Program-made: the position numbers and the translations under genes
Notes under the pieces: model-generated
Database searches by the model: none
Told to the model about the DNA's origin: nothing
Seen by the model: only the letters and a program-made list of their open reading frames with translations
In this document: piece by piece, positions 1 to 62,650 of the stretch
Layout: each line of letters opens with the position of its first letter
Position numbering within the stretch: the stretch's first letter is position 1
Virus record (IMG/VR): IMGVR_UViG_3300028840_001431
Coordinates: 1-62,650 of that record
Reading direction: 5' to 3' (one strand)
DNA length: 62,650 nucleotides
DNA from: a virus
Lineage: Duplodnaviria > Caudoviricetes

Positions 1-144
1 AAGCATATCTCGATCTTGGACGTGAGAAAGGGCAAGTGGGCATCGGATAGGATTGCAGATGAGATGCTTGACGTTCAGTTAGAGTGGAACCCCATTCTTT
101 TCACGGCTGAACAGGGCCATATCAACAAGACCTTGGGACCTTTC
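1..144. repeat. 144-bp exact terminal direct repeat (copy 1); circular-assembly overlap
   Basis: 1-144 (aagcatatct...gggacctttc) is identical to 62507-62650 and lies inside the terminase ORF. Confidence 0.97.
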
Positions 145-429
145 CTGAAGCTCATGATGAAGCAAAGGGGCATTACGATCAACCTTGATCCCCGAGTCCC
201 CGTGACCGATAAGGTGTCCCGAGCCCGCACGGTCCAAGGCCTGAGCAAGCAAGGGATGGTCAGTTTGCCGAAGAGAGGTCCCGATCAGCCAGCATGGTTA
301 TCTGATGTCCGAATGCAGTTGAGGCGTTTTCCCTACGGGAAAAATAAGGACTTTGTTGATGCCTTAGCATGGATGGGGCAAGCGATTGATGAGGTATTCA
401 AATCCAAGTGGGTTGGGGTAGCGACATGA
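1..429 (+). CDS. terL: Terminase large subunit, C-terminal nuclease part
   Basis: DKVSRA...LRRFPYGKNKDFVDALAW is a typical terminase RNase-H-like C-terminus; in frame with 61514..62650. Confidence 0.88.
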   Translation, partial: KHISILDVRKGKWASDRIADEMLDVQLEWNPILFTAEQGHINKTLGPFLKLMMKQRGITINLDPRVPVTDKVSRARTVQGLSKQGMVSLPKRGPDQPAWLSDVRMQLRRFPYGKNKDFVDALAWMGQAIDEVFKSKWVGVAT

Positions 430-626
430 TCAAGACGATATGGGCGGTCATTCGGTGTTACTCGCATTGCCTGTTTGCTCTCCATCGGCCATTCATTCAA
501 GAATACAAGGGGAAGCTCTTCGTTGTGAGCTGTTGGGAGTGTGAGCGTTCGTTCTATGGACCTGATGACGTGGTAAAGAAGCAGATCAGATTGTTCAGGG
601 CTCTTTCCCGAGCCTTTCATAGGTGA
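426..626 (+). CDS. Small hypothetical protein (CxxC)
   Basis: ATG overlaps the terL stop (ATGA coupling). Confidence 0.5.
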   Translation: MIKTIWAVIRCYSHCLFALHRPFIQEYKGKLFVVSCWECERSFYGPDDVVKKQIRLFRALSRAFHR

Positions 627-697
627 TACTCGCGTCCCTGCTAATTGGAACTAATATCGACCGATTGAGTCAAATTAACCTTTAGAGGAGGAGCATC

Positions 698-910
698 ATG
701 GATCAAAAAGACCTTCATCATCGTTTCACGTATCATCCACCGACCGGGAATCAGCCTGAGAAGTATGAGCAGATCAGGACGATAGCCCGTAATTTCTCTG
801 ATAACCTAAACCTTGCTTGCCCGGACAGCCGGGAAAAGAGTCTTGCGATCACCAAGCTTGAAGAGGCGGTTATGTGGGCAAACGCCGCTATTGCCAGAAA
901 TCCGAAGTAA
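698..910 (+). CDS. Acb2/Tad1-like helical-hairpin protein (putative immune-signal sponge)
   Basis: RFTYHPP...CPDSREKSLAITKLEEAVMWANAAIARN resembles the Tad1/Acb2 hairpin family; GAGGAG RBS. Confidence 0.65.
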   Translation: MDQKDLHHRFTYHPPTGNQPEKYEQIRTIARNFSDNLNLACPDSREKSLAITKLEEAVMWANAAIARNPK

Positions 911-1091
911 TATCCACAACTAAAAATTCGTTGACTTCAGATGATAGCAGATGAGAGGATATGAGAGACTAGGACGGGGGAGTAATCGTGGTTTTTTCAC
1001 CTGACCGGGTTTCATAGGGTTCCCCCTCAAGTGTCCTTTCCCATGGTATCCCCCGTCCCCTTACTAATCCCTTAAATGGAGGGACCTCGCA

Positions 1092-1601
1092 ATGGAGGAA
1101 GCTCAATGGAGCACCGAATTGACCCTTGATGAAGGGTACATGATTGGATCTCTCGCCGCTTGTCGTATCGTCCGAAAATTCCACTACAAACGAAAGAAGA
1201 GTCACGGTGGTCATTCCCGGAGAGATAATCGGATCATTTGGGCCGATTCGATCAATGGGTTGATGGGTGAGTATGCCGCGTCAAAGGTCCTTGGCTTGCC
1301 TTGGACCCCCGGCGGGCCGATGATTACCCATGGTGATATTGCCGAGGCTATTGAGGTCCGAACCCCGTGGAAACGGAATGGGAACCTCCTCATCTACAAG
1401 AGCGATACCTTACAGGTCCCGTTCGTCAAGATGAAGGGTGAGTTCCCGGTCTACCATGCGGTGGGTTGGATCTTGGGTGATGAGGCCCGATGTGATGACT
1501 TTTGGTGGAAAGGGGGTGATCCTCCATGTTGGAGCGTACCTGACCGATGCCTGACATCGATGGAACGATTCAAACCTTGGCTTGAAGGACGGTATATATG
1601 A
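1092..1601 (+). CDS. Hypothetical protein, possible PD-(D/E)xK-like fold
   Basis: GGAGG RBS; GxxGEYA...GDI...IEVRT pattern. Confidence 0.5.
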   Translation: MEEAQWSTELTLDEGYMIGSLAACRIVRKFHYKRKKSHGGHSRRDNRIIWADSINGLMGEYAASKVLGLPWTPGGPMITHGDIAEAIEVRTPWKRNGNLLIYKSDTLQVPFVKMKGEFPVYHAVGWILGDEARCDDFWWKGGDPPCWSVPDRCLTSMERFKPWLEGRYI

Positions 1602-1768
1602 GCACGTTGTTGGATCTAGCTTGGCAACATACGATTGGAGCCATCGCCTCTTCATTGGTGGGGTTCCTGACGTTCTTGGTGATTGTTGCCTTTGTTGGCC
1701 TCTTAATCCTGATAACCCGATATCGGTCAAAGCCTGAAGGTCCCATGAAACCCATCGACGAAGAGTGA
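1598..1768 (+). CDS. 56-aa membrane protein whose 3' end reads through TIGR-like units
   Basis: Hand translation MSTLLDLAWQHTIGAIASSLVGFLTFLVIVAFVGLLILITRYRSKPEGPMKPIDEE; ATGA overlap with upstream ORF; its TGA stop is inside the edge motif GTGAACCG at 1765. Confidence 0.6.
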   Translation: MSTLLDLAWQHTIGAIASSLVGFLTFLVIVAFVGLLILITRYRSKPEGPMKPIDEE

Positions 1769-1808
1769 ACCGCAAAGAGTATGAAACCCTTACAAACTAT
1801 CGTGAAAG
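1729..1808 (+). repeat. Satellite TIGR-like units (2, possibly 3 from ~1694)
   Basis: AAAGCCT-N10-TGAAACCCA(1746)-N10-GTGAACCG-N9-TGAAACCCT(1782)-N11-GTGAAAGG; loop motifs 36 nt apart; TGATAACCCG at 1710 is a further 36 nt upstream. Confidence 0.75.
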
Positions 1809-1818
1809 GAGGAAGTCA

Positions 1819-2001
1819 ATGCGAGCATTGCAAGAGCAAGTAAGAATACAATGTTCAGATGGAAATTGGAATTATGATCCGTACATGCACGGCATGGCTA
1901 ATGGTTTGATTTGTGCTTTAGCTACCATCGAGGGGAAAGAGCCGAAATATCTCAACCCGCCGGAGAAGTGGCTATGTGATAACGAGGTTGAATGCGGCTG
2001 A
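1819..2001 (+). CDS. 60-aa hypothetical protein lying between TIGR-like units
   Basis: AAAGGAGG RBS upstream of ATG 1819 (the track's 1765 start is an array motif). Confidence 0.7.
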   Translation: MRALQEQVRIQCSDGNWNYDPYMHGMANGLICALATIEGKEPKYLNPPEKWLCDNEVECG

Positions 2002-2008
2002 TTCCCAC

Positions 2009-2440
2009 GTGAGCCTGAATATTGCTGGAACCCTTAAAGACTGTGTGAAGCCTTGTCGCGTTGGAACCCATAATAATCATGTGAGCCGTGGCCGTATGAA
2101 ACCCTGATTATACCTGTGAGCCGAGAGAATTGTGAAATCCTTATGACCGACTGTGAGCCTAAAAACCGTGAACCCCTACGACCTTCAGCGGAGTTTGGTG
2201 GAGGTGGACCCCATCCCCCCGTGATGAATCGATGATCCTTGGAACCCGATTAAGCTCAAGTGAGCCTAGCACACCCTGAAACCCTGAGTGGCTTGCGAGT
2301 CAACAGTTGATGAAGCCCATTAATACGGTATGAAGTTTGGACTCAATGAATCCCTACCATCATGTATGAAGCCATAGTTATCTTGGACCCCAATCCTAAC
2401 AAGTGAGTCTAATGGAGATCGTGAAACCCTAACAATATTA
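2009..2440 (+). ncRNA. TIGR-like (tandem interspaced guide RNA) array: 12 units of ~36 nt, edge repeat - spacer A - loop repeat - spacer B
   Basis: No ORF of 60 aa or more in 2002-2464. Loop motif TG(A/G)A(A/C)CCC(T/A) at 2026, 2062, 2097, 2133, 2169, 2205, 2240, 2277, 2311, 2347, 2384, 2422 (mean period 36.0) alternates with edge motif (G/A)TGA(A)GCC/GTC at 2009, 2045, 2081, 2116, 2153, 2188, 2224, 2260, 2295, 2330, 2366, 2403; intervening 8-11-nt segments are all different. Confidence 0.9.
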
Positions 2441-2464
2441 CGCCTTTGAGCAAGGAGGACAGAG

Positions 2465-2923
2465 ATGAAGCATCAACTAGACCCCGATATGATGGCCAAA
2501 GAAGAAAAGCGTCCCGAGATGCCAGATAACGCCGGGATGGCTAAGGACCCTTATCGTATGCCTGTTACAAGCGTTAATGAAGCAATTCTCAGGAACATGG
2601 AGGGCATGAGATCCCTCATGGAAGAGATGGTTCAGCTAACCCGTGAGATGGCGGGCCATGAGGTCAGGATCTTCCCCCCTGCCATGGATGAGAAATATAC
2701 CGGGGAGGTCTACAAGCGGGACAACGGGGAAGAGGTCCCGGAGAGTGAGTGGGTGATCTTCCGCGTGACCGATCATCTCCTTCCGAACGTGCTCAGGGCC
2801 TATATGGACCTTTGCAAGTCGGTGGGATGTAGTGAGAGGCACATCAACGGCATTGGTGGGCTTCTTCAGCGGGTGGAGCATTGGCAAGCTACCCATCCCC
2901 ATCGGGTACACATGCCGGATTAG
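2465..2923 (+). CDS. Hypothetical protein (first cargo gene after the array)
   Basis: AAGGAGG RBS; its TAG stop lies in the edge motif TTAGCCA. Confidence 0.75.
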   Translation: MKHQLDPDMMAKEEKRPEMPDNAGMAKDPYRMPVTSVNEAILRNMEGMRSLMEEMVQLTREMAGHEVRIFPPAMDEKYTGEVYKRDNGEEVPESEWVIFRVTDHLLPNVLRAYMDLCKSVGCSERHINGIGGLLQRVEHWQATHPHRVHMPD

Positions 2924-2961
2924 CCATTACGAATTGAAACCCTTGCAATCATAGGTGATCA
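2920..2961 (+). repeat. Solitary TIGR-like unit filling an intergenic gap
   Basis: TTAGCCA-TTACGAAT-TGAAACCCT(2935)-TGCAATCATAG-GTGATCA then ATG 2962. Confidence 0.7.
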
Positions 2962-3876
2962 ATGTACGCTCATCAGGTTATGGAGTGGCTCGACAATCAA
3001 GCGGTGCATCCGGGGCAAATGCCGGATAACTACCGGAGAGACTTGAAATTTCTACGGGAGGCTATTCGCAAGGCCGTCAAGTATCATATGGGATTCATCG
3101 GTGATTTCTATGATATTTTCAAGCATAGAGTCCTTGGTGAGCCGCTCTTTACTGATGACGTGGTTTGCATCCCCCCTTACAATTCGATTTGGGTGGATTG
3201 GAAAACCTCCAAGAGTGCGGGGATCAAGAGGCAAGCGATATTGTGTCATCACTTCAACGATCATAGCCATCCCCATAGGCGACTTGATTTCACCCCGTTC
3301 ACGTATCAAAACCATAATGGATGGGATTGGACTTACATTCCGATCATAGCTCATGTGGATTTCGACAAGAAAGGGGAGTCAGAGAGATCTGTCAGCTATA
3401 GTTCATCTCTTACCCCTGAGGAGTGGGATCAGTACGGGAACCCCGATAAGAATGATAAGAAAGACCGCGGCCAAACAGGGGCCATCAGGCATATGGCGGT
3501 TCATATGACGGCCATGGATATGCTGTTTTCTTTCCTGAATTGTAAAAACGTCAAGACAATTCCCGTTGATCCTGATAAGAAGCTATTGAAGAAGAGGGCC
3601 AAGAGAAACAAGCTCCCCATTCTGAGATATCACGTCCTGAAGGTCACGGGAGTCAAGATCAAGCAGGATGGGACGATTGGACGGGGCAATCGAGATCTTC
3701 CCCTTCATACGGTATGCGGTCACATCAAGGACTATACCGATAAGGGCCTATTCGGTAAGATCAAGGGGCGGTTCTTCTTTGCCGCTCATCTCAGGGGCTC
3801 AGCCGATCACGGTATGGTGATGAAGGATTACGAAACAGTACCGGAGGAAAGACATGAACAGACGATCATTTGTTAA
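2962..3876 (+). CDS. Hypothetical phage protein
   Basis: 304-aa ORF with C-terminal PLHTVCGHIKDY...AHLRGS motif seen in phage hypotheticals. Confidence 0.75.
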   Translation: MYAHQVMEWLDNQAVHPGQMPDNYRRDLKFLREAIRKAVKYHMGFIGDFYDIFKHRVLGEPLFTDDVVCIPPYNSIWVDWKTSKSAGIKRQAILCHHFNDHSHPHRRLDFTPFTYQNHNGWDWTYIPIIAHVDFDKKGESERSVSYSSSLTPEEWDQYGNPDKNDKKDRGQTGAIRHMAVHMTAMDMLFSFLNCKNVKTIPVDPDKKLLKKRAKRNKLPILRYHVLKVTGVKIKQDGTIGRGNRDLPLHTVCGHIKDYTDKGLFGKIKGRFFFAAHLRGSADHGMVMKDYETVPEERHEQTIIC

Positions 3877-4462
3877 GGCAATCATAGCGGTTGGAGCCTC
3901 TACCATAGTGAAACCCGCTCTTTCTCTGCTCCCCAAGGCTAAAGCCGTGAGTTCTCCGGCGAGTTCTCCAATTGGAGATTTGGAGATCCCCAAAAATGCC
4001 TTTGTAACGTCCGAGCAGATCAAGGCCATAAGGAGGTTGCTTGCTCGTGGCGAAGTGGCCTTTAATTGGCCTCGGGTCCATGGGAAGGCCTCGGTGGTCG
4101 ATGATATGTATCGACAAAACAGGCCGATAGGGCATTTCAAACACCTTGAGCTTCCAAAGGCTAAGACGGTGAGTTTCAGGCGATATGAGGAGCTTCCCAC
4201 GGTGCCTGAGCCCTTAGCTGAGGGGATGATCCCGAGTGGTGAGCGATTGGCCTATGCAGAGTTTGTCCCTTGGGATCATTACTATAATGCCGCGAAGTTA
4301 AACGAGGAATGGTTGAAGAGGTTTGAGGTTGCTTCAACCGCTTCTGAGGTCCCTCTTATCCAGCAACAGGACCTCAATAAAATGGCTAAGCGTTTGGGCG
4401 AGAACGTTGCCCGAGTGAAGGAAAGCCTTATCAAGGCATTGATCAAATCAGCAGTCAGGTGA
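3854..4462 (+). CDS. Twin-arginine-signal protein containing a truncated major-capsid-like segment
   Basis: N-terminus MNRRSFVKAIIAVGA; LPKAKTVSFRRYEELPTVPEPLAEGMIPSGERLAY aligns with MCP IPKRHTKSIKFRRYESLPRATAPLAEGIPPKGRKLTY. Confidence 0.75.
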   Translation: MNRRSFVKAIIAVGASTIVKPALSLLPKAKAVSSPASSPIGDLEIPKNAFVTSEQIKAIRRLLARGEVAFNWPRVHGKASVVDDMYRQNRPIGHFKHLELPKAKTVSFRRYEELPTVPEPLAEGMIPSGERLAYAEFVPWDHYYNAAKLNEEWLKRFEVASTASEVPLIQQQDLNKMAKRLGENVARVKESLIKALIKSAVR

Positions 4463-4527
4463 TAGCGGAACCCTAGTGAGTATCTATGTTAAAAAGCGAT
4501 TAACAATGTTAATTTTGAGGTAACACC

Positions 4528-5085
4528 ATGAAGATAACAAGACGCGGATTCCTGAAGCTGTTAGGCGTTGGTGGTCCGGGATTAGCGGCGACCGCTACGG
4601 CTAAGATGAACCCCGTCAAAGGCCTTGAGGCCCTATTTCGGAACCTTCCCCAAGCAAAAGGGATTAGGGATGGGCAAGTCATCCTTGGATTTGATCCTAA
4701 GGTGATGTATGGTGATTGGATGAAGTCCGGGATTATCGTAAAACCGGAGATGTATGGAGTCTATGGGCCGTGGCGACCGTCCCCGAAACCGGGAAAGAAG
4801 CCGGGAGATTTGGGGTATTATGACTTGAGCCAAGTCCCTGATGAAACGATGAGGAAGGTACGGAAGAGCATTGAAACCTTTATCCCGAGGAAATGGCGAC
4901 CCCATGTAGTCATTGACCTTTCGGCTTCGGGTGATATCATTTGGTGGAGGTATCTTCCACCGGGGATGAGTCCGATCAGGAACCAGAAGCCCCCGGTTGA
5001 TACGTTCTTCCCCGAGAAGAGGAAGTCAAAGTTGACCGGAAAGCCCTTGAGAGAGGGTGAGCGTATCTCGTATTGGGATGATTGA
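4528..5085 (+). CDS. Twin-arginine (Tat) signal-containing hypothetical protein
   Basis: MKITRRGFLKLLGVGGPGLAATATA fits S/T-R-R-x-F-L-K; its TGA stop is inside the edge motif TTGAGCCA. Confidence 0.75.
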   Translation: MKITRRGFLKLLGVGGPGLAATATAKMNPVKGLEALFRNLPQAKGIRDGQVILGFDPKVMYGDWMKSGIIVKPEMYGVYGPWRPSPKPGKKPGDLGYYDLSQVPDETMRKVRKSIETFIPRKWRPHVVIDLSASGDIIWWRYLPPGMSPIRNQKPPVDTFFPEKRKSKLTGKPLREGERISYWDD

Positions 5086-5162
5086 GCCATTTGAAAGTAG
5101 GAACCCAAGATAGATTTTGTGAGCCTAATGACTGCTGGAGCCCTAGATAGTGTGTGAAATCA
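5082..5162 (+). repeat. Satellite TIGR-like mini-array (2 units)
   Basis: TTGAGCCA-N9-AGGAACCCA-N11-GTGAGCCT-N9-TGGAGCCCT-N9-GTGAAATCA; edges at 5082, 5119, 5154. Confidence 0.8.
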
Positions 5163-5180
5163 AAACTTTGGAGGTATGAA

Positions 5181-5663
5181 ATGAAGAGAATGAATTTGAG
5201 AGATTGGATTGCTTTCGTTTGTGTCGTCATTATCCTTGCGTTTGTCCTTACGCCGATGTTTGCAAATGCTCAAAACAAGGTCTATCAAGCGGATCTTCAC
5301 TTGATGTGGGAACATTCCGAGCATCCTTCCAACATGGCCGGGGGTGGATATCGGATCTATTGGGGTCCCGATGAGGGTGGACCGTGGCCTCAGTCTAAGG
5401 ATATCGACTTTGCAACTGTGGCCCCCGGTACGCCTTTGCCGAGTGGAGTGACGACCTATGAGGTCCCTCAGATCTTGATCCCGATTGACAATCCTCAGGC
5501 CTTATCAGCGGTCACGCGGTACATAGTCATGACGGCTTGGAATCAGGGAGGAGATGAATCAGATCCATCGAATGAAGTCACGGTTCCCATGAAATTCAAG
5601 CTTGCGGGGGTCAATGCTTTGAAGATCATCTTCAAGGCACTCATTGAAATCACGATTCCATGA
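5181..5663 (+). CDS. Secreted Fn3/Ig-like protein
   Basis: Signal peptide ending ANA; GYRIYWG...YIVMTAWNQGGDESDPSNEV is a fibronectin-III-like pattern. Confidence 0.6.
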   Translation: MKRMNLRDWIAFVCVVIILAFVLTPMFANAQNKVYQADLHLMWEHSEHPSNMAGGGYRIYWGPDEGGPWPQSKDIDFATVAPGTPLPSGVTTYEVPQILIPIDNPQALSAVTRYIVMTAWNQGGDESDPSNEVTVPMKFKLAGVNALKIIFKALIEITIP

Positions 5664-5944
5664 CCCGAAAAGCAAAGCCCCAAAAAGGAAGGAAGGTCGA
5701 TTTTTGGTCCTTTTGTACGGGGGCAGGAATGGGAATCTTCCTTGGACTACTCGCGGGTCAAGCCATCTATCAACCGGACACACCAAGGCCCGAGAGTTTT
5801 CGACCTGTCCAAGTGATGAGGCCTCTCCCTGATGGGAAATTTCAGGAAGGGCGAATGGGTCCGAATGGACGATTCATACCCGTTGGACCTCCAAGGGAGT
5901 TGACAGAGAAAGAAAAGGCCATGGTCCCGGCTGAATTGAGGTAA
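5660..5944 (+). CDS. Single-pass membrane hypothetical protein
   Basis: Hydrophobic segment; ATGA overlap. Confidence 0.55.
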   Translation: MTRKAKPQKGRKVDFWSFCTGAGMGIFLGLLAGQAIYQPDTPRPESFRPVQVMRPLPDGKFQEGRMGPNGRFIPVGPPRELTEKEKAMVPAELR

Positions 5945-5947
5945 GGC

Positions 5948-6595
5948 ATGATCAAGCCCCCCGCAATGGTTAAGGCCTACCCTGAGAGGAAATTCCATCG
6001 ATTCTTCTTCGATGAAGGTCCCCCATGTGACTTCTATGTGAGAGGGGCTATTGCTTGGCCTTGGATAGGTCAATTAGGCTTTGGAGTCCTAGGGGCTCAA
6101 GAGATCAATACGAAGATCGTCTATGTCTTTGAAGAATATGAGTTTCTCCACATTGACCCCGTTTTCGACCCTGACACAACTAAATACGTTGGATTGGCCG
6201 ACTTCCTCAATAGGATGGCCTCAAAGTATCAGGCAACCGAGTATTTCTGGAATGACCGCCCTGACCTCCACGATTATTATCACAAGCTTGTCATCAGATC
6301 CCCCCAAGTGAACGTTCAGCCCGCCATGATCAAAGCCCATTACGACAAGGATGAGGTTGCAGATGGGATTCTCCATGCTCATGTTGACCGGAAAACGGTT
6401 AGGGTATCATTGCAATCTCAGGTGTTACAGCATTTGCAAGGGGGTGATCCCGATCAATTCAGGGGATATCATGCTTTGAGGGTCCTTTTGATGGGGTTCA
6501 CTAATTTTCCATGGAGGGACCCCGGACCACCGACCGAGGACGTGGTTGAGATTTGGGACCCCACTCCTCGTATTTGGTCGAAATGGAGCAGATGA
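5948..6595 (+). CDS. Hypothetical protein (possibly RNase-H-like fold)
   Basis: 215-aa ORF with GAGGT RBS; the fold guess is weak. Confidence 0.6.
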   Translation: MIKPPAMVKAYPERKFHRFFFDEGPPCDFYVRGAIAWPWIGQLGFGVLGAQEINTKIVYVFEEYEFLHIDPVFDPDTTKYVGLADFLNRMASKYQATEYFWNDRPDLHDYYHKLVIRSPQVNVQPAMIKAHYDKDEVADGILHAHVDRKTVRVSLQSQVLQHLQGGDPDQFRGYHALRVLLMGFTNFPWRDPGPPTEDVVEIWDPTPRIWSKWSR

Positions 6596-6611
6596 AAGGA
6601 GGTGATGGCAG

Positions 6612-6665
6612 ATGCCTTGCGGATCAAAGAAGGGTAAGAAGAGAGGGGGCCGGAAAGGCCGTTAA
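6612..6665 (+). CDS. 17-aa basic micropeptide MPCGSKKGKKRGGRKGR
   Basis: AAAGGAGGTG RBS upstream; hand translation. Confidence 0.5.
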   Translation: MPCGSKKGKKRGGRKGR

Positions 6666-6673
6666 GAAAACTA

Positions 6674-6702
6674 TTGACTTTTCAGCGAAATTGTGCTTTA
6701 AC
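6674..6702 (+). promoter_or_regulatory. Possible sigma70 promoter
   Basis: TTGACT-17 nt-TTTAAC with TG upstream of the -10. Confidence 0.35.
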
Positions 6703-6710
6703 CCCCGGCA

Positions 6711-6911
6711 ATGATCAGGGGGATAAAAAGAGTTGAACTCACGATTGTCTGTGAGAGGTGCGGGAGGAAGGCTCAAGTTGAATCATTAGATGATACGGTT
6801 TGCCTGTCCTGCCTAGCGTTTGCCGATAGGAGAAAGAAGGTTGGAAAAGTCATCTCCCGAGTTGTCTCTGACGCGGCAAAAGGAAAGTTTTCTCCAAAGG
6901 TTACGCCGTGA
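6711..6911 (+). CDS. Small zinc-finger protein
   Basis: CERC...CLSC. Confidence 0.5.
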   Translation: MIRGIKRVELTIVCERCGRKAQVESLDDTVCLSCLAFADRRKKVGKVISRVVSDAAKGKFSPKVTP

Positions 6912-7024
6912 CCATGGCATAACTCCCACCGTTTGCATCGAAAAATACCCCGGAACAAACAGGCCTTGCTTACACGCTTTCATTCGGAAGGATGGAGGCG
7001 TTCATCATTTTAGGAGGATGATCC

Positions 7025-7339
7025 ATGAAGCTGATCTCACTTAGAATACCCAAGAAGAAAAAGAAAGACATGCCTGAGGCCGTAACCGCCTATGAGGGTG
7101 ATCGGTATCCATGGGGGCTCAGGATCAGCATGAACAAGGATGAGATCAAGAAGCTCAATGCTTCAGGCCTGAACGCCGGGGATATGGTCAAGATCGTAGC
7201 GACCGGGAAGGTTATCGAAAAGCGGGTGAGTGATGAGGTTCCCGATAAACGGAGCGAGCACATCTCGATTCAAATCCAGACGATGGGGTTCACGAACAAA
7301 TCTGACTTTGCCGGGGCTTTCAAAGAAGCATCCAAGTAA
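7025..7339 (+). CDS. Small head-associated (capsid staple/gp10-like) protein
   Basis: YPWGLRISMNKDEIKKL...GDMVKIVATGKV...ISIQIQTM pattern seen in podovirus head modules. Confidence 0.5.
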   Translation: MKLISLRIPKKKKKDMPEAVTAYEGDRYPWGLRISMNKDEIKKLNASGLNAGDMVKIVATGKVIEKRVSDEVPDKRSEHISIQIQTMGFTNKSDFAGAFKEASK

Positions 7340-7606
7340 ATGCTAAACCTCAGAAGAAAAGTTCAATCTATGGCCGATTTTGATCCTGAAGGGTCAGGCT
7401 ATGATTACAAGACCGCTATCAAAGATCGCGTTCTCCCTAAGAGGGGCCATTGGTCGAGCAGAAACCCGAAAACGGGGCAAATATTGAAAGGCCGGAAACA
7501 CCGGACCCATAAGAAAACGGTCAAGGGTGAGAAGAAGGCCGGATATCGAATCATCAAGGGAAAGGACGGGAAATATTATTCAGTACCCCGAGGGAGGTAT
7601 GACTAA
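7340..7606 (+). CDS. Basic hypothetical protein
   Basis: Abuts neighbouring genes; K/R-rich. Confidence 0.55.
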   Translation: MLNLRRKVQSMADFDPEGSGYDYKTAIKDRVLPKRGHWSSRNPKTGQILKGRKHRTHKKTVKGEKKAGYRIIKGKDGKYYSVPRGRYD

Positions 7607-7998
7607 TGGCAAGATCAAGGCTTATGCAATCAGTTGAGAGAGAAGCTCAGGCTATGGACCGAAGGACGGTCAGGCCTGTCAGGCGTTCAGCCTTACATCG
7701 TGGGGTCAGCAATGTCAGGGACTATTGGAAAACCAAGGTCCAGACGATGGCCTCTAAACGCCGTGGGCGAAAGATGAGATCGGCCCTGAAGGAAAAGAAA
7801 CGGTATCAGCGTTCTTTTGGGCGGGCTATGGGTGAGCGGGCTAAGTACATCCAGAGAATGAATAAATATGGTCGAACCCAAGGGGCCGGATTGAAGGAGT
7901 TCGGTGAGGCCCTGTTTAGCCCTGAAGAGAGGGCAAGGCGTCAACAAATCAACCGTCAACGTAGAGGCTTCACCCGAAGAAGGGAAGTCCGAAGATAG
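7606..7998 (+). CDS. Highly basic (Arg-rich) hypothetical protein
   Basis: GGAGG RBS; TAATG coupling. Confidence 0.6.
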   Translation: MARSRLMQSVEREAQAMDRRTVRPVRRSALHRGVSNVRDYWKTKVQTMASKRRGRKMRSALKEKKRYQRSFGRAMGERAKYIQRMNKYGRTQGAGLKEFGEALFSPEERARRQQINRQRRGFTRRREVRR

Positions 7999-8005
7999 GA
8001 GAAAA

Positions 8006-8311
8006 ATGAACGGAATATATCTACCAGACTCAGAGATCCTAGAGATCCGGGAAGAGGCTCAGACCTTGCTAGGGATCATTCAAAAGTTCGTTTGGGAGGT
8101 TCAGGCAGAACTAAACCTAGACTCTTCTGAATTAGAATCCCTGTTTACTTTCATGGGTGACATGGGTTGGGGGAATAAACCTAACACCATGATTGAATTA
8201 ACCAATTTATTGCGAAAGTTTGCAGAAGCAAGGAGGTTGACTGATGGGCCTGTCAATGACCGAGAAGGCAAGAGTGATGAAGGTGATCAACCAAGAGATT
8301 CCGGCACTTAA
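8006..8311 (+). CDS. Hypothetical protein
   Basis: AGGAG RBS before ATG 8006. Confidence 0.5.
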   Translation: MNGIYLPDSEILEIREEAQTLLGIIQKFVWEVQAELNLDSSELESLFTFMGDMGWGNKPNTMIELTNLLRKFAEARRLTDGPVNDREGKSDEGDQPRDSGT

Positions 8312-8417
8312 GGCGTTGGTAACGTCAGAGATTGCGGCTTTGAATGCCAAGATCGATGCATTAACCCCGCCGGAACCGAAGTCGAAGAAGAAGGGAAATT
8401 CCAAGAAAAAGGGTTAA
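8244..8417 (+). CDS. 57-aa hypothetical protein
   Basis: AAGGAGG RBS; MGLSMTEKARVMKVINQEIPALKAL...KKKG; ends just before the portal. Confidence 0.55.
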   Translation: MGLSMTEKARVMKVINQEIPALKALVTSEIAALNAKIDALTPPEPKSKKKGNSKKKG

Positions 8418-8420
8418 GCC

Positions 8421-10373
8421 ATGGCCGATGATCCCAAATCCGGCCTTGAGCAATTCTTGGCCAAACGCATAGAGGATGCCGCTGAAGAGCGAAAGCGTTT
8501 CCTTGAGTTGAAGTGGAAGGCCAACCTCAATGCCGTCACCAATCAGGATTCCCGCGTGACTCGTTGGAAATCCAAGGAGGGTGATGAGGAGTGGCAATCG
8601 ACCACGTATATCGGATTGACCAAGGCCAAGGTTTGGACCCTTTACGCTATTATCTTGGATACGGCCCTTCAGCGGGGTCAGGTTCCATTCATCCTTAAGC
8701 CGAGCCCTCATGAGAGGGAGCCATTGGGTGAGGCTGAGATCTCATCCCGTGACAAGAACATGAACAAAATGGGGGATAAGATCAGGGAACAATTCGCAGA
8801 TCGCCACTCTGATCGGGAATATATGAACAAGTTCCTATCCCTTGCCTATTACGGCATGACCTTTAGCAAATTCAACGTTGCCCCCGTTACCCGCCGAGGT
8901 TTTTCCCCTACCAATTACGCCGAACCCGGATTGCCCGAGGCTGAGGCTCAGGAATTCACACGTCATGAATATTACGAATATGAGGAACAGGTCCCCGGCT
9001 TTGAGTATCGCTCAGTTTGGGATATATGGTGGGATTTTGAGGCCGATAAATTTGAAGAGGGATGGGGTGTCATCGAAAGAGAGATGCTTTCCCTTTTTGA
9101 GTTGAATGCCAAGAAGGGAACGGTTGGGTATCTCGATGATCGCGTTGACGTTGTAATCAAAGAGCGTAAAGATAACAAGCTTTCAGATGAGGATTCTTTG
9201 AGGCCGGGATTAAGACACATCAAGACCCGGACCAAGGATATTGATGCTCGGGAGTATTGGGGCCGAGCCCCCGTTCAATTGGTTGAGGACTTTGAGAAAC
9301 ACGATATCGGGAAGAAGGGTGGGGGTGAATCTCAGATATCCTTAGAGGAATGGAACGAATCGGACGAAACCGGGGATGAGGTTGAGATCATTGCAACGAT
9401 GATCAACGGGAAATGTGTCCGATTCCTGAGAAGCCCTGACGGGTATCGACCTTATAAGAAATGTGTCCTTGAGAGTGAACTCGATTCGACAACAGGGACC
9501 GGGGTTGCTGATAACCTTGAGGACGTTCAGTATTCCTTGAATGGGATGGTTAGGGCCTTTGAGGATAACAAGAAACTTTCAGCCAACGTAATAACAGCCG
9601 TCAAGAAACGTTACTTTGCAAACCCAAAGCAGGGTGAGAAACTCCATCCGGGGATGCAAGTCGATATCTCCGATGAGTGTCCCGATGTACGTCACGCCAT
9701 CTTGCCTATCGTCATTCCCGATGTCGGTGAAACGCTGATCTCCGGGATTGAACGAATGGAACGATGGGGTGACACCGTTTCTCTCCTTCCGAACATCCTT
9801 CAAGGTTTCGTATTGCCCAAGCATACCCCGGACACGGCTTTTGAGATGAATCAACTCCAAGAGAATGCCGGGAAATATGTGGGTCAATGCATGAGGAACA
9901 TTGATGAGATGCTCATTGAGCCCGAGGTATGGGATATCTATGTTTACAACATGAGAGATCCCAACCGTGACGAGGAAGGAAACGTTCTCGACCAAACCCT
10001 AGAAGAGGCCAAGGGAAACTATGTGCCTCATGCCCAAGGATTCACGGGCTTTCAGAATAAGGTGATCCGAGGTCAGAAGATCAAGGAGATCCTTGCAATG
10101 GTGCTATCAGCCGAGCAATTGGCCATCGAAGCCAAGGTTAGGCCGCACCTTGAGGTAATCTATCGGTCTTATGACGCTGATCCTGATGAGTTCCTGAAAT
10201 CGCCTGAGGAGAAAGAGCAAGAGCTTCAGGATGAGGCGACACGTCAGGAAAAGGCAAAACAAGAGGCCATCCTTGCCCTGAAGGCCGAGAAAGACCTTGA
10301 AGACGCTAACGCTGAGAAGGACTTTCAACGGGACGTAATCAAGGAAGGAGTGAAGGCGGCGGTTAATCAATGA
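8421..10373 (+). CDS. Portal protein
   Basis: 650 aa; position before scaffold/MCP; GTGVADNLEDVQYSLNGMVRAFEDN and TAFEMNQL motifs typical of podovirus portals. Confidence 0.8.
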   Translation: MADDPKSGLEQFLAKRIEDAAEERKRFLELKWKANLNAVTNQDSRVTRWKSKEGDEEWQSTTYIGLTKAKVWTLYAIILDTALQRGQVPFILKPSPHEREPLGEAEISSRDKNMNKMGDKIREQFADRHSDREYMNKFLSLAYYGMTFSKFNVAPVTRRGFSPTNYAEPGLPEAEAQEFTRHEYYEYEEQVPGFEYRSVWDIWWDFEADKFEEGWGVIEREMLSLFELNAKKGTVGYLDDRVDVVIKERKDNKLSDEDSLRPGLRHIKTRTKDIDAREYWGRAPVQLVEDFEKHDIGKKGGGESQISLEEWNESDETGDEVEIIATMINGKCVRFLRSPDGYRPYKKCVLESELDSTTGTGVADNLEDVQYSLNGMVRAFEDNKKLSANVITAVKKRYFANPKQGEKLHPGMQVDISDECPDVRHAILPIVIPDVGETLISGIERMERWGDTVSLLPNILQGFVLPKHTPDTAFEMNQLQENAGKYVGQCMRNIDEMLIEPEVWDIYVYNMRDPNRDEEGNVLDQTLEEAKGNYVPHAQGFTGFQNKVIRGQKIKEILAMVLSAEQLAIEAKVRPHLEVIYRSYDADPDEFLKSPEEKEQELQDEATRQEKAKQEAILALKAEKDLEDANAEKDFQRDVIKEGVKAAVNQ

Positions 10374-10651
10374 TTGAAATAACTGAAGACATCCTTGAGG
10401 GCCTGAAAGAGCGGATTGACCAAGAGGTTGAGAAGCTTTTGAAGGCTTTTCATGGAAGGCACAAGATCAAACAGGCCTATGATGAGTGGGTCAAGTCCTT
10501 GGATCGGGGGCTTTATCCTGATGATCCTGATGCCCTCTTCAGTTTGTTCTATCTTGACAAGGCCATCCTTCATGTGAGAAAAGGGGAAAACCCCTTATTT
10601 ATCAAATTCATAGAGCCCCAAGGAGGGAACTTAGATGCCGAAGAAGCCTGA
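10370..10651 (+). CDS. Hypothetical protein
   Basis: ATGA coupling to the portal. Confidence 0.6.
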   Translation: MIEITEDILEGLKERIDQEVEKLLKAFHGRHKIKQAYDEWVKSLDRGLYPDDPDALFSLFYLDKAILHVRKGENPLFIKFIEPQGGNLDAEEA

Positions 10652-11039
10652 GAGCAAAAGCCTAGGAGAAGTTTACAAGGGAAAGGTTGTTCACATCGTT
10701 GGTGCGGGTGCAAGTGATTACATGGGAAGGATCGATGATTCCCCTCATCCTCTCGGGTGGGGATGGGTCAGAATCTTAGATCCCTGCATCGTTAGGATCA
10801 GGGTTGCGAATCAGACGGTTGAAACCGGAGTTTCCCGTCTTGGAGGGCCTGAGCAAGCTTACGAGATGAGCGTTGACGTTTTCATTGGGGACCTGAGCAT
10901 TGAAATCAGGACCTTGCGTGAAGGTGGGGAGCTTATGGCTTCATATGAGCGTCAACTTGCAAACGTCACGAAGAGGATTGTCTCTCCGAGTTCTAGGGAC
11001 GTTGCAAACATCTCCGCTCAAAAGAAGTTCTTGCAGTAA
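10635..11039 (+). CDS. Hypothetical protein
   Basis: AGGAGG RBS. Confidence 0.6.
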   Translation: MPKKPESKSLGEVYKGKVVHIVGAGASDYMGRIDDSPHPLGWGWVRILDPCIVRIRVANQTVETGVSRLGGPEQAYEMSVDVFIGDLSIEIRTLREGGELMASYERQLANVTKRIVSPSSRDVANISAQKKFLQ

Positions 11040-11275
11040 TGCCCTTAGATGCCCAAGACATAGCTACAATAGCAACCCTTCCCCGTTCCGAGTATTGGAG
11101 GTCATTAAGGAAATGGCTTGACGACGAAAAGGCCACGGTCAGAAACAAGATCAGGAACAACCCTCAGGTGAATGACAAGGATTTTCGTCAGGATATAAAG
11201 TGGTTACTCTCACGGGAAGCTTTGATTGATGAGTTGATTGAGCTTCCAAACAAGATCAGGGAAAGGGAGGAATAA
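11039..11275 (+). CDS. Small helical head-module protein
   Basis: TAATG coupling; typical portal-scaffold spacer gene. Confidence 0.6.
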   Translation: MPLDAQDIATIATLPRSEYWRSLRKWLDDEKATVRNKIRNNPQVNDKDFRQDIKWLLSREALIDELIELPNKIREREE

Positions 11276-11279
11276 GAAA

Positions 11280-11876
11280 ATGAACAAACGATTTGCAATT
11301 GTAGCGTTGACGGCATTGATGGTTTTCGTTTTTGCGGGAATGGCCTTGGCTGACCCTTTCACCGGAAGGCCTCACACTTGGAGAGGTGAGCAGATTTACC
11401 GGGGAGAGATGAAGTTCAGGGGTGATAACGCGGATCTCACTTTGGAATCCGGGTCCGAGATTACCCTGACCACGGCTCCCCGATATACGACCACAACCCT
11501 TACTTGGACTGCTGGCACGGGATACACGGTTCCCTCGACCGTAAAAACCGGGGCCGTCTATCAATTCGATATCTCTTCGGCCACAAGTTCAAGTGCCGGG
11601 GGCGATAATGGCATCATGGATGTCGGCACGGCAGGGGTGACAATTCATATTCCCACCCCAACCGCAGTTAATCATGATACGATCTTCGGGCTTCAGAAGA
11701 TCGACTCCGGGACAACGGACGCTATTCTCTACTGTGCGGGCCTTCCGATCTTTTGGGCTTCGTCCGGTACAACCAATGTGAGCAAGGAAATGGATGCCCA
11801 AGGGGATATCGTTTGGTTGCAACTTAATTACAATGGTGCGGTTAGTGTCTTTGCGGTCAACGAGTATATGCATTAA
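11280..11876 (+). CDS. Signal-peptide-bearing beta-rich protein (possible virion decoration)
   Basis: GGAGG RBS; MNKRFAIVALTALMVFVFAGMALA-DPF. Confidence 0.65.
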   Translation: MNKRFAIVALTALMVFVFAGMALADPFTGRPHTWRGEQIYRGEMKFRGDNADLTLESGSEITLTTAPRYTTTTLTWTAGTGYTVPSTVKTGAVYQFDISSATSSSAGGDNGIMDVGTAGVTIHIPTPTAVNHDTIFGLQKIDSGTTDAILYCAGLPIFWASSGTTNVSKEMDAQGDIVWLQLNYNGAVSVFAVNEYMH

Positions 11877-11926
11877 TCCTTAGAGTTCTGAAATCCTAAA
11901 TACATATGTGAATTGGAGGAGTTGAG

Positions 11927-12982
11927 ATGGTCGATGAGAGTCAGGCCCTAGAGGCAACGGAAACCGAATCAGAAGATGTGAGCTTAGACGAAGGCGAATC
12001 CGTCTTTGATGATGCTTTCGATGAGGCCATAGGCGACAAACCCGATGAAGGATCTTCCGAAGAGAAATCCGAGGAGGATGAAGGGGATAAGGACAAATCC
12101 GAGGCCGAGGGTGAAGCTGAATCCGATGAGGCTGAGGCTGAGGATGAGTCTGAGGAGGACAAAGACGAATCTGAAGAAGATGAGGAGAAAGGTCAGGAAG
12201 ATGAAGACGACAAGGACAAGGATGAGGGTGACGAAGATCTGACCCCGGCTCAGAAGCGGGGAAAGATCCTGATCGAGTCCGAAAAAGGTGGGGTAGGCGA
12301 TGAAGAAGGGGATGAGGACCTTGAGGATGAGGGTTATTCCCCCGATGAAGGCCAACCACCCCCGATTGAAGCCATTGATGATCGAGTTGCCGGGGCTTAT
12401 ATCGGGATGCTTGATGTCGGAAAGCTTCCTGAGTCCCTTAAGGTTGGGGATGAAGTGATCAACCTTAAGGCGTATTATGAGGACAATCCTGAAGTTCCTG
12501 TCATTACAACGTTGATGGCCCGTCAGATCATTGGTCGGTTGGTTGATTCCGGTGTCCTGATGACGGGTGACGATGCCGCTGAAATGATGGAGGAAGTTTC
12601 TGATCGTGTCTATCGGTTAAGACTTACTCAAGAATGGCCGGATACCAATATGGAAGAGGTCATTGACAGTAAGGAATTTATCGATTGGGTACAAAACGAA
12701 GCTCCCGAGGAAACTCAGGCTCTTTTCAGATCCGATGACCCTGAGGATCATGTCTTAGGGTTCCGGGAGTATTTTGATAATTCCCCGGCCAAGAAAGGAT
12801 CGAAAGAGAAGGCCTCAAAGGCTGATGCTCAGGCCCGCAAGAGCAAGGCTGAGTTTGATGCCGTACACACTTCATCGGCTAGAAGGACCTCTAAGAAGGG
12901 TGGAGGAACCCCGGCGGTCGAGGAAGATTATGCTTCCGCTTTTTCGGACGCCGCTGATGCCGTGGAGAAGGAAGGGGTATGA
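11927..12982 (+). CDS. Capsid scaffolding protein
   Basis: Very acidic low-complexity N-terminus; directly upstream of com/MCP. Confidence 0.7.
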   Translation: MVDESQALEATETESEDVSLDEGESVFDDAFDEAIGDKPDEGSSEEKSEEDEGDKDKSEAEGEAESDEAEAEDESEEDKDESEEDEEKGQEDEDDKDKDEGDEDLTPAQKRGKILIESEKGGVGDEEGDEDLEDEGYSPDEGQPPPIEAIDDRVAGAYIGMLDVGKLPESLKVGDEVINLKAYYEDNPEVPVITTLMARQIIGRLVDSGVLMTGDDAAEMMEEVSDRVYRLRLTQEWPDTNMEEVIDSKEFIDWVQNEAPEETQALFRSDDPEDHVLGFREYFDNSPAKKGSKEKASKADAQARKSKAEFDAVHTSSARRTSKKGGGTPAVEEDYASAFSDAADAVEKEGV

Positions 12983-13164
12983 ACCCTGATTCACCAACCG
13001 CTAAATTTGATGGAGAGTGGCCTGATATAGATGTCAACTATGACGTTGAAATCAGGTGTCCAGAGTGCGGGAAGCTCATAGGCAAAGGAGAATATTCCGA
13101 GTCAGGTCAGGAATTCCGTTGCCCTAAGTGCTTTCACATTTTTGCAGTTAAAAAAGCTAATTGA
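12979..13164 (+). CDS. Mu Com-like zinc-ribbon regulator
   Basis: EIRCPECGKLIGKG...EFRCPKC. Confidence 0.6.
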   Translation: MNPDSPTAKFDGEWPDIDVNYDVEIRCPECGKLIGKGEYSESGQEFRCPKCFHIFAVKKAN

Positions 13165-13242
13165 TCAAACGTTACGTTTGACCATGCCCGAGGCCCTGAG
13201 AGGCCCTTTTGGTCGGTAACATGATCCAGAAGGAGATCTCTC

Positions 13243-14265
13243 ATGGGAGAAACCATTAATACCTACGGGGACATTTCCCCGAGAACAGCGGCTTATGCGG
13301 CGGCTCGGTTGCTCATGCGGGGACAGCATGACATGATCACCGAGCGTTTTGGGCAATCCCGCCCGATTCCGAAACGTCACACGAAGAGCATCAAGTTTCG
13401 GAGATACGAGTCTCTCCCCCGTGCCACGGCCCCCTTGGCCGAAGGCATCCCGCCCAAAGGTCGGAAGCTCACCTATACCGATGTCACCGCGACACTTGAG
13501 CAGTACGGTGATTTCGTTGAGCTTACCGATGTCATCAAGGACACTCACGAAGACGATGTATTCAAGGAGTCGTTTGACCTCTGCGGGGAGCAAGCGGCTG
13601 AAACGGTTGAGGTTGTCCGTATTGCGGTAATGAAAGCGGGAACCAACGTCTTTTATGCCAACAATGCCGGATCTCGATCAGCTATTAATTCTCCGGGTGT
13701 CCGGGGTGACTTCCGAAGGATTTATCGTTCCTTCCGAAGGAACAAGGCCCGTCAGATATCCAAGATGGTCCGAGCTTCCGCGAAGATCTCCACCGAGCCC
13801 GTGAATGCGGCCTTCTTCGTATTGGGTCACACCGATTGTGATTCCGATATCCGAGGACTTGAAGGGTTCGTTCCGGTCGAGCAGTATTCCGATTCGACCA
13901 AGGCCCTTCCCACCGAAATCGGGAAGATGGATCAGTTCCGTTTTTGCCTGACGGCCCTGTTTGAGCCTTGGGAAGCGGCGGGTACGGCTGGTCAAACCTA
14001 TCTGAGTGGTGGGGAGATTGTCACGTCCGACACGGCGGCTGATGTCTATCCGCTGATTGTCCTTGCAAAGAATGCCTATGGCATCGTTCCCTTGCAGGGT
14101 CAGAACGCCGTGAAACCCGCCGTGAGGAACCCCGATCAGCCTGCCGTGGGTGATGAGCTTGGGCAAAAGGGATTCGTTTCGTGGAAAATGTACCAAACAG
14201 CCGTAATCTTGAATCAATTGTGGATGGCCCGCCTTGAGGTGGCCGCTACAGCCGTCCCGAGTTAA
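13243..14265 (+). CDS. Major capsid protein, N4-gp56 family
   Basis: YGDISPRTA...KFRRY...LAEGIPP...LEQYGDFVELTD...DELGQKGFVSWK...ILNQLWMARLEVAA. Confidence 0.9.
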   Translation: MGETINTYGDISPRTAAYAAARLLMRGQHDMITERFGQSRPIPKRHTKSIKFRRYESLPRATAPLAEGIPPKGRKLTYTDVTATLEQYGDFVELTDVIKDTHEDDVFKESFDLCGEQAAETVEVVRIAVMKAGTNVFYANNAGSRSAINSPGVRGDFRRIYRSFRRNKARQISKMVRASAKISTEPVNAAFFVLGHTDCDSDIRGLEGFVPVEQYSDSTKALPTEIGKMDQFRFCLTALFEPWEAAGTAGQTYLSGGEIVTSDTAADVYPLIVLAKNAYGIVPLQGQNAVKPAVRNPDQPAVGDELGQKGFVSWKMYQTAVILNQLWMARLEVAATAVPS

Positions 14266-14374
14266 TCAATAGCCTATCCAACGGGGCCGGGGGGTGAGGC
14301 CCGAAAAGCTGATCCCCCCGAATATCAACTTAACGAAGTTGCTTGGCCGATGGGTTGAGCAAAGGAGAATGGTC

Positions 14375-15103
14375 ATGCGTAGAGTAGCAGGAACGTGGAA
14401 CGGAACCGCCGCCGATGTCTATCTTTGCATCGGATTTGTCCCGGATTGGGTCAAGATCGTCAACATTGAAGGAACCGCCCAAGAGCAAATCGAATGGTCC
14501 CGAATGATGCTTCGTTCCGATGGAACGATGATCGAAGGTGTCCAGACGACCGGGGATTATGTTGCTACCGAATTGACAGCCGGGAACGGAATCTTGCCGT
14601 ATTACGGTGGGGATCTTTTGACCTCTTCAAACCAAACCTCGACTACATACGGGGAGGGAGTCTATCTCGGTTGGGATAACAAGGATTACCGTTATCTCAC
14701 GAATTCGGCACTCGGGATTGTGGGTGATGCCGCCGATGCCGATATCACCACTTGGACCCTTGGGAGTTCGGCCAATAGGACCGGGAATTTCAACTCCGAT
14801 GTGACCGGAACTTATATCGGGCCGGGGTCGAAGATCCTGATCCAAAGGCCTCAGGGTGCGGCAAACAGCGGGGAAGTCGAGGAACATGCCATTAACACCC
14901 TAGCGGCGGGTGCGGGAGTGTCGGCCAATGAGGTGACTCTTTCGGCCTCGATGGCTTCCGGTAACGTTCGTTTCATTGGTGGGAAATATTCCATGGCTCC
15001 CATTGCCTTGAACAAGACCACCTTGGACGGTTTCCGAGTTTCCAACACAACTGTCAACGTAAACGATGAGATCATCATGTTTGAGGCCGGAACTTACAAC
15101 TAA
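14375..15103 (+). CDS. Virion structural protein (capsid cement/decoration-like)
   Basis: AGGAG RBS; follows MCP; CIGFVPDWVKIVN motif. Confidence 0.6.
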   Translation: MRRVAGTWNGTAADVYLCIGFVPDWVKIVNIEGTAQEQIEWSRMMLRSDGTMIEGVQTTGDYVATELTAGNGILPYYGGDLLTSSNQTSTTYGEGVYLGWDNKDYRYLTNSALGIVGDAADADITTWTLGSSANRTGNFNSDVTGTYIGPGSKILIQRPQGAANSGEVEEHAINTLAAGAGVSANEVTLSASMASGNVRFIGGKYSMAPIALNKTTLDGFRVSNTTVNVNDEIIMFEAGTYN

Positions 15104-15120
15104 ACCTTTTTGAATGATTC

Positions 15121-15153
15121 CGGGGACGGGGGAGAAATTCCCCCTCCCCTTTT
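15121..15153 (+). terminator. Rho-independent terminator candidate
   Basis: GGGGACGGGGGA-GAAAT-TCCCCCTCCCC followed by TTTT. Confidence 0.55.
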
Positions 15154-15166
15154 GAGGAGAGAAGCT

Positions 15167-16027
15167 ATGACGACCGAAAACTTACCCTTAGAGGTCATGG
15201 AATTCATTGAGGCTTTTGCCTCGATTCAAAATGAGGCTGTTCTTAGGCAGTTTGAGCATACCAATCGTGGCAGGATTCAGGATCTCCCGTCATGTTGGAT
15301 GAAATGGAATGAAACGTGGCAAAGGGTGACAGGAACCCCGTATTTCAAGGCGATCACCGAGACTCCAATAAAATCTAGCCTTGCCGGGGGTAGCCGAGTT
15401 GATCCGAAGTCCCGAAATTATAAAACCCTTATTAGATTCAAGCAGATCGATTGGAATAAAACCCTTGAGCAGTACGGGAGAAGGAAGAAGGGGATTGTCT
15501 ATGCCCTCAGGGGCATACCCGTTGAAGACGACCAATACCGTTCGATCATCCACAAAACATCCCAAAACCAGTTGATCAAGCTGGTTGGTGAGGAAATATC
15601 GGAAAGGATCATCGAAGATTCTAAGGGAACCAATTTCCAAGGGTCAATAACCCACCTAGGCAAAGGGAAGGATAAGACTCCGTTGGATATTGAGGTTGAA
15701 TGTTGGGGATATTGGGAGGTTCTATTTGCTCCCGCCTCGGGCAAGGATGACTTCAGAGAGGTTGTCCTTCAATGGGAAGGGCAATGCCTTCAGATCCAAA
15801 GGAACGTCCCGGTTATCCTCCCCGGCTATTACCTAGAGGTGAATGATAATGCCACTTATCCCGTTTACACGCAAACTCCCGAGCAATCCCGAAAGATCAC
15901 CGGATACGTCCAGTTTTTCCCTTGCACGGTCATGAGAGAGGCGACTGAGAAGGAATACTTCATTATGAAGAAGCAAGGGGACAGGATCACTCGGGAAGCC
16001 CGAAGGAGGGAAGAAGAGGCGGCATAA
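15167..16027 (+). CDS. Hypothetical protein (head-tail module)
   Basis: GAGGAG RBS before ATG 15167. Confidence 0.65.
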   Translation: MTTENLPLEVMEFIEAFASIQNEAVLRQFEHTNRGRIQDLPSCWMKWNETWQRVTGTPYFKAITETPIKSSLAGGSRVDPKSRNYKTLIRFKQIDWNKTLEQYGRRKKGIVYALRGIPVEDDQYRSIIHKTSQNQLIKLVGEEISERIIEDSKGTNFQGSITHLGKGKDKTPLDIEVECWGYWEVLFAPASGKDDFREVVLQWEGQCLQIQRNVPVILPGYYLEVNDNATYPVYTQTPEQSRKITGYVQFFPCTVMREATEKEYFIMKKQGDRITREARRREEEAA

Positions 16028-17053
16028 ATGAGCCAAACACCAATATCAAACAAAGCCTTGATTCAGAATTGCAAGGACTTTGTTCAGGATGATCCAACGG
16101 GCCAAACTCTTGAGCCCATGATCAAGGTTGCCCTCAAGACTGCGATTCGTGAGATCAACGAAATCGATGAGCAAGAGCCCCTTGGATGGAACCGCCAATC
16201 TTATGATGAGCTTTTTACGAAGGCTTATTGTGAGATTTCCGCTATCACGGCGGCGGCTCCCGGAGTCATTACCGCTGAATCAGTCCATGAGGATCTTGAG
16301 GATGAGCACGGCCTTGTAAGTGGGGAAATTGTTTGGATTGATGGAATCTACGGGATGGATCGTCTAAACCGCCGCTTATATCGGGTGGTAAAAGTTGACG
16401 ACGATCAGTTCTCATTGCTTCAATTGGATGGGACAAATGCAATAAACACTGATGGATATGATGCTTATACATCCGGTGGGCATGTTTATTCATGCGGCAT
16501 GGTCTTAACGGCTTCCGATATAGAGCCTGATACCGGGGACGCTGAGGACAGGTGGAAAATCAAGAGGGTGTTTGATATCCAGTTCGATGGATATCCTGCT
16601 GATCCGATCACCGATGGAGAGGTCAAGGGGGATCAGAAATGGCTCAGGCCGGGAGGTAGGCCAAAGCGTTGGCAATATAAGCGGTTTTCCAATGCGGGCC
16701 TTGACGCCGGATTTGAGCACATCATTATGTGGTATCCTCCATGTAATGATCGATATAATGTTTCAATCGATATCGAGAAGGCATACCCGGATATTGCAAG
16801 CTGGACTTCAGGCAAATACCCGAATCTTCCTCCCGAGGTCCATGATTGCATATGGCATCGGGCTCTTCACACCTTGGCCACGAATGCCGAAAAGGCAAAG
16901 CGTGAGTCAGGTGATAGAATGATGGGTAAGATTGAAGTCCTCTATAAGGCCCATTGGGCTGAGCAAGTCATCAAGGATGACAGGTTCATTAAGAACTTCA
17001 GTCGTCAGTTAATTGGGGATCAGCCTAGGTCATCCTCGGGGTGGTCAGCTTAG
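16028..17053 (+). CDS. Head-tail adaptor with inserted E1-FCCH-like beta domain
   Basis: AITAAAPGVITA...HGLVSGEIVWIDGIYGMDRLN...YTSGG; GRPKRW...WYPP adaptor pattern. Confidence 0.6.
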   Translation: MSQTPISNKALIQNCKDFVQDDPTGQTLEPMIKVALKTAIREINEIDEQEPLGWNRQSYDELFTKAYCEISAITAAAPGVITAESVHEDLEDEHGLVSGEIVWIDGIYGMDRLNRRLYRVVKVDDDQFSLLQLDGTNAINTDGYDAYTSGGHVYSCGMVLTASDIEPDTGDAEDRWKIKRVFDIQFDGYPADPITDGEVKGDQKWLRPGGRPKRWQYKRFSNAGLDAGFEHIIMWYPPCNDRYNVSIDIEKAYPDIASWTSGKYPNLPPEVHDCIWHRALHTLATNAEKAKRESGDRMMGKIEVLYKAHWAEQVIKDDRFIKNFSRQLIGDQPRSSSGWSA

Positions 17054-17094
17054 TCCCGTCCCTAAAACTCTTGACTGAGATTTAGGAGTATGAT

Positions 17095-17805
17095 ATGAAA
17101 GCCCTCATCTCTTCGTTTTGTGTCCTCCTTATCATGCTTGGGGGCCTCGATCTTGCCTTCGGCGGCTCCCAAGCCACCTCCTCTTTAACAGCCGCGACAA
17201 TTGAAACCCGAGCAAGACGTGACCTCGATGAGGATACGGCCCAATATTGGAATCAGGATGACATGATCCAATGGATTGATGAGGCCGTTAGGGAGATCGT
17301 TTATACCACCAAATGTCTTGAATCCGGGACCTCTCTTATCGTTATCAAAGATAGCGTTTTCACTTATGATATTACCGGGAATTGGCTAACCGTTGAGACT
17401 GTCACTTATGATAGCGGGGTTACTGATGACCGGGATTATCTCTTCACCCTCAAAAGAATCAATCTGAGATCCCTCGGGCATAGCAAGGAAACGGGAAACC
17501 CGAAATACTTTGCTGTTTGGAATGATGATCTCATCATTGAGCCCGTCCCCGGAGCAGATCAATCAGGAACGACTCTCTATCTTTATCGAACCGATCTTCC
17601 TTCGGGCGTAACCCTCATCACAAGCCCAATCGAAACGCCCACCTATTTTGACACAGCAATCCTTGATTATGTGAAGGCCAAGGCCCTTTATAAGGATAGC
17701 AAGGAAGTCCGGGGTGACTACCATATGTCACGGTTCAAAAGCCGGATTGCTTCATGGATGATTCATATGTTGCCGGGAGGGTTGTCCCTGACCGAAGAGG
17801 ATTAA
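17095..17805 (+). CDS. Second adaptor/tail tubular-A-like protein with N-terminal signal-like segment
   Basis: YWNQDDMIQWIDEAVREI...GNPKYF...IEPVP...AILDYVKAKALYKD. Confidence 0.6.
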   Translation: MKALISSFCVLLIMLGGLDLAFGGSQATSSLTAATIETRARRDLDEDTAQYWNQDDMIQWIDEAVREIVYTTKCLESGTSLIVIKDSVFTYDITGNWLTVETVTYDSGVTDDRDYLFTLKRINLRSLGHSKETGNPKYFAVWNDDLIIEPVPGADQSGTTLYLYRTDLPSGVTLITSPIETPTYFDTAILDYVKAKALYKDSKEVRGDYHMSRFKSRIASWMIHMLPGGLSLTEED

Positions 17806-17806
17806 A

Positions 17807-20449
17807 ATGATACGCCTCAGATATGCCATTCTTGCAGTCCTAGCGGGATTCTTGGCTTTTGCTTATAACAATGTGTCATTAGGCCAAGATGACGATGAGC
17901 AGAAATGGGCAATAACTGACAAGACAAAGACCCCGAAAGAACGCCATCGTGCAACTTCATTCGCTCTTGCCGGGAAGCTTGACAGGACAAGCCCGTTTGT
18001 TGCTTTGGATGGGAGCAATATCAAGGAAGCCGTCAATATGCGGCGACCCGCCCCCGGCTTGCCCGTTGGTTGGAAGGCTCGGGGAGGATGCACTCCTTAT
18101 AATACCACCGCAATAGCATCAGCCGAAGTTAAGGGCCTTGCTCAGCTAATCGTTACCGAAACAGGCGTTGAGAAGTTTTACGCTCAATGCAATGATGACT
18201 TTTATGTTTCCTCAGGCACTCCCCCTGATACCGTTACCACTTTCGGGACAAAGCTTCTTGACCTTGCCTCGGATGCGGGGCCAATGCATTGGGGAAAGAT
18301 TGACGATGAGATCACTTGTGCCGCCTCAGGCCAAACCCCTTGGGCTACCTCGGGGGGCTCAACCTACCCTGACTCCTTCCTGACTCAGCATACCACCGGA
18401 ACCACGGCTTACAATGATGGAAGCATGTTGGTTGCCGATGAATTGGACACCACTTCAATCGGTATGCCTAACCATTCAGGAACCTCGGAATATGCCTATC
18501 TAGGGTTTCACAGAAGGCTTGACGGGGCCGAGCTTCAGTTAATCGCCGGAACCACCAACATAATGGCCGCTAAGACGGGTGTTTCAGCCTATACGTCTTC
18601 AGGGTGGACCTCATGCACGAACATCGTTGACGGTACGGCTGATGGCTCAGGCGTAACGACTCTCTATGAATCCGGCTACATTGCATGGACAAACCCCGCA
18701 AACATGATCCCATATGTTTTGCCGGGGACGAAGAACCATCTCTTTTGGTATCGATTCCGCGTAACCGCCGATGTGACCGACAATGTTCAGGTCAAGAGGA
18801 TCTTGGTTGCCGATATCTGCGAAGAGGTTACTCACTTATGGTCAGGACTCTATGAGATCGTTCTTGGAGCCCTAGAATCTCATACGACCGGATTTTACGA
18901 TTGGACCCCTGAGGTCACAGATGGAAGTGATGTCGAATACATGGATGCCGATATCACGAATTCTCAGGCCATCTATCTCGGGTTTGCTCAGCCTGTCATG
19001 GGCTTCTTCATGGAAATTACCTCTGACTCGGGGAACGTGGGGACAGCTACGGGATGGAGGGTCTATTATTGGGACGGGGATGAATCTGATTGGTCTGAGA
19101 TAACCGGAGTGACCAACGATAGCACGGGTGAGGGATACCCGCTTCAGCATACCGGGGTCATGCAATGGGACACCAACGGAATCAGGCCTGATCGAAGGCA
19201 ACTCGCGGGGCGGTTGACTCCGTTCTATTGGTACAAATGGGAGCCGATTGTAAGTCTTGCCTCAGAAACGATCAGCCTTTATGAGATCGGTGGGATAGTT
19301 GATCCGAATGGGGTCCGGGATATCAGCAAGTACGAAGGGGTGATGCACTACAATGGAAGGGCCATGTATTGGCCGGGGCAAGACTATAAGAACGGGATGG
19401 ATTACTCTCAAGAGTATGAACCCCAAATCATAAACGGCCCCAAAGCCGGAAGCACGGGCGGGATTTTCGGTCCCGGTCGAGTTCACCTAGCCCTTGAATA
19501 TTCCTCGTATGGAATCGTGTTTACAAAGGACCCCTATCGAACCTATGTGCTTCAGGGCAAGGTTCCGGGTGAATTTGATGAGCTTTGCATATCAACAAAG
19601 GTTGGGGCTATTGGGCCTCACGCGGCTTGCGTTGTCGAGGATGGGATTCAAGCCTTTGCCAAAACCCGAATTGTTCATGCTGTCTTTTTCGTGGCTCAGG
19701 ATGGTCTATATTTGACCGATGGGATGACAGTCACGAAGATCAGTCAACCGATATCGGATTATTGGGACACCGGGGCAACCCCTTACATCCAACCCGAGTA
19801 CGCCTATAAATGCTATGTTTGGTATAATTTTATTGACAAGACGGTTCACATCGGGGCTCCCGTTAATTTTGAAAACGATGATACGCCTCAGACGACTTGC
19901 AACGTTGAACTCATTTACAGTCCGATTGGGGAGGAATTCTATGACAGGTACGTGAGGAATAGTCCTGCCGCTTGCGGCCTCAGTTTAATCGGCAATGATG
20001 ACCAGAGGTTGACATACATTGGTGATTACTCAGGGACGGTACATCGGCTCGATACCGGAAAAAACGACAATAATAATGTCATCACCCACCATATCAAGAC
20101 CGCCGATTTTAACCCATTAGAAGGCAAGCTTGAAGATGCCTTAAATCATAAATTCAAACTTCGTGCGGTCAAGATCAAGGCGAAAGCTCAGACGGTGGGA
20201 GTAGCTGAAATATTGGTTTACCCGGACGATGCCGATTCGGGTGTGACCCCTCCCGGCGGGACTATTTCCTTAGTAAATTCAGGGTACAAGCTTGCTCAAG
20301 GTAGGACCTTGATGGGGAGAGATATTACATACCTGATGGAGACTAATTCCATAAGATTCAGAAGCGGAGTTTCGACCGCTGAACTAGATACTGTGATGGA
20401 ACTCTATGGTTATACAGTCGATTATTACGAGGTCAGGCCGACTCACTAG
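17807..20449 (+). CDS. Tail nozzle/tubular-B-like (stabilisation) protein with N-terminal signal-like segment
   Basis: 880-aa beta-rich; ISTKVGAIGP...VFFVAQDGLYLTDGMTVTKISQPI typical of podovirus nozzle proteins. Confidence 0.6.
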   Translation: MIRLRYAILAVLAGFLAFAYNNVSLGQDDDEQKWAITDKTKTPKERHRATSFALAGKLDRTSPFVALDGSNIKEAVNMRRPAPGLPVGWKARGGCTPYNTTAIASAEVKGLAQLIVTETGVEKFYAQCNDDFYVSSGTPPDTVTTFGTKLLDLASDAGPMHWGKIDDEITCAASGQTPWATSGGSTYPDSFLTQHTTGTTAYNDGSMLVADELDTTSIGMPNHSGTSEYAYLGFHRRLDGAELQLIAGTTNIMAAKTGVSAYTSSGWTSCTNIVDGTADGSGVTTLYESGYIAWTNPANMIPYVLPGTKNHLFWYRFRVTADVTDNVQVKRILVADICEEVTHLWSGLYEIVLGALESHTTGFYDWTPEVTDGSDVEYMDADITNSQAIYLGFAQPVMGFFMEITSDSGNVGTATGWRVYYWDGDESDWSEITGVTNDSTGEGYPLQHTGVMQWDTNGIRPDRRQLAGRLTPFYWYKWEPIVSLASETISLYEIGGIVDPNGVRDISKYEGVMHYNGRAMYWPGQDYKNGMDYSQEYEPQIINGPKAGSTGGIFGPGRVHLALEYSSYGIVFTKDPYRTYVLQGKVPGEFDELCISTKVGAIGPHAACVVEDGIQAFAKTRIVHAVFFVAQDGLYLTDGMTVTKISQPISDYWDTGATPYIQPEYAYKCYVWYNFIDKTVHIGAPVNFENDDTPQTTCNVELIYSPIGEEFYDRYVRNSPAACGLSLIGNDDQRLTYIGDYSGTVHRLDTGKNDNNNVITHHIKTADFNPLEGKLEDALNHKFKLRAVKIKAKAQTVGVAEILVYPDDADSGVTPPGGTISLVNSGYKLAQGRTLMGRDITYLMETNSIRFRSGVSTAELDTVMELYGYTVDYYEVRPTH

Positions 20450-21884
20450 CATATGCCTTGTGCTCTTCTTCCTCATTGCGGGGGTGTCTGACGGGAAGAT
20501 CATTCGTCCGGGCTCGGGTGAGGAATATGAGACTTTCACCGAGAGGATCAGAAAGACCCACGAATCGGATATCAAGGCTAGGTTCCCGAAAGATGAAATT
20601 CGACCTGATACTGTGCATGGGGTCAAGGAGAGTCTTGATGCATTTAGGAAAGCATCGAAAGATAAAAAGCCTTGGGCTCATAACGACTTTAACGAGATGG
20701 AGGAAATTGCTTGGCCCCATTTCGATATCAGTTTCCCAAATTGGGACTATCCCGACATGCCTTGGTGGCCGGGGTTTGATCCATGGCCAACGGGGCCGTA
20801 TGGGCCTCAGCATCCTGACGATATCCTTGACGTTCCGGGTTGGTATTTACACGGTTGTTGGATTTCATGTTTTCCGGGGATTATCGAGTGCGTTGATGGA
20901 GAAGCCGAATGTGTTATCACGACTTCACAAATCATATGTGGGATTGATGTAGTCGGACAGGTTCAGGATTGGAGGTTAGAGGGGAACAACCTTATCATCG
21001 TTCCGGCCATCTCGGCGGTCGATAATAGCGTTATCGAAGTCGAGGTTTGTACCTGTCCCCTTGATTGGCAATTAAAAGGCGGTTGTTGTGATGCTCGGAT
21101 CATTATCAACTGTGAGGAAGAAGAGGAAGATATATGCCTAGGGGCCACTCCAACAATCGTTGCAGATGCCACGACCGAGGCGGCTTATGGTGATATTTGC
21201 TCAGGTGGAAACACGTCTGGAACCTTCAGCGTTCAGAGTGGAGGCCTCGCGGTTCCACCATATGAGTGGACTCTCACCTGTGCGGGGTCAAATTTCACTC
21301 TCGATGGTCAGGCTTGCCCCGCCACGGCTGAGACTAGTTCTGATGGGTCCTCGGTCACGGTTGCTTCATCAGGGGCATGTGGAGGGGCCACTTTAAGGGT
21401 CGAGGATGCTTGTGGTGAAACCGATACATATACGATCATGTGCTCAGATTCGGGGTCTTGGGTCACGATTTATAGCACGGCCCTTGGAGATCCTGAGTCA
21501 GACGCATGTAATATGCCGGGAGAATCAACTCATATCGTGGCGGGTCAAATGCGGCTTGATGCCGGATACCGAAGGCAATACCATAATTACATCACGGTTG
21601 GGGCCGGGGCTGTCCAATGCGTCGGATCAGGGTGCGGAAGCCCACCCCTCAATGATTGCCAGTATGATGGATCTCCGGGACGTTGTTGCGGTGGTGGGTG
21701 TCCCTCATGGGGTTGCTATGATTGCCTTTGCGGAAACGGGACCCTCGTAGGGTGTGCGGCCCTTACTTTCAGGATTTGTGATATGTGCGGTTGTGATGAT
21801 TGTTGGCATATAACGGGTGGGTATTATCAATGTGCCTGTAACTGCTCAGTTGACTTCGTTTATCAGGAATGGCAATGCCCATAA
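20406..21884 (+). CDS. Cysteine-rich putative tail/receptor-binding protein
   Basis: ~37 Cys by hand count in 492 aa; hydrophobic N-terminus. Confidence 0.6.
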   Translation: MVIQSIITRSGRLTSICLVLFFLIAGVSDGKIIRPGSGEEYETFTERIRKTHESDIKARFPKDEIRPDTVHGVKESLDAFRKASKDKKPWAHNDFNEMEEIAWPHFDISFPNWDYPDMPWWPGFDPWPTGPYGPQHPDDILDVPGWYLHGCWISCFPGIIECVDGEAECVITTSQIICGIDVVGQVQDWRLEGNNLIIVPAISAVDNSVIEVEVCTCPLDWQLKGGCCDARIIINCEEEEEDICLGATPTIVADATTEAAYGDICSGGNTSGTFSVQSGGLAVPPYEWTLTCAGSNFTLDGQACPATAETSSDGSSVTVASSGACGGATLRVEDACGETDTYTIMCSDSGSWVTIYSTALGDPESDACNMPGESTHIVAGQMRLDAGYRRQYHNYITVGAGAVQCVGSGCGSPPLNDCQYDGSPGRCCGGGCPSWGCYDCLCGNGTLVGCAALTFRICDMCGCDDCWHITGGYYQCACNCSVDFVYQEWQCP

Positions 21885-22213
21885 TCTTACTTTTGCTGAT
21901 ATTCCCAAGCTTTGCAAACGCGGCCCCGTTTGATATTGGGGAAGTTGTGAGGAGGGACAGGACCGGAAGGCTCCCCGAGTACAGGCAGATTACTGTAAAA
22001 GTCGAAAAACGCAATGATTGGAGAAAACGAAGATATGCCAAAATAATGGCCGATATCCAAGAGGAGAGGAGAAAGAAGGAATCAGAATGGGCATTGTGGA
22101 AGCTCGGGAACATATTGGACAAGATGAAGCCGTTCTTGATTTCCGTGGACTCAGATCTAAATCCTACCCTTGTGTTAAACCCAAAATATATGCAGTTCAG
22201 GGCCAAGGGCTGA
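21869..22213 (+). CDS. Secreted hypothetical protein
   Basis: MPIILLLLIFPSFANA-APF signal peptide. Confidence 0.55.
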   Translation: MAMPIILLLLIFPSFANAAPFDIGEVVRRDRTGRLPEYRQITVKVEKRNDWRKRRYAKIMADIQEERRKKESEWALWKLGNILDKMKPFLISVDSDLNPTLVLNPKYMQFRAKG

Positions 22214-22295
22214 GGGGACAAAAAGAAGCCGGAGTTCCCGGATGACCCTGACCAAATGACAGAGGAAGAACTTCAAGCATGGCTAGAAGGGGAGG

Positions 22296-22925
22296 ATGAA
22301 GATGAGCATATACACTGAGAATCTCTTGAGAGGTATGCAATCAGGGTACGGTGGGGGTAGGGGATATAACCCTTACCAGATTCACGCGGCTGTACTTGGT
22401 GAGGCTTCAGGGAAACTCGCGGCCCGGAGATGGAAAGATCAGTTTGAGGAGGGCCGAAGGCAGTTTCAAAAGAGCTATGAGCTTAAGTCTCGGGACCTCG
22501 ATGAGATCATCAAAGAGCGGGAAAGACAATATCAGCTTGACTTGAAAGAGCTTACCCAAAGACAGAACGAATTCAAGACGAATGTAGCGGCAAACCTCTT
22601 TCAGAGTGGAGCCGGGACCCCTTCCGAGCGTATTGATTGGATGAGTGCCTTCGGATTCTCCGATGAGCCACGGGCAACCGTTCCGGGGGCCGGGAATATC
22701 TATGGATCTGAGGCGGTTGATTATAAGATAGGTGAGGGTCAGCCTCTCTCGGCGGGTGGAACTGGCGGGGGGAATCTTGCCGACAAGATCAGGAATATTG
22801 CCGCCCTTGAAAGCATGGCGACTCAGGCCGCTTACTCTAAGGGGTTTGGGAGTGGCATAGGCCCCGCCGCTCAGCGTCATGGGGAACTCATGAATAAAGT
22901 CAGGCAACTGACAAGAACCCTCTAA
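22296..22925 (+). CDS. Putative internal virion/ejection protein
   Basis: G/Q/A-rich coiled coil; position between tail genes and the giant protein. Confidence 0.5.
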   Translation: MKMSIYTENLLRGMQSGYGGGRGYNPYQIHAAVLGEASGKLAARRWKDQFEEGRRQFQKSYELKSRDLDEIIKERERQYQLDLKELTQRQNEFKTNVAANLFQSGAGTPSERIDWMSAFGFSDEPRATVPGAGNIYGSEAVDYKIGEGQPLSAGGTGGGNLADKIRNIAALESMATQAAYSKGFGSGIGPAAQRHGELMNKVRQLTRTL

Positions 22926-22937
22926 GGAGTACCGAAA

Positions 22938-24698
22938 ATGGCAACTTCAGCTTATACGCGGCTTTTTGGATCTCAGGGGTTGGAGCCCACCTCTGAGGAT
23001 TTGTACGCTCAGGATAAGGCCGAGGCCGCAACTCTGATCGGAAAGATCAAGTCTCTTCAACAAGCGGCCAAGGCTCCCTATGTGCCATCAACAAGCCCCT
23101 TCCCTTCTGAGCAGAGATTATCGAAGTCAAACTATGCTCAGCGGCAATATGAGGCCAACCGCCGGATAGCTGATGCCATCAGTATGCTTGCCGATGTGGA
23201 GGGTAGGACAACAGAATTTGAGGCCGGATTAGCGGCCCAAGAGGTTCAGCAAAAGCTCGACAAAGAGCAAGAAGAGATCGAGCAGATGAAAACCTCCCGA
23301 GACATCCTCAAGAGCTATGAGGACACCGGGGGACGGGCAACGGGTGGTTTTGTTCCTACCATGAAGAAGGATGGGACCATTGGCTTGAAGTGGGCAAAAC
23401 CCACGAAAAGGAAGCTCACCGTTGAGGAGGAGTCCATCAAGAAGGGCTTGCAGGATGATTATAAATTTTACCGGGATCAGATCAGGGCAATCCAAGCCAA
23501 CGATGAAGAAGCAATGCAAAAGGTCCTGAACATGAGGATACCTGAGCAAACTCAGGAAAACGTGATGAGAGGGCTTAGGGAACAGCATGGGGACAATGAG
23601 GAAGCCATCCAGCAAGGGTATGTTGATTATCTGAAGCAACAAGTAATGATTCCACTTAAGAGGGGGATGCTCGATACTCAGAGATCCATGGCTCAATTCA
23701 ATCAATCTCTTGGTGGTGGTCAGGCAGGATTTATGCAGGGAGCCCGGAAAGGTGAAGGCCCGATATATGTTGAGCCGGGATACAGGACCGAAAGCGGTGA
23801 GATCGAAGGGCTAAGGGCAACCAACGTGCCTTATTCTGATATCATTGCTGAAGCCATTGCAAGGGAGCAAGCGGGGCAACCCACGGCAAGAGAGGCCGAA
23901 ACCCCCGCCGCACCTCAGGGCCGAGGGGGAGCCGCCGAGGAAGCTTTTCAGATCCTATTGGATTCTCCGAAGAGGGGAACCTCTGATTGGAGAAAGGCCG
24001 CTGAGGAATTCATTAGCCGATTCGGTGATGACCCCGCCGCCGCTGATATGATTGCCGCCCTTGATATGGAACTTAGGAACATTCCGAGTGATGGACCCGT
24101 CAGGACCGACATTGCAAATTGGCAGAGGCCATCAATTCAGGAAGGCCTTAGGAGTGGAGTGAGGGCGATAGCCGCCGCATTGGAAGGGATGCCTACGGGT
24201 GAAACTAGGGTTCCGGGGGCTGAACATTTGACCATTCCCCGAGCAGATAGAGGGGACGCCGGGAGATCCGCTTTCGCCGCTGAAGAGGCCCCGAGGGGTA
24301 GGGCTCCCCAAGATGTACCGAGAAGAAGGACTCCGGCCACTCAGCCGATCACCGGGAGATCAATCGGTGAGGTCTTGGTTGATCAGTACGAACAGCACAG
24401 GAAAAAAAGGATGGATGACCTAGTTGCTAACAGAGGTTCAGCCATTCGGGCCATAAAGGAGGGCTTGGGAAGGATTACCGATTATCAGGAAGAGCGTCTT
24501 GACAACATTGCAAAGCAATTAGATTCGGAGTTAGAGGGGGGATTGTCAATCGATATGCCAACGGGGGATGTGGTGAATGCTTTGAAAAAAGCGATACCGG
24601 AACTCAAGGACGATACACCCACCTTGGAAGCTCTTGCCAAATACCTCAAATCTTTGAATCCGGGGGCGGGCTTTCCTCAAAAGCGAAGGACTTTCTAA
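22938..24698 (+). CDS. Putative internal virion/ejection protein
   Basis: 586-aa helical protein; AAGGAG RBS. Confidence 0.55.
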   Translation: MATSAYTRLFGSQGLEPTSEDLYAQDKAEAATLIGKIKSLQQAAKAPYVPSTSPFPSEQRLSKSNYAQRQYEANRRIADAISMLADVEGRTTEFEAGLAAQEVQQKLDKEQEEIEQMKTSRDILKSYEDTGGRATGGFVPTMKKDGTIGLKWAKPTKRKLTVEEESIKKGLQDDYKFYRDQIRAIQANDEEAMQKVLNMRIPEQTQENVMRGLREQHGDNEEAIQQGYVDYLKQQVMIPLKRGMLDTQRSMAQFNQSLGGGQAGFMQGARKGEGPIYVEPGYRTESGEIEGLRATNVPYSDIIAEAIAREQAGQPTAREAETPAAPQGRGGAAEEAFQILLDSPKRGTSDWRKAAEEFISRFGDDPAAADMIAALDMELRNIPSDGPVRTDIANWQRPSIQEGLRSGVRAIAAALEGMPTGETRVPGAEHLTIPRADRGDAGRSAFAAEEAPRGRAPQDVPRRRTPATQPITGRSIGEVLVDQYEQHRKKRMDDLVANRGSAIRAIKEGLGRITDYQEERLDNIAKQLDSELEGGLSIDMPTGDVVNALKKAIPELKDDTPTLEALAKYLKSLNPGAGFPQKRRTF

Positions 24699-27600
24699 AT
24701 GGCCTACTTTACAACGAAGTTGTCAGATATTGTGCCGGGAATCGATGACACCAACCCCACTAGGCACTTAGTCCAACCCGCTCAACAACCGAGTGCATCT
24801 CAGCAAATCGAGAGTTCCTTGATGAGTCGAAACGACCGGGAATATCTCGATCAGTTGCGGCGGGCTCATGTGCCTAAGGGTAGGCCCCACCTGATGGGAG
24901 CCGTAAAGAGTACCGCTCTTGAGGCTCTTGGAGGTTTGGGAGGCCTTTTGGAGATCCCCGGCGAAGTCATTTCTCCCCTAAAGCAAGCGGGTGAGAACGT
25001 CAGGAATTTCTATTCTCAGATTGCCGATGAGGACCCCGATGTTCAGGAATACACCAAATCAGTCATCGAAGGGCGGGAACCATGGGTTGGAGAATTCGCG
25101 GGCTCCCTTGGTCCAACGGGTATGGCCGCTCTTCTGCATACCGTTCCGCTTGCTGGTCGAGCATTGGCAACGGCTTATTTCTATAAGCTCAACAAAGAAG
25201 AGGCTGAACAACTTGCACTCGACAAGGGAGCAGATCCGCAAAGAGCCCTATGGACCGGAAGGGTTGCCGGGGCCATCAATTCAGCCTTGGATATATGGGG
25301 ATTAGATCGGATTTTTGCGGCCTCTCAACCCGCTAAGAATATTGGAAGATTCCTTCTCAATCTTGGGATGGCCGGAGTTTCCGAGGGTGCAACTGAGGGC
25401 CTTCAGGAAGTCATCTCCGATATGTCGTCCGAGTTTGCGGCAAAGCCCCCTGAGCAGGACTTTGGTGAGTTTATCTCCGGGATGGAGCAAAGGCTCCCAA
25501 CCTTCTATAATCGTTTCAAGGAAGCCGCCCTTATCGGTGGTCCCATGGGTGCTCTATTTGGTGGAGCCGCCGGGGGAGCCGCCGCTCTTCAGAGGCGGGG
25601 ACGTGCAAAAGAAGCCGAGAGGCAAAGAGTACAGACCGAGCAAGAGGCACAAGAACGGGCTCAGGAAGCCGCCCAAGACCAAAAGCGTACAAACATAGCC
25701 GATGCCGTCCAAATGGCCCTTGTGGCCGAACCGGGGGGTCCTAGAGACTTTATTTTGAAGGGGGCCTTGATTCCGGCTATGACCGAGCAAACGGGTCCCG
25801 CAACCCCGGCCCAACGTCGAGCCTTGCCGGAACCTCAAAGAGCCCTCCCTGAACCTCAGAGGATGCTCCCTCATTCCACTATCCCACCAATTGAAGCTGG
25901 TCCTTTCCCGCTAGTACCGACTGAACCGCGTAGGCCTACCGAGGCCCCCACAACGGTCTTGCCGATAGGTGAAGAGGCCGTTGAGGCGGGTCCCTACCCC
26001 ATAGTTCCTACCGAAGGACCAAGAACAGATATCGGAAGAGCGGGCCTTGCTCGGAGAGTTCAGCAAGTTGCCGGGATAGGAGAACCGACCGGGGAAGTCA
26101 TAGAGATGGCTCAACCCGCCGAGGAGGAAGCCTTTGAACCCGTCGAGCCCACGGTTGAGGTCGGTGAAGCCGCCGAGGTTCCCGAGCTTACCAAAGAAGA
26201 GGTTGATCTTAAAGAGGCCTTCAGAAAAGCCCAAGAGAAAGCCGCCGCCGCTGAGCCCAAGCCGGAGAGGGAGAGAACTCGATTTGATGACATTGCCGAT
26301 GAGCTTGGGATTACATATGACGGCCCCCATCAGGGCCTAGAGCAGTTCACCACCGATAGCGGATATACGTTCTCACTCCCGCCGGGGCAAGTAACCATTA
26401 CATCAGTTCGTAAGGCAATGCCGGAAGATGAAAGGCCCGATTTTGTTCCCGGCCCTGAGCGTGAGGGAGCCGAGCCGCTTGAATTTACCGAGCCGAAACT
26501 TCCCGCCGATGTTCACGGCATTGTCATGGCTGACCCCGTTGACCCTGATAGGCAAGTCTTTTACCGAAGGGAACAGGCCGGATTTCTTCCAGAGTATGAC
26601 ACAGACGATGCCGATGCCGCTGAGCTTCTTGGGAAAAGGATAGCTTTGAAACGTGGGGTTGGGCGACCTCACAAATATGGGAATCTTATCAGGATTCTTG
26701 AGAGGAAAGGCATTCCTTACCGATTGCTTGGAAAGGATGAAACCGAGGATTTCTCTGATAAGAGGATCTCAGGCATTGGGAGCATTGATTACATTCAGGA
26801 TGAATACGCGGTCAAATATCAGGGAATCAATGAAGATGGAACCCGCCGATGGACCTATGAGGGTCAGGTTGAGGAGATAGCCGGGAAAGAGTTTACAACA
26901 AAGGGACTTGATGAGGATGAGGTTGCCGCTGAAATAGGGAAGCTTGAAGATGAGTATATAGCCGAGCAGACCGAAGCAGAGGAAGCCCTCCCGCCTGAAG
27001 AGGAGGTTGAGGTTGAAGAAGAGCCGGAAGGAGAAACCCCGCCGAAAGAGCCTAAGCCCGAGCCAACGGCTGAGGCAAAACCCGACAAAGAAGCAACCTT
27101 AAAGATACTCAGAAGGCGTCAAGAGGATTGGAATAAACAAGCGTTGAAATATGAAGGGGGGAAAGGGATACCCGTAGGGGCCGAGGGGGTTCAATATCGT
27201 TGGGCCTCTGATGCAATGATCATCATGCAAAAGGCGGTTGAGGCAGGAAAGACGATTGATGAAGCCGCGACCGAAGCCAAAGCTACGGCCCGTGGGTGGA
27301 TAGAGAAACATAATGCAAGACGGCCCAAAGATATCAATTGGAAGAGATGGGAGGGGGCCGCTGATACCTATATTGACGATGCCGTTAGGGAAGTCAAGCG
27401 GTTGGAGCCGGAAGCAATCACCGAAGAGCCTGAGGAAGTCACCGAAGAGGCTCCCGAGGTTCGGGAGGTTGCCCCTGAGGATGTCGTCAATGATGCAATG
27501 AAGAGAGTTCAGGAAGCCGCCGAGAATGCCGGGGCCGATTACTCAAACACCCCCATGATCGAAAAGGCCAAGATTGCCGATGTTCTTTGGGCCAATACCA

Positions 27601-30600
27601 TATTGACCGAAATCGAGGATGCCGCCGGGAATGAATATTTCTCTGATGGGCATTGGGCAATCAAGAAAGACCAAAAGAAAGCATACACCCCGCTTCAGAA
27701 AAGAGCAGATAAGGTCAAGAGCATTCAGCCTTATAGGGGTGAGATGAAGGTCAAACTAGAAGATATCATTAGCACAGAGAACAACCTTCCGCTTACCTAT
27801 GTTGGAACTACCCAAGAGGAAAACGCTGATCCTCAGGCTTGGTATGTTGACGGGATGGGAAACCTCAGGGCTATCAATGAAAACATAGGGACCTTTTTCA
27901 AAAGCAGAATTGGGGCTTTGAACTTCCGGGGAGATCCGGCTAAGGATATCTCATTTAATATGTATGCAGGGGATGAGCTTGTTGGTGTGATTATGCCAAT
28001 GAGAGCCCCCTTCCCCGTGGAGGAGGTTCAGCTTCCTGAAGGGGCCGAGATCGAAGAGCCCGAAATAGAGAAGGGTGAAGCCGCCGAAGGGGAGAAGCCC
28101 AAGAAGAAGAAACGAAAAGGACGTTGGACCGATACCGGGAGAGAGATCCACGGGAAACGTGCTTCTAAGGATAAGAGTGAACGAATTGAAGCCATCAACG
28201 TTGAGCTAGACTCAAACATCGATGAGAAAGCCGACCCTGAGGCCTTCCTCAAGGCCATCAATAAACTCACCAACAAATCGAAGATCCTGAAGCTTGACCT
28301 CCCTGAGGGGGCGACTCCGGGGACTCTTAGGTTCCTCAAGACCTTCCGAAATAAGATCAACGGTTTCAACCGTTGGGCGGCTAAGGAGTACAAGAACTGG
28401 CAGGATTCAACCGACAAGGGGGCCATCCTAAGGCATCTTGAGGCCAATCCAGAATATCAGGTCAATGTCAAGAATCAGGCCTCTGAATACATAGCAACCC
28501 TTGAGCTTCTTGAGGAAGCCATCGAAGAGACTTCGACTGTCCAAGAGGCTCGGGATAAGCTTTGGGAATTATTCGTTGAAGATCCCGCGATTGACAAAAT
28601 GAGAAAGGTGTATCCGAGCAGATTCAAGTTTACCCCGTTCGGTGAGTCAATCGTTGGAATGTTTGCTCAGGCTTTTCCGGGGGCCGATCAATGGACCCGG
28701 AGTTCAAGGAACGCCTTCAAGTGGACTTTCGGTAAACATGCTGATTCCGAGATGGCCGATGAGGAGGGGGCTGATAGAAATCAGGCCTTTGAGCATCGAC
28801 CGGGAAGGCGTTTTAACTTCATGGATATCGAGGATGACCCAAATAAATACAGGAATGGCAAGGACGTTGACCCGAAGACTCTTGAAAAAGTCTTTGGGTT
28901 TACCGGGATTAAGTGGGGAAATTGGGTAAGCGGAAGAGAGCAACAACACGTTGCAAATCTGTTTTATGACGGCTTTCACGAACTAATGAAGGCCATCGGC
29001 GGGGCTCCCGCAAGGGCTATTTCGGTTCCCGCGACTGATCCGGCCTTGGCTATTGGCTTTGGAGGTTGGGGCCGTGGTGGAAGGACAGCCGCCCATTACC
29101 AACCATCAGATCACTTCATCCACCTTACCAAAACAAAGGGTGACGGTTCTGTTTCTCATGAATGGGCTCATTCTTGGGACAAAGGTTCCAAGATTGACAT
29201 GAGCAACAATAAAGACGAAAGCCTCAGGGATATTGATCCACTTAAAGATATCAAAATAGCCCTCAGGACAAAGTATAACTTTGAAGCCATCAGGGAAGAG
29301 GCCTATCAGCTTCTCAAGGGGTTACACCACGAAACAAGGCAATCAAGAAAGAATCGGGTTGACAAGGCAAAGGCATGGCTCAGGTCACATTGGAAGCAGA
29401 TATCAGAGGAAGAAACTCAATTCTATCGGGATGCAAAGAAGCTTGATGCCGGGAAAGACCCGTATTATCGGACAGAAGTTGAAATGTTTGCACGGGCCTT
29501 TGAGTCATGGATTGCTGATAAGATTGGTTCTGATGCACTATTCATCGTTGATCCTGAGTTTGTGAGCGGTAGCTATATCAAGGATCACTTCAATTGGGAC
29601 GTTGATGCTTACCCGAGTGGTGAGGAACGGGAAAGACTGAACTCACTCTTTGAGAATCTATTCCGAAATATTACATGGGACAAGAATGGGATTCCGACCG
29701 TTGGGCCTGATTTTGTTCCCCTCTTCATCAATACCCAACGAGAGGTTGAGGCCGAGCTTGAAAAGTTCCTTGAGAAGCTTGATGAAATCTATAATGCAAT
29801 TTATGGCGGCAAGCCTTCCAATGACGGGCTTTACTGGTATGCCTATCTCGACACCTCCCGAGCCCCCGGAATGCAACCCTCTGGAATGGTTGCCTATGAC
29901 GATAAATATAAAGTAGCCGAGCAGATTGAAGAGCATGAAGAACGGGGCGGCATTGGAGCCATAGGGTATTCTGGACCGCTGATAGCCGATGACGTTGTTG
30001 AGATGGGCCTTGTCCCGATCAATCACGACAAGAACGATGATACCCTTTATCTAGGGGGAGCAAATGGCCAAACTTCAGAGAATTGGACAGATGGCAATGG
30101 AGCATTGGGGGAAGTATCGTCCCAAGATGGTAAGCAGTTTGAAGAGAAGGGGACTATTGTTACCGATCCTGAAGGAAGTGGAAGAAGCTTGGGAGAGGGG
30201 GATGACGGACTTGGTATCAACGAAGGGGGTGAATCCTCGGATAGCGGAGGAACTGATGAATCGGGGGCTGATATTTCTGCCGGAGGAACCCGAGCCGATC
30301 CCGGAAATGGTCCGGGGGCTGATCCCGCTAGAATAAATGAAGATTATGCAATAGGTCCGAGGGATTATATTGATGCCGATCTCGATCAGGTTAGAACCTT
30401 CACCAATGCTATCTCAGCCATTAGGATTCTAAAGGAGGTTGAAGAGGGACGATATCCGGCAACTGAGGGGGAGCAAAGAATCCTCCAAGCCTTTCCGGGT
30501 TGGCAAGCTATCAAGGCCGAGCTTGATCGGTATTCGTATGGAGCCATTCAAAACCGTCATGACATGATCTCCGGGATGCTCAGCCGGAGTGAGATGAACT

Positions 30601-33600
30601 CGGCAAGGAAATTCAAGAACGATTCCCATGCAACCCCATTGCCTGTGATTGATGCCATATGGGAAACGCTCCAAAGGTTCGGCTTTACGAGTGGCCGAAT
30701 CCTTGACTTTGCTATGGGTAAGGGCTCGATTTTTGGGGCTATGCCTAAGTCCATGAGGAAAACTTCTGTCCTGACCGGAATTGAACCCGATCAGATCCAA
30801 AGGAGAATTGCCAAAAAGCTTTATCCTAATCAGTACATAACGGATACCAGATTTGAAGAAACTCCCTTAGCAAACAATTACTTCGATCTAGTTTTCACCG
30901 ATATGCCCCATACAGCCAATCGGTTGAGCAAGCCTGATCCCGAGCATAATCCTCTTGGGTGGGAGTCTGATCCTCATTGGCTCAATAAGGCAATCAATCA
31001 CACGCGGGAGGGAGGTCTAATTGTAGCCATTGCGGAAACGGAGTTGATGGATGCTCCTAACAATGCCGATGCCCGGAAGAATATCGGTGATAAGGTTGAC
31101 TTCCTTGGGGCTATTAGGCTTCCGAAACAGTTATATGGGGATATGAGCAAGGATGTCATCTTCCTTCGCAAGAAAGGCGGGGGAGGTGTCGAGATAAAGA
31201 AGAAGGCATGGGAAAAGGTGAACGCCGGGGCTCGGATTCCCGTCAATGAGTATTTCGTTGAAAATCCCCAAATGGTTCTAGGTCAACTTGAACTCGACAA
31301 TGACCCGATATCGTACAGAATAACGAAGTATGCCCTCAGCCAAGACAAAGCTGATAACGTTGAAAGGGAAATCAACGATCTTGCAACCACCGATCTTCCG
31401 ATAAACATCTATTTTGAGGAGATCCCCGGAACCGAGATAGATCTTCTCAAGACTATCCCTGAGCCTGACTTTGTAAAGGATGGGGCCTTTGTAATTGAAG
31501 GAAAGAAGCTTTATCAAAGCATTGGAGGGAAGCCCGTTGAGGTGAAGGATTCTCCCCGTATTCGTGGCATGGTCGGAATGAGGGGAACCATCAGGGGGTT
31601 GCTCAGGTCCTATGCCGCCGGGGAAACAAAAGCCAAAACGGAGAAATGGAGGAAAGCCCTCAATAAGCAGTATGATGAATTTGTCAAAAAGTTCGGCTTC
31701 GTGAATGCGGTTCCGAATGTCAAGGCATTCATCCAAGATCCTGATGCCCCTCTCCTTCTCACCCTTGAGCGGTGGGATCATGAGCGGCAAAAGTCTCTAG
31801 GTAAAACCGCAATCTTTGAGCCGGGATTCTTCAAGCCTGTTACCCCTCCAACCTCGGCTAAGAATTCATCGGAAGCCCTGAATCTCTCGTTAGCATGGAA
31901 GAGCCGAATTGACTTCCCGTGGATGACCCGTTTGAGCGGGGTTCCTCGGGATCAATTGATTAGCGAATTGAAGGGCAAGATCTATGATGATCCAGAGGTG
32001 GGGTGGGTAACGGCTGATGAATATCTGAGCGGCAATGTGAAGCATAAGTTGAGAGTTGCTCAGAAGATGGCCGAGGTCAACAAGAAGCAATATGGTCCGA
32101 ATGTCAGGGCCTTGAAGAAGGTCATCCCCGCCGATTTGCAATCCCATGAAATCAACGTAAGGCTCGGGGCGGCATGGGTTCCCCCTAAGGTTATTGGGGA
32201 GTTCATGAAAGACCTCACCTTTGAGTATAATGTCAAGGCCGAGTATAGCCCCGTTCTCGGGAAATGGCAGATCAAATTTACGGGAGCCAGCAAAGCCGCC
32301 GCTAAACGAAACAAAGATTCAGCGGTAAGAAGCACAGAGGCAACCTCTGAATGGGGGACCTCTGATGTCAATTTCTTCGATCTCCTAGGGTATGCCCTCA
32401 ATGGTGGGTTCCCCGATGTGAAGAGGGTTGCAGTCGATTCAAAGGGAATGCCTCACACAGATGAGAATGGCAGAAAGATCATGGTTCCTGACGTTGAGGC
32501 TACTGATGCCGCAAATTACAAGCTTGAACAGATCAAAGAAAGGTTCTCTCAATGGGTATGGGAGGATCAGGCTAGGCTTAGGAATCTGACGCGGATCTAC
32601 AATGAAAAGGTCAATGCCTATGTGAAGAGGGTTCACAAGGGGGATCACCTCGTATTTCCGGGCAAAGTCCCAAATGCAATCTTTGATTTTATGGATCACC
32701 AAAAGAATGCCGTTTGGAGATTCCTACAGCAAGGGAGTGTATATTTTGCTCATGAGGTTGGGACTGGGAAAACCTTCTCAATTATAGGTTCAGTAATGGA
32801 AGCCCGAAGGCTTGGGCGGGCGAAGAAACCCATTGTTGCCGTCCAAAATGCCACGTTCGATCAGTACAAAAGGGATTGGGCCACGGCATATCCTGCCGCA
32901 AATGTGCTATTTGCCAAGATCCCAAAGAAGGAAGGCCCCGAAAGGAGTGCCATCCTGAAGAAGATTTCATCAGGAGATTATGACGCAATTGTTGTCAATC
33001 ACCACTCCTTGAGTTTCCTTGAGGTGAGCCCAACCGCTCAGATTGAACAACTGAGGAAGGAGCAAGCCGAGCTTAATGAGTCATTGGGAATATTGAGCTT
33101 GCAGGGAGCCGGAGAGGAAACCATAAGGAAGATATCAGGTGCGGTTGCAAGGTTGGAGGATAGGATTGAATCTCTATCCGGGGCTCCAACCACCAATGAA
33201 GTCTATTTCGACAACATTGGGGCTGATATGATTGTTGTCGATGAGGCTCACAGCTTCAAAAACCTCGATATCAAAACAAGCTATGGGAATGTCAAGGGAA
33301 TCGACTCAGCGGGGGCTCCATGGTCAATGAATCTGTACCGGAAGATTCAGTATATCCGAAACAGGTACGGAAAGAATATCATCCTAGCCTCAGGAACTCC
33401 GCTAACCAATAGCGTGGGTGAGCTTTACACCATTGCAAGGTACGTTCAGCCCGATATGCTTGCCGCCCATCACCTCCAAGGCTTCGATGCATGGGCTAAC
33501 ACCTTTGGCTTGATCTCCAACGAATCGGAACTAACACCAACCGGGACGGGCTATGTGAATTCAACCCGATTTAAGAGCTTTGTCAACATTCCCGAGTTAG

Positions 33601-36600
33601 TGAACATTTTTCAGCAAAACGTTGACCTAATCAGAGTGACCGAGAGCAAGAAGGAAGCTCAGGAAAAGGATGAGTTTATTTGGATTCCTCGACCGAAAAT
33701 CAAGGGAGGCAAGCCTCAGACTATCATTGTTCCGCAAAGTGATCATGTTAAAGAGTTTCAGAGGGAGCTTGTCCATCGAGCCCTTGCCCTGAAGAATGAC
33801 CGTCAGGCCCAATGGGACGGCAAACAGGACGCCATGACTCGGATGATCAAGGAAGGTCGGACCATGGCCATTGATGCACGGCTTCATGATCCGAAGCTTT
33901 CCGATCAGCCTGACACAAAGCTGAATTATGCCGTGAAAGAGATCAAGCGTATTTACGACAAGAAACATAAGGCCCACGATTGGGATCAGGGCGGGAAGGA
34001 ATACACCGAGGATAAGGGAGTTGTTCTAGTCTTTCTCGATATCGGGACTCCGGGAGGGGCATTAGAAAAGAGAACGAAGTTTTCACCTTACGGGGATATG
34101 AAGAAGAAGCTAATCAAGGCGGGTATCCCTGAGAAGGAAATAGCCTTCATTCATGACGTTCCTGACAAAGAGGGACGAAGAAGGCTCATGGGACAGGTCA
34201 AGGAAGGCAAGATCAGGGTCCTGATGGGTAGCACCAACAAGATGGGAATCGGTGTCAACGTCCAAACTCGGGTTGCCGGGATTCTTCATGTTGACGTTGA
34301 TTGGAACTATGCAAACTATGAGCAGAGAAACGGGAGGGGCCTCAGGTACGGGAATAATATCGATGAGATAGAAATCATCAATATCGGGACAGCCGGGACG
34401 GTGGATGCCTTCATGTGGGAGGTGGTTGCCCGCAAAGCTCATGTTCTTGGTCAGGTCCTCTCAATGAATCCAAACCTCAGGGAAGTGGAGGATATCAGTC
34501 AGGATGCAAGCAATGCTTACGAATATGTGAGTCACCTTGTCGATGACAAGCTTGCCAAGAAAAAGGTTGAACTCGATAGAGAGGTGAGGATTCTCAGAAA
34601 TGCTCGATCTTCACATCAGGCCGGGACGAACAGGGCTCGATTCAGGGCCGCAACAATACCGGAAGAGATAGCGGCGAATGAAGCAAACGTTGAGGCCTTG
34701 AATGAGCAATTGGAAAAGCACAAGAATATCACCCATGTTCAGATAGGTGATGAGCCCTTCTCTCTCAAGAAGAAGGGACCGGAAATCACCAAGAGGATCA
34801 AGGAGAAATGGGACAAAACTAGCAAGGCAACAAAGGAGAAGCTTAAAAAAGATCCGACCCTGAAAGCTTCGGTTGCCTTGCTTGGTGGAGAGGTCAAGGA
34901 TACTCAGGGTGATGGCAAAAGTTTCGTGGGCAACGATATCAAGATTGTCATTCAATGGGGTCCTGTCACCAAGAAATGGCTCATGAGGTTGGACGGTGAG
35001 GGTGTGAGCAGTATAATGGATGACCTAGGTAAGAGCGTTTCCCGGTTGATATCCAGAATCAAGGCCCCCATCCAAAGCGAGATAGATTCCCTCAACGAGA
35101 ACACCCAAAAACTCAATGATGAGCTTCCTAAGATTGCGGCTAGGATTGATGCCCCCTTTGAGAAGGAGGAGGAGTTCAGGGTAAAAGACGCGGAGAGGCG
35201 GGACCTTGAAAAACAACTGCTCGACAAACAGAGGAAAATGGAGAGGGAGTTTGCTGAGCAACAAAAGAAGAAAGGCAAAGAGCCAACCCATCTAGCCGTT
35301 GATGAGGCCCCTTATACTTTCAGCAAGCGTCAGATGATTAGTGCGAAGAGGGTTGCAAAGCTGATCCCGAAATGGCTGAGATCAGCCGGATTACCCAAGG
35401 AAGTCATCGATAAGATCAACGTGAAATTACAGCCATTCGTTGATTTAACGGACCTCGATATCGAGCAAACCCTAACCTCTTACGGGGAAATGGGGGTTCC
35501 GGTCACAAACATCCTCGGGGCCACAACCTTTAATGAGTACAAAGCGATAATGCAACTCTCTCTTGCAATGCAGAATCAGGCAAAGCTTGAGGAGACTGTC
35601 ATCCATGAGGCATGGCACATTATCAAGGGGTGGTTGATGCCGAAGGCTGACATCGATGCCATTGGCAAACACTACCGGAACGAAGAGGAGGAGGCTAGGG
35701 CTTTTGCAAGGTTTGTTCTTAGATACCGAAACCGACTCAAAGGGGTTCCTTCACCGATACGCCGGATTTTCATGAAGATCAAGCGGGCTCTTCAGCTTAT
35801 TGGGAATGGGCTTAGGGGGAGAGGGTTCACAAGGCCTGAGGATTTCTTTGGAACGGCAATGGTGGGGGCCTACTCAAGGCCGCATTATGTGAGGGGCAGG
35901 ACGGCTGATTTCGGTGGGACTACCATAGCTTTGGCCGGGGAGCCTAATCCGGTTCCTTGGGCCTCACATCAACTGATTTATGCTGTCCGAAACAATTATG
36001 ACAAAATGCCCCGGAAGGTTCAGTCTCTCAAGAATTGGGTGAGGAAACAAGCAAAGCCCTCTGAAATAGAGTGGCTTGATGTCGATGCAATCATCGATGA
36101 AGTTCAGAAGGATGGGAAAGTTCAGCCAGAATCCTTGCTTATGGGGCTTGCTAGAAACCAAGTCCACCTTCAGGAAGTTCTCAAGACTAGCCCTCTTGAC
36201 GCTACGGAAGACCCTTGGAAGGGCGAAGATATCTATTATGATGAAGATGGGAACGTTGCTGGTCATCCTAAGGTGTATGAGCCTTGGTGGTTGGATTATT
36301 GGGCAAGGGACGTTGATGAGCTTAGGAAAGAGGTGGAATCAAACCCGAATCATGAGTTGCATTTCACGGCGGCTATAGATCCAGATATGTCTTGGGAAGA
36401 ATTCAAGGCTTTCAAGAGGGCCGCTGATCGACCGCCGATATTGAATACCCCTAATCGATATCAGGCAAACACCTCGATAGGGACGATTGATGCTAACCCC
36501 GTTGTCGAGGTAAAAGACGGGAAAGCCTATGTAAAAAAATATGAGTATTTCGTTGAGGGTTCCAAGGTTTTTGAATCACCTGATCCGAGATTCAAGGAAA

Positions 36601-39600
36601 TTGAGATCAATATAAAGGATATCTATGAGCAACGGGCTGATCGTGAAAGGCCCGAAATTACCCAATACCATGGATACACAATTCCCGGCGGGGAAGGATA
36701 TCGTGAGCTTCTCTTCATATATGACAGGGATGGGGCAAAGTGGGAACATCCCCATTGGTCGAAAGAGAATGTTCTTGGGTGGGTGAGGTTTGATGAGAGA
36801 GTTGACAAGGACGGCAAGAAGCTTCTCTTCATTGAGGAGATACAATCGGATTGGTTGCAACGAGCCAAGAAGGTGGGCTTTGATGAGGACGACTTTGAAG
36901 CCGCCGCAGGACAAAGACTAGAAGAAATACCAAAGGCCCCCTTCCTTAAGAACTGGCATGAGGTTTTCTTCAAGAGAATGCTCCGATATGCCGCTGAGAA
37001 TGGATACGATAAAATTGCGTGGACTACCGGGGATCAGCAAATTGCAAGATATCCGGGGGTTGGCAAGCCTGAAGGCCTGAAAGTTTTCTATGATGAGAGG
37101 ATTCCCGGATTCGCTAAGAGATATACAAAGCGATGGGGGGCTAAATATGGGAAAGGGTCCATAGTCGAGTCAAATGTAGAAATCAACGTAATGCCAACAA
37201 GCAAATACGACAAGATCAACAAAACAGCAATGGCTAAATTTTACCCTGACGATAAGTGGATGGTGACGATCAGGAACAAGGGGAACAAGGGGACGGGCAA
37301 CGAAGAAAGAAAGTTTCCAACCGAGGAACAGGCAAGGAACTACGCTAAAAGAAAGGAGGACTCACTTGGTGCTAATATCGGTGAAGTCCACCACGTAAGC
37401 ATCACCCCTGAGATGAGAGAGTCTGTCATGTTCAAAGGACAGACGTGGTTCAACGTCGATGCAACCCGAGAGGCCAATGAGGCCATCAGGGGGCTCAATG
37501 AAGTTGATCCGATGACCACGATCAAGGACGGGTACAAAGGGCTCTTCCAATCGATTGATGATAGGTTTGGGAAGGGATACACCGACAATGATATGAAAGT
37601 CCTAAGAAAGATTCTCGGGCTCCCTTATTTTGTTGGTAAGAAATTCAAGTCAACTGAAGAACTTGTTGATACTGAGATCAAGGCCCATGAGCGAAGGGCA
37701 AAGGAGTTGTTTGATGACTATGAAGGAGGGCTCGGACAGGTTCAGGAAGAAATCCCAAAAGATAAACAAGCCCTTGCAGATCTCAAAGAACTTATTTGGG
37801 GATGGAACGGAAAGAGGATGCCTAGGTCACACGTCCCCACAAATGCAATCAATGTGCCTTCCGAGCCTAGGGAGGACCTCACCGTTAATGAGAATCATTA
37901 TTCCGAGGTAAGGAATTACCTTGTCAAGCATGAGGGTTTCAGGCCTGATGTAGTTGAGGCTTTTCTCACAATCAGAAGGACCCTTGATAGGAAACTTGTC
38001 GATATCGATAAGACGATGAGAGTTGAAAGCCTTGATCCTGATCTCATTGCGGAGTACCGTGCTCAGATTGGTCGGATTGATAATTACTTTCCGATGAGGA
38101 GGACCGGGGACTCATACGTTCAGATCATCAACGAATTGGAGGAAGATCCTGAAAAGAGGGTTGTTTACCGTGAGCATTACAATAGCCTCAACCGTTTCAA
38201 GAATTCCGGGAAAAAGGTCAGGGCTCGGGCCGAACAATGGTTGCAGAATGCTATTGCAGATGGAATCGTTGACGGTAGGCCTCAAGATTTCGATATCTCT
38301 CTAGGAAAAGTGACCTCACTTCCTGATGAGGTCTTCTTTCAGATCCCGGTGGAGGGGATGCAAAAGGTAGCCGAGGAAGCCGGAAGGCGGCTTGAAAGGT
38401 CGAGAGTCAAGCGAGAAGCTGAACGGCTCATGAGGCTTGCCAAAAAGGAAGGGAAGGAACTCACCGAGGAACAAGCCTATAAGAAGGCCTCAAATATCCT
38501 CAGGGCCGATATGGAGAAAGCCCTCTCCAAGGCCATTGCCGAGGTACTCAAAAGCCGTGGGTGGGCTCGACACGCAATCAGAAGGAGAGGCGTTCCCGGT
38601 CATGAGACTGAGGATATCTTTGGAATTCTCCATGACTACCTTGCAGGATATGCCGGATTCAAAGCAAAGATTTGGAGGGCAAGGCGACACCATGAGACTC
38701 TAAGCAAGATCCCGGCCAAAATAAGGCCTAAAGAGTATGAGTTTAACTCCAAGTATGTGAGGGATGTGCTTGCCAATCAAGGAAAAACAGATCGAATCAT
38801 AGACGGGCTCAGGTCTGTTTTCTTTGTCAAATATCTCGGGTTTGTCCCGAAATCGGGGCTCATCAATTTGACTCAGAATGTAGTTGTGGCGGCTCCCATC
38901 CTTTCGCAGTACACCAAAAATCCCCATCGGAAGCTTGCTCGGGCCATGAAGGATGCACGTCAGGCCTTGACTACTGTTGAGGCATGGAAGGGCAAGACCC
39001 CGAAATATGCGTCCCTTACCGAGGAAGAGCTTGAAGCCGTGAAGGCACTCCATGAAGAAGGGGCCGTCATGGATATGATGCTTCGGGAACTCAAGGGGAG
39101 CTTGCCCGGATCAGGGTGGGGTAAATATTGGAGGAAGGTGGTTGATAAATCCGGTATCTTCATGCAGATGGCCGAAAAATTCAATCGAGTTTCAACGGGC
39201 CTTGCGGCTTTCAGGATTGCAAAAAATGAATTAGGCATGGGTCAGGCTGAAGCCGTTGAGTGGGCGAAGAAGAGGATCTATGACTCTCACTTCCTTTATG
39301 GTTCCGCGAATCTGCCTGAGTGGGCTCGGGGTGGAGATTGGCAGAAGTATGTAAGATCTGCATATACATTCAGATCATTTACCCATAATTATCTATCATT
39401 GATGCACCACCTACTTTCTCAGCAAACCCCGGAAACTAGGAGGGCCTTTGCTCTTTCGATGAGGAACCTCTTCATCGTTGGTGGTCTTACCTCAATGCCA
39501 TTCTTCAAACTGTTTGCCGATATGCTGTATTCATTGCTTGATTGGGATGAGGATGATATATTCACCGACATTAGGCAGGGGTTGCCCTACGATTGGACAA

Positions 39601-40247
39601 AGGACGTTGTAACCTACGGGCTCCCCGGCTTGCTCGGTTGGGATCTTACGGGCTCCCTGAGCATTGAGGCTCCAAGTAACTGGAAAGACATTCTTGGGGT
39701 TCCTTATGCGGCTGTTACCGATACCATAAACATGGCTAAAAGCTTGGGATCAGGTCAAGCTTTCAGGGGCCTAGGAGAAAGCCCTTTCACTCCCTTAGTG
39801 GTTCGGAATATAATGAGAGGGATCGAACTTAGAACCGTTGGAGCCCGAACAAGGGGCGGGAGGGATATCAATGTTTACGGGGCCGAGGGGCCAAGAAAGA
39901 TAAGCCTTGGTGAAGCCATTGGGAAGGGGTTTGGGATTCAACCAGTATCATCAACGAAGGCATATGCTCAATATCAGGCCGTTCAGAAACTTGACACCTC
40001 TCTCAAAAATAGAACACGCTTATGGGCTGATAGATATACAAATGCTCTGAGAAGCAATGATCACCGAGAGATGAAGAAGATTATGAGTGAGGTAGGGGCA
40101 TGGAATGCCTCGGCTCGGAGAGATGGGAAATACCATCTGATCATTGATATCAAACGGTCAGTTGAGAACAGGCTGAAACCGGGGATATCCCGGCTGAGCA
40201 AAAAGGTCAGAAGCAGAGCATTAGAAATTTCAAAGACTTGGGATTAA
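24699..40247 (+). CDS. 5182-aa DarB-like large polyvalent protein (LPD1-like zincin, N6-MTase-like, SNF2 helicase, HExxH peptidase-like, LPD38-like C-terminus)
   Basis: HEWAHSWD...EMFARAFE (~29150-29500); RILDFAMGKG and DLVFTDMPH (~30700-30910); AHEVGTGKT (~32750); VVDEAHSFKN (~33240); QRNGRGLRYGN; HEAWH (~35600); FIEEIQSD. Confidence 0.85.
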   Translation: MAYFTTKLSDIVPGIDDTNPTRHLVQPAQQPSASQQIESSLMSRNDREYLDQLRRAHVPKGRPHLMGAVKSTALEALGGLGGLLEIPGEVISPLKQAGENVRNFYSQIADEDPDVQEYTKSVIEGREPWVGEFAGSLGPTGMAALLHTVPLAGRALATAYFYKLNKEEAEQLALDKGADPQRALWTGRVAGAINSALDIWGLDRIFAASQPAKNIGRFLLNLGMAGVSEGATEGLQEVISDMSSEFAAKPPEQDFGEFISGMEQRLPTFYNRFKEAALIGGPMGALFGGAAGGAAALQRRGRAKEAERQRVQTEQEAQERAQEAAQDQKRTNIADAVQMALVAEPGGPRDFILKGALIPAMTEQTGPATPAQRRALPEPQRALPEPQRMLPHSTIPPIEAGPFPLVPTEPRRPTEAPTTVLPIGEEAVEAGPYPIVPTEGPRTDIGRAGLARRVQQVAGIGEPTGEVIEMAQPAEEEAFEPVEPTVEVGEAAEVPELTKEEVDLKEAFRKAQEKAAAAEPKPERERTRFDDIADELGITYDGPHQGLEQFTTDSGYTFSLPPGQVTITSVRKAMPEDERPDFVPGPEREGAEPLEFTEPKLPADVHGIVMADPVDPDRQVFYRREQAGFLPEYDTDDADAAELLGKRIALKRGVGRPHKYGNLIRILERKGIPYRLLGKDETEDFSDKRISGIGSIDYIQDEYAVKYQGINEDGTRRWTYEGQVEEIAGKEFTTKGLDEDEVAAEIGKLEDEYIAEQTEAEEALPPEEEVEVEEEPEGETPPKEPKPEPTAEAKPDKEATLKILRRRQEDWNKQALKYEGGKGIPVGAEGVQYRWASDAMIIMQKAVEAGKTIDEAATEAKATARGWIEKHNARRPKDINWKRWEGAADTYIDDAVREVKRLEPEAITEEPEEVTEEAPEVREVAPEDVVNDAMKRVQEAAENAGADYSNTPMIEKAKIADVLWANTILTEIEDAAGNEYFSDGHWAIKKDQKKAYTPLQKRADKVKSIQPYRGEMKVKLEDIISTENNLPLTYVGTTQEENADPQAWYVDGMGNLRAINENIGTFFKSRIGALNFRGDPAKDISFNMYAGDELVGVIMPMRAPFPVEEVQLPEGAEIEEPEIEKGEAAEGEKPKKKKRKGRWTDTGREIHGKRASKDKSERIEAINVELDSNIDEKADPEAFLKAINKLTNKSKILKLDLPEGATPGTLRFLKTFRNKINGFNRWAAKEYKNWQDSTDKGAILRHLEANPEYQVNVKNQASEYIATLELLEEAIEETSTVQEARDKLWELFVEDPAIDKMRKVYPSRFKFTPFGESIVGMFAQAFPGADQWTRSSRNAFKWTFGKHADSEMADEEGADRNQAFEHRPGRRFNFMDIEDDPNKYRNGKDVDPKTLEKVFGFTGIKWGNWVSGREQQHVANLFYDGFHELMKAIGGAPARAISVPATDPALAIGFGGWGRGGRTAAHYQPSDHFIHLTKTKGDGSVSHEWAHSWDKGSKIDMSNNKDESLRDIDPLKDIKIALRTKYNFEAIREEAYQLLKGLHHETRQSRKNRVDKAKAWLRSHWKQISEEETQFYRDAKKLDAGKDPYYRTEVEMFARAFESWIADKIGSDALFIVDPEFVSGSYIKDHFNWDVDAYPSGEERERLNSLFENLFRNITWDKNGIPTVGPDFVPLFINTQREVEAELEKFLEKLDEIYNAIYGGKPSNDGLYWYAYLDTSRAPGMQPSGMVAYDDKYKVAEQIEEHEERGGIGAIGYSGPLIADDVVEMGLVPINHDKNDDTLYLGGANGQTSENWTDGNGALGEVSSQDGKQFEEKGTIVTDPEGSGRSLGEGDDGLGINEGGESSDSGGTDESGADISAGGTRADPGNGPGADPARINEDYAIGPRDYIDADLDQVRTFTNAISAIRILKEVEEGRYPATEGEQRILQAFPGWQAIKAELDRYSYGAIQNRHDMISGMLSRSEMNSARKFKNDSHATPLPVIDAIWETLQRFGFTSGRILDFAMGKGSIFGAMPKSMRKTSVLTGIEPDQIQRRIAKKLYPNQYITDTRFEETPLANNYFDLVFTDMPHTANRLSKPDPEHNPLGWESDPHWLNKAINHTREGGLIVAIAETELMDAPNNADARKNIGDKVDFLGAIRLPKQLYGDMSKDVIFLRKKGGGGVEIKKKAWEKVNAGARIPVNEYFVENPQMVLGQLELDNDPISYRITKYALSQDKADNVEREINDLATTDLPINIYFEEIPGTEIDLLKTIPEPDFVKDGAFVIEGKKLYQSIGGKPVEVKDSPRIRGMVGMRGTIRGLLRSYAAGETKAKTEKWRKALNKQYDEFVKKFGFVNAVPNVKAFIQDPDAPLLLTLERWDHERQKSLGKTAIFEPGFFKPVTPPTSAKNSSEALNLSLAWKSRIDFPWMTRLSGVPRDQLISELKGKIYDDPEVGWVTADEYLSGNVKHKLRVAQKMAEVNKKQYGPNVRALKKVIPADLQSHEINVRLGAAWVPPKVIGEFMKDLTFEYNVKAEYSPVLGKWQIKFTGASKAAAKRNKDSAVRSTEATSEWGTSDVNFFDLLGYALNGGFPDVKRVAVDSKGMPHTDENGRKIMVPDVEATDAANYKLEQIKERFSQWVWEDQARLRNLTRIYNEKVNAYVKRVHKGDHLVFPGKVPNAIFDFMDHQKNAVWRFLQQGSVYFAHEVGTGKTFSIIGSVMEARRLGRAKKPIVAVQNATFDQYKRDWATAYPAANVLFAKIPKKEGPERSAILKKISSGDYDAIVVNHHSLSFLEVSPTAQIEQLRKEQAELNESLGILSLQGAGEETIRKISGAVARLEDRIESLSGAPTTNEVYFDNIGADMIVVDEAHSFKNLDIKTSYGNVKGIDSAGAPWSMNLYRKIQYIRNRYGKNIILASGTPLTNSVGELYTIARYVQPDMLAAHHLQGFDAWANTFGLISNESELTPTGTGYVNSTRFKSFVNIPELVNIFQQNVDLIRVTESKKEAQEKDEFIWIPRPKIKGGKPQTIIVPQSDHVKEFQRELVHRALALKNDRQAQWDGKQDAMTRMIKEGRTMAIDARLHDPKLSDQPDTKLNYAVKEIKRIYDKKHKAHDWDQGGKEYTEDKGVVLVFLDIGTPGGALEKRTKFSPYGDMKKKLIKAGIPEKEIAFIHDVPDKEGRRRLMGQVKEGKIRVLMGSTNKMGIGVNVQTRVAGILHVDVDWNYANYEQRNGRGLRYGNNIDEIEIINIGTAGTVDAFMWEVVARKAHVLGQVLSMNPNLREVEDISQDASNAYEYVSHLVDDKLAKKKVELDREVRILRNARSSHQAGTNRARFRAATIPEEIAANEANVEALNEQLEKHKNITHVQIGDEPFSLKKKGPEITKRIKEKWDKTSKATKEKLKKDPTLKASVALLGGEVKDTQGDGKSFVGNDIKIVIQWGPVTKKWLMRLDGEGVSSIMDDLGKSVSRLISRIKAPIQSEIDSLNENTQKLNDELPKIAARIDAPFEKEEEFRVKDAERRDLEKQLLDKQRKMEREFAEQQKKKGKEPTHLAVDEAPYTFSKRQMISAKRVAKLIPKWLRSAGLPKEVIDKINVKLQPFVDLTDLDIEQTLTSYGEMGVPVTNILGATTFNEYKAIMQLSLAMQNQAKLEETVIHEAWHIIKGWLMPKADIDAIGKHYRNEEEEARAFARFVLRYRNRLKGVPSPIRRIFMKIKRALQLIGNGLRGRGFTRPEDFFGTAMVGAYSRPHYVRGRTADFGGTTIALAGEPNPVPWASHQLIYAVRNNYDKMPRKVQSLKNWVRKQAKPSEIEWLDVDAIIDEVQKDGKVQPESLLMGLARNQVHLQEVLKTSPLDATEDPWKGEDIYYDEDGNVAGHPKVYEPWWLDYWARDVDELRKEVESNPNHELHFTAAIDPDMSWEEFKAFKRAADRPPILNTPNRYQANTSIGTIDANPVVEVKDGKAYVKKYEYFVEGSKVFESPDPRFKEIEINIKDIYEQRADRERPEITQYHGYTIPGGEGYRELLFIYDRDGAKWEHPHWSKENVLGWVRFDERVDKDGKKLLFIEEIQSDWLQRAKKVGFDEDDFEAAAGQRLEEIPKAPFLKNWHEVFFKRMLRYAAENGYDKIAWTTGDQQIARYPGVGKPEGLKVFYDERIPGFAKRYTKRWGAKYGKGSIVESNVEINVMPTSKYDKINKTAMAKFYPDDKWMVTIRNKGNKGTGNEERKFPTEEQARNYAKRKEDSLGANIGEVHHVSITPEMRESVMFKGQTWFNVDATREANEAIRGLNEVDPMTTIKDGYKGLFQSIDDRFGKGYTDNDMKVLRKILGLPYFVGKKFKSTEELVDTEIKAHERRAKELFDDYEGGLGQVQEEIPKDKQALADLKELIWGWNGKRMPRSHVPTNAINVPSEPREDLTVNENHYSEVRNYLVKHEGFRPDVVEAFLTIRRTLDRKLVDIDKTMRVESLDPDLIAEYRAQIGRIDNYFPMRRTGDSYVQIINELEEDPEKRVVYREHYNSLNRFKNSGKKVRARAEQWLQNAIADGIVDGRPQDFDISLGKVTSLPDEVFFQIPVEGMQKVAEEAGRRLERSRVKREAERLMRLAKKEGKELTEEQAYKKASNILRADMEKALSKAIAEVLKSRGWARHAIRRRGVPGHETEDIFGILHDYLAGYAGFKAKIWRARRHHETLSKIPAKIRPKEYEFNSKYVRDVLANQGKTDRIIDGLRSVFFVKYLGFVPKSGLINLTQNVVVAAPILSQYTKNPHRKLARAMKDARQALTTVEAWKGKTPKYASLTEEELEAVKALHEEGAVMDMMLRELKGSLPGSGWGKYWRKVVDKSGIFMQMAEKFNRVSTGLAAFRIAKNELGMGQAEAVEWAKKRIYDSHFLYGSANLPEWARGGDWQKYVRSAYTFRSFTHNYLSLMHHLLSQQTPETRRAFALSMRNLFIVGGLTSMPFFKLFADMLYSLLDWDEDDIFTDIRQGLPYDWTKDVVTYGLPGLLGWDLTGSLSIEAPSNWKDILGVPYAAVTDTINMAKSLGSGQAFRGLGESPFTPLVVRNIMRGIELRTVGARTRGGRDINVYGAEGPRKISLGEAIGKGFGIQPVSSTKAYAQYQAVQKLDTSLKNRTRLWADRYTNALRSNDHREMKKIMSEVGAWNASARRDGKYHLIIDIKRSVENRLKPGISRLSKKVRSRALEISKTWD
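30064..30336 (+). CDS. Nested out-of-frame TnpV-like small protein
   Basis: AGGGGGAG RBS; IGQMAMEHWGKYRPKMVSSLKRRGLLLPILKEVEE...AEELMNRGLIFLPEE resembles TnpV-type proteins; the host frame here is a low-complexity G/D/E/S linker. Confidence 0.55.
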   Translation: MAKLQRIGQMAMEHWGKYRPKMVSSLKRRGLLLPILKEVEEAWERGMTDLVSTKGVNPRIAEELMNRGLIFLPEEPEPIPEMVRGLIPLE

Positions 40248-40260
40248 GAGGAGAGAGAAA

Positions 40261-41094
40261 ATGGGAAAACGAATCTTGATGCTTTTGGTGGTTTTTGCGT
40301 TTACCCTTTTGAACGGGGACGCATTTGCTAAGGTGAGAACCTATGAGATGTTTCTGAATACGGGAATCATCCAAGGGGAAGGAGAACCATTCAACGTTGA
40401 TGCCGGAACAACTGTGACAGGCGTAACCAATGTCATTGTTGGTGGTTCTGGCATGAATCGTCAAGCGGGCTCCAAAACCATTCCATGGGAAGATGACGCC
40501 GGAAAGGTTTGGGTGGTCGAGCTTGCCTCAGCCGTTGTGAGTGAACATGCTCAAGGCCAAGGGGGTGATAATTCAGGTACGACCTTCAGCCTTTGGGCTC
40601 TTGGTGCGATCAACGGGAACTTTGACGCGGCTCGGCGGCAATACCTGTTTTTTGAGCAGGACCTAGGAGCAACTTCCCCTTATGTTACATCTTGGGAGCC
40701 GATACCGGGATGTGATTATCAATTTCGGTTTGAATCCGTTGGAGTAACAGACTTTGATAGGGCAAAGTTTGTGCTCAAGACAGGATTCCCCGCAAATTTC
40801 AAGCTTAGCGGGGCCTTTGTTCTGGATGAGTCTCAATATGTAATCAATGCTAATTCGGGAGTTAGTACCCTGACCATACCTGATGGGGCGTGGAAGATGT
40901 TCATTGGAGTGAAGGGGAACGATGTAGCTTGGTCCCTTGATCCTGATGAAAATGTCATCACATCAAGCGGTATGGTTTTGAATGATGGAGATTATTTGAC
41001 TCTCGATGATTATAACCAAATTAACAACTTTTCATTCGCCTTAGAGGATGGCGGCTCGGGTGCTACCGTTTGGGCGGTTGCCTTGAGTAAGTAG
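40261..41094 (+). CDS. Signal-peptide-bearing beta-rich protein
   Basis: MGKRILMLLVVFAFTLLNGDAFA-KV. Confidence 0.65.
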   Translation: MGKRILMLLVVFAFTLLNGDAFAKVRTYEMFLNTGIIQGEGEPFNVDAGTTVTGVTNVIVGGSGMNRQAGSKTIPWEDDAGKVWVVELASAVVSEHAQGQGGDNSGTTFSLWALGAINGNFDAARRQYLFFEQDLGATSPYVTSWEPIPGCDYQFRFESVGVTDFDRAKFVLKTGFPANFKLSGAFVLDESQYVINANSGVSTLTIPDGAWKMFIGVKGNDVAWSLDPDENVITSSGMVLNDGDYLTLDDYNQINNFSFALEDGGSGATVWAVALSK

Positions 41095-41107
41095 GAGGGT
41101 TCAACCT

Positions 41108-42013
41108 ATGAAAAAGCTTTTTGCTCTGACTTCAATTTTTCTTTCTCTTCTGTTTTGTGGTTTCGCGTTTGGGGCCGGGAACGTTGTCATTGAGGACCAA
41201 ACCCTCACGACCGATCAACTAACAGGCCCCGGCATGATCATGAATGATGTGACTCTCCATGCCGGAGAAATCATCATTTGGGATCAGGGGACTAGCACGA
41301 ACCCGGATGGCCCCGGTACGTGCTCGGCCCCGGAGCAACCCACTACAACGGTTCTTCTGCTCCATTTTGATTATGGGGAGCTTGAAGAGTCCGGGTCCAC
41401 CAATTTCGTTGATTGTAGCGGGTCAACCGATTCTCCTCATTCCATCTTTGCTGGTCCTCCCCCCGGAGTTCAAGGTGATATTCACATGAATTCAGGGGCA
41501 AAAAAGTTCGGAAGGTCCGGGGCTCGGCTTGATGGTACGGGGGATTATCTCGTTTGGGAATGCGTTGACGGTGATGACCTCGACCCCCGCAAGATGGAAT
41601 TTACCGTTGAGTTATTCATTAAGACCACCCAAAACGTTGGGTTTTCAGTCATCTTTGCTACGCAAGAAGCGGCTCCCGATTTCTGGTTTGGGATGAATGA
41701 TGGTAAGGCCGCTGTATATAACTCGGTCCATGGGATGAATACTTCGACCGGGGCCGATATTGCTAACGGTCAATGGAATCATATTCTATGGTCACGGGAC
41801 TCGACCAATACGATGAGAATCTTCGTGAATGGGTCCGTTGATCATACCGTCAACAACTGGACCGATGACATCTATGATGGGGATTCAAATAGAACCGTTG
41901 GATGGGACGGGGCAAACCCCGCGTTCAATGGTGACATGGATGAACTTCGGTTTCAGATCGGTGATGGGGTTGGTGTGAGCCAAGCATTCAATCCACCTGA
42001 AGAGCCATATTAA
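41108..42013 (+). CDS. LamG/concanavalin-A-like domain protein (tail fibre/adhesin-like) with signal peptide
   Basis: TVLLLHFD...KKFGRSGARLDGTGDYL...FTVELFI...GQWNHI...FNGDMDELR. Confidence 0.75.
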   Translation: MKKLFALTSIFLSLLFCGFAFGAGNVVIEDQTLTTDQLTGPGMIMNDVTLHAGEIIIWDQGTSTNPDGPGTCSAPEQPTTTVLLLHFDYGELEESGSTNFVDCSGSTDSPHSIFAGPPPGVQGDIHMNSGAKKFGRSGARLDGTGDYLVWECVDGDDLDPRKMEFTVELFIKTTQNVGFSVIFATQEAAPDFWFGMNDGKAAVYNSVHGMNTSTGADIANGQWNHILWSRDSTNTMRIFVNGSVDHTVNNWTDDIYDGDSNRTVGWDGANPAFNGDMDELRFQIGDGVGVSQAFNPPEEPY

Positions 42014-42044
42014 ACCCTCTTAAATCCACGAAGGGAGGGTTGTC

Positions 42045-42407
42045 ATGACCCCCGATAGCATATTTGTCATCATTAATGACTGGCTTTTACATTTGCTTGC
42101 CGGAGTTCTATTGTCGGCGTTTGCATATCTGATCGGAGTCAGGAAAGCAGAGAAAACGACCATGAGCAAAGCAGATTGTGAGATACTCCGCAAATCGAGT
42201 GATGAGTTGCATCAGAAAGACGATGTGATTCATGATCAAAAGCTTCAATTAATCCAGAACGATGTTCAAGCATTGTCTAGGAAAGTCGATGACATATGTA
42301 AGGGGTTAGCCTCTCTTCGTGGAACTGTTATTGATTACTTCGGAAGGCAGGGATATCAGGATAGGAGAAAGGCTCCCGGTGAGGTATGTGATCTTGACTC
42401 AGATTAA
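42045..42407 (+). CDS. Membrane-anchored coiled-coil protein (holin/spanin-like)
   Basis: One TM segment then coiled coil; lysis-module position. Confidence 0.45.
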   Translation: MTPDSIFVIINDWLLHLLAGVLLSAFAYLIGVRKAEKTTMSKADCEILRKSSDELHQKDDVIHDQKLQLIQNDVQALSRKVDDICKGLASLRGTVIDYFGRQGYQDRRKAPGEVCDLDSD

Positions 42408-42452
42408 TAAATATGTTACCATAAATAAAAACTAAGATTGGAGGATCAAAAA

Positions 42453-42935
42453 ATGCTAGACAGATTGTTAAACAGCAAATGGTTTTTGAATGGAATCCTG
42501 TGCCTTTGCCTGACCATTATCCTCGTTTTCTATGGGTGCGGGACGATGCCCGTCAAGGCTCCCCCAATCCCCGAGGGGTGCGAAGATTCCCTATGGTATA
42601 AGCACTATGGGGAGTTCAAGGTTGGGAGCCTTCTGATCAAAGGCGGGATTAGCGAGTTCGTTGCCGCGTATCCTGAGCATCAGGAAGAGGTCATCTCTGG
42701 ACTGAAAGAAATAGAGAGGCTTCTCAAATCCCCCGCCGCAACATACGCAATGCTTGGAACGGCTATCCTTAATGATATTGAATGGCTTGCGGAAAAGGCG
42801 GGAGGAAAGAGGATTGTCCTTGCGGGTGAGATGGTCAGTCTTTTCGTTGAAAGCGATCTTACCATTAATCAGCTATGTGATGCACCCGCGTTCCTCAGTG
42901 AAGCAAGACAACTCATTTGGTATGCCGGGGGGTAA
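42453..42935 (+). CDS. Lipoprotein
   Basis: Lipobox-like LVFYG-C after a hydrophobic stretch. Confidence 0.55.
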   Translation: MLDRLLNSKWFLNGILCLCLTIILVFYGCGTMPVKAPPIPEGCEDSLWYKHYGEFKVGSLLIKGGISEFVAAYPEHQEEVISGLKEIERLLKSPAATYAMLGTAILNDIEWLAEKAGGKRIVLAGEMVSLFVESDLTINQLCDAPAFLSEARQLIWYAGG

Positions 42936-42936
42936 A

Positions 42937-43251
42937 ATGCCGAGCTACCGAGACATCATATCAGGTGTTCTTGTCTTAGCCGTGGCCGCTATTTTTGCTC
43001 AGTCATTCGTCATCCTTCCGAACAAGATCAACGATGACAAGGAAAAGATAAAGGCGAAGGTTGAGGACAAGTATGCAAGTAAGGGAATGGTCCTCGGTAT
43101 TACGGGCAAGCATGAAGATAGAATCAGAGATCTTGAGGCTATTCCACGTTTGACAGAAAAACTTTGTGCTCAGATCGAATCCTTACAGAAGGACGTTGTT
43201 AGGCTGAGGACTCTTGTTGATCGGCTAGATCAAAAGATTGACCGCATGTAG
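42937..43251 (+). CDS. Membrane-anchored coiled-coil protein
   Basis: MPSYRDIISGVLVLAVAAIFAQSFVIL plus coiled coil. Confidence 0.5.
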   Translation: MPSYRDIISGVLVLAVAAIFAQSFVILPNKINDDKEKIKAKVEDKYASKGMVLGITGKHEDRIRDLEAIPRLTEKLCAQIESLQKDVVRLRTLVDRLDQKIDRM

Positions 43252-43263
43252 GGGGGGGATAAG

Positions 43264-43560
43264 ATGGCAAACGGAATTGAGGTCATTCAAAACAAGTTCC
43301 TGAAGCTCGTGTGGATACTCACTAACCGCGATTGGACCAACGAGATGGTCATTATCGGGGTCATCGTTCTTGCATGTTGGGATCTCTCCAATGTTGGGAA
43401 AGACGGGACCGCGACTCTTGCTAATACGATTGGTGGGGGTTTGATCGGGTATCTTACGAGGGCCGTTCAGGATATGAAGGAAAGTGCAAAGATCCTTCAG
43501 TTTCCCGCCCCTACCCCGGAACCTAAGGAACCTGAGGCAAGGACGGGAACTGACAACTAA
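43264..43560 (+). CDS. Small two-TM protein (holin-like)
   Basis: Two hydrophobic segments; last gene of the rightward late unit. Confidence 0.45.
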   Translation: MANGIEVIQNKFLKLVWILTNRDWTNEMVIIGVIVLACWDLSNVGKDGTATLANTIGGGLIGYLTRAVQDMKESAKILQFPAPTPEPKEPEARTGTDN

Positions 43561-44339
43561 TCCCCTACGGGATCATCTTCGTTCGTTGTTCCCTTGCTCT
43601 TCTTAGCTTTCTCTAAGCCCCAAAGAACATCGAGGACGGTTTTCCGGCCCGCGTCTTGGTCTGGAACGTCCTCGATTCCTTTATAACCAAATCCTTTGAT
43701 TATCTCATCGAATTCGTTCCCCAATAGCTTCTTGAGCCTTTCCCCTTCCGCAATGAATGCAAACCTGTCCTTCAGGGGATCAGGGGTTTCTTTCGGTTCC
43801 GGGCTCCCGCCGATGATACTGGCAAGGGATTTGATTTTTTCAACCGCTTTATCGTAATTATTGAAATAGAAATAATGACGGTTGACAAGATACCCGTGCA
43901 TAGCCGCGTAATCATCGAGCCTCAGTTTTTCTAGGGCCTCGGGATGAACGCTGAGCCATGCTTTAAGGGCCTCTTGAGATGCCGCGACGAAAAAGGTTCT
44001 AATGTCGTCCCTTCCTTTGCCGTTTGTGGGTTGCTGTCCTGTAGGACCCCTAGAACCTGAGGGTTGACCATCGGGAGGTGGCGAAGGGGAATCGTCGGAA
44101 ACCTTGATCTCATCAACCTCATAGTTCGTATATTCTCCATCCTGCTTCTCCTCATATTCAAGGAGGTCTATCTTCATCCCCTTGAATGGTTTGGGCCTTT
44201 TCTTCTTGGATGGGAAAACAGAGAACCACTTATCTGATTTGTCGGTTTTGAATTTCCAAAACTCCCAAGGCCCGTTTTGATTCTCCCCTTTTTTCTTGAG
44301 AGTCGCTTCTGTTACGACACTCCCGATTTCTCTAGGCAT
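43557..44339 (-). CDS. Putative ssDNA-binding/annealing protein
   Basis: OB-like N-terminus (KKGENQNGPWEFWKF), P/G/Q linker, acidic end; recombination operon. Confidence 0.4.
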   Translation of the reverse strand: MPREIGSVVTEATLKKKGENQNGPWEFWKFKTDKSDKWFSVFPSKKKRPKPFKGMKIDLLEYEEKQDGEYTNYEVDEIKVSDDSPSPPPDGQPSGSRGPTGQQPTNGKGRDDIRTFFVAASQEALKAWLSVHPEALEKLRLDDYAAMHGYLVNRHYFYFNNYDKAVEKIKSLASIIGGSPEPKETPDPLKDRFAFIAEGERLKKLLGNEFDEIIKGFGYKGIEDVPDQDAGRKTVLDVLWGLEKAKKSKGTTNEDDPVGD

Positions 44340-44682
44340 AGAGCAACTCCTCGTAATTGACCTCTTTCCATATGCTCACCTTTCTACCGTTGCAACTTTT
44401 GAGGCAAGCATAGGGAACGTCACGATCATGGAAATGTTTGACCCAATTATATAGGTGAGGATCATTCGGAAGCAAGTCAGGAACAAAATCGTCAAGGTGA
44501 CGTTTTGGGTCCCTGAGAATGCTCATGATCTCACCTATCTTCCAATGGGGCTCAAGACTCGGATGGCCTGATCTGTGAATGCTACCATGGATAATGCGAT
44601 CAAACCGAAACCGGGACTCGTTATAAAGCCTCTTGTGTAATACCTTCGGTTGAACGATTTGAATGACGGTAGCCCTACCCAC
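44332..44682 (-). CDS. Hypothetical protein
   Basis: Coupled within the operon. Confidence 0.45.
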   Translation of the reverse strand: MGRATVIQIVQPKVLHKRLYNESRFRFDRIIHGSIHRSGHPSLEPHWKIGEIMSILRDPKRHLDDFVPDLLPNDPHLYNWVKHFHDRDVPYACLKSCNGRKVSIWKEVNYEELLYA

Positions 44683-45589
44683 GATATGACCTCCCCATCT
44701 GCCAGCATTCGTTAGCTACTTCACAGTAATCAGCACAACGCCGACCGTTCCAAGCATCCTCGGGAGAGCATTCATTAACGTCCCCGGTCTTGTGAGCATG
44801 GTCAACCTGAGCCCTGAGGTCCTCATAGTAGGCTTCAACGATGTCATCGGGCTCAAAGGGAACATCAACTAGGTAGGTGTTTTCCCGGAGTCCCCGGCTG
44901 TTTGCAACGGCGAGGCCCCCATCTCGGACGATGAAAAAGACCTTCATTCGGGAAACCGTTCGGCCCGTTTTCTGGACAAGAATCCGATACATATTGATTT
45001 GGAAAACAAGGCCATAATCGAGCTTTGATTTCTCGATATCAAAGGCCATTGTCGTCTTGGGTTGGCCCTTCTTCTTGCCTTTCACATAGAGGATGGGCTC
45101 ATTGGTTACGGGGTCAAGAAGCTGAGTCTCATATCCACCGACCGCCGGGACAACCTTGAAAGATCCCCAAGTCTTATGATCGATGAGCACATAAGGGTCA
45201 TCATACTTGGCAAACTTGCTAGGTGGGTACTCATCGGGCTCAAGGAGATCGAGGATGCCCTTAATCTTGCTATCCCCAACCTCTTCCTCAGCAAAAAGAT
45301 CATAGGTGAATTCAGACATAGCAAGCTTTGCATGGGTAGCGACACCAAGGACAGAGAAGGCACGATTAGAGGGCTTGACGGCATAATCAACCACCCTCTT
45401 GAGGTGGATTAGCCTTGCCCCGTTCCCTGCCATGGAAGGGGTGATTCCCCTCCATTCACGGTCAAAAGCGATTGATCTAAGGTAAGGTATGGGAGCACAC
45501 CTTTTTTCAAGACGACAACCCCGGTGAGATAGACAATCCCCGGTGAGGATCTTCCCGTCATCAGGGCAAATGAATTGGGTTAATGGCAT
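44675..45589 (-). CDS. Cas4-like PD-(D/E)xK exonuclease
   Basis: GILDLL...LIDHKTWG...QINMYR...RRCADYCEVANEC; AGGAG RBS before ATG 45589. Confidence 0.75.
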   Translation of the reverse strand: MPLTQFICPDDGKILTGDCLSHRGCRLEKRCAPIPYLRSIAFDREWRGITPSMAGNGARLIHLKRVVDYAVKPSNRAFSVLGVATHAKLAMSEFTYDLFAEEEVGDSKIKGILDLLEPDEYPPSKFAKYDDPYVLIDHKTWGSFKVVPAVGGYETQLLDPVTNEPILYVKGKKKGQPKTTMAFDIEKSKLDYGLVFQINMYRILVQKTGRTVSRMKVFFIVRDGGLAVANSRGLRENTYLVDVPFEPDDIVEAYYEDLRAQVDHAHKTGDVNECSPEDAWNGRRCADYCEVANECWQMGRSYRG

Positions 45590-45744
45590 GTTTCTTCTCC
45601 TTTTGTTGTGGGACCTCTTGAGTCCCTTTCCTGAGAATAAACCGGGAGGGTATGAAGTCACACTCCTCCCGGTCGGCCCATGTCATACCGAGGGCTTTAC
45701 ACCTCGGAAAATGAAAACAATCATTGCAAGTTAGGACCCTCATT

Positions 45745-45927
45745 TCAGCTTTCCTTATTTTCTGTTTGGAGATCGATCTCAATGATTGTATCGATTCCTT
45801 GAATATACATATCCCGCTCACACTTAGAGCAATTAATGGTATCACCAACGCCTAGATCATAGTAATCATCAATTTGCTGTTCATGCCCACAATGCAAACA
45901 GGTTATCATTGGGAGTGATTGCCACAT
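45745..45927 (-). CDS. Small zinc-ribbon protein
   Basis: CLHC...CSKC; GGAG RBS. Confidence 0.55.
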   Translation of the reverse strand: MWQSLPMITCLHCGHEQQIDDYYDLGVGDTINCSKCERDMYIQGIDTIIEIDLQTENKES

Positions 45928-45930
45928 TAG

Positions 45931-47187
45931 CTACTCCTTAACTGCCCCATCCTCAATGATTACCGAAACCTCATCACCCTCACCAACCCGCTCAATCCAC
46001 AACTGAGCATCTTCAGTCTCAGCCATATCCATTAGGATCTTGAGATTATCCTCATCAAGAAGGCTTGCATCTCTGATGAGCAGGATTTTGAGCTTTGGGT
46101 TGAGGGCTATGCCCATTGCAACGGATACCCTGATTTGCTCAGCAAGGCTTGCCTGATCGAGTGGGAGCCCGTTAAACGTTACCCCATCCTCATCGAATCC
46201 TAGGCCTTCAACGGGGAACTTGGCATCAGAAATCATTTTGTCTTTCTTCTGCCTCAACTGCTCAAGGGTATTGGTGTATTCGGTTGCCGCTTGCTCATCG
46301 TTGGCAATCTGGTTTCGGGCAATTCTATAGTTGTTGTTTTCCACTACCTTGAGGTTATTCCGCTCAGCTTCTTTTACCTGACGCATGACAGGTTGTGGGT
46401 CTTGCTTATCACCAAGCTTCCCAATCCTATCCTCGTAGTTTTTCACCTCAGCCCTGAGGACCTTTTGACGGGCCTTGAGGCGGGCTATTTCGTCTTGAAT
46501 ATCCGATATCTGTTTTTGATATCCCTCAATGGAGTCCTCAGCCATTTCAATTCGGCTTTCAGCACTTTCAATTTTGTGCTCAAGATTATCAACCGCTTTG
46601 TTATTATCCGCGATTCGACCGACTTCCTTAACTAATTCCTCGGTGTCTATTCGTTCCGGCTCATCCTCATGAAAAGGCATACCCTCAAGGCGGGCCTTAT
46701 CGGCTTTGATTTTGACGTTGAGCCCCTTTCTGAGATCATAGACCGTGGAAATATCTCCATCGATTTCGGTGAAATCGACTCCAATCAATTGCCGGAGAGT
46801 AACCTTTTGCTCATCGGCTTTCATGCTCAGGAATTGCATGGGATCAAAGCTGATCTTCCCGGTGAGCCTATCAAGGATTGATTGAGGGGAGGGGTATCGA
46901 GCCCCGTCCTTATTGGAGATAACGAGGTTCGTTCCCCCGGATTGAGTGAAGGTGCGAGTGACCGTGATATCCCCGAGATCGGCAATGACCTTGGCTTTCT
47001 CCTTGCCCTTCTTGACGGGCTTTTTGGGGATTGCTCCCTTCCCGCCGAGGGCATAGGCGATTGAATCAAGGACAGAAGTTTTTCCCGCCGCGTTCTTGCC
47101 CCCAACAACGACTACATTCCCCTCGGGAGTGATATCCACGGCTGAGAGGCGTTTGATGTTTTCAGCCTTCAAATTGATGATCTTCAT
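45931..47187 (-). CDS. SMC/RecF-like AAA ATPase
   Basis: MKIINLKAENIKRL...GGKNAAGKTSVLD Walker A; long coiled coil; QASLAEQ signature, ILLIRDASLLD. Confidence 0.85.
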   Translation of the reverse strand: MKIINLKAENIKRLSAVDITPEGNVVVVGGKNAAGKTSVLDSIAYALGGKGAIPKKPVKKGKEKAKVIADLGDITVTRTFTQSGGTNLVISNKDGARYPSPQSILDRLTGKISFDPMQFLSMKADEQKVTLRQLIGVDFTEIDGDISTVYDLRKGLNVKIKADKARLEGMPFHEDEPERIDTEELVKEVGRIADNNKAVDNLEHKIESAESRIEMAEDSIEGYQKQISDIQDEIARLKARQKVLRAEVKNYEDRIGKLGDKQDPQPVMRQVKEAERNNLKVVENNNYRIARNQIANDEQAATEYTNTLEQLRQKKDKMISDAKFPVEGLGFDEDGVTFNGLPLDQASLAEQIRVSVAMGIALNPKLKILLIRDASLLDEDNLKILMDMAETEDAQLWIERVGEGDEVSVIIEDGAVKE

Positions 47188-47666
47188 AGTGTTATGGTCC
47201 TCCTTTTTGTGAGCATAGGTTCAACGTTCGTTGTCTTTTTGGCTTCTTGAATGAATTCGTTTATTGAAATGCAACCATAGGTGAAGTGACTCAGGAAGGT
47301 GATGATGTTATCCCAACCAAAAATTGTGAATGAGTTCGGCTTGGTAACGGTCCCGTCCTCTTCGTAGTAGCTAGGTTCTATGAGGTCAAGCCTAGCATTG
47401 TTGATAAGGCCTGAGGCGGGATGAAGGCTCCCGGTTATGACAAGGGTTGATTGGCCAAAAATTATTTCGGAAAATTCAAAATCAACTCCAAAATGGCCTT
47501 TGCCTTTGAAAAACTTGACGTTATTCATCGTCATCCTTCCCCTTTGAGGGATCATGATCCGGGTCATCGTCCGGGACGTAAATCGGAGTAAGCCCGCGTT
47601 TTGTGATATCCCGATGGAGGGTTTTGACCTCATCCCTGAGAACGTCAAGCCTCCAATACTCCTCAT
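47184..47666 (-). CDS. Hypothetical protein (true start probably near 47530)
   Basis: Fills the gap between coupled genes. Confidence 0.45.
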   Translation of the reverse strand: MRSIGGLTFSGMRSKPSIGISQNAGLLRFTSRTMTRIMIPQRGRMTMNNVKFFKGKGHFGVDFEFSEIIFGQSTLVITGSLHPASGLINNARLDLIEPSYYEEDGTVTKPNSFTIFGWDNIITFLSHFTYGCISINEFIQEAKKTTNVEPMLTKRRTITL

Positions 47667-48300
47667 CTTTTTTGCCGTGGTTCATTTCTCTCCATGCCGG
47701 AAGAGCATCGAGCCTTTCTTGATACATCGACCGATGGGACTCCGGGTAAAGCTTTTCAATTCTCTTGGCCATGAAAGCAGTAATGATCCCCGGCTTGTTG
47801 ACTCCGCGTTTCACCTTCCCGTTGCGGTTGAGATCCTCGGTGGTACACATAGCGTGAGGGTGGGCAATGAAGATGACCGTCTTTGAAACCTCAAAATCAT
47901 GAGGGACCTGAGAGATCCGCTTACTGACTCCCATTTTTGCGGCTTCATTCATGAAGCTTGCCGGGGAGTAATGCCGGGAGCCTATCCAAAGCAGGGCCGA
48001 ATTGAATTCCTTATGCCTGATGATTGCGGGGCGGCAAACATAGCAATGATCTTCAGGGCAAGGAATCACCCTATCCTTCATTGGCCAATTCCGCTTTGCA
48101 AAGATTTCGTGGTCCCCTTTCAGGAAATTTTCCGGGTCAATCCACGTCCAACCCCGGCTTTGCTTGATGCCTTGCCCGCAAGTTGTGCAAATCGTCAAAG
48201 GGATGGGCATTCGGTCACATCCCACGGCTAGGGGGTCAGAAACCAAATAGATCCCACCCTTCTTCCGATATCCGCAACCCCGTTTTCCTTCAACTGCCAT
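47521..48300 (-). CDS. Conserved phage hypothetical protein (Cys-rich)
   Basis: MAVEGKRGCGYRKKGGIYL...LLWIGSRHYS...EAAKMGVSKRI; AAGGAGG RBS. Confidence 0.7.
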   Translation of the reverse strand: MAVEGKRGCGYRKKGGIYLVSDPLAVGCDRMPIPLTICTTCGQGIKQSRGWTWIDPENFLKGDHEIFAKRNWPMKDRVIPCPEDHCYVCRPAIIRHKEFNSALLWIGSRHYSPASFMNEAAKMGVSKRISQVPHDFEVSKTVIFIAHPHAMCTTEDLNRNGKVKRGVNKPGIITAFMAKRIEKLYPESHRSMYQERLDALPAWREMNHGKKDEEYWRLDVLRDEVKTLHRDITKRGLTPIYVPDDDPDHDPSKGKDDDE

Positions 48301-48425
48301 CGTGCATCCTCCTTAACTTGTTAATCTGCCATCTCGTTATAAGATGGGAATAGGTTATAGAGAGGTACAGGGCAATCATTGCGAGAACCTGTACCCCTCC
48401 AAGGATATAGTGCCAAACCGTCAAG

Positions 48426-48689
48426 CTATCTATTAGCGTTCTCAGCACGTTTCCTCTCTTTTTTGGCTAAGCCCAAAAGACGATGATACTGAAGCTTTTT
48501 CATGCAAAGCTTGCAATCAACGTTGAAGGCGGTTTTTGTGTCGTCCCGATGGAAGGTGAGGAACCGTGAGTCCTTTCGACAAAGAACCCCCTCTGTTATG
48601 GTTCCCCACTTCCAAAGGACGTGAATTCTTTTGCCCATTTCTGAGCCATCCTCTATCTTTCCGAAGAAATATTCTACCTCACTCCCCAT
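48426..48689 (-). CDS. Small hypothetical protein
   Basis: Overlaps the helicase stop. Confidence 0.5.
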   Translation of the reverse strand: MGSEVEYFFGKIEDGSEMGKRIHVLWKWGTITEGVLCRKDSRFLTFHRDDTKTAFNVDCKLCMKKLQYHRLLGLAKKERKRAENANR

Positions 48690-50700
48690 TGATCATCCTC
48701 ATGAGATCTTCACCTAATTGGCCGCGATACTTTGTGATTACGAGCTTGCCAAGGGCCGCTTGCTTAGGTGAGAGGAATAGATTTGAAGCAAGATCCCTGC
48801 CTATGCGGGCATCGAATTTGTTGAAGCCGTGGCCATCGAGGGCCATTGCTCCATCACAAACGGTCGCTAGTCTCTTCAGGCCTATGTGAATGGCTTTGAT
48901 TTGAGATTCTGACAGGCTTTCCGCGATTGTTTCAAGGCCCTTGCGGGATTTCTTCTTTGACTCTGACTCCTTGAGTTCCTGGCTTGCCGCGAATTCTGCT
49001 GTCTTGAGGGCCTCAGCGTCAAACTGAGAGGCCTCTTCCGGGGACAGGTCCAAGGCCCTGTCTATGACCTTTTGCTTCTCTACGAGGCGTTTGGCTATCT
49101 CAGAATCGATGGAACCGTCCAAAACCAAATGTTGGACAAGGACGTTATCGGTTTGTCCGATACGATGAAGCCTATCTTCGGCTTGGGTCACGTTTCCGGG
49201 AACCCAATCGAGTTCGGCAAAGATAACCAATGAGGCGGCTGTCAGGGTGATTCCGACTCCGGCGGCGGTTATGGAGCCAATGAAGAGCTTTATATCGGGG
49301 GACTCTTGGAAGGCTTTCACGGCTTCGTCACGTTCCTCAAAGGGTGTCTTGCCTGTAAACTTGACCGCGATATCTCCGAAATGATCTGCAATGGCATCTA
49401 TAACAGAATGGTGATGAGCAAACAAGACAATTTTTTCATTCGCCTCAAGTGCATCGGTTACATGATCGATCACGGCGGGGACTTTAGACTCAGCCGTTTC
49501 CCGCCTGACGGTTGACATTTCATTGAAAGCAACCCTGTAACCATCGCTAAGGGCGGCAACCGCCTCTTTGTAATCATCGGGGTTATCAGAGGTCTTGGCC
49601 AATTCAACCTTATACTCCAATTCCTCAAGGCGGGCTCGATGCTCGGCAAAGAACTTTTGCTCCCGGTCGATGACCCTTTGAAACCCATTGGGTGGAACCT
49701 CTATGATCTGCCTGAACTTTGGCGGGAGTTCGGTGAGGACCTCTTTCTTGAGGCGGCGAATCATGATAGTTGATCTCAATTTCTCATGCAATTCCTCAAG
49801 ATTAGAGGCCCCCTTGACGTTCCACCCCCACCCGTCATGATGGGCATCACAATATCGCTGAGTGTAATACTTCCATGATCGGAATGTATCCGGGGCGAGA
49901 TTCCGGGCAATGTTCCACAACTCGATTGGCCTATTGACTATCGGCGTTCCGGTCATGAAGACCTTCCTAACCGCCTTGATTGGCCCTTGCTGAGCGTACT
50001 TCTTGCCCTTGTATCCAAAGACGTGGCGGGTACGCTGAGCCTTGGAGTTTTTGAGGTAATGGCATTCGTCCACGATGAGCAGATCCCAAACGAAGGACTT
50101 GATATGAGCCTCATATTTCTTGAGGATGTCATAGTTGATGATCTGAACCATGACCTCGGGGTTATCATCCCGATATCGGTCCTCTCTCCATTTCTTCTTA
50201 TCTGAATTGATGATAAAGATATTAGCGGGACGAACCAACCACTTGCGGGCCTCCCTTGCCCAATTCATTTTGAGGCTTGCGGGGCAAACAACTAGAACGG
50301 TTTGGATTGATCGGTTCATGTTAATGAGCCCAAGGGCTTGAATCGTTTTGCCAAGGCCCATTTCATCACCAACCAAAGAATTGACGTGGTTCTTTAGGAA
50401 AGAAATTCCCCCACGCTGAAAAGGGAGGTAATCCTCACCCTCGGGGGCCGGGACGTTGATATCAGCGTCCAATGCTCGGCTTTCCTCAAGGGCCTTTTCC
50501 CGTTTGCGGGCGGCATCCTCAAGGTGCGGCTTGGCCGTTTCGTCGGCGTATTGAATGAGTTTTGCAGCTTTTTCAGGGTCCCGAGTTGACCACTTTTTGC
50601 TGATTGGATTATTCCACCAAAGGCCCGCCGCTTTGCAAATGTGCCTCTCTTCGTAAGAAGCTTCAGCGACAAAGACCCCGCTCTTGTAAGTCAATCTCAT
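48679..50700 (-). CDS. SNF2-family (SMARCAL1/HARP-like) helicase
   Basis: GDEMGLGKTIQA, VVCPASLKMNW, IVDECHYLKN, MTGTPIVNRP, QAEDRLHRIGQ. Confidence 0.92.
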   Translation of the reverse strand: MRLTYKSGVFVAEASYEERHICKAAGLWWNNPISKKWSTRDPEKAAKLIQYADETAKPHLEDAARKREKALEESRALDADINVPAPEGEDYLPFQRGGISFLKNHVNSLVGDEMGLGKTIQALGLINMNRSIQTVLVVCPASLKMNWAREARKWLVRPANIFIINSDKKKWREDRYRDDNPEVMVQIINYDILKKYEAHIKSFVWDLLIVDECHYLKNSKAQRTRHVFGYKGKKYAQQGPIKAVRKVFMTGTPIVNRPIELWNIARNLAPDTFRSWKYYTQRYCDAHHDGWGWNVKGASNLEELHEKLRSTIMIRRLKKEVLTELPPKFRQIIEVPPNGFQRVIDREQKFFAEHRARLEELEYKVELAKTSDNPDDYKEAVAALSDGYRVAFNEMSTVRRETAESKVPAVIDHVTDALEANEKIVLFAHHHSVIDAIADHFGDIAVKFTGKTPFEERDEAVKAFQESPDIKLFIGSITAAGVGITLTAASLVIFAELDWVPGNVTQAEDRLHRIGQTDNVLVQHLVLDGSIDSEIAKRLVEKQKVIDRALDLSPEEASQFDAEALKTAEFAASQELKESESKKKSRKGLETIAESLSESQIKAIHIGLKRLATVCDGAMALDGHGFNKFDARIGRDLASNLFLSPKQAALGKLVITKYRGQLGEDLMRMINGE

Positions 50701-50793
50701 AATTTCACCTCATCCTTTTGATTGCATCAATCATGATTAGAAAGCATCCGACCACTAAACAAGCGGCCCCTGCAAAGAAAATGATATATGGGA

Positions 50794-50982
50794 TCATGCC
50801 GGGACCTCCTCAACCAGAATTCCACCATCAACCTCAATGGCTTCATCAAATGAGCCCTGAATTGCATTCTCAATTTCACTATCGGAACCATAATCATTCA
50901 ACTGATCAAAAACCCATTGGGCTGATCGGTCGGTTGGAAGATAGAACTCCACGGTCAATTTGAATTTTCTCATCACTGCCAT
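50794..50982 (-). CDS. Hypothetical protein
   Basis: TAATG coupling. Confidence 0.5.
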   Translation of the reverse strand: MAVMRKFKLTVEFYLPTDRSAQWVFDQLNDYGSDSEIENAIQGSFDEAIEVDGGILVEEVPA

Positions 50983-51299
50983 TAGATGATTTCCTCACTT
51001 TCAATGCTACCAAGCTCCCACCCGGAGACTTTGAGCATTTCTAAGGCATTGGTTTTGTTTTTTCTGTAATCTTCGGTGTCTTTGCCCTTGATGATCTTCG
51101 ACACCATGACAACCATTTCCCCTTTGATCGGATTGATCTCGGTAGCCATTTCCATGACCCGAGGCCCACCAAATTTCCTAACGAGGGCCGAGAGCCCCTG
51201 AGCATATGAGAGGTTGGCCGGGAATGCTCCAATATGTTTTTCATAGAGGGTTCTGATTTCTTCCAATGTTAAGACAACTTCATTTTGCCTCATTACCAT
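50982..51299 (-). CDS. Hypothetical protein
   Basis: AAGGAG RBS. Confidence 0.55.
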   Translation of the reverse strand: MVMRQNEVVLTLEEIRTLYEKHIGAFPANLSYAQGLSALVRKFGGPRVMEMATEINPIKGEMVVMVSKIIKGKDTEDYRKNKTNALEMLKVSGWELGSIESEEII

Positions 51300-51426
51300 C
51301 TCCTTTTTAAGATTGCCGACCCCTCAAGACGCGACCTCACAGATTTCTTTTCCATCCCCATCGGTAACGCTTTGAAAGCCGCACCTCTGTCCGGGCTTGC
51401 TCCCGGTTGCGGGGGAGGGTTAGGCC

Positions 51427-51651
51427 CTAACGCATGGGCTTATCGGCTGTTCTCCACTTGATTTTGGTGGATTCAGGCAAGACCATGATCTTCGGGTTTT
51501 TTACCCCAAAGGTAAAGGCAAGGCTCCCCTCGCTATTGTGCTCCACATTGACGAACGGGAGCCATCGCCTTTCAGCCCAAACCCATCCCTTGAAACTATT
51601 CTTTGTGCTCATACCATCCACCATCAAGATCTCTCCAAAGCTTAGGACCAT
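51427..51651 (-). CDS. Hypothetical protein
   Basis: Leftward early operon. Confidence 0.4.
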   Translation of the reverse strand: MVLSFGEILMVDGMSTKNSFKGWVWAERRWLPFVNVEHNSEGSLAFTFGVKNPKIMVLPESTKIKWRTADKPMR

Positions 51652-51952
51652 CGATCAAGGCGTCAAAGGCCTGATAACCATACCCGGAAGGATCATTGAC
51701 AATGCCGATCATATCCAATACAACCGCAGGATTTTTGTCATCGAAATCGTTTGGATACCACGGGAAAGCGGCTATGATGGGATCTTCGTTGCCGTATTCA
51801 TCAGGATTTGAATAACTTACATACACCCGATTAGTTGAGGTCATCTTTGTGACGCTGAACCGATGGCAATGGCCGCTGAGTTCCTTGCACATTTGCCGAA
51901 GATTCTCTAAGCTCACGACTCTCTTGGACCAATCAAATTGGGTTCCTACCAT
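51596..51952 (-). CDS. Hypothetical protein, first gene of the leftward operon
   Basis: AAAGGAGGTG RBS. Confidence 0.65.
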   Translation of the reverse strand: MVGTQFDWSKRVVSLENLRQMCKELSGHCHRFSVTKMTSTNRVYVSYSNPDEYGNEDPIIAAFPWYPNDFDDKNPAVVLDMIGIVNDPSGYGYQAFDALIDGPKLWRDLDGGWYEHKE

Positions 51953-51996
51953 GTGCTCACCTCCTTTCTTTAGTATTTTCGATAACTAAAAAATGT

Positions 51997-52025
51997 TTGA
52001 CAAAACGAAAAACCAAGACTATCAT
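51997..52025 (+). promoter_or_regulatory. Sigma70 promoter, rightward
   Basis: TTGACA(51997)-17 nt-TATCAT(52020). Confidence 0.75.
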
Positions 52026-52062
52026 GTTACCCACAATCGAACCTGCCTTTGAAGGCTTTTCA

Positions 52063-52091
52063 ACTATACAGTATCATCGGAACATTGTCAA
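52063..52091 (-). promoter_or_regulatory. Sigma70 promoter, leftward
   Basis: Minus strand TTGACA(52091-52086)-17 nt-TATAGT(52068-52063). Confidence 0.75.
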
Positions 52092-52148
52092 GAGTACAAA
52101 AGAGTTTTTTTGCAATCTTTGCAATTTTTTTGAGGAAGGGGTAAAGAG

Positions 52149-52364
52149 ATGTCAAACGTTCCCGCCGGATTCAGTAATCGTGAGTTTGCAAGGGAGGTGA
52201 ATGACTTCCTTAGACGAAGAAAGAAAAAGCCTTATTGGCTTGCTAAGCAATGCAAACCACCGATGAGCTTTCCAACCATCTACAAAATGTTAAATGACCC
52301 GACTAGGGATATCAGGCTTTCAACCATTCGCAGAATTCGTGAAGTCATGGCTCGATACGTCTGA
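52149..52364 (+). CDS. Cro/XRE-like HTH regulator
   Basis: PYWLAKQCKPPMSFPTIYKMLNDPTRDIRLSTIRRI. Confidence 0.7.
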   Translation: MSNVPAGFSNREFAREVNDFLRRRKKKPYWLAKQCKPPMSFPTIYKMLNDPTRDIRLSTIRRIREVMARYV

Positions 52365-52366
52365 GA

Positions 52367-54181
52367 ATGATTCTCCCGGAACTGCAAAGTAGGGGCTATG
52401 CCCCCAAGAAAAAGACCGCAAAGGAGTGGTCATCTCCATGCCCTTTTTGCGGCGGGACTGATCGATTCTGCATCTTTACTGATGAGAATCGGGCTTGGTG
52501 TCGTCAATGCAAATGGGAGGGGGACGATATCCAATTACTGAGGGACCTAGACAATATGAGCTTTCCTGAGGCGGCTGAGGCGGCGGGTCATCCTGAGAAA
52601 ATTAAGAACAGTCAATCAAAACATGCAAAACCAAAGAACAAAACTAACCGCAATGCAACTGTGACCGATGAATATGATTACGTCGATGAGCGGGGCGAAT
52701 TAAAGTATCAGGTTTGCAGGACAGATCCAAAGGGGTTCTTTCAACGTAGGCCGGGGAAGAAAGAAGGGTCTTGGGTCAAGGATATGAAGGGGGTCACGCT
52801 GATTCCCTATCGCTTGCCCGATATCGGTTCAAAAAAGGGCATCTTCTTCGTTGAAGGTGAAAAAGATGTCAACGAATTATGGAGGGTGGGGCTCCCCGCG
52901 ACATGCAACCCCGGCGGGGCGGGCAAGATTCCAAGCCAGCAAGAGAAATTCGGCATCCTTGATCATTTGGCCGGGAAAAAGGTTTATATCATCCCGGACA
53001 ACGATGAGGCCGGATTCAAACACGCTGAGCAATTGGCCGAAATGCTTTATGGGATCGCCTCTCATGTGTCGATTATCAATCTTCCGGGGATTGGCAAATC
53101 GGGTGATGTATCAGACTTTATACTTGATAATGGGGACAGCAAGGCAAAGGAATGGCTCATAAACCTTGCAAAGTCATCAGTCCCATGGAGGCCCCCATCT
53201 AATTTCCTAGACTTCAATGAATACATAATGATCCAGACTGAGAACCATATCCCGGTTCTTCAGGATGGCATTCTCCCGTTCGGTGAAAACCTCTTGATAG
53301 CCGGAGAGGGAGGGGTAGGGAAGTCCTTGGTTCGTCTTGAGCTATCAATCCACTTAGCCGTTGGTTGGGATTACCTGAACTTCAAAACCGCAAAGCCCCG
53401 CAAAGTCGCAATCTTCCAATGGGAGAATTCTGAGTTTAACGAGGTCAAGCGGGCTCGGAGAATGATTGAGGGTCTTGGAATCAACGATATCCCAAACGGT
53501 CAAATCAAATTCATGGATAGGAAGGTCAGGCCGAATATCAGTCAGAAGGGTGGGCAAGAAAAGCTTTTGGAATTAGTCAAGGAGTCTGAAGCTGAGGTTA
53601 TTTTCTATGATTGCCTCACCAACATGCATTCATCCAAGGAAAACGATAACGTGCAAATGAGGTCGGTTTTAGATTTCTTGAGTGATATCAATGCGAAAGT
53701 AGGTGTTACCTCTGTCTTGATCCATCACTTCGGCAAACCGTCTGATGGGGAGGAAACAGGGAAAAATTCAAAGCATCGAATTCGGGGGGCCTCATCTATC
53801 ATCGATTGGGGGACTACGATCTTCACCTTTGCTCACCGACCGAATAAAGAGCATCGTCCTTGGTTTGAGATCCGGGTTCAAAAGATGAGGGAAGGCCCGC
53901 TTTATAAATGGACCACTCCTATCTTAATGGAGCGGGACGGGGACTATCTTACTCATAAGATGATATCCGAGGAAAGCACATGCCCGCCTGATAAGGTCCG
54001 AGAGATGCTTGAACAGCTTGGTGGGGAGGTTTCATCCAGAGGCCCTCTCATCGATAAGATCATAGAAGAAACAGGGGCTCAGAAGTCGAGTGCCTACAAT
54101 TATATCAATAAGGCTTTGGAAGATAATATGATCTCAAAGAAGGGGAAACGAGGGCTTACGGTTGGTGATTTCCATAAATGA
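52367..54181 (+). CDS. Primase-helicase (Zn-binding + TOPRIM + RepA/AAA_25 helicase)
   Basis: CPFCGGTDRF...WCRQC; FFVEGEKDV...IIPDNDEAG; AGEGGVGKS; LIHHFGK...RGASS. Confidence 0.88.
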   Translation: MILPELQSRGYAPKKKTAKEWSSPCPFCGGTDRFCIFTDENRAWCRQCKWEGDDIQLLRDLDNMSFPEAAEAAGHPEKIKNSQSKHAKPKNKTNRNATVTDEYDYVDERGELKYQVCRTDPKGFFQRRPGKKEGSWVKDMKGVTLIPYRLPDIGSKKGIFFVEGEKDVNELWRVGLPATCNPGGAGKIPSQQEKFGILDHLAGKKVYIIPDNDEAGFKHAEQLAEMLYGIASHVSIINLPGIGKSGDVSDFILDNGDSKAKEWLINLAKSSVPWRPPSNFLDFNEYIMIQTENHIPVLQDGILPFGENLLIAGEGGVGKSLVRLELSIHLAVGWDYLNFKTAKPRKVAIFQWENSEFNEVKRARRMIEGLGINDIPNGQIKFMDRKVRPNISQKGGQEKLLELVKESEAEVIFYDCLTNMHSSKENDNVQMRSVLDFLSDINAKVGVTSVLIHHFGKPSDGEETGKNSKHRIRGASSIIDWGTTIFTFAHRPNKEHRPWFEIRVQKMREGPLYKWTTPILMERDGDYLTHKMISEESTCPPDKVREMLEQLGGEVSSRGPLIDKIIEETGAQKSSAYNYINKALEDNMISKKGKRGLTVGDFHK

Positions 54182-54395
54182 TTCCATTGGAAATTCCATT
54201 GGAACAATAGCCCCCCCTTGGAAATTGTATCGGTAAGGATATCAGTATGTTAAGTTATGTTTTTAGAATTTCCAACGTAAATTTCCAATACCCCCCCTTG
54301 GAAACTCTGAAAGCCTTACCAGTAAAGGGTTTGCAAATTTCCAATCGTCCCTATAAAGGGAATTAAGTTCCAGAATTCCAACCACGGTGGAAAAA
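54168..54395. repeat. Putative replication origin: clustered TTCCA/TGGAA direct and inverted repeats
   Basis: ATTCCATTGGAAATTCCATTGGAAC; CCCCCCCTTGGAAA at 54211 and 54291; several AATTTCCAA; AT-rich centre; directly after the primase-helicase. Confidence 0.55.
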
Positions 54396-54396
54396 A

Positions 54397-54657
54397 ATGG
54401 ATGAGCTTTTACCCCTAGGAAATCATGAAGATGAGGTTGAATTCAGGCCTTGGTCTGACGATGATCCTGACTTGATCGGAGATCCCCCAAAGAGGGGAAA
54501 GCATCTCTCTCAGATATGCCTTGGATATTACCCGGATGAGATCGTCTATGTTGATTGGGAGGTTTGCGTTTGGCATTGGAAGGAGAGGGACCCGAAATGC
54601 AAGGACTGCAAGACCTTCAAGCGGATAGGATGGGAAAGGAGGTTTAGACGTGATTAA
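54397..54657 (+). CDS. Hypothetical protein
   Basis: ORF with CxxC. Confidence 0.45.
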   Translation: MDELLPLGNHEDEVEFRPWSDDDPDLIGDPPKRGKHLSQICLGYYPDEIVYVDWEVCVWHWKERDPKCKDCKTFKRIGWERRFRRD

Positions 54658-54808
54658 GGACCTAGCTGATACGATCATATGGACCGCTGAGGAGAGGGTT
54701 AAAGAGCAGGGAGTTCATGTGAACTCAGCTATCCATGCAATCACCCTTGAGGTTGATCAGTTCCTTATGGAGTACATGAAGGACCATAATCCTAGAAAAG
54801 CCAAATAG
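54650..54808 (+). CDS. 52-aa hypothetical protein
   Basis: AAGGAGG RBS, GTG start, hand translation MIKDLADTIIWTAEERVKEQG... Confidence 0.5.
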   Translation: MIKDLADTIIWTAEERVKEQGVHVNSAIHAITLEVDQFLMEYMKDHNPRKAK

Positions 54809-54838
54809 ATAATGAAGCCCTAGAGTTGAGGTGATCCA
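54798..54838 (+). repeat. Solitary TIGR-like unit
   Basis: AAGCCA-AATAGATAA(9)-TGAAGCCCT-AGAGTTGAG(9)-GTGATCC then ATG 54838. Confidence 0.65.
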
Positions 54839-55023
54839 TGATCGAGTACACTATGCCGCATTGGGTGAGGGATTACGCCGGGGAGGATATCTCTAACGTT
54901 CCAAGAAAGAACCTTGAAAGCTTGCTTGAGTGGGAAGAAGAGAACGGGGAACCTCATCCAGATTTGATTGAAGCCATAGAGGATCAACTTGCTATCAGAG
55001 ATCGATCTTACGACAATTTTTGA
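54838..55023 (+). CDS. Hypothetical protein
   Basis: GAGGTG RBS. Confidence 0.55.
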   Translation: MIEYTMPHWVRDYAGEDISNVPRKNLESLLEWEEENGEPHPDLIEAIEDQLAIRDRSYDNF

Positions 55024-55098
55024 GTACCTACGCAATCCTTGGTTTTGGTGGGGAGTGGTTGGAGTGGTGGTGGTATTGATTGCGGTTAGGGGAGATCC

Positions 55099-55503
55099 AT
55101 GGTCAGACTAAGTGAAGAAGAGTATGACAATATCATGAAGAGGAGAACCCCGCCGCCTCTCTGTGAGCTAACCGTGAAAACCCAACCTCGACACAAAGAA
55201 CCGAAAATGAATAAGACTGAGGCACGATATCTGCAACATATCATCATGCCTGATATCCATTCTGGTCTTATTTCAAAGTGGAGATTTGAGGAGATTAAGT
55301 TCAGGCTAGGAAAGGCCTGTTACTATACCCCTGATTTCCTTATCGTTTATAGGAACTCTATTGAGATACATGAGATTAAGGGCGGGCATATAAGGGAAGA
55401 TGCCCTTGTTAAGTTCAAAGCGGCTTCTGAGCGTTTTCCTTTCTTTATTTGGAAAATGATTCAATGGAAGGGTGGAACATGGACGGTAATTCACTCACTT
55501 TGA
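55099..55503 (+). CDS. DUF1064-like PD-(D/E)xK endonuclease
   Basis: MNKTEARY...YTPDFLI...EIHEIKGG...KFKAASERFP. Confidence 0.7.
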   Translation: MVRLSEEEYDNIMKRRTPPPLCELTVKTQPRHKEPKMNKTEARYLQHIIMPDIHSGLISKWRFEEIKFRLGKACYYTPDFLIVYRNSIEIHEIKGGHIREDALVKFKAASERFPFFIWKMIQWKGGTWTVIHSL

Positions 55504-55775
55504 GATCGGAAGAATACAGGGAATTCATTCAGCATAGGCGTTGCGTTATTTGCAACAATCTCCCGCCGAATCAAGCTCACCATCATAGTGAGAATAATCA
55601 GGGATGGGGGACGAAACCACCTGATAGCTTTTGCGTTCCTCTCTGTTATGGGTGTCATCGATTTATAGAGGATCACGGCCTTGACGAAGTTAATAGGGCC
55701 GCATTTAATCTATCAATCGTTGCAAACCTGACTTTATTTCTAATAAAACTCAAAGAAGAAGGGAGGTTAAAATAA
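55449..55775 (+). CDS. DUF968/HNH-like zinc-finger protein
   Basis: RSEEYREFI...CVIC...QAHH...GWGTKPPDSFCVPLCYGCH. Confidence 0.7.
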   Translation: MENDSMEGWNMDGNSLTLRSEEYREFIQHRRCVICNNLPPNQAHHHSENNQGWGTKPPDSFCVPLCYGCHRFIEDHGLDEVNRAAFNLSIVANLTLFLIKLKEEGRLK

Positions 55776-55957
55776 TGTTCGGAATAGGAGTCCCTGAGTT
55801 ATCGATCATCCTGATTATCGTGATAATCCTTTTTGGGGCCAAAAGGATTCCGCAAATCGGGAAGGATCTCGGCAAGGGTCTGAAAGAGATGAGGAAAGTA
55901 GGAAAGGAACTCAGGCCCGAATGGAAGGACGATGACGATGAAACCAGACCTAGTTGA
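55775..55957 (+). CDS. tatA: Twin-arginine translocase TatA/TatE subunit
   Basis: MFGIGVPELSIILIIVIILFGAKRIPQIGKDLGKGLKEMRK is the canonical TatA TM + FG hinge + amphipathic helix. Confidence 0.9.
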   Translation: MFGIGVPELSIILIIVIILFGAKRIPQIGKDLGKGLKEMRKVGKELRPEWKDDDDETRPS

Positions 55958-56408
55958 TTACGGTGAGGGATACCTCAGCTTTAAGAGGAAACCCACGTTT
56001 GATGAAGCCAAGGATGTGATGACCTTCATTGATTTTGAGGAGGAAAACCTTGCTTGGCATCATGGGGACCTCTTAAATGCCATCGATGATTATTTTGGTG
56101 AGGAAGCTTCTCAATTGGTGGGGCCGAAGCTTGCAAGGAAGGCGACCACCCGTAAGCATGTAGCCGGGAAATTCAAACCACCTCAAAGAATTCATACCCT
56201 TAGCTTCAGCCATCACCAAGAAGTGGCTCCAATTAAGAATATCGAGATGAGGCAGGAACTATTGAACTTGGCCGATGACAATGGGTGGAACGTCACTCAG
56301 TTGAGGGATGAAAAGAATAGGCGGCTTGGGAAGATCCCCAAAGCCAAAACGGTTGAATGCCCCGGCTGTCATTTGGTCTTTGACCCAAAGAAAATAGAGG
56401 GAGAATAA
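55932..56408 (+). CDS. LmbU-like/HTH DNA-binding protein, translationally coupled to the Tas gene
   Basis: WHHGDLL...LSFSHHQEVA...LLNLADDNGWNVTQLR; C-terminal CPGC; TAATG overlap at 56408. Confidence 0.55.
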   Translation: MTMKPDLVDYGEGYLSFKRKPTFDEAKDVMTFIDFEEENLAWHHGDLLNAIDDYFGEEASQLVGPKLARKATTRKHVAGKFKPPQRIHTLSFSHHQEVAPIKNIEMRQELLNLADDNGWNVTQLRDEKNRRLGKIPKAKTVECPGCHLVFDPKKIEGE

Positions 56409-57472
56409 TGCCTAAGCGGAAAGAGCCTTTGAGCGAAGAAGAGATTGCCGCTATTACATTAGAAACCAAACTGAAAACCGAGGTCATGTACGCAATCCAA
56501 AAGGCAAGGATTGCCGCCGATCTTAGGATTCAGGCCTTTGTCAGAGATAAGAGGATGACCGAAGTCAAGGCTAAGGCCCTGCATATGTGGCTAAGCGATA
56601 TGGCTTCGGGCATGGAAAAGCACGTCAACGGGGAGGTGAGGGTCCTCCTCAAGGACGTTCCGATCTATAACAGATGGCTTGTGAATGTTTACGGTGTGTC
56701 AACCGCCTTAAGCGGCTCCCTCATTGCCGGGATAGGCGATATATCGCGGTTTGAGAAGGCATCGAGTCTTTGGAAATATTGTGGGCTCGATGTCATCCAT
56801 TGGTGTGATACTTGCCATATGCCCGCCCCTCCCGATCTCAAGGTTACGACCGGGGACGTTTGCCCCATGTGTCGGAAGGGGGAATTCATTGGTGAGGCTC
56901 CCCGCCGAATGTCAGGTCAGAAGATCCATTGGAGCCCCTTTCTGAGGTCAACGGTCTATAAGATAACAGAAAGCATCGTCAGGGCCGTCAGGGCTCCCGA
57001 GAAGAACTTCTATCGCAAGCTTTACGAAGAGAGGAAGGCAAGACACCAAGAGGAGCACCCTGAGTGCCGAATCTGCTATAAATGCGGGGCTCCATTGGTT
57101 GAGCATGAGAGAGTGAGAGTCAAGAAGGTCAACAAGAAAACCGGGAAAGAGACTGAGGAATGGTACAAAAAGCAAGATGAATGCCCAACCAAGGGTTGCA
57201 AGGGCAATCATGGGGGCTCAACCCATCCCTTCAGGAAAACGAAAGCCGGAGATCCCCTTTACCGTTACAGCAAGGGCCACATCCATCGGATGGCTAAGCG
57301 GTACATGGGGAAGGTCTTTATGCTCCACCTTTGGCTTATTTGGAGGAGTATCGAGGGTTTACCGATCAGCGGGCCATGGATTATCGAGCATGGTGGGCAT
57401 ATTCATTTCACTCAGCCGCCGCATTGGGAGCCTTTTGACATTGGTAAAAGTGGGGAGGTGGTAACACCCTGA
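56408..57472 (+). CDS. TIGR-associated Tas-like protein (Nop/IS110 C-terminal fold, no RuvC/HNH = TasA-like) with two Zn-finger insertions
   Basis: Coiled-coil N-terminus (IQKARIAADLRI); WLVNVYGVSTALSGSLIAGIGDISRFEKASSLWKYCGL; APRRMSGQKIHWSPFLR; FYRKLYEERKAR; GHIHRMAKRYMGKVFMLHLWLIWRSIEGLP; inserts CDTC..CPMC and CYKC..CPTKGC. Confidence 0.8.
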   Translation: MPKRKEPLSEEEIAAITLETKLKTEVMYAIQKARIAADLRIQAFVRDKRMTEVKAKALHMWLSDMASGMEKHVNGEVRVLLKDVPIYNRWLVNVYGVSTALSGSLIAGIGDISRFEKASSLWKYCGLDVIHWCDTCHMPAPPDLKVTTGDVCPMCRKGEFIGEAPRRMSGQKIHWSPFLRSTVYKITESIVRAVRAPEKNFYRKLYEERKARHQEEHPECRICYKCGAPLVEHERVRVKKVNKKTGKETEEWYKKQDECPTKGCKGNHGGSTHPFRKTKAGDPLYRYSKGHIHRMAKRYMGKVFMLHLWLIWRSIEGLPISGPWIIEHGGHIHFTQPPHWEPFDIGKSGEVVTP

Positions 57473-57539
57473 TATGCTTATATAACATATTAAACCGTAT
57501 TGACAAAGGGGTTGAAATCTGATATGGAGGTCAGGACAA

Positions 57540-57977
57540 TTGAGGAAGTTTCACTATCAGAAGAACGGGAAAATCATTAGAGTTGCGTCGGATTGTCCTT
57601 ATAGGTGGAAACAATGCCCTAAAATCAGATGCTCACAACATATAATTTGGTGTAGATGGAAACCGGGAGATTTGATTTCCCTACCTGAGCGGATAATCTT
57701 CCATCACCTCAATAGCTTGGACGTTCATTGCTATCTTGATTGGATAGATGAGCCTCACACCTTAGAGGAGATCGGGAAGGTTTTCCATTTGACCCGAGAA
57801 CGTGTTAGGCAGATTCAAGACAAGACGATCAGAGTAGTCAAAACGAGGGTCCGGGCAAAGGTTTGGAGGAATGGCAAGCTCATGGAGAAGTACCCCGTCA
57901 AGGACTTCGTTCGTAAGAGGCTTAACATTCCTGAACCGCAATATGCTCATCAGCGTGTGAGCGAAGATTATGCCTAG
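57540..57977 (+). CDS. Sigma70 region-4 HTH protein
   Basis: PHTLEEIGKVFHLTRERVRQIQDKTIR. Confidence 0.7.
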   Translation: MRKFHYQKNGKIIRVASDCPYRWKQCPKIRCSQHIIWCRWKPGDLISLPERIIFHHLNSLDVHCYLDWIDEPHTLEEIGKVFHLTRERVRQIQDKTIRVVKTRVRAKVWRNGKLMEKYPVKDFVRKRLNIPEPQYAHQRVSEDYA

Positions 57978-58003
57978 ACCTTTTGCCCTTAGAGGTACAC
58001 GTC

Positions 58004-58375
58004 ATGTCAAACATCAATACTCCGTTTATCATAGGCCCCGGCGGGGAGATTCCACCTCTCCTCACGGGGCTTTTTTCGTCTAACCCCATGACAATAGATG
58101 AGTTCCATAGGAACCTTGCCGTGGTGATACTGGAAGGATACCCGATATCGGAGTTATCCAAGAGATCACCCGCGTATGATTATCGAAGGCTTTGGATTGT
58201 CCTTCAGGCCTTTTGCATGAATACCCTCCCCGGCCACTACCGACAAGCTCATCGAATGACAATCGAGAAATATTGCAGAGTCAACCCCGAAACCCGAGAG
58301 ATTGGGTATCAACCGGGATGGGCGGCGTTGGAGTTCCTGAGGGAGTTTAAGGATGATTTCATAGCCAATTCTTAG
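58004..58375 (+). CDS. Hypothetical protein
   Basis: GAGGT RBS; TAG stop in the edge-like motif TTAGTCC. Confidence 0.55.
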   Translation: MSNINTPFIIGPGGEIPPLLTGLFSSNPMTIDEFHRNLAVVILEGYPISELSKRSPAYDYRRLWIVLQAFCMNTLPGHYRQAHRMTIEKYCRVNPETREIGYQPGWAALEFLREFKDDFIANS

Positions 58376-58414
58376 TCCCGAGGATGTGAAACCCTTTGAA
58401 ATGATACGAGGAGG
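58372..58414 (+). repeat. Solitary TIGR-like unit
   Basis: TTAGTCC-CGAGGATG(8)-TGAAACCCT(58387)-TTGAAATGAT(10)-ACGAGGAGG (RBS). Confidence 0.5.
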
Positions 58415-58418
58415 TCAG

Positions 58419-58610
58419 ATGGAAGGTAAAGTGACCGGATGTTTTCCGGGTATGCAAGTCATGATTGAAGGGCAATGGTATCAAGTCACAGATGTCAGGA
58501 AGCATGGTCGGACGGTCAGGATGAAAAGGATATCTGAACCGCCTCAAGTGAAGAAGAAAAGGAAAGAGTTTGAAAGCCAAATTGACCCTAATATGCCGAG
58601 GATAACATGA
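58419..58610 (+). CDS. Small SH3-like hypothetical protein
   Basis: GAGGAGG RBS before ATG 58419. Confidence 0.55.
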   Translation: MEGKVTGCFPGMQVMIEGQWYQVTDVRKHGRTVRMKRISEPPQVKKKRKEFESQIDPNMPRIT

Positions 58611-58843
58611 CATATATGTTCAGCAATTACTTAGCGATCATTACTGATTGGATAGAGGGTCCTGATGACCCTGTAATCATTGAAACATTAGCCGACCTAG
58701 GGGTAACGTGGGATGAGGTTGCATTATTGAGGATGGGTGAGGAGGATGACCCCTTGACCATGAAAACCATGGTCTTTAGGCGGGAGGTCCTTGATGGACA
58801 CATCGAACGACAAAGAGAGATTTTGGGAATGCCCGCGTTGTGA
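58607..58843 (+). CDS. Hypothetical protein
   Basis: ATGA coupling. Confidence 0.5.
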   Translation: MTYMFSNYLAIITDWIEGPDDPVIIETLADLGVTWDEVALLRMGEEDDPLTMKTMVFRREVLDGHIERQREILGMPAL

Positions 58844-58937
58844 AAACCCGATATCGGTTGGAAGCAACCAATGTGAGAATTGCGGGTTTGTAGATGAGGA
58901 AGGTGAGTTCTCTCATGAGTCAGAAATTGAAAGCTGA
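58794..58937 (+). CDS. 47-aa zinc-ribbon protein
   Basis: GGGAGG RBS; MDTSNDKERFWECPRCENPISVGSNQCENCGF... Confidence 0.5.
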   Translation: MDTSNDKERFWECPRCENPISVGSNQCENCGFVDEEGEFSHESEIES

Positions 58938-59130
58938 AAGACCGGATTGGTGGCCTGAAAACCCGTGGCCTGATGATATCTTTCCGATGACGTTGGAGGA
59001 GTATGTTGAAGCCATACCGGACCCCCACCTCAGATCTGCGATCAGCGGCAATCTTGCACGGTGGGCATTTGAGGTCACGTCCGACATGATACTAAAAACC
59101 CTAAAGGACAGAGGATACGAAATCGAATGA
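58894..59130 (+). CDS. Hypothetical protein
   Basis: WWPENPWPDDIFP motif. Confidence 0.5.
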   Translation: MRKVSSLMSQKLKAERPDWWPENPWPDDIFPMTLEEYVEAIPDPHLRSAISGNLARWAFEVTSDMILKTLKDRGYEIE

Positions 59131-59471
59131 AGAGAACCTTGACAGTAGCAATTGGGATACTCTTTGGATCTATTGCTATGCTCGTTTGGCAAGACGTTGA
59201 GAACATGAAAGCGATAGAAGCCCTTGAGGACAGGCTCAAAAAAGCTGAGCTTCACAATGAATACCAATGGGAAACCTTGACCCATGTACTTGAGAAGGAG
59301 TGGAAGGAGATAAGCCCCGGCCAAGGGGTTGAGATCGAATTCATCATTGATGACACGTTTAAGGGGGCTCCAACATGGAAATATAAGGTTATGCCGTTCC
59401 CGGAAGGGTCGGTTATACCCATGGAGGATATCAAGGAAACGGATGCCGCCATTCAGAGGCCAAAAAGATGA
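59127..59471 (+). CDS. Membrane-anchored hypothetical protein
   Basis: N-terminal TM; ATGA coupling. Confidence 0.55.
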   Translation: MKRTLTVAIGILFGSIAMLVWQDVENMKAIEALEDRLKKAELHNEYQWETLTHVLEKEWKEISPGQGVEIEFIIDDTFKGAPTWKYKVMPFPEGSVIPMEDIKETDAAIQRPKR

Positions 59472-59959
59472 AGGGTAAACTATGCATTGCAATCATTGCG
59501 TTGATCCTCGTTGCGATATGGGGACCGATATCGGGAGAATGTAGCGATAACCCCAAAGTTCAGCGGTTCAACGTGTTTCTCTGCAATTGGAAAGAGGCTA
59601 AGGAGATCTATACGGCCTCAGAATATGAAAGCCTCATAGGCCTTACCCCATTCGTTGGGTGGTTGAATGCCTTGGAGGACTATCGCATTCTCGATATCTT
59701 TGAGCACCCCGGCCTTGGGACTTGCGTTCGGGTCTACTTGGTCGAGTACACGGCTTTGAAGGGAGTCAAGGGCGGCGGGAGGTTCAAGGTAGAGAAAGAG
59801 CCCGTGGACCATTGGAGGATGAAAGCAAACGGGAACGCATGGGAGATCTATTATCACGGCAAGCGTTTTCTTCTCCTGCTTAGGGATGAAGATATTCCAG
59901 AAGAGATGTATGATAACTTCGTGATATTCTTGGTCAATACCTTGAATGGAGTGCAATGA
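59468..59959 (+). CDS. Secreted/membrane hypothetical protein
   Basis: N-terminal hydrophobic signal; ATGA coupling. Confidence 0.55.
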   Translation: MKGKLCIAIIALILVAIWGPISGECSDNPKVQRFNVFLCNWKEAKEIYTASEYESLIGLTPFVGWLNALEDYRILDIFEHPGLGTCVRVYLVEYTALKGVKGGGRFKVEKEPVDHWRMKANGNAWEIYYHGKRFLLLLRDEDIPEEMYDNFVIFLVNTLNGVQ

Positions 59960-60234
59960 TGCCAAATAAAGAAAAGAAACTTGAGCCATATGACAATGAT
60001 GACCGGGATTGGGAACGGTTGGCTTGCATGAAGGGCTGTATATTCTATGAGCCGGGAGCAAGTCACCATAATGCTCCGCACGGTGATTGCCACTATAAGA
60101 GATCGGGCCGGAGAGTCTCGGGGTATTATTGGTGTCGTCATCATAGCCTTTTCCCAATATGGAAGTGGAGGAGTTCGGAACTACAAACGCTCAAATATGA
60201 GGATGAGCTTGTTGCTGTGAGGAAGTATAAGTGA
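59956..60234 (+). CDS. Cys/His-containing hypothetical protein
   Basis: CKGC-like...GDC...YWCRHH. Confidence 0.5.
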   Translation: MMPNKEKKLEPYDNDDRDWERLACMKGCIFYEPGASHHNAPHGDCHYKRSGRRVSGYYWCRHHSLFPIWKWRSSELQTLKYEDELVAVRKYK

Positions 60235-60620
60235 GCGTTTACAATGATATGGCAAATGACGCGGGATACCCATTCGGGACCGATGAGAATGAGCAGATGG
60301 CCGCGTTGATTCAATCCAATGAAATGGAGGAATATCACCGAGCTATGGAAGAGCAAGAACGAAGAGAGATAATCAGCAAGGCATTCGATGAGGTTTTGAT
60401 GGAGCTTGGGCGGGCAACAAAGAAGTTCGGGCCTATGGCCTCTCCTCATGAGGGATATGCTGTCATCAAGGAAGAGCTTGATGAGCTTTGGGATGAGATC
60501 AAGAAGAAGATCAGCATTGTAAACACCGAGGATGAGCGGCGAACTAAGATGAGGAAGGAAGCTATTCAAGTCGCGGCAATGGGGTTGAGATTCATTATCG
60601 ACCTTGGGGGTGCGGAATGA
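60231..60620 (+). CDS. MazG-like nucleotide pyrophosphohydrolase domain protein
   Basis: SPHEGYAVIKEELDELWDEIK...KEAIQVAAMGLRFI (all-alpha NTP-PPase pattern). Confidence 0.6.
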   Translation: MSVYNDMANDAGYPFGTDENEQMAALIQSNEMEEYHRAMEEQERREIISKAFDEVLMELGRATKKFGPMASPHEGYAVIKEELDELWDEIKKKISIVNTEDERRTKMRKEAIQVAAMGLRFIIDLGGAE

Positions 60621-60919
60621 GCGACAAATACGTGACGTTATTGGGGGCTGAGGACGTTCAATGTGCTGGTCATCGGATAGCACAAGCGGCTGATGCTATG
60701 CAAAGGGCGGCTTCTCAGCTTGAAGATACCTTCCATCGTCAGAGGATATTCCTTGATGATTGGTTGATGAGGTTTGAAGCGGCCATGAAATCACCCGAGT
60801 CCTGCAACCATAGGGACACCATCTCAATCAATAAGTGGTTGGGCAAGAGGAATTTCCTCCTGCGATGTAACAATTGCGGGGCCATGAGGGATGATCATGG
60901 GGTTTGGGAGAGGTTGTGA
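60617..60919 (+). CDS. Hypothetical protein
   Basis: ATGA coupling. Confidence 0.55.
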   Translation: MSDKYVTLLGAEDVQCAGHRIAQAADAMQRAASQLEDTFHRQRIFLDDWLMRFEAAMKSPESCNHRDTISINKWLGKRNFLLRCNNCGAMRDDHGVWERL

Positions 60920-61605
60920 TGGGCAAGAAAAGCGGTAGAGATGGGCCTGATCCGGGAGAGGGGGGAAGGCCAACAAAGTATAATCCCGAGCTTCATGATT
61001 GGGTTGCTTACAATTGTGCTGTCAACTATGGGCTAAATGCCCCAAAACACGTACAAAAACAGATAGGTATCTCACGTCCCACGTTTTACACTTGGTTAAG
61101 GGAGCATGAGACTTTCTTTACAATGTATTGGCAGGGCATTGATGACAATGCTAATCCGAGGATAGTGCGGTCAGTTCTCAAGGAAGCTGAGGGGTACGAT
61201 TACAACGAAATCACTTGGGAAAGGATACCCGTTGGGGATGATGGCAAGCCTCTGTTTGAGGCTAAGCCTCAGTTCTTTGGGAAGTATAAGATCCCGGCCC
61301 GTGATGGGATGATTGCCACTAAGGTAGTGAGGAAGAGGGCTAGGCCAAATGGACGACTTGCAGAGTTCTGGCTCAGGAACAGGGATAAGCGACGATTTGC
61401 AGATGTTAAACAACTCGGGGTTGGTGGACCTGATGGGGGTGCAATCCCTATTGAGGTTGCTCCGGGATCAGAATTATGGGAAGCCCTTCAAGAGTTTACT
61501 AAGGCAATTAGAGGTGGAGGGGAATCTCAGCCGGGAAGCAGTCAAGGAAGCCCTAAGGTGGTTGTGTCTGAACGACCTTTACTTCCTGAGCAAGTTCCTT
61601 CTTAA
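60919..61605 (+). CDS. terS: Terminase small subunit
   Basis: GGRPTKYNPE...GISRPTFYTWLREHETF...AEFWLRNRD...GGPDGGAIPI; precedes terL. Confidence 0.8.
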   Translation: MGKKSGRDGPDPGEGGRPTKYNPELHDWVAYNCAVNYGLNAPKHVQKQIGISRPTFYTWLREHETFFTMYWQGIDDNANPRIVRSVLKEAEGYDYNEITWERIPVGDDGKPLFEAKPQFFGKYKIPARDGMIATKVVRKRARPNGRLAEFWLRNRDKRRFADVKQLGVGGPDGGAIPIEVAPGSELWEALQEFTKAIRGGGESQPGSSQGSPKVVVSERPLLPEQVPS

Positions 61606-62650
61606 TTTCTGGTGGTTAGAGTGGAAGCCTCACAAGGAATTCTGTGATGAGATCCAAAAGAATGAGCACCTTTCTCTTTACCTTCTCCCTAGAGGGCATT
61701 GTAAGACAATCTTGTTCAGCATTGCCGATTCTATCCGGCAAGTTTTTATTGATCCCGTCCCCGTCATTGGGATTGGTTCTGATTCCAGTAAGCGGGCTAG
61801 AAAGCGGATCAGGGTTATCCGTTTCCATTGTACCTCCAACAAGCATCTTCGGCTTCTATTCAATGACAAGGTTTGGGAAAACCCGGAAGCTCAGTCCCCT
61901 AAATGGACTTCAGAGGAATTGATCTTCCCCGGCCATGATGGCCGTCAGGAAGCTACGATCACGGCGTTCGGTGTCAACTCGATGCCGACCGGAAGCCATT
62001 TCCCCATTATCAAGTTCGATGACTTGGTTACGCCTGAAAACACCAATACCGAGGACCTGATTCGTCAAACCCGCGATGATTACGGTATGGTGAGATCCTC
62101 CATCCTTCAGCAAGAAGGAGCCAACCTTCAGATATGTGGGACAATTTATAATGATGCCGATCTTCACCGGGATATGGAGAGATCCGGGCAATATCGAATT
62201 TATAAGCGTCCCGCGATTGATCCCGAGTCAGGTGATTGCCTTTGGCCGGAACAGTTTAGTCATGAGGTCCTTGAGGCGATCAGACGTGATCCTTCGGTGG
62301 GTGAATACATCTTCTCATGCCAATATCTCCTTGATCCCGTCCCGAGTGAGGAGGATGCTTTCTTCAATCTGGTCAATTTCCCCGAGTATGAGGGTTGGCC
62401 ATCGTTCTTCTCGACCTATGCGGCCATTGATTTTGCCATCTCCGAAGAGGACGTTCAGCAAGCTAATGAAACGTGTATCGTTGTGGGTGGGGTCAACCTT
62501 GCGGAGAAGCATATCTCGATCTTGGACGTGAGAAAGGGCAAGTGGGCATCGGATAGGATTGCAGATGAGATGCTTGACGTTCAGTTAGAGTGGAACCCCA
62601 TTCTTTTCACGGCTGAACAGGGCCATATCAACAAGACCTTGGGACCTTTC
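61514..62650 (+). CDS. terL: Terminase large subunit, N-terminal ATPase part (continues through the junction into 1..429; ~473 aa total)
   Basis: Missing from the ORF track because it runs off the end. Read by hand from GTG 61514: MEGNLSREAVKEALRWLCLNDLYFLSKF...LLPRGHCKT (Walker A)...TGSHFPIIKFDDLV (Walker B)...YAAIDFA. Same frame as ORF 16..429; follows terS. Confidence 0.9.
   Translation, partial: MEGNLSREAVKEALRWLCLNDLYFLSKFLLNFWWLEWKPHKEFCDEIQKNEHLSLYLLPRGHCKTILFSIADSIRQVFIDPVPVIGIGSDSSKRARKRIRVIRFHCTSNKHLRLLFNDKVWENPEAQSPKWTSEELIFPGHDGRQEATITAFGVNSMPTGSHFPIIKFDDLVTPENTNTEDLIRQTRDDYGMVRSSILQQEGANLQICGTIYNDADLHRDMERSGQYRIYKRPAIDPESGDCLWPEQFSHEVLEAIRRDPSVGEYIFSCQYLLDPVPSEEDAFFNLVNFPEYEGWPSFFSTYAAIDFAISEEDVQQANETCIVVGGVNLAEKHISILDVRKGKWASDRIADEMLDVQLEWNPILFTAEQGHINKTLGPF
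62507..62650. repeat. 144-bp exact terminal direct repeat (copy 2)
   Basis: Identical to 1-144; implies a unit genome of 62,506 bp. Confidence 0.97.

What the first reader, a model, noticed from the sequence alone, without database searches (positions are those of the whole stretch)
1694..5162. The array is interrupted by cargo genes: TIGR units sit at gene boundaries like cassette joints
Seen: beyond the 12-unit core, units occur at 1729-1808 (2-3), 2920-2961 (1) and 5082-5162 (2), with weaker ones at 4451-4485, 3892-3917 (inside a CDS) and 608-672. Upstream stop codons repeatedly fall inside the edge motif (TGA 1766 in GTGAACCG, TAG 2921 in TTAGCCA, TGA 5083 in TTGAGCCA). The closing edge motif merges with the next gene's RBS or start (GTGAAAGGAGG, GTGATCAATG). 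Inference: accessory genes were inserted into a once-contiguous array, giving a hybrid guide/mRNA operon. Units could be Tas-dependent mRNA processing or translation-control sites, or recombination joints for integron-like gene shuffling. I do not know of this architecture being characterised.
Basis: partly seen in the sequence, partly recalled or inferred. Interest (0 to 1): 0.88.

Follow-up and report, generated by a model that had tools for sequence, protein, structure and literature searches.

The report
Phage guide-RNA array split by genes
A phage carries a known kind of guide-RNA array (TIGR) that is broken into several blocks by small accessory genes and lies far from its partner protein gene, which is an unusual layout but not a new kind of system.

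Summary
The window is a complete 62.6-kb phage. It holds one dual-repeat TIGR locus: a 12-unit core (2009-2440) plus two 2-unit blocks (1731-1804 and 5085-5156). Both blocks score above every background hit on either strand and in shuffles.

The single unit at 2922-2957 is in exact 36-nt register, but its score does not beat the best background hits. The "weaker" units at 4451-4485, 3892-3917 and 608-672 are not supported.

The three stop codons do lie in the leading edge motifs. The trailing edges do overlap ribosome-binding sites, although GGTGATC is itself a Shine-Dalgarno-like sequence.

The only tas gene (56408-57472, Nop domain only, TasA type) lies about 6.8 kb from the array. In 51 of 51 related viral loci the array abuts tas.

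Each block has normal array ends: a 5'-truncated first edge and a 3'-truncated last edge. Each block could therefore yield complete tigRNAs from a read-through transcript.

In another phage lineage a 62-aa ORF sits inside the array in 3 contigs and is absent from 7 close relatives. One of its breakpoints lies 10 nt inside a unit. The window phage encodes no tyrosine or serine recombinase.

Gene gain into an array is plausible. Integron-like joints are not supported. mRNA processing at the units remains untested. This is a new variant of a known kind, of moderate interest.

The parts
56408..57472 (+). tas gene: 354 aa, Nop domain only (TasA type) with zinc-ribbon-like inserts. It is the only Tas gene in the phage.
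   Evidence: phmmer against PDB: 9mty_A, E = 9.9e-27. 9MTY is the TaTasR RNP (Faure 2025, passage read). Residues 74-345 align to TaTasR 158-326, so there is no room for an N-terminal RuvC domain. Weak match to TasH 21kl_A. Pfam Transposase_20 E = 4e-4; phrog_4285 E = 1.5e-38. The profile of alignment A1 finds one match in the whole phage. 97 viral stretches encode relatives, nearly all next to periodic arrays.
1731..1804 (+). Satellite block 1: two TIGR units of 37 nt each (1731-1767 and 1768-1804). The first edge is 5'-truncated (cAAAGCC) and the last is 3'-truncated (cGTGAAAG). The block overlaps the last 38 nt of ORF 1598-1768 and the ribosome-binding site of ORF 1819-2001.
   Evidence: scores 19.2 and 22.2; E = 0.007 and 0.37; 22.1 and 26.0; shuffle maximum 21.3.
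1598..1768 (+). 56-aa ORF with one predicted membrane helix. Its stop TGA 1766-1768 lies in the edge between the two units.
   Evidence: only weak Pfam and PHROG hits.
1819..2001 (+). 60-aa gene between satellite block 1 and the core array.
   Evidence: phrog_23796, E = 5e-6. Ribosome-binding site AAGGAGG at 1806-1812.
2008..2453 (+). Core TIGR array of 12 units (loops at 2027 ... 2423). The last edge is degenerate (TTTGAGCA) and runs into ribosome-binding site AAGGAGG of ORF 2465.
2465..2923 (+). 152-aa gene directly after the core array. Its C-terminal half has a homologue 1.1 kb downstream of the TIGR array of locus L077.
   Evidence: tblastn; BLASTP 5e-12. No Pfam or PHROG family.
2922..2957 (+). 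Probable solitary unit of 36 nt: AGCC, 9-nt spacer, TGAAACCC, 12-nt spacer, GGTG. Stop TAG 2921-2923 overlaps its start. Its 3' part is also the Shine-Dalgarno-like AGGTGATC of ORF 2962.
   Evidence: Its score is not above the best background hits.
2962..3876 (+). 304-aa gene. AcrVA2-like (anti-CRISPR family PF26125) is a lead only.
   Evidence: ESM Atlas feature score 0.98; 26 of 30 hits in clusters where 15-29% of members carry PF26125; TM 0.61-0.67. phrog_20769. No PDB sequence or fold match. BFVD matches are uncharacterised phage proteins. PF26125 is not in the local Pfam copy.
3854..4462 (+). 202-aa gene with a twin-arginine-like N terminus. Stop TGA 4460-4462.
   Evidence: Pfam TAT_signal E = 0.045, below cut-off.
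4528..5085 (+). 185-aa gene. Stop TGA 5083-5085 lies in the first edge (aTTGAGCC) of satellite block 2.
   Evidence: no family.
5085..5156 (+). Satellite block 2: two units (5085-5121, 37 nt; 5122-5156, 35 nt). The middle edge TGTGAGCC is perfect. The last edge is 3'-truncated (TGTGAAAT) and is followed by ribosome-binding site TGGAGG and ATG 5181.
   Evidence: 24.4 and 26.7; 22.8 and 25.9.
698..910 (+). Acb2/Tad1 hairpin-domain protein (anti-CBASS/anti-Thoeris sponge family), upstream in the same accessory-gene island.
   Evidence: Pfam PF24729, E = 7.5e-23, above cut-off.
11876..11910 (+). Candidate solitary unit (35 nt) in the 50-nt spacer between ORFs 11238-11876 and 11927-12982. Not proven.
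   Evidence: Covariance model E = 0.008; PWM 19.4; 18.8 with 0.17 null hits expected. Loop lies 16 nt after the stop.
54799..54833 (+). Candidate solitary unit (35 nt): AGCC, N10, TGAAGCCC, N9, GGTG, followed by ATCC-ATG. Same form as 2922-2957. Not proven.
   Evidence: 18.2; 0.23 null hits expected; of 8 GGTGATC sites on the + strand, only 2954 and 54830 directly precede a start codon.

Best explanation
This is a single dual-repeat TIGR-Tas locus of a tailed phage with a fragmented array that is detached from its tas gene. It has 16 well-supported units and one probable unit, all on the + strand. They stand in blocks of 2, 12, (1) and 2 over 1731-5156. Five small accessory genes lie between the blocks, and a sixth small ORF overlaps the first block. 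The blocks sit in the accessory island between the large terminase and the portal gene. The array lies about 6.8 kb downstream of the only tas gene (TasA type, no nuclease domain).

Shown: every block starts with a 5'-truncated edge that keeps the AGCC half. Every block ends with a 3'-truncated edge that keeps the (T)GTG(A) half. That is the form Faure et al. describe for the ends of ordinary arrays. Each block therefore encodes complete 35-37-nt tigRNAs.

Inferred: the blocks and genes are read as one polycistronic transcript, because the spacers are 10-70 nt long and show no promoter- or terminator-like signal. tigRNAs are cut out of that transcript with the help of Tas. As a by-product this severs the mRNA between cistrons. 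TasA-tigRNA complexes then bind DNA targets without cutting them, as published for other TasA proteins.

Inferred: the layout arose when accessory genes, probably anti-defence genes, were gained inside and beside a non-coding array by ordinary illegitimate recombination. Site-specific cassette exchange at the units is not needed. Stops in edges and edges overlapping ribosome-binding sites would follow from tight packing and from the TGA in the edge consensus.
For: Tas identity: PDB 9MTY (TaTasR), E = 1e-26. There is one tas gene in the phage.

The repeats fit the published grammar. Edge and loop both start with TG and end with CC, and the period is about 36 nt (Faure 2025 sections 4 and 8, read).

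The two 2-unit blocks score above all background.

Block registers of 35-37 nt and half edges at block ends come from the coordinates. [quoted passage not shown] Faure also states that arrays of 1-3 units are processed if they have full edge repeats.

No excess of promoter- or terminator-like sites in 1-9000: 7 promoter-like found against 9.3 expected, and 5 terminator-like against 10.0 expected.

Read-through into genes is common in this Tas clade. Of 71 array blocks in the fetched loci, 52 are followed by the start of an ORF of 50 aa or more within 8-90 nt, and 3 have a strict terminator-like hairpin (a crude test).

Gene gain in arrays happens. A 62-aa ORF lies inside the array in L062/L066/L070 and is absent from 7 relatives with 85-90% identical flanks. 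In L014 an 83-aa ORF lies between the array and a further 4-unit block.

Island context: an Acb2/Tad1 protein at 698-910; an AcrVA2-like lead at 2962-3876; a homologue of ORF 2465 downstream of the L077 array.

TasA proteins act as RNA-guided repressors (Xu et al. 2026 preprint, abstract and discussion read).
Against: No RNA data exist for this phage, so co-transcription and processing are inferred.

No close relative of the phage was found, so the history of the split cannot be read for this phage.

GC content is uniform over 1-12000 (0.45-0.54), so nothing marks the inner genes as recent arrivals.

The single unit at 2922-2957 is not above background by score. Its 3' edge can be explained as a Shine-Dalgarno sequence alone.

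The distance from tas (about 6.8 kb) is unlike all 51 comparison loci (25-876 nt), so function in trans is assumed.

In a weak alignment to SpTasH (E = 0.14), the catalytic His296 aligns with the invariant H331. Tyr289 aligns with W324, so autonomous processing by this Tas is uncertain. The catalytic residues are taken from PMC13421893 (passages read).

Block-end edges are truncated, whereas Faure found processing of mini-arrays only with full edge repeats.
Confidence: 0.6

Rival explanations
1. The outlying units act on RNA rather than, or as well as, serving as guides. Tas binding or cleavage at units between cistrons would separate the mRNAs, or would mask the overlapping ribosome-binding site, and so tune expression of the neighbouring genes. 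Single units may also occur in unrelated intergenic spacers of the genome.
For: 3 of 3 genes that precede a block end inside its first edge. Trailing edges overlap ribosome-binding sites.

Outside the TIGR region, three loop motifs lie in intergenic spacers (11890, 54814, 58388), against about 0.46 expected from 1.9 kb of spacer. This is my estimate, made after seeing the hits.

The loops at 11890 and 58388 lie 16 and 15 nt after a stop codon, as at 2936 (15 nt) and 1783 (17 nt). The sites at 11876-11910 and 54799-54833 are in 35-nt register.

Of 8 GGTGATC sites on the + strand, only the two that follow a loop in register directly precede a start codon.
Against: The scores of the single units (18.2-20.7) are no higher than the best antisense hits in coding DNA (20.7 and 20.5).

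58388 has no 3' edge at the right distance.

Intergenic DNA is enriched in stop codons and Shine-Dalgarno-like GGTGA, which the model rewards, and the statistics are post hoc.

Tight packing alone predicts such overlaps.

None of the papers I read reports Tas acting on mRNA.
Confidence: 0.15
2. The outlying units are decaying, functionless remnants of a once longer array that was eroded by gene insertions and deletions.
For: Edges at 2919-2926 and 2954-2961 are degenerate. A spacer-less edge-loop-edge remnant lies at 4457-4480, and a half unit lies at 3894-3917 inside a coding sequence. In the core itself, units 5-7 and 9-10 have weak edges.
Against: Both 2-unit blocks keep perfect or near-perfect loops, an intact internal edge and the exact 35-37-nt register. 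They keep just those halves of the outer edges that would be part of mature tigRNAs.
Confidence: 0.15
3. The units are recombination joints for integron-like shuffling of gene cassettes.
For: Genes are flanked by units. Gene content next to and inside arrays differs among close relatives in the L061-L076 group.
Against: The complete phage has no tyrosine recombinase (PF00589) and no serine recombinase (PF00239). Tas here has no nuclease or transposase catalytic domain.

The repeats are only 8 nt long.

In L062 the right junction of the inserted ORF lies 10 nt inside a unit. In L065/L068 the extra 160-aa gene is inserted at the start codon of the next gene.

ORFs 2962-3876 and 3854-4462 overlap with no unit between them.
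Confidence: 0.04
4. The extra units are chance matches in a composition that favours GGAACCC-like words.
For: G[GA]A.CCC occurs 78 times on the + strand and 58 times on the - strand, well above the roughly 30 expected for even base use.
Against: The two 2-unit blocks exceed all 40 shuffles and the whole minus strand. They are in register, on the array's strand and within 3 kb of it.
Confidence: 0.03

Closest known systems
Dual-repeat TIGR-Tas systems (Faure et al., Science 2025, PMC12045711; sections 4-8, 10 and 44 read)
   Same: A Nop-domain Tas protein. Alternating edge and loop repeats that both start with UG and end with CC(N). Spacers of about 9-11 nt and a period of about 36 nt. Phage-borne. 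Array ends with truncated edges.
   Different: The array is about 6.8 kb from tas instead of adjacent. It is split into 3-4 blocks by five non-tas genes. Blocks are followed by ribosome-binding sites and genes instead of a terminator.
[quoted passage not shown]
   Same: TIGR array blocks separated by a protein-coding gene in one operon with a TasA-type effector.
   Different: There the separating genes belong to the system (tasA, tasParB). Here they are unrelated accessory genes and tas is elsewhere. No ParB homologue was looked for here.
tigRNA units inside the tas coding sequence (Xu et al. 2026 preprint, 10.64898/2026.09.09.750476; sections 5, 10, 11 and 13 read)
   Same: Guide units overlapping coding sequence. 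The same open question of co-transcription with mRNA.
   Different: Those units are mostly of the stem-loop type and lie inside tas. Here dual-repeat units lie at the boundaries of other genes, and only the first block overlaps an ORF's 3' end.
Viral loci L062/L066/L070 and L014 fetched here (IMG/VR contigs)
   Same: Same Tas family and repeat grammar. An array interrupted by one small ORF (62 aa and 83 aa).
   Different: One gene rather than five, with tas adjacent. In L014 the distal 4-unit block has its own AT-rich upstream region and terminator-like hairpin.
Integron cassette arrays (from my own knowledge, not from a call)
   Same: Genes alternate with short repeated elements in one orientation.
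   Different: No integrase, no attC-like imperfect inverted repeats, and the repeats belong to a guide-RNA array.

Membership tests
TIGR-Tas (dual-repeat) | A Tas protein with a Nop domain | tested here: met
   ORF 56408-57472 against PDB 9mty_A (TaTasR), E = 9.9e-27. Pfam Nop PF01798 itself gives no hit in six frames. Transposase_20 E = 4e-4, just under cut-off.
TIGR-Tas (dual-repeat) | An array of two alternating short repeats (edge, loop) with two short spacers per unit and a period of about 36 nt | tested here: met
   12 core units with period 34-38 nt and spacers of 10-13 nt as I delimited them.
TIGR-Tas (dual-repeat) | Edge and loop repeats share box D (UG) at the start and box C (CCA) at the end, covarying between the two repeats | tested here: met
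   Edge TGTGAGCC and loop TGGAACCC/TGAAACCC both start with TG and end with CC. The third box C base is not a conserved A. The related loci use AG...CCA in both repeats.
TIGR-Tas (dual-repeat) | Array located directly upstream and/or downstream of tas | tested here: not met
   From tas end 57472 to the first unit at 1731 is 6765 nt across the record end (unique length 62506). In 51 of 51 comparison loci the gap is 25-876 nt.
TIGR-Tas (dual-repeat) | Array transcribed and processed into about 36-nt tigRNAs bound by Tas | not testable with these tools
   No RNA run is listed for this DNA. Only DNA contigs were laid.
TIGR-Tas (dual-repeat) | Y/H processing dyad in the C-terminal loop of the Nop domain (SpTasH Y289/H296) | tested here: inconclusive
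   In the weak phmmer alignment to TasH 21kl_A (E = 0.14), H296 aligns with H331, which is invariant in A1, and Y289 aligns with W324.
Integron-like cassette array | A site-specific recombinase encoded with the array | tested here: not met
   PF00589 and PF00239 each give 0 matches in the complete phage, and the control genomes were detected.
Integron-like cassette array | Gene gain and loss with both breakpoints at the repeat element | tested here: not met
   Tested only in another lineage. The right junction of the L062 insert lies 10 nt inside a unit. The L065 insert lies at a gene start. Not testable for the window's own lineage.

The most novel reading that the evidence does not exclude
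Single, in-register tigRNA units placed between cistrons (2922-2957, 54799-54833, 11876-11910, and the 2-unit blocks) are used by the phage as Tas-dependent punctuation. Tas binding or tigRNA excision would cut polycistronic mRNAs and mask overlapping ribosome-binding sites. A guide-RNA system would then double as a post-transcriptional regulator of accessory and even structural operons across the genome.
Probability: 0.12. Interest if true: 0.8.

Novelty: new variant of a known kind. Interest (0 to 1): 0.45.

Why it matters
Work on TIGR-Tas so far describes arrays as contiguous and adjacent to tas, and annotation tools look around tas. This phage shows three departures:
- An array can lie several kilobases from tas.
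- An array can be broken into mini-arrays by unrelated genes, probably anti-defence genes.
- An array can sit in what looks like one read-through operon.

This bears on three open questions:
- How arrays are transcribed and matured.
- Whether arrayless tas loci have distant arrays.
- How arrays grow, shrink and rearrange.

It also offers a natural test case for whether excising a tigRNA cuts an mRNA.

Tried and rejected
Close relatives of the phage were sought with several queries.
- Terminase, Tas and portal proteins in viral contigs: none found.
- Portal in metagenome contigs: none found.
- Tas protein and DNA 1-6000 in GenBank phages: only a 19% partial protein hit, and 1% DNA hits to the Acb2-like gene.

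Sequencing runs: no RNA holder is listed. Two DNA runs hold the stretch and may be its source. Laying their contigs on 1-9000 gave one identical 62,536-nt contig per run and no joints or indels. A few 151-nt contigs with 12 differences were too short to use.

Self-target search used spacer pairs in both tandem arrangements, gaps of 0-7 nt and up to 3 mismatches.
- Nothing stood out in the arrangement that fits published 3' overhangs.
- Mismatched A/B pairs as controls gave similar hits: best hit of 1 mismatch in 1 of 34 controls and 2 mismatches in 5 of 34.
- One 19-of-20 match in the other arrangement is listed under Noticed in passing.

Spacer searches in the public collections were not run. 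An 18-mer is expected many times by chance in hundreds of gigabases.

Pfam Nop (PF01798) gave no hit in the phage. PDB sequence searches of ORFs 2962 and 2465 gave nothing meaningful. The fold of ORF 2962 (pLDDT 68.8) has no PDB match at E <= 0.001. Rfam and tRNA scans of the window were empty. The small membrane ORFs before the arrays of the window and of L077 are not alike.

The generic motif scan was too loose, with many singletons on both strands. It was replaced by locus-specific PWMs. The greedy gene set picked antisense ORFs and was replaced by a strand-aware set. The array-block counts are crude: some blocks are parts of one array, and the terminator test demands perfect stems.

Supplementary files of the papers were closed. 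Figures S4 and S14 and table S1 of Faure 2025, and the Extended Data of Xu 2026, may show similar split loci that I could not see. The statement that interrupted arrays are not described rests on three things: the sections I read; a search for the term "interrupt" in the Xu preprint and "interrupted" in Faure 2025, 0 occurrences each; and search, in which 6 papers held at least 2 of the 3 terms and none held "interrupted".

Full report
WHAT THE WINDOW IS. The window is a whole virus record of 62,650 nt with 144-nt direct terminal repeats. Genes run on the + strand from 1 to about 43.5 kb, on the - strand to about 51.3 kb, and then on the + strand again. The large terminase spans the record ends: 61349-62650 plus 1-429 (PHROG terminase). 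The portal gene is at 8421-10373 (weak SU10_portal match). The finding lies in the 8 kb of small genes between them.

THE ARRAY. Reading 2001-2460 shows 12 units of the form tGTGAGCC, N10-11, tGRAnCCC, N10-12, with a period of 34-38 nt. Edge and loop both start with TG and end with CC. That matches the box D (UG) and box C (CCA) grammar that Faure et al. derive from the TaTasR structure (section 8). Tandem Repeats Finder does not see the array, because most of each unit is spacer.

THE TAS GENE. Pfam Nop gives no hit in six frames. ORF 56408-57472 (354 aa) matches PDB 9mty_A at E = 9.9e-27 over the C-terminal 170 residues of that chain. 9MTY is the TaTasR RNP.
- The match starts at residue 74 of the query and residue 158 of TaTasR, so there is no room for a RuvC domain. 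The protein is TasA type, with CxxC inserts.
- A profile of 12 relatives finds only this one gene in the phage.
- The same profile found 97 relatives in viral contigs, of which 80 loci were kept. Almost all carry a periodic array next to the gene.
- In a weak alignment to SpTasH, the catalytic His296 aligns with the invariant H331 and Tyr289 aligns with W324 (catalytic residues from PMC13421893).

CHECKING THE EXTRA UNITS. I trained position weight matrices on the 12 core units only and scored edge + loop + edge with the core's spacings on both strands. Outside the core, the + strand gave:
- 5137: 26.7
- 5100: 24.4
- 1783: 22.2
- 11890: 19.4
- 1747: 19.2
- 58388: 15.9
- 11960 and 26838: 15.8
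- 2936: 14.3
- 3910: 11.2

The best minus-strand hit was 17.7.

A sequence-only covariance model of 11 core units gave these non-core E-values:
- 1740-1771: 0.007
- 11879-11913: 0.008
- 58383-58410: 0.07
- 2923-2958: 0.2
- 5084-5125: 0.21
- Best minus-strand hit: 0.36
- 1778-1803: 0.37
- 5131-5158: 1.1
- 3894-3921: 1.3
- 4451-4485 and 608-672: no hit at E <= 10

A third model scores only what a mature tigRNA would hold: 3' half edge, loop and 5' half edge. It gave:
- 1747: 22.1
- 1783: 26.0
- 5100: 22.8
- 5137: 25.9
- Maximum over 40 local shuffles: 21.3
- Minus-strand maximum: 20.7
- 2936: 20.7, equal to the two best antisense hits
- 58388: 19.0
- 11890: 18.8
- 54814: 18.2
- 3910: 15.9

The two 2-unit blocks are therefore real. 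The single unit at 2936 is not distinguishable from background by score. The three weakest sites fail.

ANATOMY OF THE BLOCKS. I counted from the AGCC half of one edge to the GTG of the next. The spans are:
- 1731-1767: 37 nt
- 1768-1804: 37 nt
- 2922-2957: 36 nt
- 5085-5121: 37 nt
- 5122-5156: 35 nt

These come from the coordinates. Each block opens with an edge whose 5' half is lost (cAAAGCC, aTTAGCC, aTTGAGCC). Each block closes with an edge whose 3' half is lost (cGTGAAAG, gGTGATCA, TGTGAAAT).

Faure et al. describe exactly this for ordinary array ends, there followed by a terminator. Here the closing half edge runs into a ribosome-binding site and a start codon instead. The edge consensus contains TGA, so an ORF that runs into an array is soon stopped. 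GGTGATC is also the complement of the usual 16S rRNA 3' end (from my own knowledge), so the closing "edge" at 2954 could be only a Shine-Dalgarno site.

GENES BETWEEN THE BLOCKS.
- 1819-2001: phrog_23796, E = 5e-6.
- 2465-2923: no family. Its C-terminal half matches an ORF 1.1 kb downstream of the L077 array (BLASTP 5e-12).
- 2962-3876: phrog_20769. AcrVA2-like by the ESM Atlas only. My AlphaFold model (pLDDT 68.8) has no PDB match and matches uncharacterised phage proteins in BFVD.
- 3854-4462 and 4528-5085: no family.

Upstream lies an Acb2/Tad1 hairpin protein (698-910, E = 7.5e-23). In L077 the two ORFs after the array have sub-threshold Acb2/Tad1 hits (E = 1e-3 and 9e-3). The setting looks like an anti-defence or accessory island, but only the Acb2/Tad1 call passes a curated cut-off. 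GC content is even across the region. There is no excess of promoter- or terminator-like sites.

HOW UNUSUAL THE LAYOUT IS. In the 51 fetched loci with a main array of 8 or more units, the array lies 25-876 nt from the tas match. The three largest values belong to loci where further units lie closer. In the window the gap is 6765 nt.

High-scoring units away from the main array were of only two kinds. One kind is a second array on the other side of tas (L001, L004, L011, L028), which is known. The other kind is an array interrupted by a small ORF:
- L062/L066/L070: 10 units, then a 62-aa ORF at 1514-1702, then 7 units.
- L014: an array, a hairpin, an 83-aa ORF, an AT-rich stretch, then 4 units and a terminator-like hairpin.

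Arrays followed at once by a gene start are common: 52 of 71 blocks, against 3 with a strict terminator-like hairpin (crude).

A TEST OF CASSETTE JOINTS IN ANOTHER LINEAGE. L062 has relatives with 85-90% identical flanks. The 62-aa ORF is found in L062, L066 and L070, which are 99-100% alike and count as one lineage. It is absent from L061, L065, L068, L069, L072, L073 and L076, which all keep the gene after the array.
- On the right, L062 regains homology to L073's unit at 4080 only after that unit's first 10 nt. The edge and two spacer bases are gone.
- On the left, the insert follows an intact edge.
- In L065/L068 a 160-aa gene is inserted just after the array's closing edge, at the start codon of the next gene.

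Genes do come and go in and beside arrays, but not by exchange at a fixed point of the unit. The window phage encodes no tyrosine or serine recombinase.

POSSIBLE SINGLE UNITS ELSEWHERE. Three intergenic spacers outside the region hold a loop motif: 11890, 54814 and 58388.
- 11876-11910 and 54799-54833 are in 35-nt register with half edges. 58388 lacks a 3' edge.
- The loops at 11890 and 58388 lie 16 and 15 nt after a stop codon, as at 2936 and 1783.
- I estimate about 0.46 loops expected in the roughly 1.9 kb of spacer outside the region, against 3 seen. That count was made after seeing the hits, and spacer composition favours the model.

I treat these sites as leads.

MECHANISM. Published work shows four things:
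- Arrays are transcribed and cut in the middle of edges into 36-nt tigRNAs.
- Tas is needed for that step.
- Arrays of one to three units work if the edges are full.
- TasA-type proteins repress transcription at matching DNA.

From the layout I infer one read-through transcript over at least 1600-5700, from which about 17 tigRNAs are released. Each release would break the mRNA between cistrons. Whether that break matters for expression is open.

WHAT IS NEW. The system is a member of a known kind. Three features appear new: detachment from tas, the split into mini-arrays by five unrelated genes, and gene starts directly after blocks. I found none of these described in the sections of Faure 2025 and Xu 2026 that I read, nor by term searches. 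Faure's Methods do mention arrays between tasParB and tasA, and Xu reports units inside tas. Supplements could not be seen.

Noticed in passing
window 6003-6022 and unit 1731-1767: The reverse complement of spacer B of the first unit, directly followed by spacer A, matches 6003-6022 inside ORF 5948-6595 at 19 of 20 bases with no gap. This order (rcB then A) is the opposite of the order I infer from the published 8-nt 3' overhangs. I estimate the chance probability at roughly 0.01-0.02 after allowing for the arrangements tried. One of 34 mismatched-pair controls also reached 1 mismatch in 18.
   Followed up: partly
window 11876-11910, 54799-54833, 58374-58394: Loop motifs with edge-like flanks lie in three short intergenic spacers far from the array. 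Two are in 35-nt register. Their scores are at the level of the best background hits.
   Followed up: partly
window 698-910: A 70-aa protein with an Acb2/Tad1 hairpin domain (anti-CBASS/anti-Thoeris sponge family), E = 7.5e-23.
   Followed up: no
window 2962-3876: A 304-aa protein that the ESM Atlas places with clusters partly annotated AcrVA2-like (PF26125). It has no solved-structure relative. Its relatives are 25-30% identical and unnamed.
   Followed up: partly
window 3854-4462 and 4528-5085: Two adjacent phage ORFs start with twin-arginine-like signal sequences (MNRRSFVKA... and MKITRRGFLKLLG...). The Pfam TAT_signal match is only E = 0.045 for the first.
   Followed up: no
window 24699-40247: A single open reading frame of 5182 aa on the + strand. 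It was not examined.
   Followed up: no
window 56408-57472: In this Tas and its closest relatives, the position that aligns with the catalytic Tyr289 of SpTasH is Trp (PW...GGH). More distant relatives in A1 and L077 have Tyr (PY). The His is invariant.
   Followed up: partly
L062 1466-1760; L066, L070; L065 1826-2317: Among phage contigs with 85-90% identical flanks, one lineage has a 62-aa ORF inside the TIGR array. Another has a 160-aa gene inserted between the array and the next gene. Arrays in these relatives share a few units and differ in most.
   Followed up: yes
L077 12454-13824: Downstream of a contiguous array of 45 or more units lie two ORFs with sub-threshold Acb2/Tad1 hairpin hits and a homologue of window ORF 2465-2923.
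   Followed up: partly
window 268-401 and 6470-6605: In coded runs X1 and X2, 151-nt contigs with 12 differences at depth about 2 point to a rarer related strain in the same samples.
   Followed up: no
window 4457-4480: GTGATAGC, GGAACCC, TA and GTGAGTA follow one another: an edge-like, loop and edge-like run with no spacers. It overlaps stop TGA 4460-4462. It could be a collapsed unit or chance.
   Followed up: partly

What the first reader, a model, noticed from the sequence alone, without database searches (positions are those of the whole stretch)
2009..2440. 36-nt-period dual-repeat/dual-spacer array: a TIGR guide-RNA array, not a CRISPR
Seen: a 430-nt non-coding tract with 12 units, each edge motif (GTGAGCC-like) + 8-11 nt unique + loop motif (TGAAACCC-like) + 9-11 nt unique. 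Loop motifs average exactly 36.0 nt apart (range 34-38). Unit 1 is GTGAGCCT-GAATATTGC-TGGAACCCT-TAAAGACTGT; unit 8 is GTGAGCCT-AGCACACCC-TGAAACCCT-GAGTGGCTT. Known: TIGR arrays are processed into ~36-nt tigRNAs with two ~9-nt spacers and box C/D-like motifs that guide Nop-domain Tas proteins to both DNA strands without a PAM. Inference: this phage encodes about 12 guides. The repeats are degenerate and spacer B is usually 10-11 nt as I parse it, so this may be a divergent subtype that CRISPR finders would miss.
Basis: partly seen in the sequence, partly recalled or inferred. Interest (0 to 1): 0.95.

Follow-up and report, generated by a model that had tools for sequence, protein, structure and literature searches.

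The report
Phage TIGR guide-RNA array, remote from tas
This phage carries a real TIGR guide-RNA array plus a nuclease-free Tas protein, an ordinary member of a recently described RNA-guided DNA-binding family, unusual mainly because the array lies about 7 kb from its protein gene.

Summary
Window 2009-2440 holds 12 units of edge repeat, spacer, loop repeat, spacer. Loop starts are 34-38 nt apart, mean 36.0, and lag 36 is the strongest self-similarity (z 6.2). All six frames are closed. ORF 56408-57472 is a Tas protein: it matches TaTasR (PDB 9MTY) at E 1e-26, and the 10 best fold matches are TasR or TasH. It has no RuvC or HNH domain, so it is TasA-type.

The repeats ([T]GTGAGCC and TGAAACCC) belong to the same family as the published TaTasR repeats. 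The same family flanks Tas homologues in 20 of 29 fetched loci.

New points:
- Two satellite mini-arrays (1694-1808 and 5082-5161) raise the count to about 16-17 guides.
- The record is a complete genome with TerL spanning its ends, so the array lies about 7 kb from tas, not 54 kb. It sits between terL and the portal gene. In close relatives the arrays abut tas or, in L005, lie within about 0.7 kb.
- The box C adenine is not conserved (6 of 24 repeats, against 111 of 120 in relatives).

No canonical DNA target was found. Verdict: a new member of a known kind. The likely function is RNA-guided DNA binding without cleavage.

The parts
2009..2440 (+). Main dual-repeat TIGR array. It has 12 units of edge repeat ([T]GTGAGCC, degenerate in units 6, 7 and 9-11), spacer A, loop repeat (TGRAAYCC-like) and spacer B.
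   Evidence: anatomy; lag-36 z 6.16; no open frame; PWM scans; same repeat family as published TaTasR tigRNAs.
1694..1808 (+). Upstream satellite mini-array of 2-3 units, with loops at 1710 (TGATAACCC), 1746 and 1782 (TGAAACCC). It ends in a truncated edge (GTGAA) that runs into the ribosome-binding site of the next ORF.
   Evidence: A two-unit scan with PWMs trained only on the main array scores 32.9 (start 1728) and 28.7 (start 1694). The maximum over 12 Markov-shuffled genomes was 25.7. Sequence.
1819..2001 (+). Small ORF (60 aa, strong AAGGAGG ribosome-binding site) that separates the satellite from the main array.
   Evidence: phrog_23796 (unknown function), E 5.1e-06.
2919..2960 (+). Weak candidate for a single tigRNA-like unit (loop TGAAACCC at 2935) in the intergenic gap 2924-2961.
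   Evidence: Single-unit PWM score 20.8, inside the null range (null maxima 16.5-24.3), so it is not significant alone.
5082..5161 (+). Downstream satellite mini-array of 2 units (edges TTGAGCC and GTGAGCC; loops AGGAACCC and TGGAGCCC) in the gap after ORF 4528-5085.
   Evidence: Two-unit PWM score 39.3 against a null maximum of 25.7; single-unit score 27.1 against a null maximum of 24.3. Sequence.
56408..57472 (+). tas gene, 354 aa, TasA-type. It has a coiled coil plus a Nop-like domain, no RuvC or HNH domain, and two CxxC...CxxC insertions (C133/C136...C152/C155 and C223/C226...C259/C264).
   Evidence: 9MTY E 9.9e-27; TasH 21kl E 0.14; Foldseek ranks 1-10 are TasR or TasH, then IS621; model pLDDT 70.8; 8 relatives at 40-48% identity; 2739 representatives at E <= 0.001; phrog_4285, labelled 'transposase', E 1.5e-38.
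55932..56408 (+). 158-aa ORF whose stop codon overlaps the tas start by one base. It may be an HTH_ParB-like partner (a lead only).
   Evidence: coordinates; Atlas structure row 5: aligned part PF17762 HTH_ParB, TM 0.73; no Pfam or PHROG hit; no homologue in the 29 other tas loci fetched (L002, L004-L031).

Best explanation
The tract is a genuine dual-repeat TIGR array. Together with two satellite mini-arrays it belongs to the phage's own TasA-type protein, ORF 56408-57472.

Likely mechanism. The arrays lie on the + strand between terL and the portal gene and are transcribed with that gene block (inferred). The transcript is cut inside each edge repeat, by analogy with TaTasR tigRNAs that begin AGCCA and end UGCG, which here means between GUG and AGCC. 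This would give RNAs of about 35-37 nt that carry spacer A, the loop repeat and spacer B (inferred). A TasA dimer binds the UG...CC motifs of the edge and loop repeats. The complex then pairs spacer A with one DNA strand and spacer B with the other, over a contiguous site of about 18 bp that reads spacer A followed by the reverse complement of spacer B (geometry taken from published oligos). Because the protein has no nuclease domain, the outcome should be sequence-specific DNA binding, meaning a block to transcription or replication of a host or rival-element target, and not cleavage (inferred from published TasA work).

Shown here: the array anatomy, its significance, the Tas homology and fold, the shared repeat family, and the gene context. 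Not shown: expression, processing, binding and the targets.
For: - **Periodicity.** There are 12 loop motifs 34-38 nt apart with mean 36.0, and lag 36 gives z 6.16.
- **Non-coding and unstructured.** Every frame has 5-14 stops. The RNA folds no better than shuffles (z +1.56; 97 of 100 shuffles fold at least as well), as described for dual-repeat arrays (PMC12045711, passages read).
- **Tas protein.** phmmer gives E 9.9e-27 to 9MTY, which the paper identifies as the TasR RNP. Foldseek ranks 1-10 are all TasR or TasH and the next are IS621.
- **Published repeats.** Table S3 of PMC12045711 gives TaTasR tigRNA1 and tigRNA2 with loops UGAAACCCA and UGGAACCCA and with edge halves AGCCA...UGCG and AGCCA...UACG. 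The window has loops TGAAACCC and TGGAACCC and edges GTGAGCC and GCGAGTC.
- **Relatives.** L002 (Tas 46% identical) has an array of about 19 units with edge TG[T/C]GAGCCA, loop TGAAAACCA and 9-nt spacers. It ends 25 nt before tas.
- **Cross-check.** PWMs trained only on the window's main array, used at the null-maximum threshold, hit the tas-bearing strand in 20 of 29 tas-homolog loci (13 of 17 close relatives) and never the opposite strand.
- **Strand.** Satellite units score above null only on the + strand.
- **Function of relatives.** TasA and dead TasR act as RNA-guided repressors (bioRxiv 10.64898/2026.09.09.750476, section read).
- **Processing residue.** The catalytic His of SpTasH (H296; PMC13421893) aligns with the clade-invariant H331.
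Against: - **Distance from tas.** The array is not next to tas. The nearest route is about 6.7-7.0 kb across the terminal repeat. In the 10 close relatives where exact-word chains found an array, it lies within about 170 nt of tas. By eye, L006 and L019 have degenerate arrays about 15 and 50 nt from tas, and L005 has one about 700 nt downstream of tas.
- **Box C.** The adenine is present after only 4 of 12 loops and 2 of 12 edges (T in 7 of 12 each), against 111 of 120 loop-type repeats in 12 relatives' arrays. Published structures describe base-specific contacts to CCA.
- **Degenerate edges.** Five of 12 edge repeats are strongly degenerate, so some units may be dead.
- **Weak cross-model.** A sequence-only covariance model built from 16 L002 units does not find the window's array at a significant level. 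The best in-array hits have E 0.66 and 1.3, and an unrelated site scores better.
- **No signals.** No promoter-like or terminator-like signal stands out (7 promoter-like sites against 6.8 expected, 4 terminator-like against 7.2). The published arrays usually end in a terminator.
- **Processing tyrosine.** The Tyr of SpTasH (Y289) aligns with W324 here (that alignment is weak, E 0.14).
- **No targets.** No canonical target was found in the phage's own genome, in the other fetched loci (the cross-search used 96 guides taken from the relatives' arrays), or, for 2 guides, in viral contigs.
- **Pfam.** Pfam gives no Nop hit, only Transposase_20 at 21.0 bits, just under its cut-off of 21.3.
Confidence: 0.8

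Rival explanations
1. Relic array. This would be a former tas-adjacent TIGR array that was moved away from tas by genome rearrangement and is now decaying. It may still be transcribed as part of the operon but would no longer be loaded into TasA.
For: Five of 12 edges are degenerate. The box C adenine is lost in 18 of 24 repeats. The array lies about 7 kb from tas, whereas relatives' arrays abut tas or lie within about 0.7 kb. There is no terminator, and no target was found.
Against: The 36-nt register is kept across all 12 units, and the UG...CC cores are kept in all 12 loops. The base after CC is biased to T in both repeat types (7 of 12 each). That looks like the edge/loop covariation expected for a symmetric dimer, not random decay. 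Other tas-adjacent arrays in the clade are just as degenerate (L005, L006, L013, L016 and L019). Satellites sit in three separate intergenic gaps, all in the same orientation. tas is intact and its clade-invariant residues are kept.
Confidence: 0.13
2. DNA-level iterons. The 36-bp periodic motifs would be protein-binding sites on the DNA, for example for the small terminase (a pac site) or for the ParB-like protein, and not RNA guides.
For: The array lies 1.3-2 kb downstream of terL, and TerS and TerL are encoded just upstream. A possible HTH_ParB-like gene is coupled to tas (a lead only).
Against: The motifs are the same repeat family that flanks Tas homologues on the tas strand in 20 of 29 unrelated contigs. 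They also match experimentally processed TaTasR tigRNAs. The unique 8-11-nt segments between motifs have no counterpart in iteron arrays.
Confidence: 0.04
3. Chance periodicity, a CRISPR array, or a translated repeat.
For: Tandem Repeats Finder reports nothing here. Over the whole window the loop consensus is not enriched (26 matches against 19.6 expected).
Against: Lag-36 z is 6.16. Seven of the 26 consensus matches fall inside the 432-nt array and two more in the upstream satellite, all on the + strand. Two-unit PWM scores of 36-56 compare with a null maximum of 25.7. Every frame has 5-14 stops. Two different short repeats alternate, unlike the single 28-36-nt repeat of CRISPR. Rfam gives no match.
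Confidence: 0.01

Closest known systems
TaTasR TIGR system (Thermoproteota archaeon LB_CRA_1; PDB 9MTY; Faure et al. 2025, PMC12045711)
   Same: The Nop-type core is homologous (E 9.9e-27; best Foldseek hit). The repeat family is nearly the same: published loops UGAAACCCA and UGGAACCCA and edge UGCG|AGCCA, against window loops TGAAACCC and TGGAACCC and edges GTGAGCC and GCGAGTC. The unit is 36 nt, and both are dual-repeat arrays, not stem-loop arrays.
   Different: The window's protein lacks the N-terminal RuvC domain. Its alignment to 9MTY starts at residue 158 of the chain, and the first 81 residues are modelled as two long helices. It carries two Cys-rich insertions. The box C adenine is mostly U. 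The array is about 7 kb from tas instead of adjacent.
Dual-repeat TasA systems (FpTasA; MbTasA as an RNA-guided repressor; bioRxiv 10.64898/2026.09.09.750476)
   Same: Both have a nuclease-free coiled-coil plus Nop architecture, so the expected outcome is DNA binding or repression. There may be a ParB-like gene in the operon with tasA, as described for 'tasParB'.
   Different: The ParB likeness here is only a structural lead to the HTH_ParB part, with no Pfam hit. The published loci have arrays upstream, downstream or between the two genes. This window has none within 5 kb on the linear record.
Tas-adjacent arrays of the window's own clade (L002, L004, L007, L008, L011-L013, L015-L017 and others)
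   Same: The Tas proteins are 38-47% identical. The edges are TGTGAGCCA or TGCGAGCCA and the loops TGAAACCCA or TGAAAACCA, with the same strand and period. Some of these arrays are as degenerate as the window's (L005, L006, L013, L016 and L019).
   Different: The 10 arrays found by exact-word chains touch tas or lie within about 170 nt of it. Of the three further arrays seen only by eye, L006's and L019's lie within about 50 nt of tas and L005's lies about 700 nt downstream. These arrays keep CCA (111 of 120). The window's array is remote, is split into at least three blocks by ORFs, and reads CCU or CCN.
CRISPR arrays
   Same: Both are tandem arrays of repeats and unique spacers that are processed into guides.
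   Different: TIGR has two alternating 8-9-nt repeats and two spacers of about 9 nt per unit, each spacer pairing with a different DNA strand. It needs no PAM, has no known adaptation genes, and uses a Nop-fold effector rather than a Cas protein (PMC12045711).

Membership tests
TIGR-Tas (dual-repeat type) | Array of two distinct alternating short repeats (8-12 nt) with spacers of about 9 nt, in units of about 36 nt repeated several times | tested here: met
   There are 12 units with a mean period of 36.0 (34-38), and edge and loop repeats alternate. Lag-36 z is 6.16. The definition was read in PMC12045711.
TIGR-Tas (dual-repeat type) | Each repeat starts with box D (UG) and ends with box C (CCA), and the two covary between edge and loop | tested here: inconclusive
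   All 12 loops start with TG, and their eighth base is C in all 12 (seventh base C in 11, T at 2133). Eight of 12 edges have a GTGAG or GCGAG core. The third box C base is A in only 6 of 24 repeats and T in 14 of 24, equally in edges and loops. The relatives have A in 111 of 120.
TIGR-Tas (dual-repeat type) | A Tas protein with a Nop-type domain encoded in the same element | tested here: met
   E 9.9e-27 to TaTasR 9MTY. Foldseek ranks 1-10 are TasR or TasH structures, probability 1.00. Pfam's own Nop model gave no hit.
TIGR-Tas (dual-repeat type) | Array located directly upstream and/or downstream of tas | tested here: not met
   No array was found around tas. The nearest unit is about 6.7 kb away across the 144-nt terminal repeat, or about 54 kb on the linear record. 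This is a typical feature of the family, not a mechanistic requirement.
TIGR-Tas (dual-repeat type) | Repeat sequences homologous to arrays of related Tas proteins | tested here: met
   Window-trained PWMs find tas-strand arrays in 20 of 29 homolog loci. There is a motif-level match to the published TaTasR tigRNAs. A model built from L002 units did not reach significance on the window (E 0.66).
TIGR-Tas (dual-repeat type) | [quoted passage not shown] | tested here: not met
   No terminator-like site follows 2440. The last spacer runs into the ribosome-binding site of ORF 2465. The upstream satellite does end in a truncated edge, GTGAA.
TIGR-Tas (dual-repeat type) | Transcript processed into tigRNAs of about 36 nt that are bound by Tas and guide it to DNA | not testable with these tools
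   This needs small-RNA sequencing, pull-down and binding assays.
TasA subtype (no nuclease) | Absence of an N-terminal RuvC (TasR) or HNH (TasH) domain | tested here: met
   Only 73 residues precede the part that aligns with TasR residue 158, and they are modelled as two long helices. There is no nuclease family in Pfam or PHROGs.
Stem-loop TIGR arrays | Palindromic stems flanking each spacer pair | tested here: not met
   The array folds worse than shuffles (z +1.56), and the edges are conserved repeats, not variable palindromes.
CRISPR array | A single repeat of about 28-36 nt alternating with spacers of similar size | tested here: not met
   Two different 7-9-nt repeats alternate with 8-12-nt spacers.

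The most novel reading that the evidence does not exclude
The tigRNA units are scattered through intergenic gaps of the packaging and morphogenesis block. They would be made only when that block is transcribed, so guide supply is uncoupled in time from TasA, which sits in the replication and regulator block. At least one guide would act on the phage's own DNA. The pair of spacers flanking the loop at 1746 matches 6003-6022, 55 nt inside ORF 5948-6595, at 19 of 20 bases. The match is in the inverted half-site order (reverse complement of B, then A), which is not the published geometry. If real, this would be the first natural TasA target, a case of self-regulation, and a second targeting geometry. 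A milder version is that many tas loci with no detected array have remote arrays like this one. The census found 6,685 arrays for 20,096 loci.
Probability: 0.07. Interest if true: 0.8.

Novelty: new member of a known kind. Interest (0 to 1): 0.42.

Why it matters
TIGR-Tas was described in 2025, and its natural targets and biological roles are still open (PMC12045711, discussion passages read). This is a complete phage genome in which every part can be placed:
- TasA sits with the replication and regulator genes, next to a possible ParB-HTH gene and a sigma-like gene.
- The guides sit in at least three blocks between terL and the portal gene.

It also shows a practical blind spot. Published surveys looked 5 kb or up to 10 kb to each side of tas on linear contigs. 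On this record tas has only 5.2 kb of sequence after it, so an array across the circular junction would probably be missed. Remote arrays could therefore account for some 'array-less' tas loci.

Finally, the CCU or CCN box C in both repeat types gives a natural test of how strictly the box C adenine is needed.

None of this changes the known mechanism.

Tried and rejected
- **Tandem Repeats Finder** and **Rfam** over 1-7000 at E <= 1 found nothing at the array.
- **Covariance model from L002.** A sequence-only model built from 16 L002 units gave no significant hit in the window. The best in-array hits had E 0.66 and 1.3, and the best hit overall (58759) lies in coding sequence. I therefore do not claim model-level detection. 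The gapless model tolerates neither the 1-nt shorter loop nor the variable spacers.
- **A second array next to tas.** I found none in 58340-59140 or elsewhere near tas.
- **Self-targets.** With 16 specified bases, gaps of 0-6 and up to 2 mismatches, the counts for the canonical order and for three other orders (5, 6, 7, 5) were close to those for shuffled spacers (means 2.7-3.2, maxima 6-8). A full-length search allowing up to 1 mismatch gave no canonical hit and a single non-canonical one.
- **Cross-targets.** Testing 96 guides from the relatives' arrays against the window and all loci gave only 2-mismatch hits in every order, controls included.
- **Collection scans.** Exact scans of viral contigs for the canonical targets of units 3 and 8 gave 0 hits each. 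I did not scan the larger collections, because an 18-20-nt composite target is expected to occur there by chance.
- **Relatives of the phage.**
  - blastn of 1000-6600 against 50,697 phage records gave no match.
  - The 304-aa neighbouring protein gave no locus in viral contigs.
  - The Tas protein alone gave none; the alignment gave two loci (L002 and L003) whose array and tas-start region is identical.
  - tblastn of eight window proteins (the array and tas neighbours) against the fetched loci gave no hits.
- **Supplement.** The supplement of PMC13421893 could not be read because the reading timed out. I took the target geometry from Table S3 of PMC12045711 instead.
- **Earlier notes of this scan.** There were none for this genome.
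- **Published catalogue.** I did not check whether this tas gene is listed in the published catalogue (Table S1 of PMC12045711 or TIGRSafari).

Full report
**1. The observation**

Units 1 and 8 read as quoted. Twelve loop-type motifs (TGAAACCC, TGGAACCC and one-base variants) start at 2026, 2062, 2097, 2133, 2169, 2205, 2240, 2277, 2311, 2347, 2384 and 2422 on the + strand. They are 34-38 nt apart, with a mean of 36.0.

Between the loops lie edge motifs. Five are GTGAGCC. The others are GTGAAGCC, GCGGAGT, TGATGAATC, GCGAGTC, ATGAAGTT, ATGAAGCC and GTGAGTC. Each edge and loop is separated by unique segments of 9-12 nt.

Self-identity at lag 36 is the highest of 115 lags (z 6.16 against 1000 shuffles), and its multiples are also raised. 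The region 2002-2464 is the longest ORF-free gap in my greedy ORF map of the genome and has 5-14 stops in every frame. Tandem Repeats Finder does not report it, and Rfam has no match. As RNA it folds no better than shuffles (z +1.56; 97 of 100 shuffles fold at least as well). So it is a dual-repeat array, not a stem-loop array.

**2. The protein**

ORF 56408-57472 (354 aa) matches chain A of PDB 9MTY at E 9.9e-27. The paper identifies that entry as the TasR-tigRNA-DNA complex. It also matches TasH weakly (E 0.14). An AlphaFold model built on nine sequences (pLDDT 70.8) has TasR and TasH structures as its ten best Foldseek matches, followed by IS621 recombinases.

Pfam sees only Transposase_20, just below its cut-off. 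PHROGs files the protein under a family labelled 'transposase' (phrog_4285, E 1.5e-38).

The match to TasR begins at TasR residue 158 and at residue 74 of this protein. The preceding residues are modelled as two long helices, and no nuclease family is found. That makes it TasA-type: a coiled coil plus a Nop-like core. There are two Cys-rich insertions. The first is shared with 1 of the 8 aligned relatives. The second is present in 7 of the 8.

The family is large, with 2739 representatives at E <= 0.001.

The catalytic His of SpTasH pre-tigRNA processing (H296; PMC13421893, passages read) aligns with the clade-invariant H331. The Tyr (Y289) aligns with W324, as it also does in TaTasR. That alignment is weak, so I leave open whether processing is autonomous or done by the host.

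**3. Do the array and the protein belong together?**

There are three lines of evidence.

- **Published tigRNAs.** Table S3 of Faure et al. lists the synthetic TaTasR tigRNAs. They begin AGCCA, have loops UGAAACCCA or UGGAACCCA, and end UGCG or UACG. These are the window's motifs, apart from the last base of each repeat.
- **A related virus.** L002 encodes a Tas protein 46% identical to the window's. It has a textbook array of about 19 units with edge TG[T/C]GAGCCA, loop TGAAAACCA and 9-nt spacers, ending 25 nt before its tas.
- **A cross-check with window-trained PWMs.** I trained position weight matrices (PWMs) only on the window's 12 loops and 9 edges. I set the threshold at the best score seen in 12 Markov-shuffled copies of the genome (25.7). 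A two-unit scan then finds arrays in 20 of 29 loci that encode Tas homologues, and in 13 of the 17 close ones. All hits are on the tas strand and none on the other strand.

The converse test was not significant. A sequence-only covariance model built from 16 L002 units gave E 0.66 and 1.3 inside the window's array. So the likeness is at the level of motifs and architecture, not whole-unit profiles.

Several relatives have arrays as degenerate as the window's (L005, L006, L013, L016 and L019). Degeneracy is therefore normal for this clade. The authors of TIGRFinder also say that TIGR arrays lack the conservation that annotation tools need (abstract).

**4. More units than reported**

The same two-unit scan finds two further blocks on the + strand:
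- 5082-5161 (score 39.3), in the gap after ORF 4528-5085.
- 1728-1808 (score 32.9), which extends to 1694 (score 28.7).

The second block is separated from the main array by a 60-aa ORF with a strong ribosome-binding site. A single unit at 2919-2960 is within the null range.

The phage thus carries about 16-17 units in at least three blocks, interleaved with small genes.

**5. Where the array sits**

The record is a complete virus genome with a 144-nt terminal repeat. The large terminase gene runs from 61349 off the end and continues in frame at 1-429. The order on the + strand is:

primase-helicase, resolvase, HNH, orf158, tas, a sigma-70 region-4 protein, about a dozen small ORFs, TerS, TerL, small ORFs with the arrays, portal/adaptor, major head, tail genes.

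The distance from tas to the first unit is about 6.7 kb, and to the main array about 7.0 kb. The 54 kb seen on the linear map is an artefact of where the record was opened.

In the ten close relatives where exact-word chains found an array, it touches tas or lies within about 170 nt. Three more close relatives (L005, L006 and L019) have degenerate arrays seen only by eye. L006's and L019's lie within about 50 nt of tas, and L005's lies about 700 nt downstream. L018 has 7.6 kb of upstream flank without an array.

Published surveys took 5 kb or up to 10 kb on each side of tas on linear contigs. Here only 5.2 kb follow tas on the record.

**6. What is different about the repeats**

With the 9-nt repeat boundaries of TaTIGR and L002, the window's spacers come to about 8-9 nt (A) and about 9 nt (B). 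I derive this from the lengths.

The real difference is the third base of box C. It is A after 111 of 120 loop-type repeats in 12 relatives' arrays. In the window it is A after only 4 of 12 loops and 2 of 12 edges, and T after 7 of 12 of each.

The published structures describe base-specific contacts to CCA and stacking on the box C adenine. The same paper notes that diverged motifs covary between edge and loop. The equal T bias in both repeat types fits that pattern.

No terminator follows the array, and no promoter-like site stands out.

**7. Targets**

The published oligos fix the target geometry. One strand reads spacer A followed directly by the reverse complement of spacer B. This agrees with the 8-nt 3' overhangs and with box C sitting at the unwinding junction.

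In that geometry I found nothing:
- No site in the phage's own genome.
- No site in the other fetched loci, in a cross-search that used 96 guides from the relatives' arrays.
- For units 3 and 8, no exact match in viral contigs.

One oddity remains. The spacer pair around the loop at 1746 matches 6003-6022 at 19 of 20 bases, in the inverted order (reverse complement of B, then A). No set of 60 shuffles exceeded 16 in that order, although one control order reached 18. Because the geometry is not the published one and many arrangements were tried, I treat this as unexplained.

**8. Mechanism and verdict**

Most likely (0.8) this is a working TIGR array for the phage's TasA.

- It would be transcribed with the terL-portal block (inferred).
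- It would be cut within the edge repeats into RNAs of about 36 nt (by analogy with the published ends).
- The RNAs would be bound by a TasA dimer through the UG...CC motifs.
- The complex would bind 18-20-bp DNA sites on both strands without cutting. This is the activity shown for TasA and dead TasR as reversible, guide-dependent repressors.

The main rival (0.13) is a displaced, decaying array. DNA iterons (0.04) and chance (0.01) are unlikely.

The finding is a correct call of a known kind of system. It is not a new subtype by spacer length. Three features are worth recording: the remote and dispersed arrays, the CCU box C, and a possible ParB-HTH partner gene (a lead; published tasParB passages read).

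I saw the abstract, methods passages and named sections of PMC12045711, plus its Table S3 (first 17 places per search term). Its supplementary PDF with the figures could not be read. For bioRxiv 10.64898/2026.09.09.750476 I read sections 5, 10 and 12 and passages found by search terms. For 10.64898/2026.08.11.744272 I read section 5. For PMC13421893 and 10.64898/2026.07.30.739390 I read only passages found by search terms.

Noticed in passing
window 6003-6022 (+), inside ORF 5948-6595: This site matches, at 19 of 20 bases, the reverse complement of spacer B joined to spacer A of the satellite unit around the loop at 1746. That is the inverted half-site order, not the published TIGR geometry. 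It exceeds all 60 spacer shuffles for that order (maximum 16), but one control order reached 18. The site overlaps a small inverted repeat (5994-6016).
   Followed up: partly
window 24699-40247 (+): A single ORF of 5182 aa, about a quarter of the genome. It has an LPD1 domain (large polyvalent protein-associated domain, E 6.4e-13) and SNF2/Helicase_C domains, so it is a phage 'polyvalent' giant protein.
   Followed up: partly
window 61349-62650 and 1-429 (+): The large terminase gene runs across the ends of the record in frame through the 144-nt terminal repeat. The linear map therefore splits it and makes tas and the array look far apart. TerS is at 60904-61605 and overlaps the TerL start.
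   Followed up: yes
window 55932-56408 (+): A 158-aa ORF whose stop codon overlaps the tas start by one base. It has no Pfam or PHROG hit. The ESM Atlas structure neighbours include a ParB-HTH/MT-A70 cluster whose aligned part is PF17762 HTH_ParB, and DUF1016_N clusters. It may be a counterpart of the published tasParB. It is not conserved in the other tas loci fetched.
   Followed up: partly
window 57540-57977 (+): The gene just after tas encodes a 145-aa protein with a sigma-70 region 4 domain (E 5.1e-09). tas is thus flanked by two putative DNA-binding regulators.
   Followed up: no
L005 1590-1790; L018 1-7648: Not all relatives have the array touching tas. In L005 a degenerate array lies about 700 nt after tas, beyond an intervening ORF. 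L018 has 7.6 kb upstream of tas with no array, and its downstream side is off the contig.
   Followed up: partly
window 11800-12220 (+): A coding acidic low-complexity repeat (GAG/GAA-rich, TRF periods 6, 21 and 27) gives the only lag-36 self-identity in the genome higher than the array's. It is a reminder that lag statistics alone do not identify arrays.
   Followed up: no
window 58383-58394 (+): A lone loop-type motif (GTGAAACCC) sits in the short gap before the small ORF at 58386/58421, about 0.9 kb after tas. No partner edge or second unit is present, so it is probably chance.
   Followed up: partly
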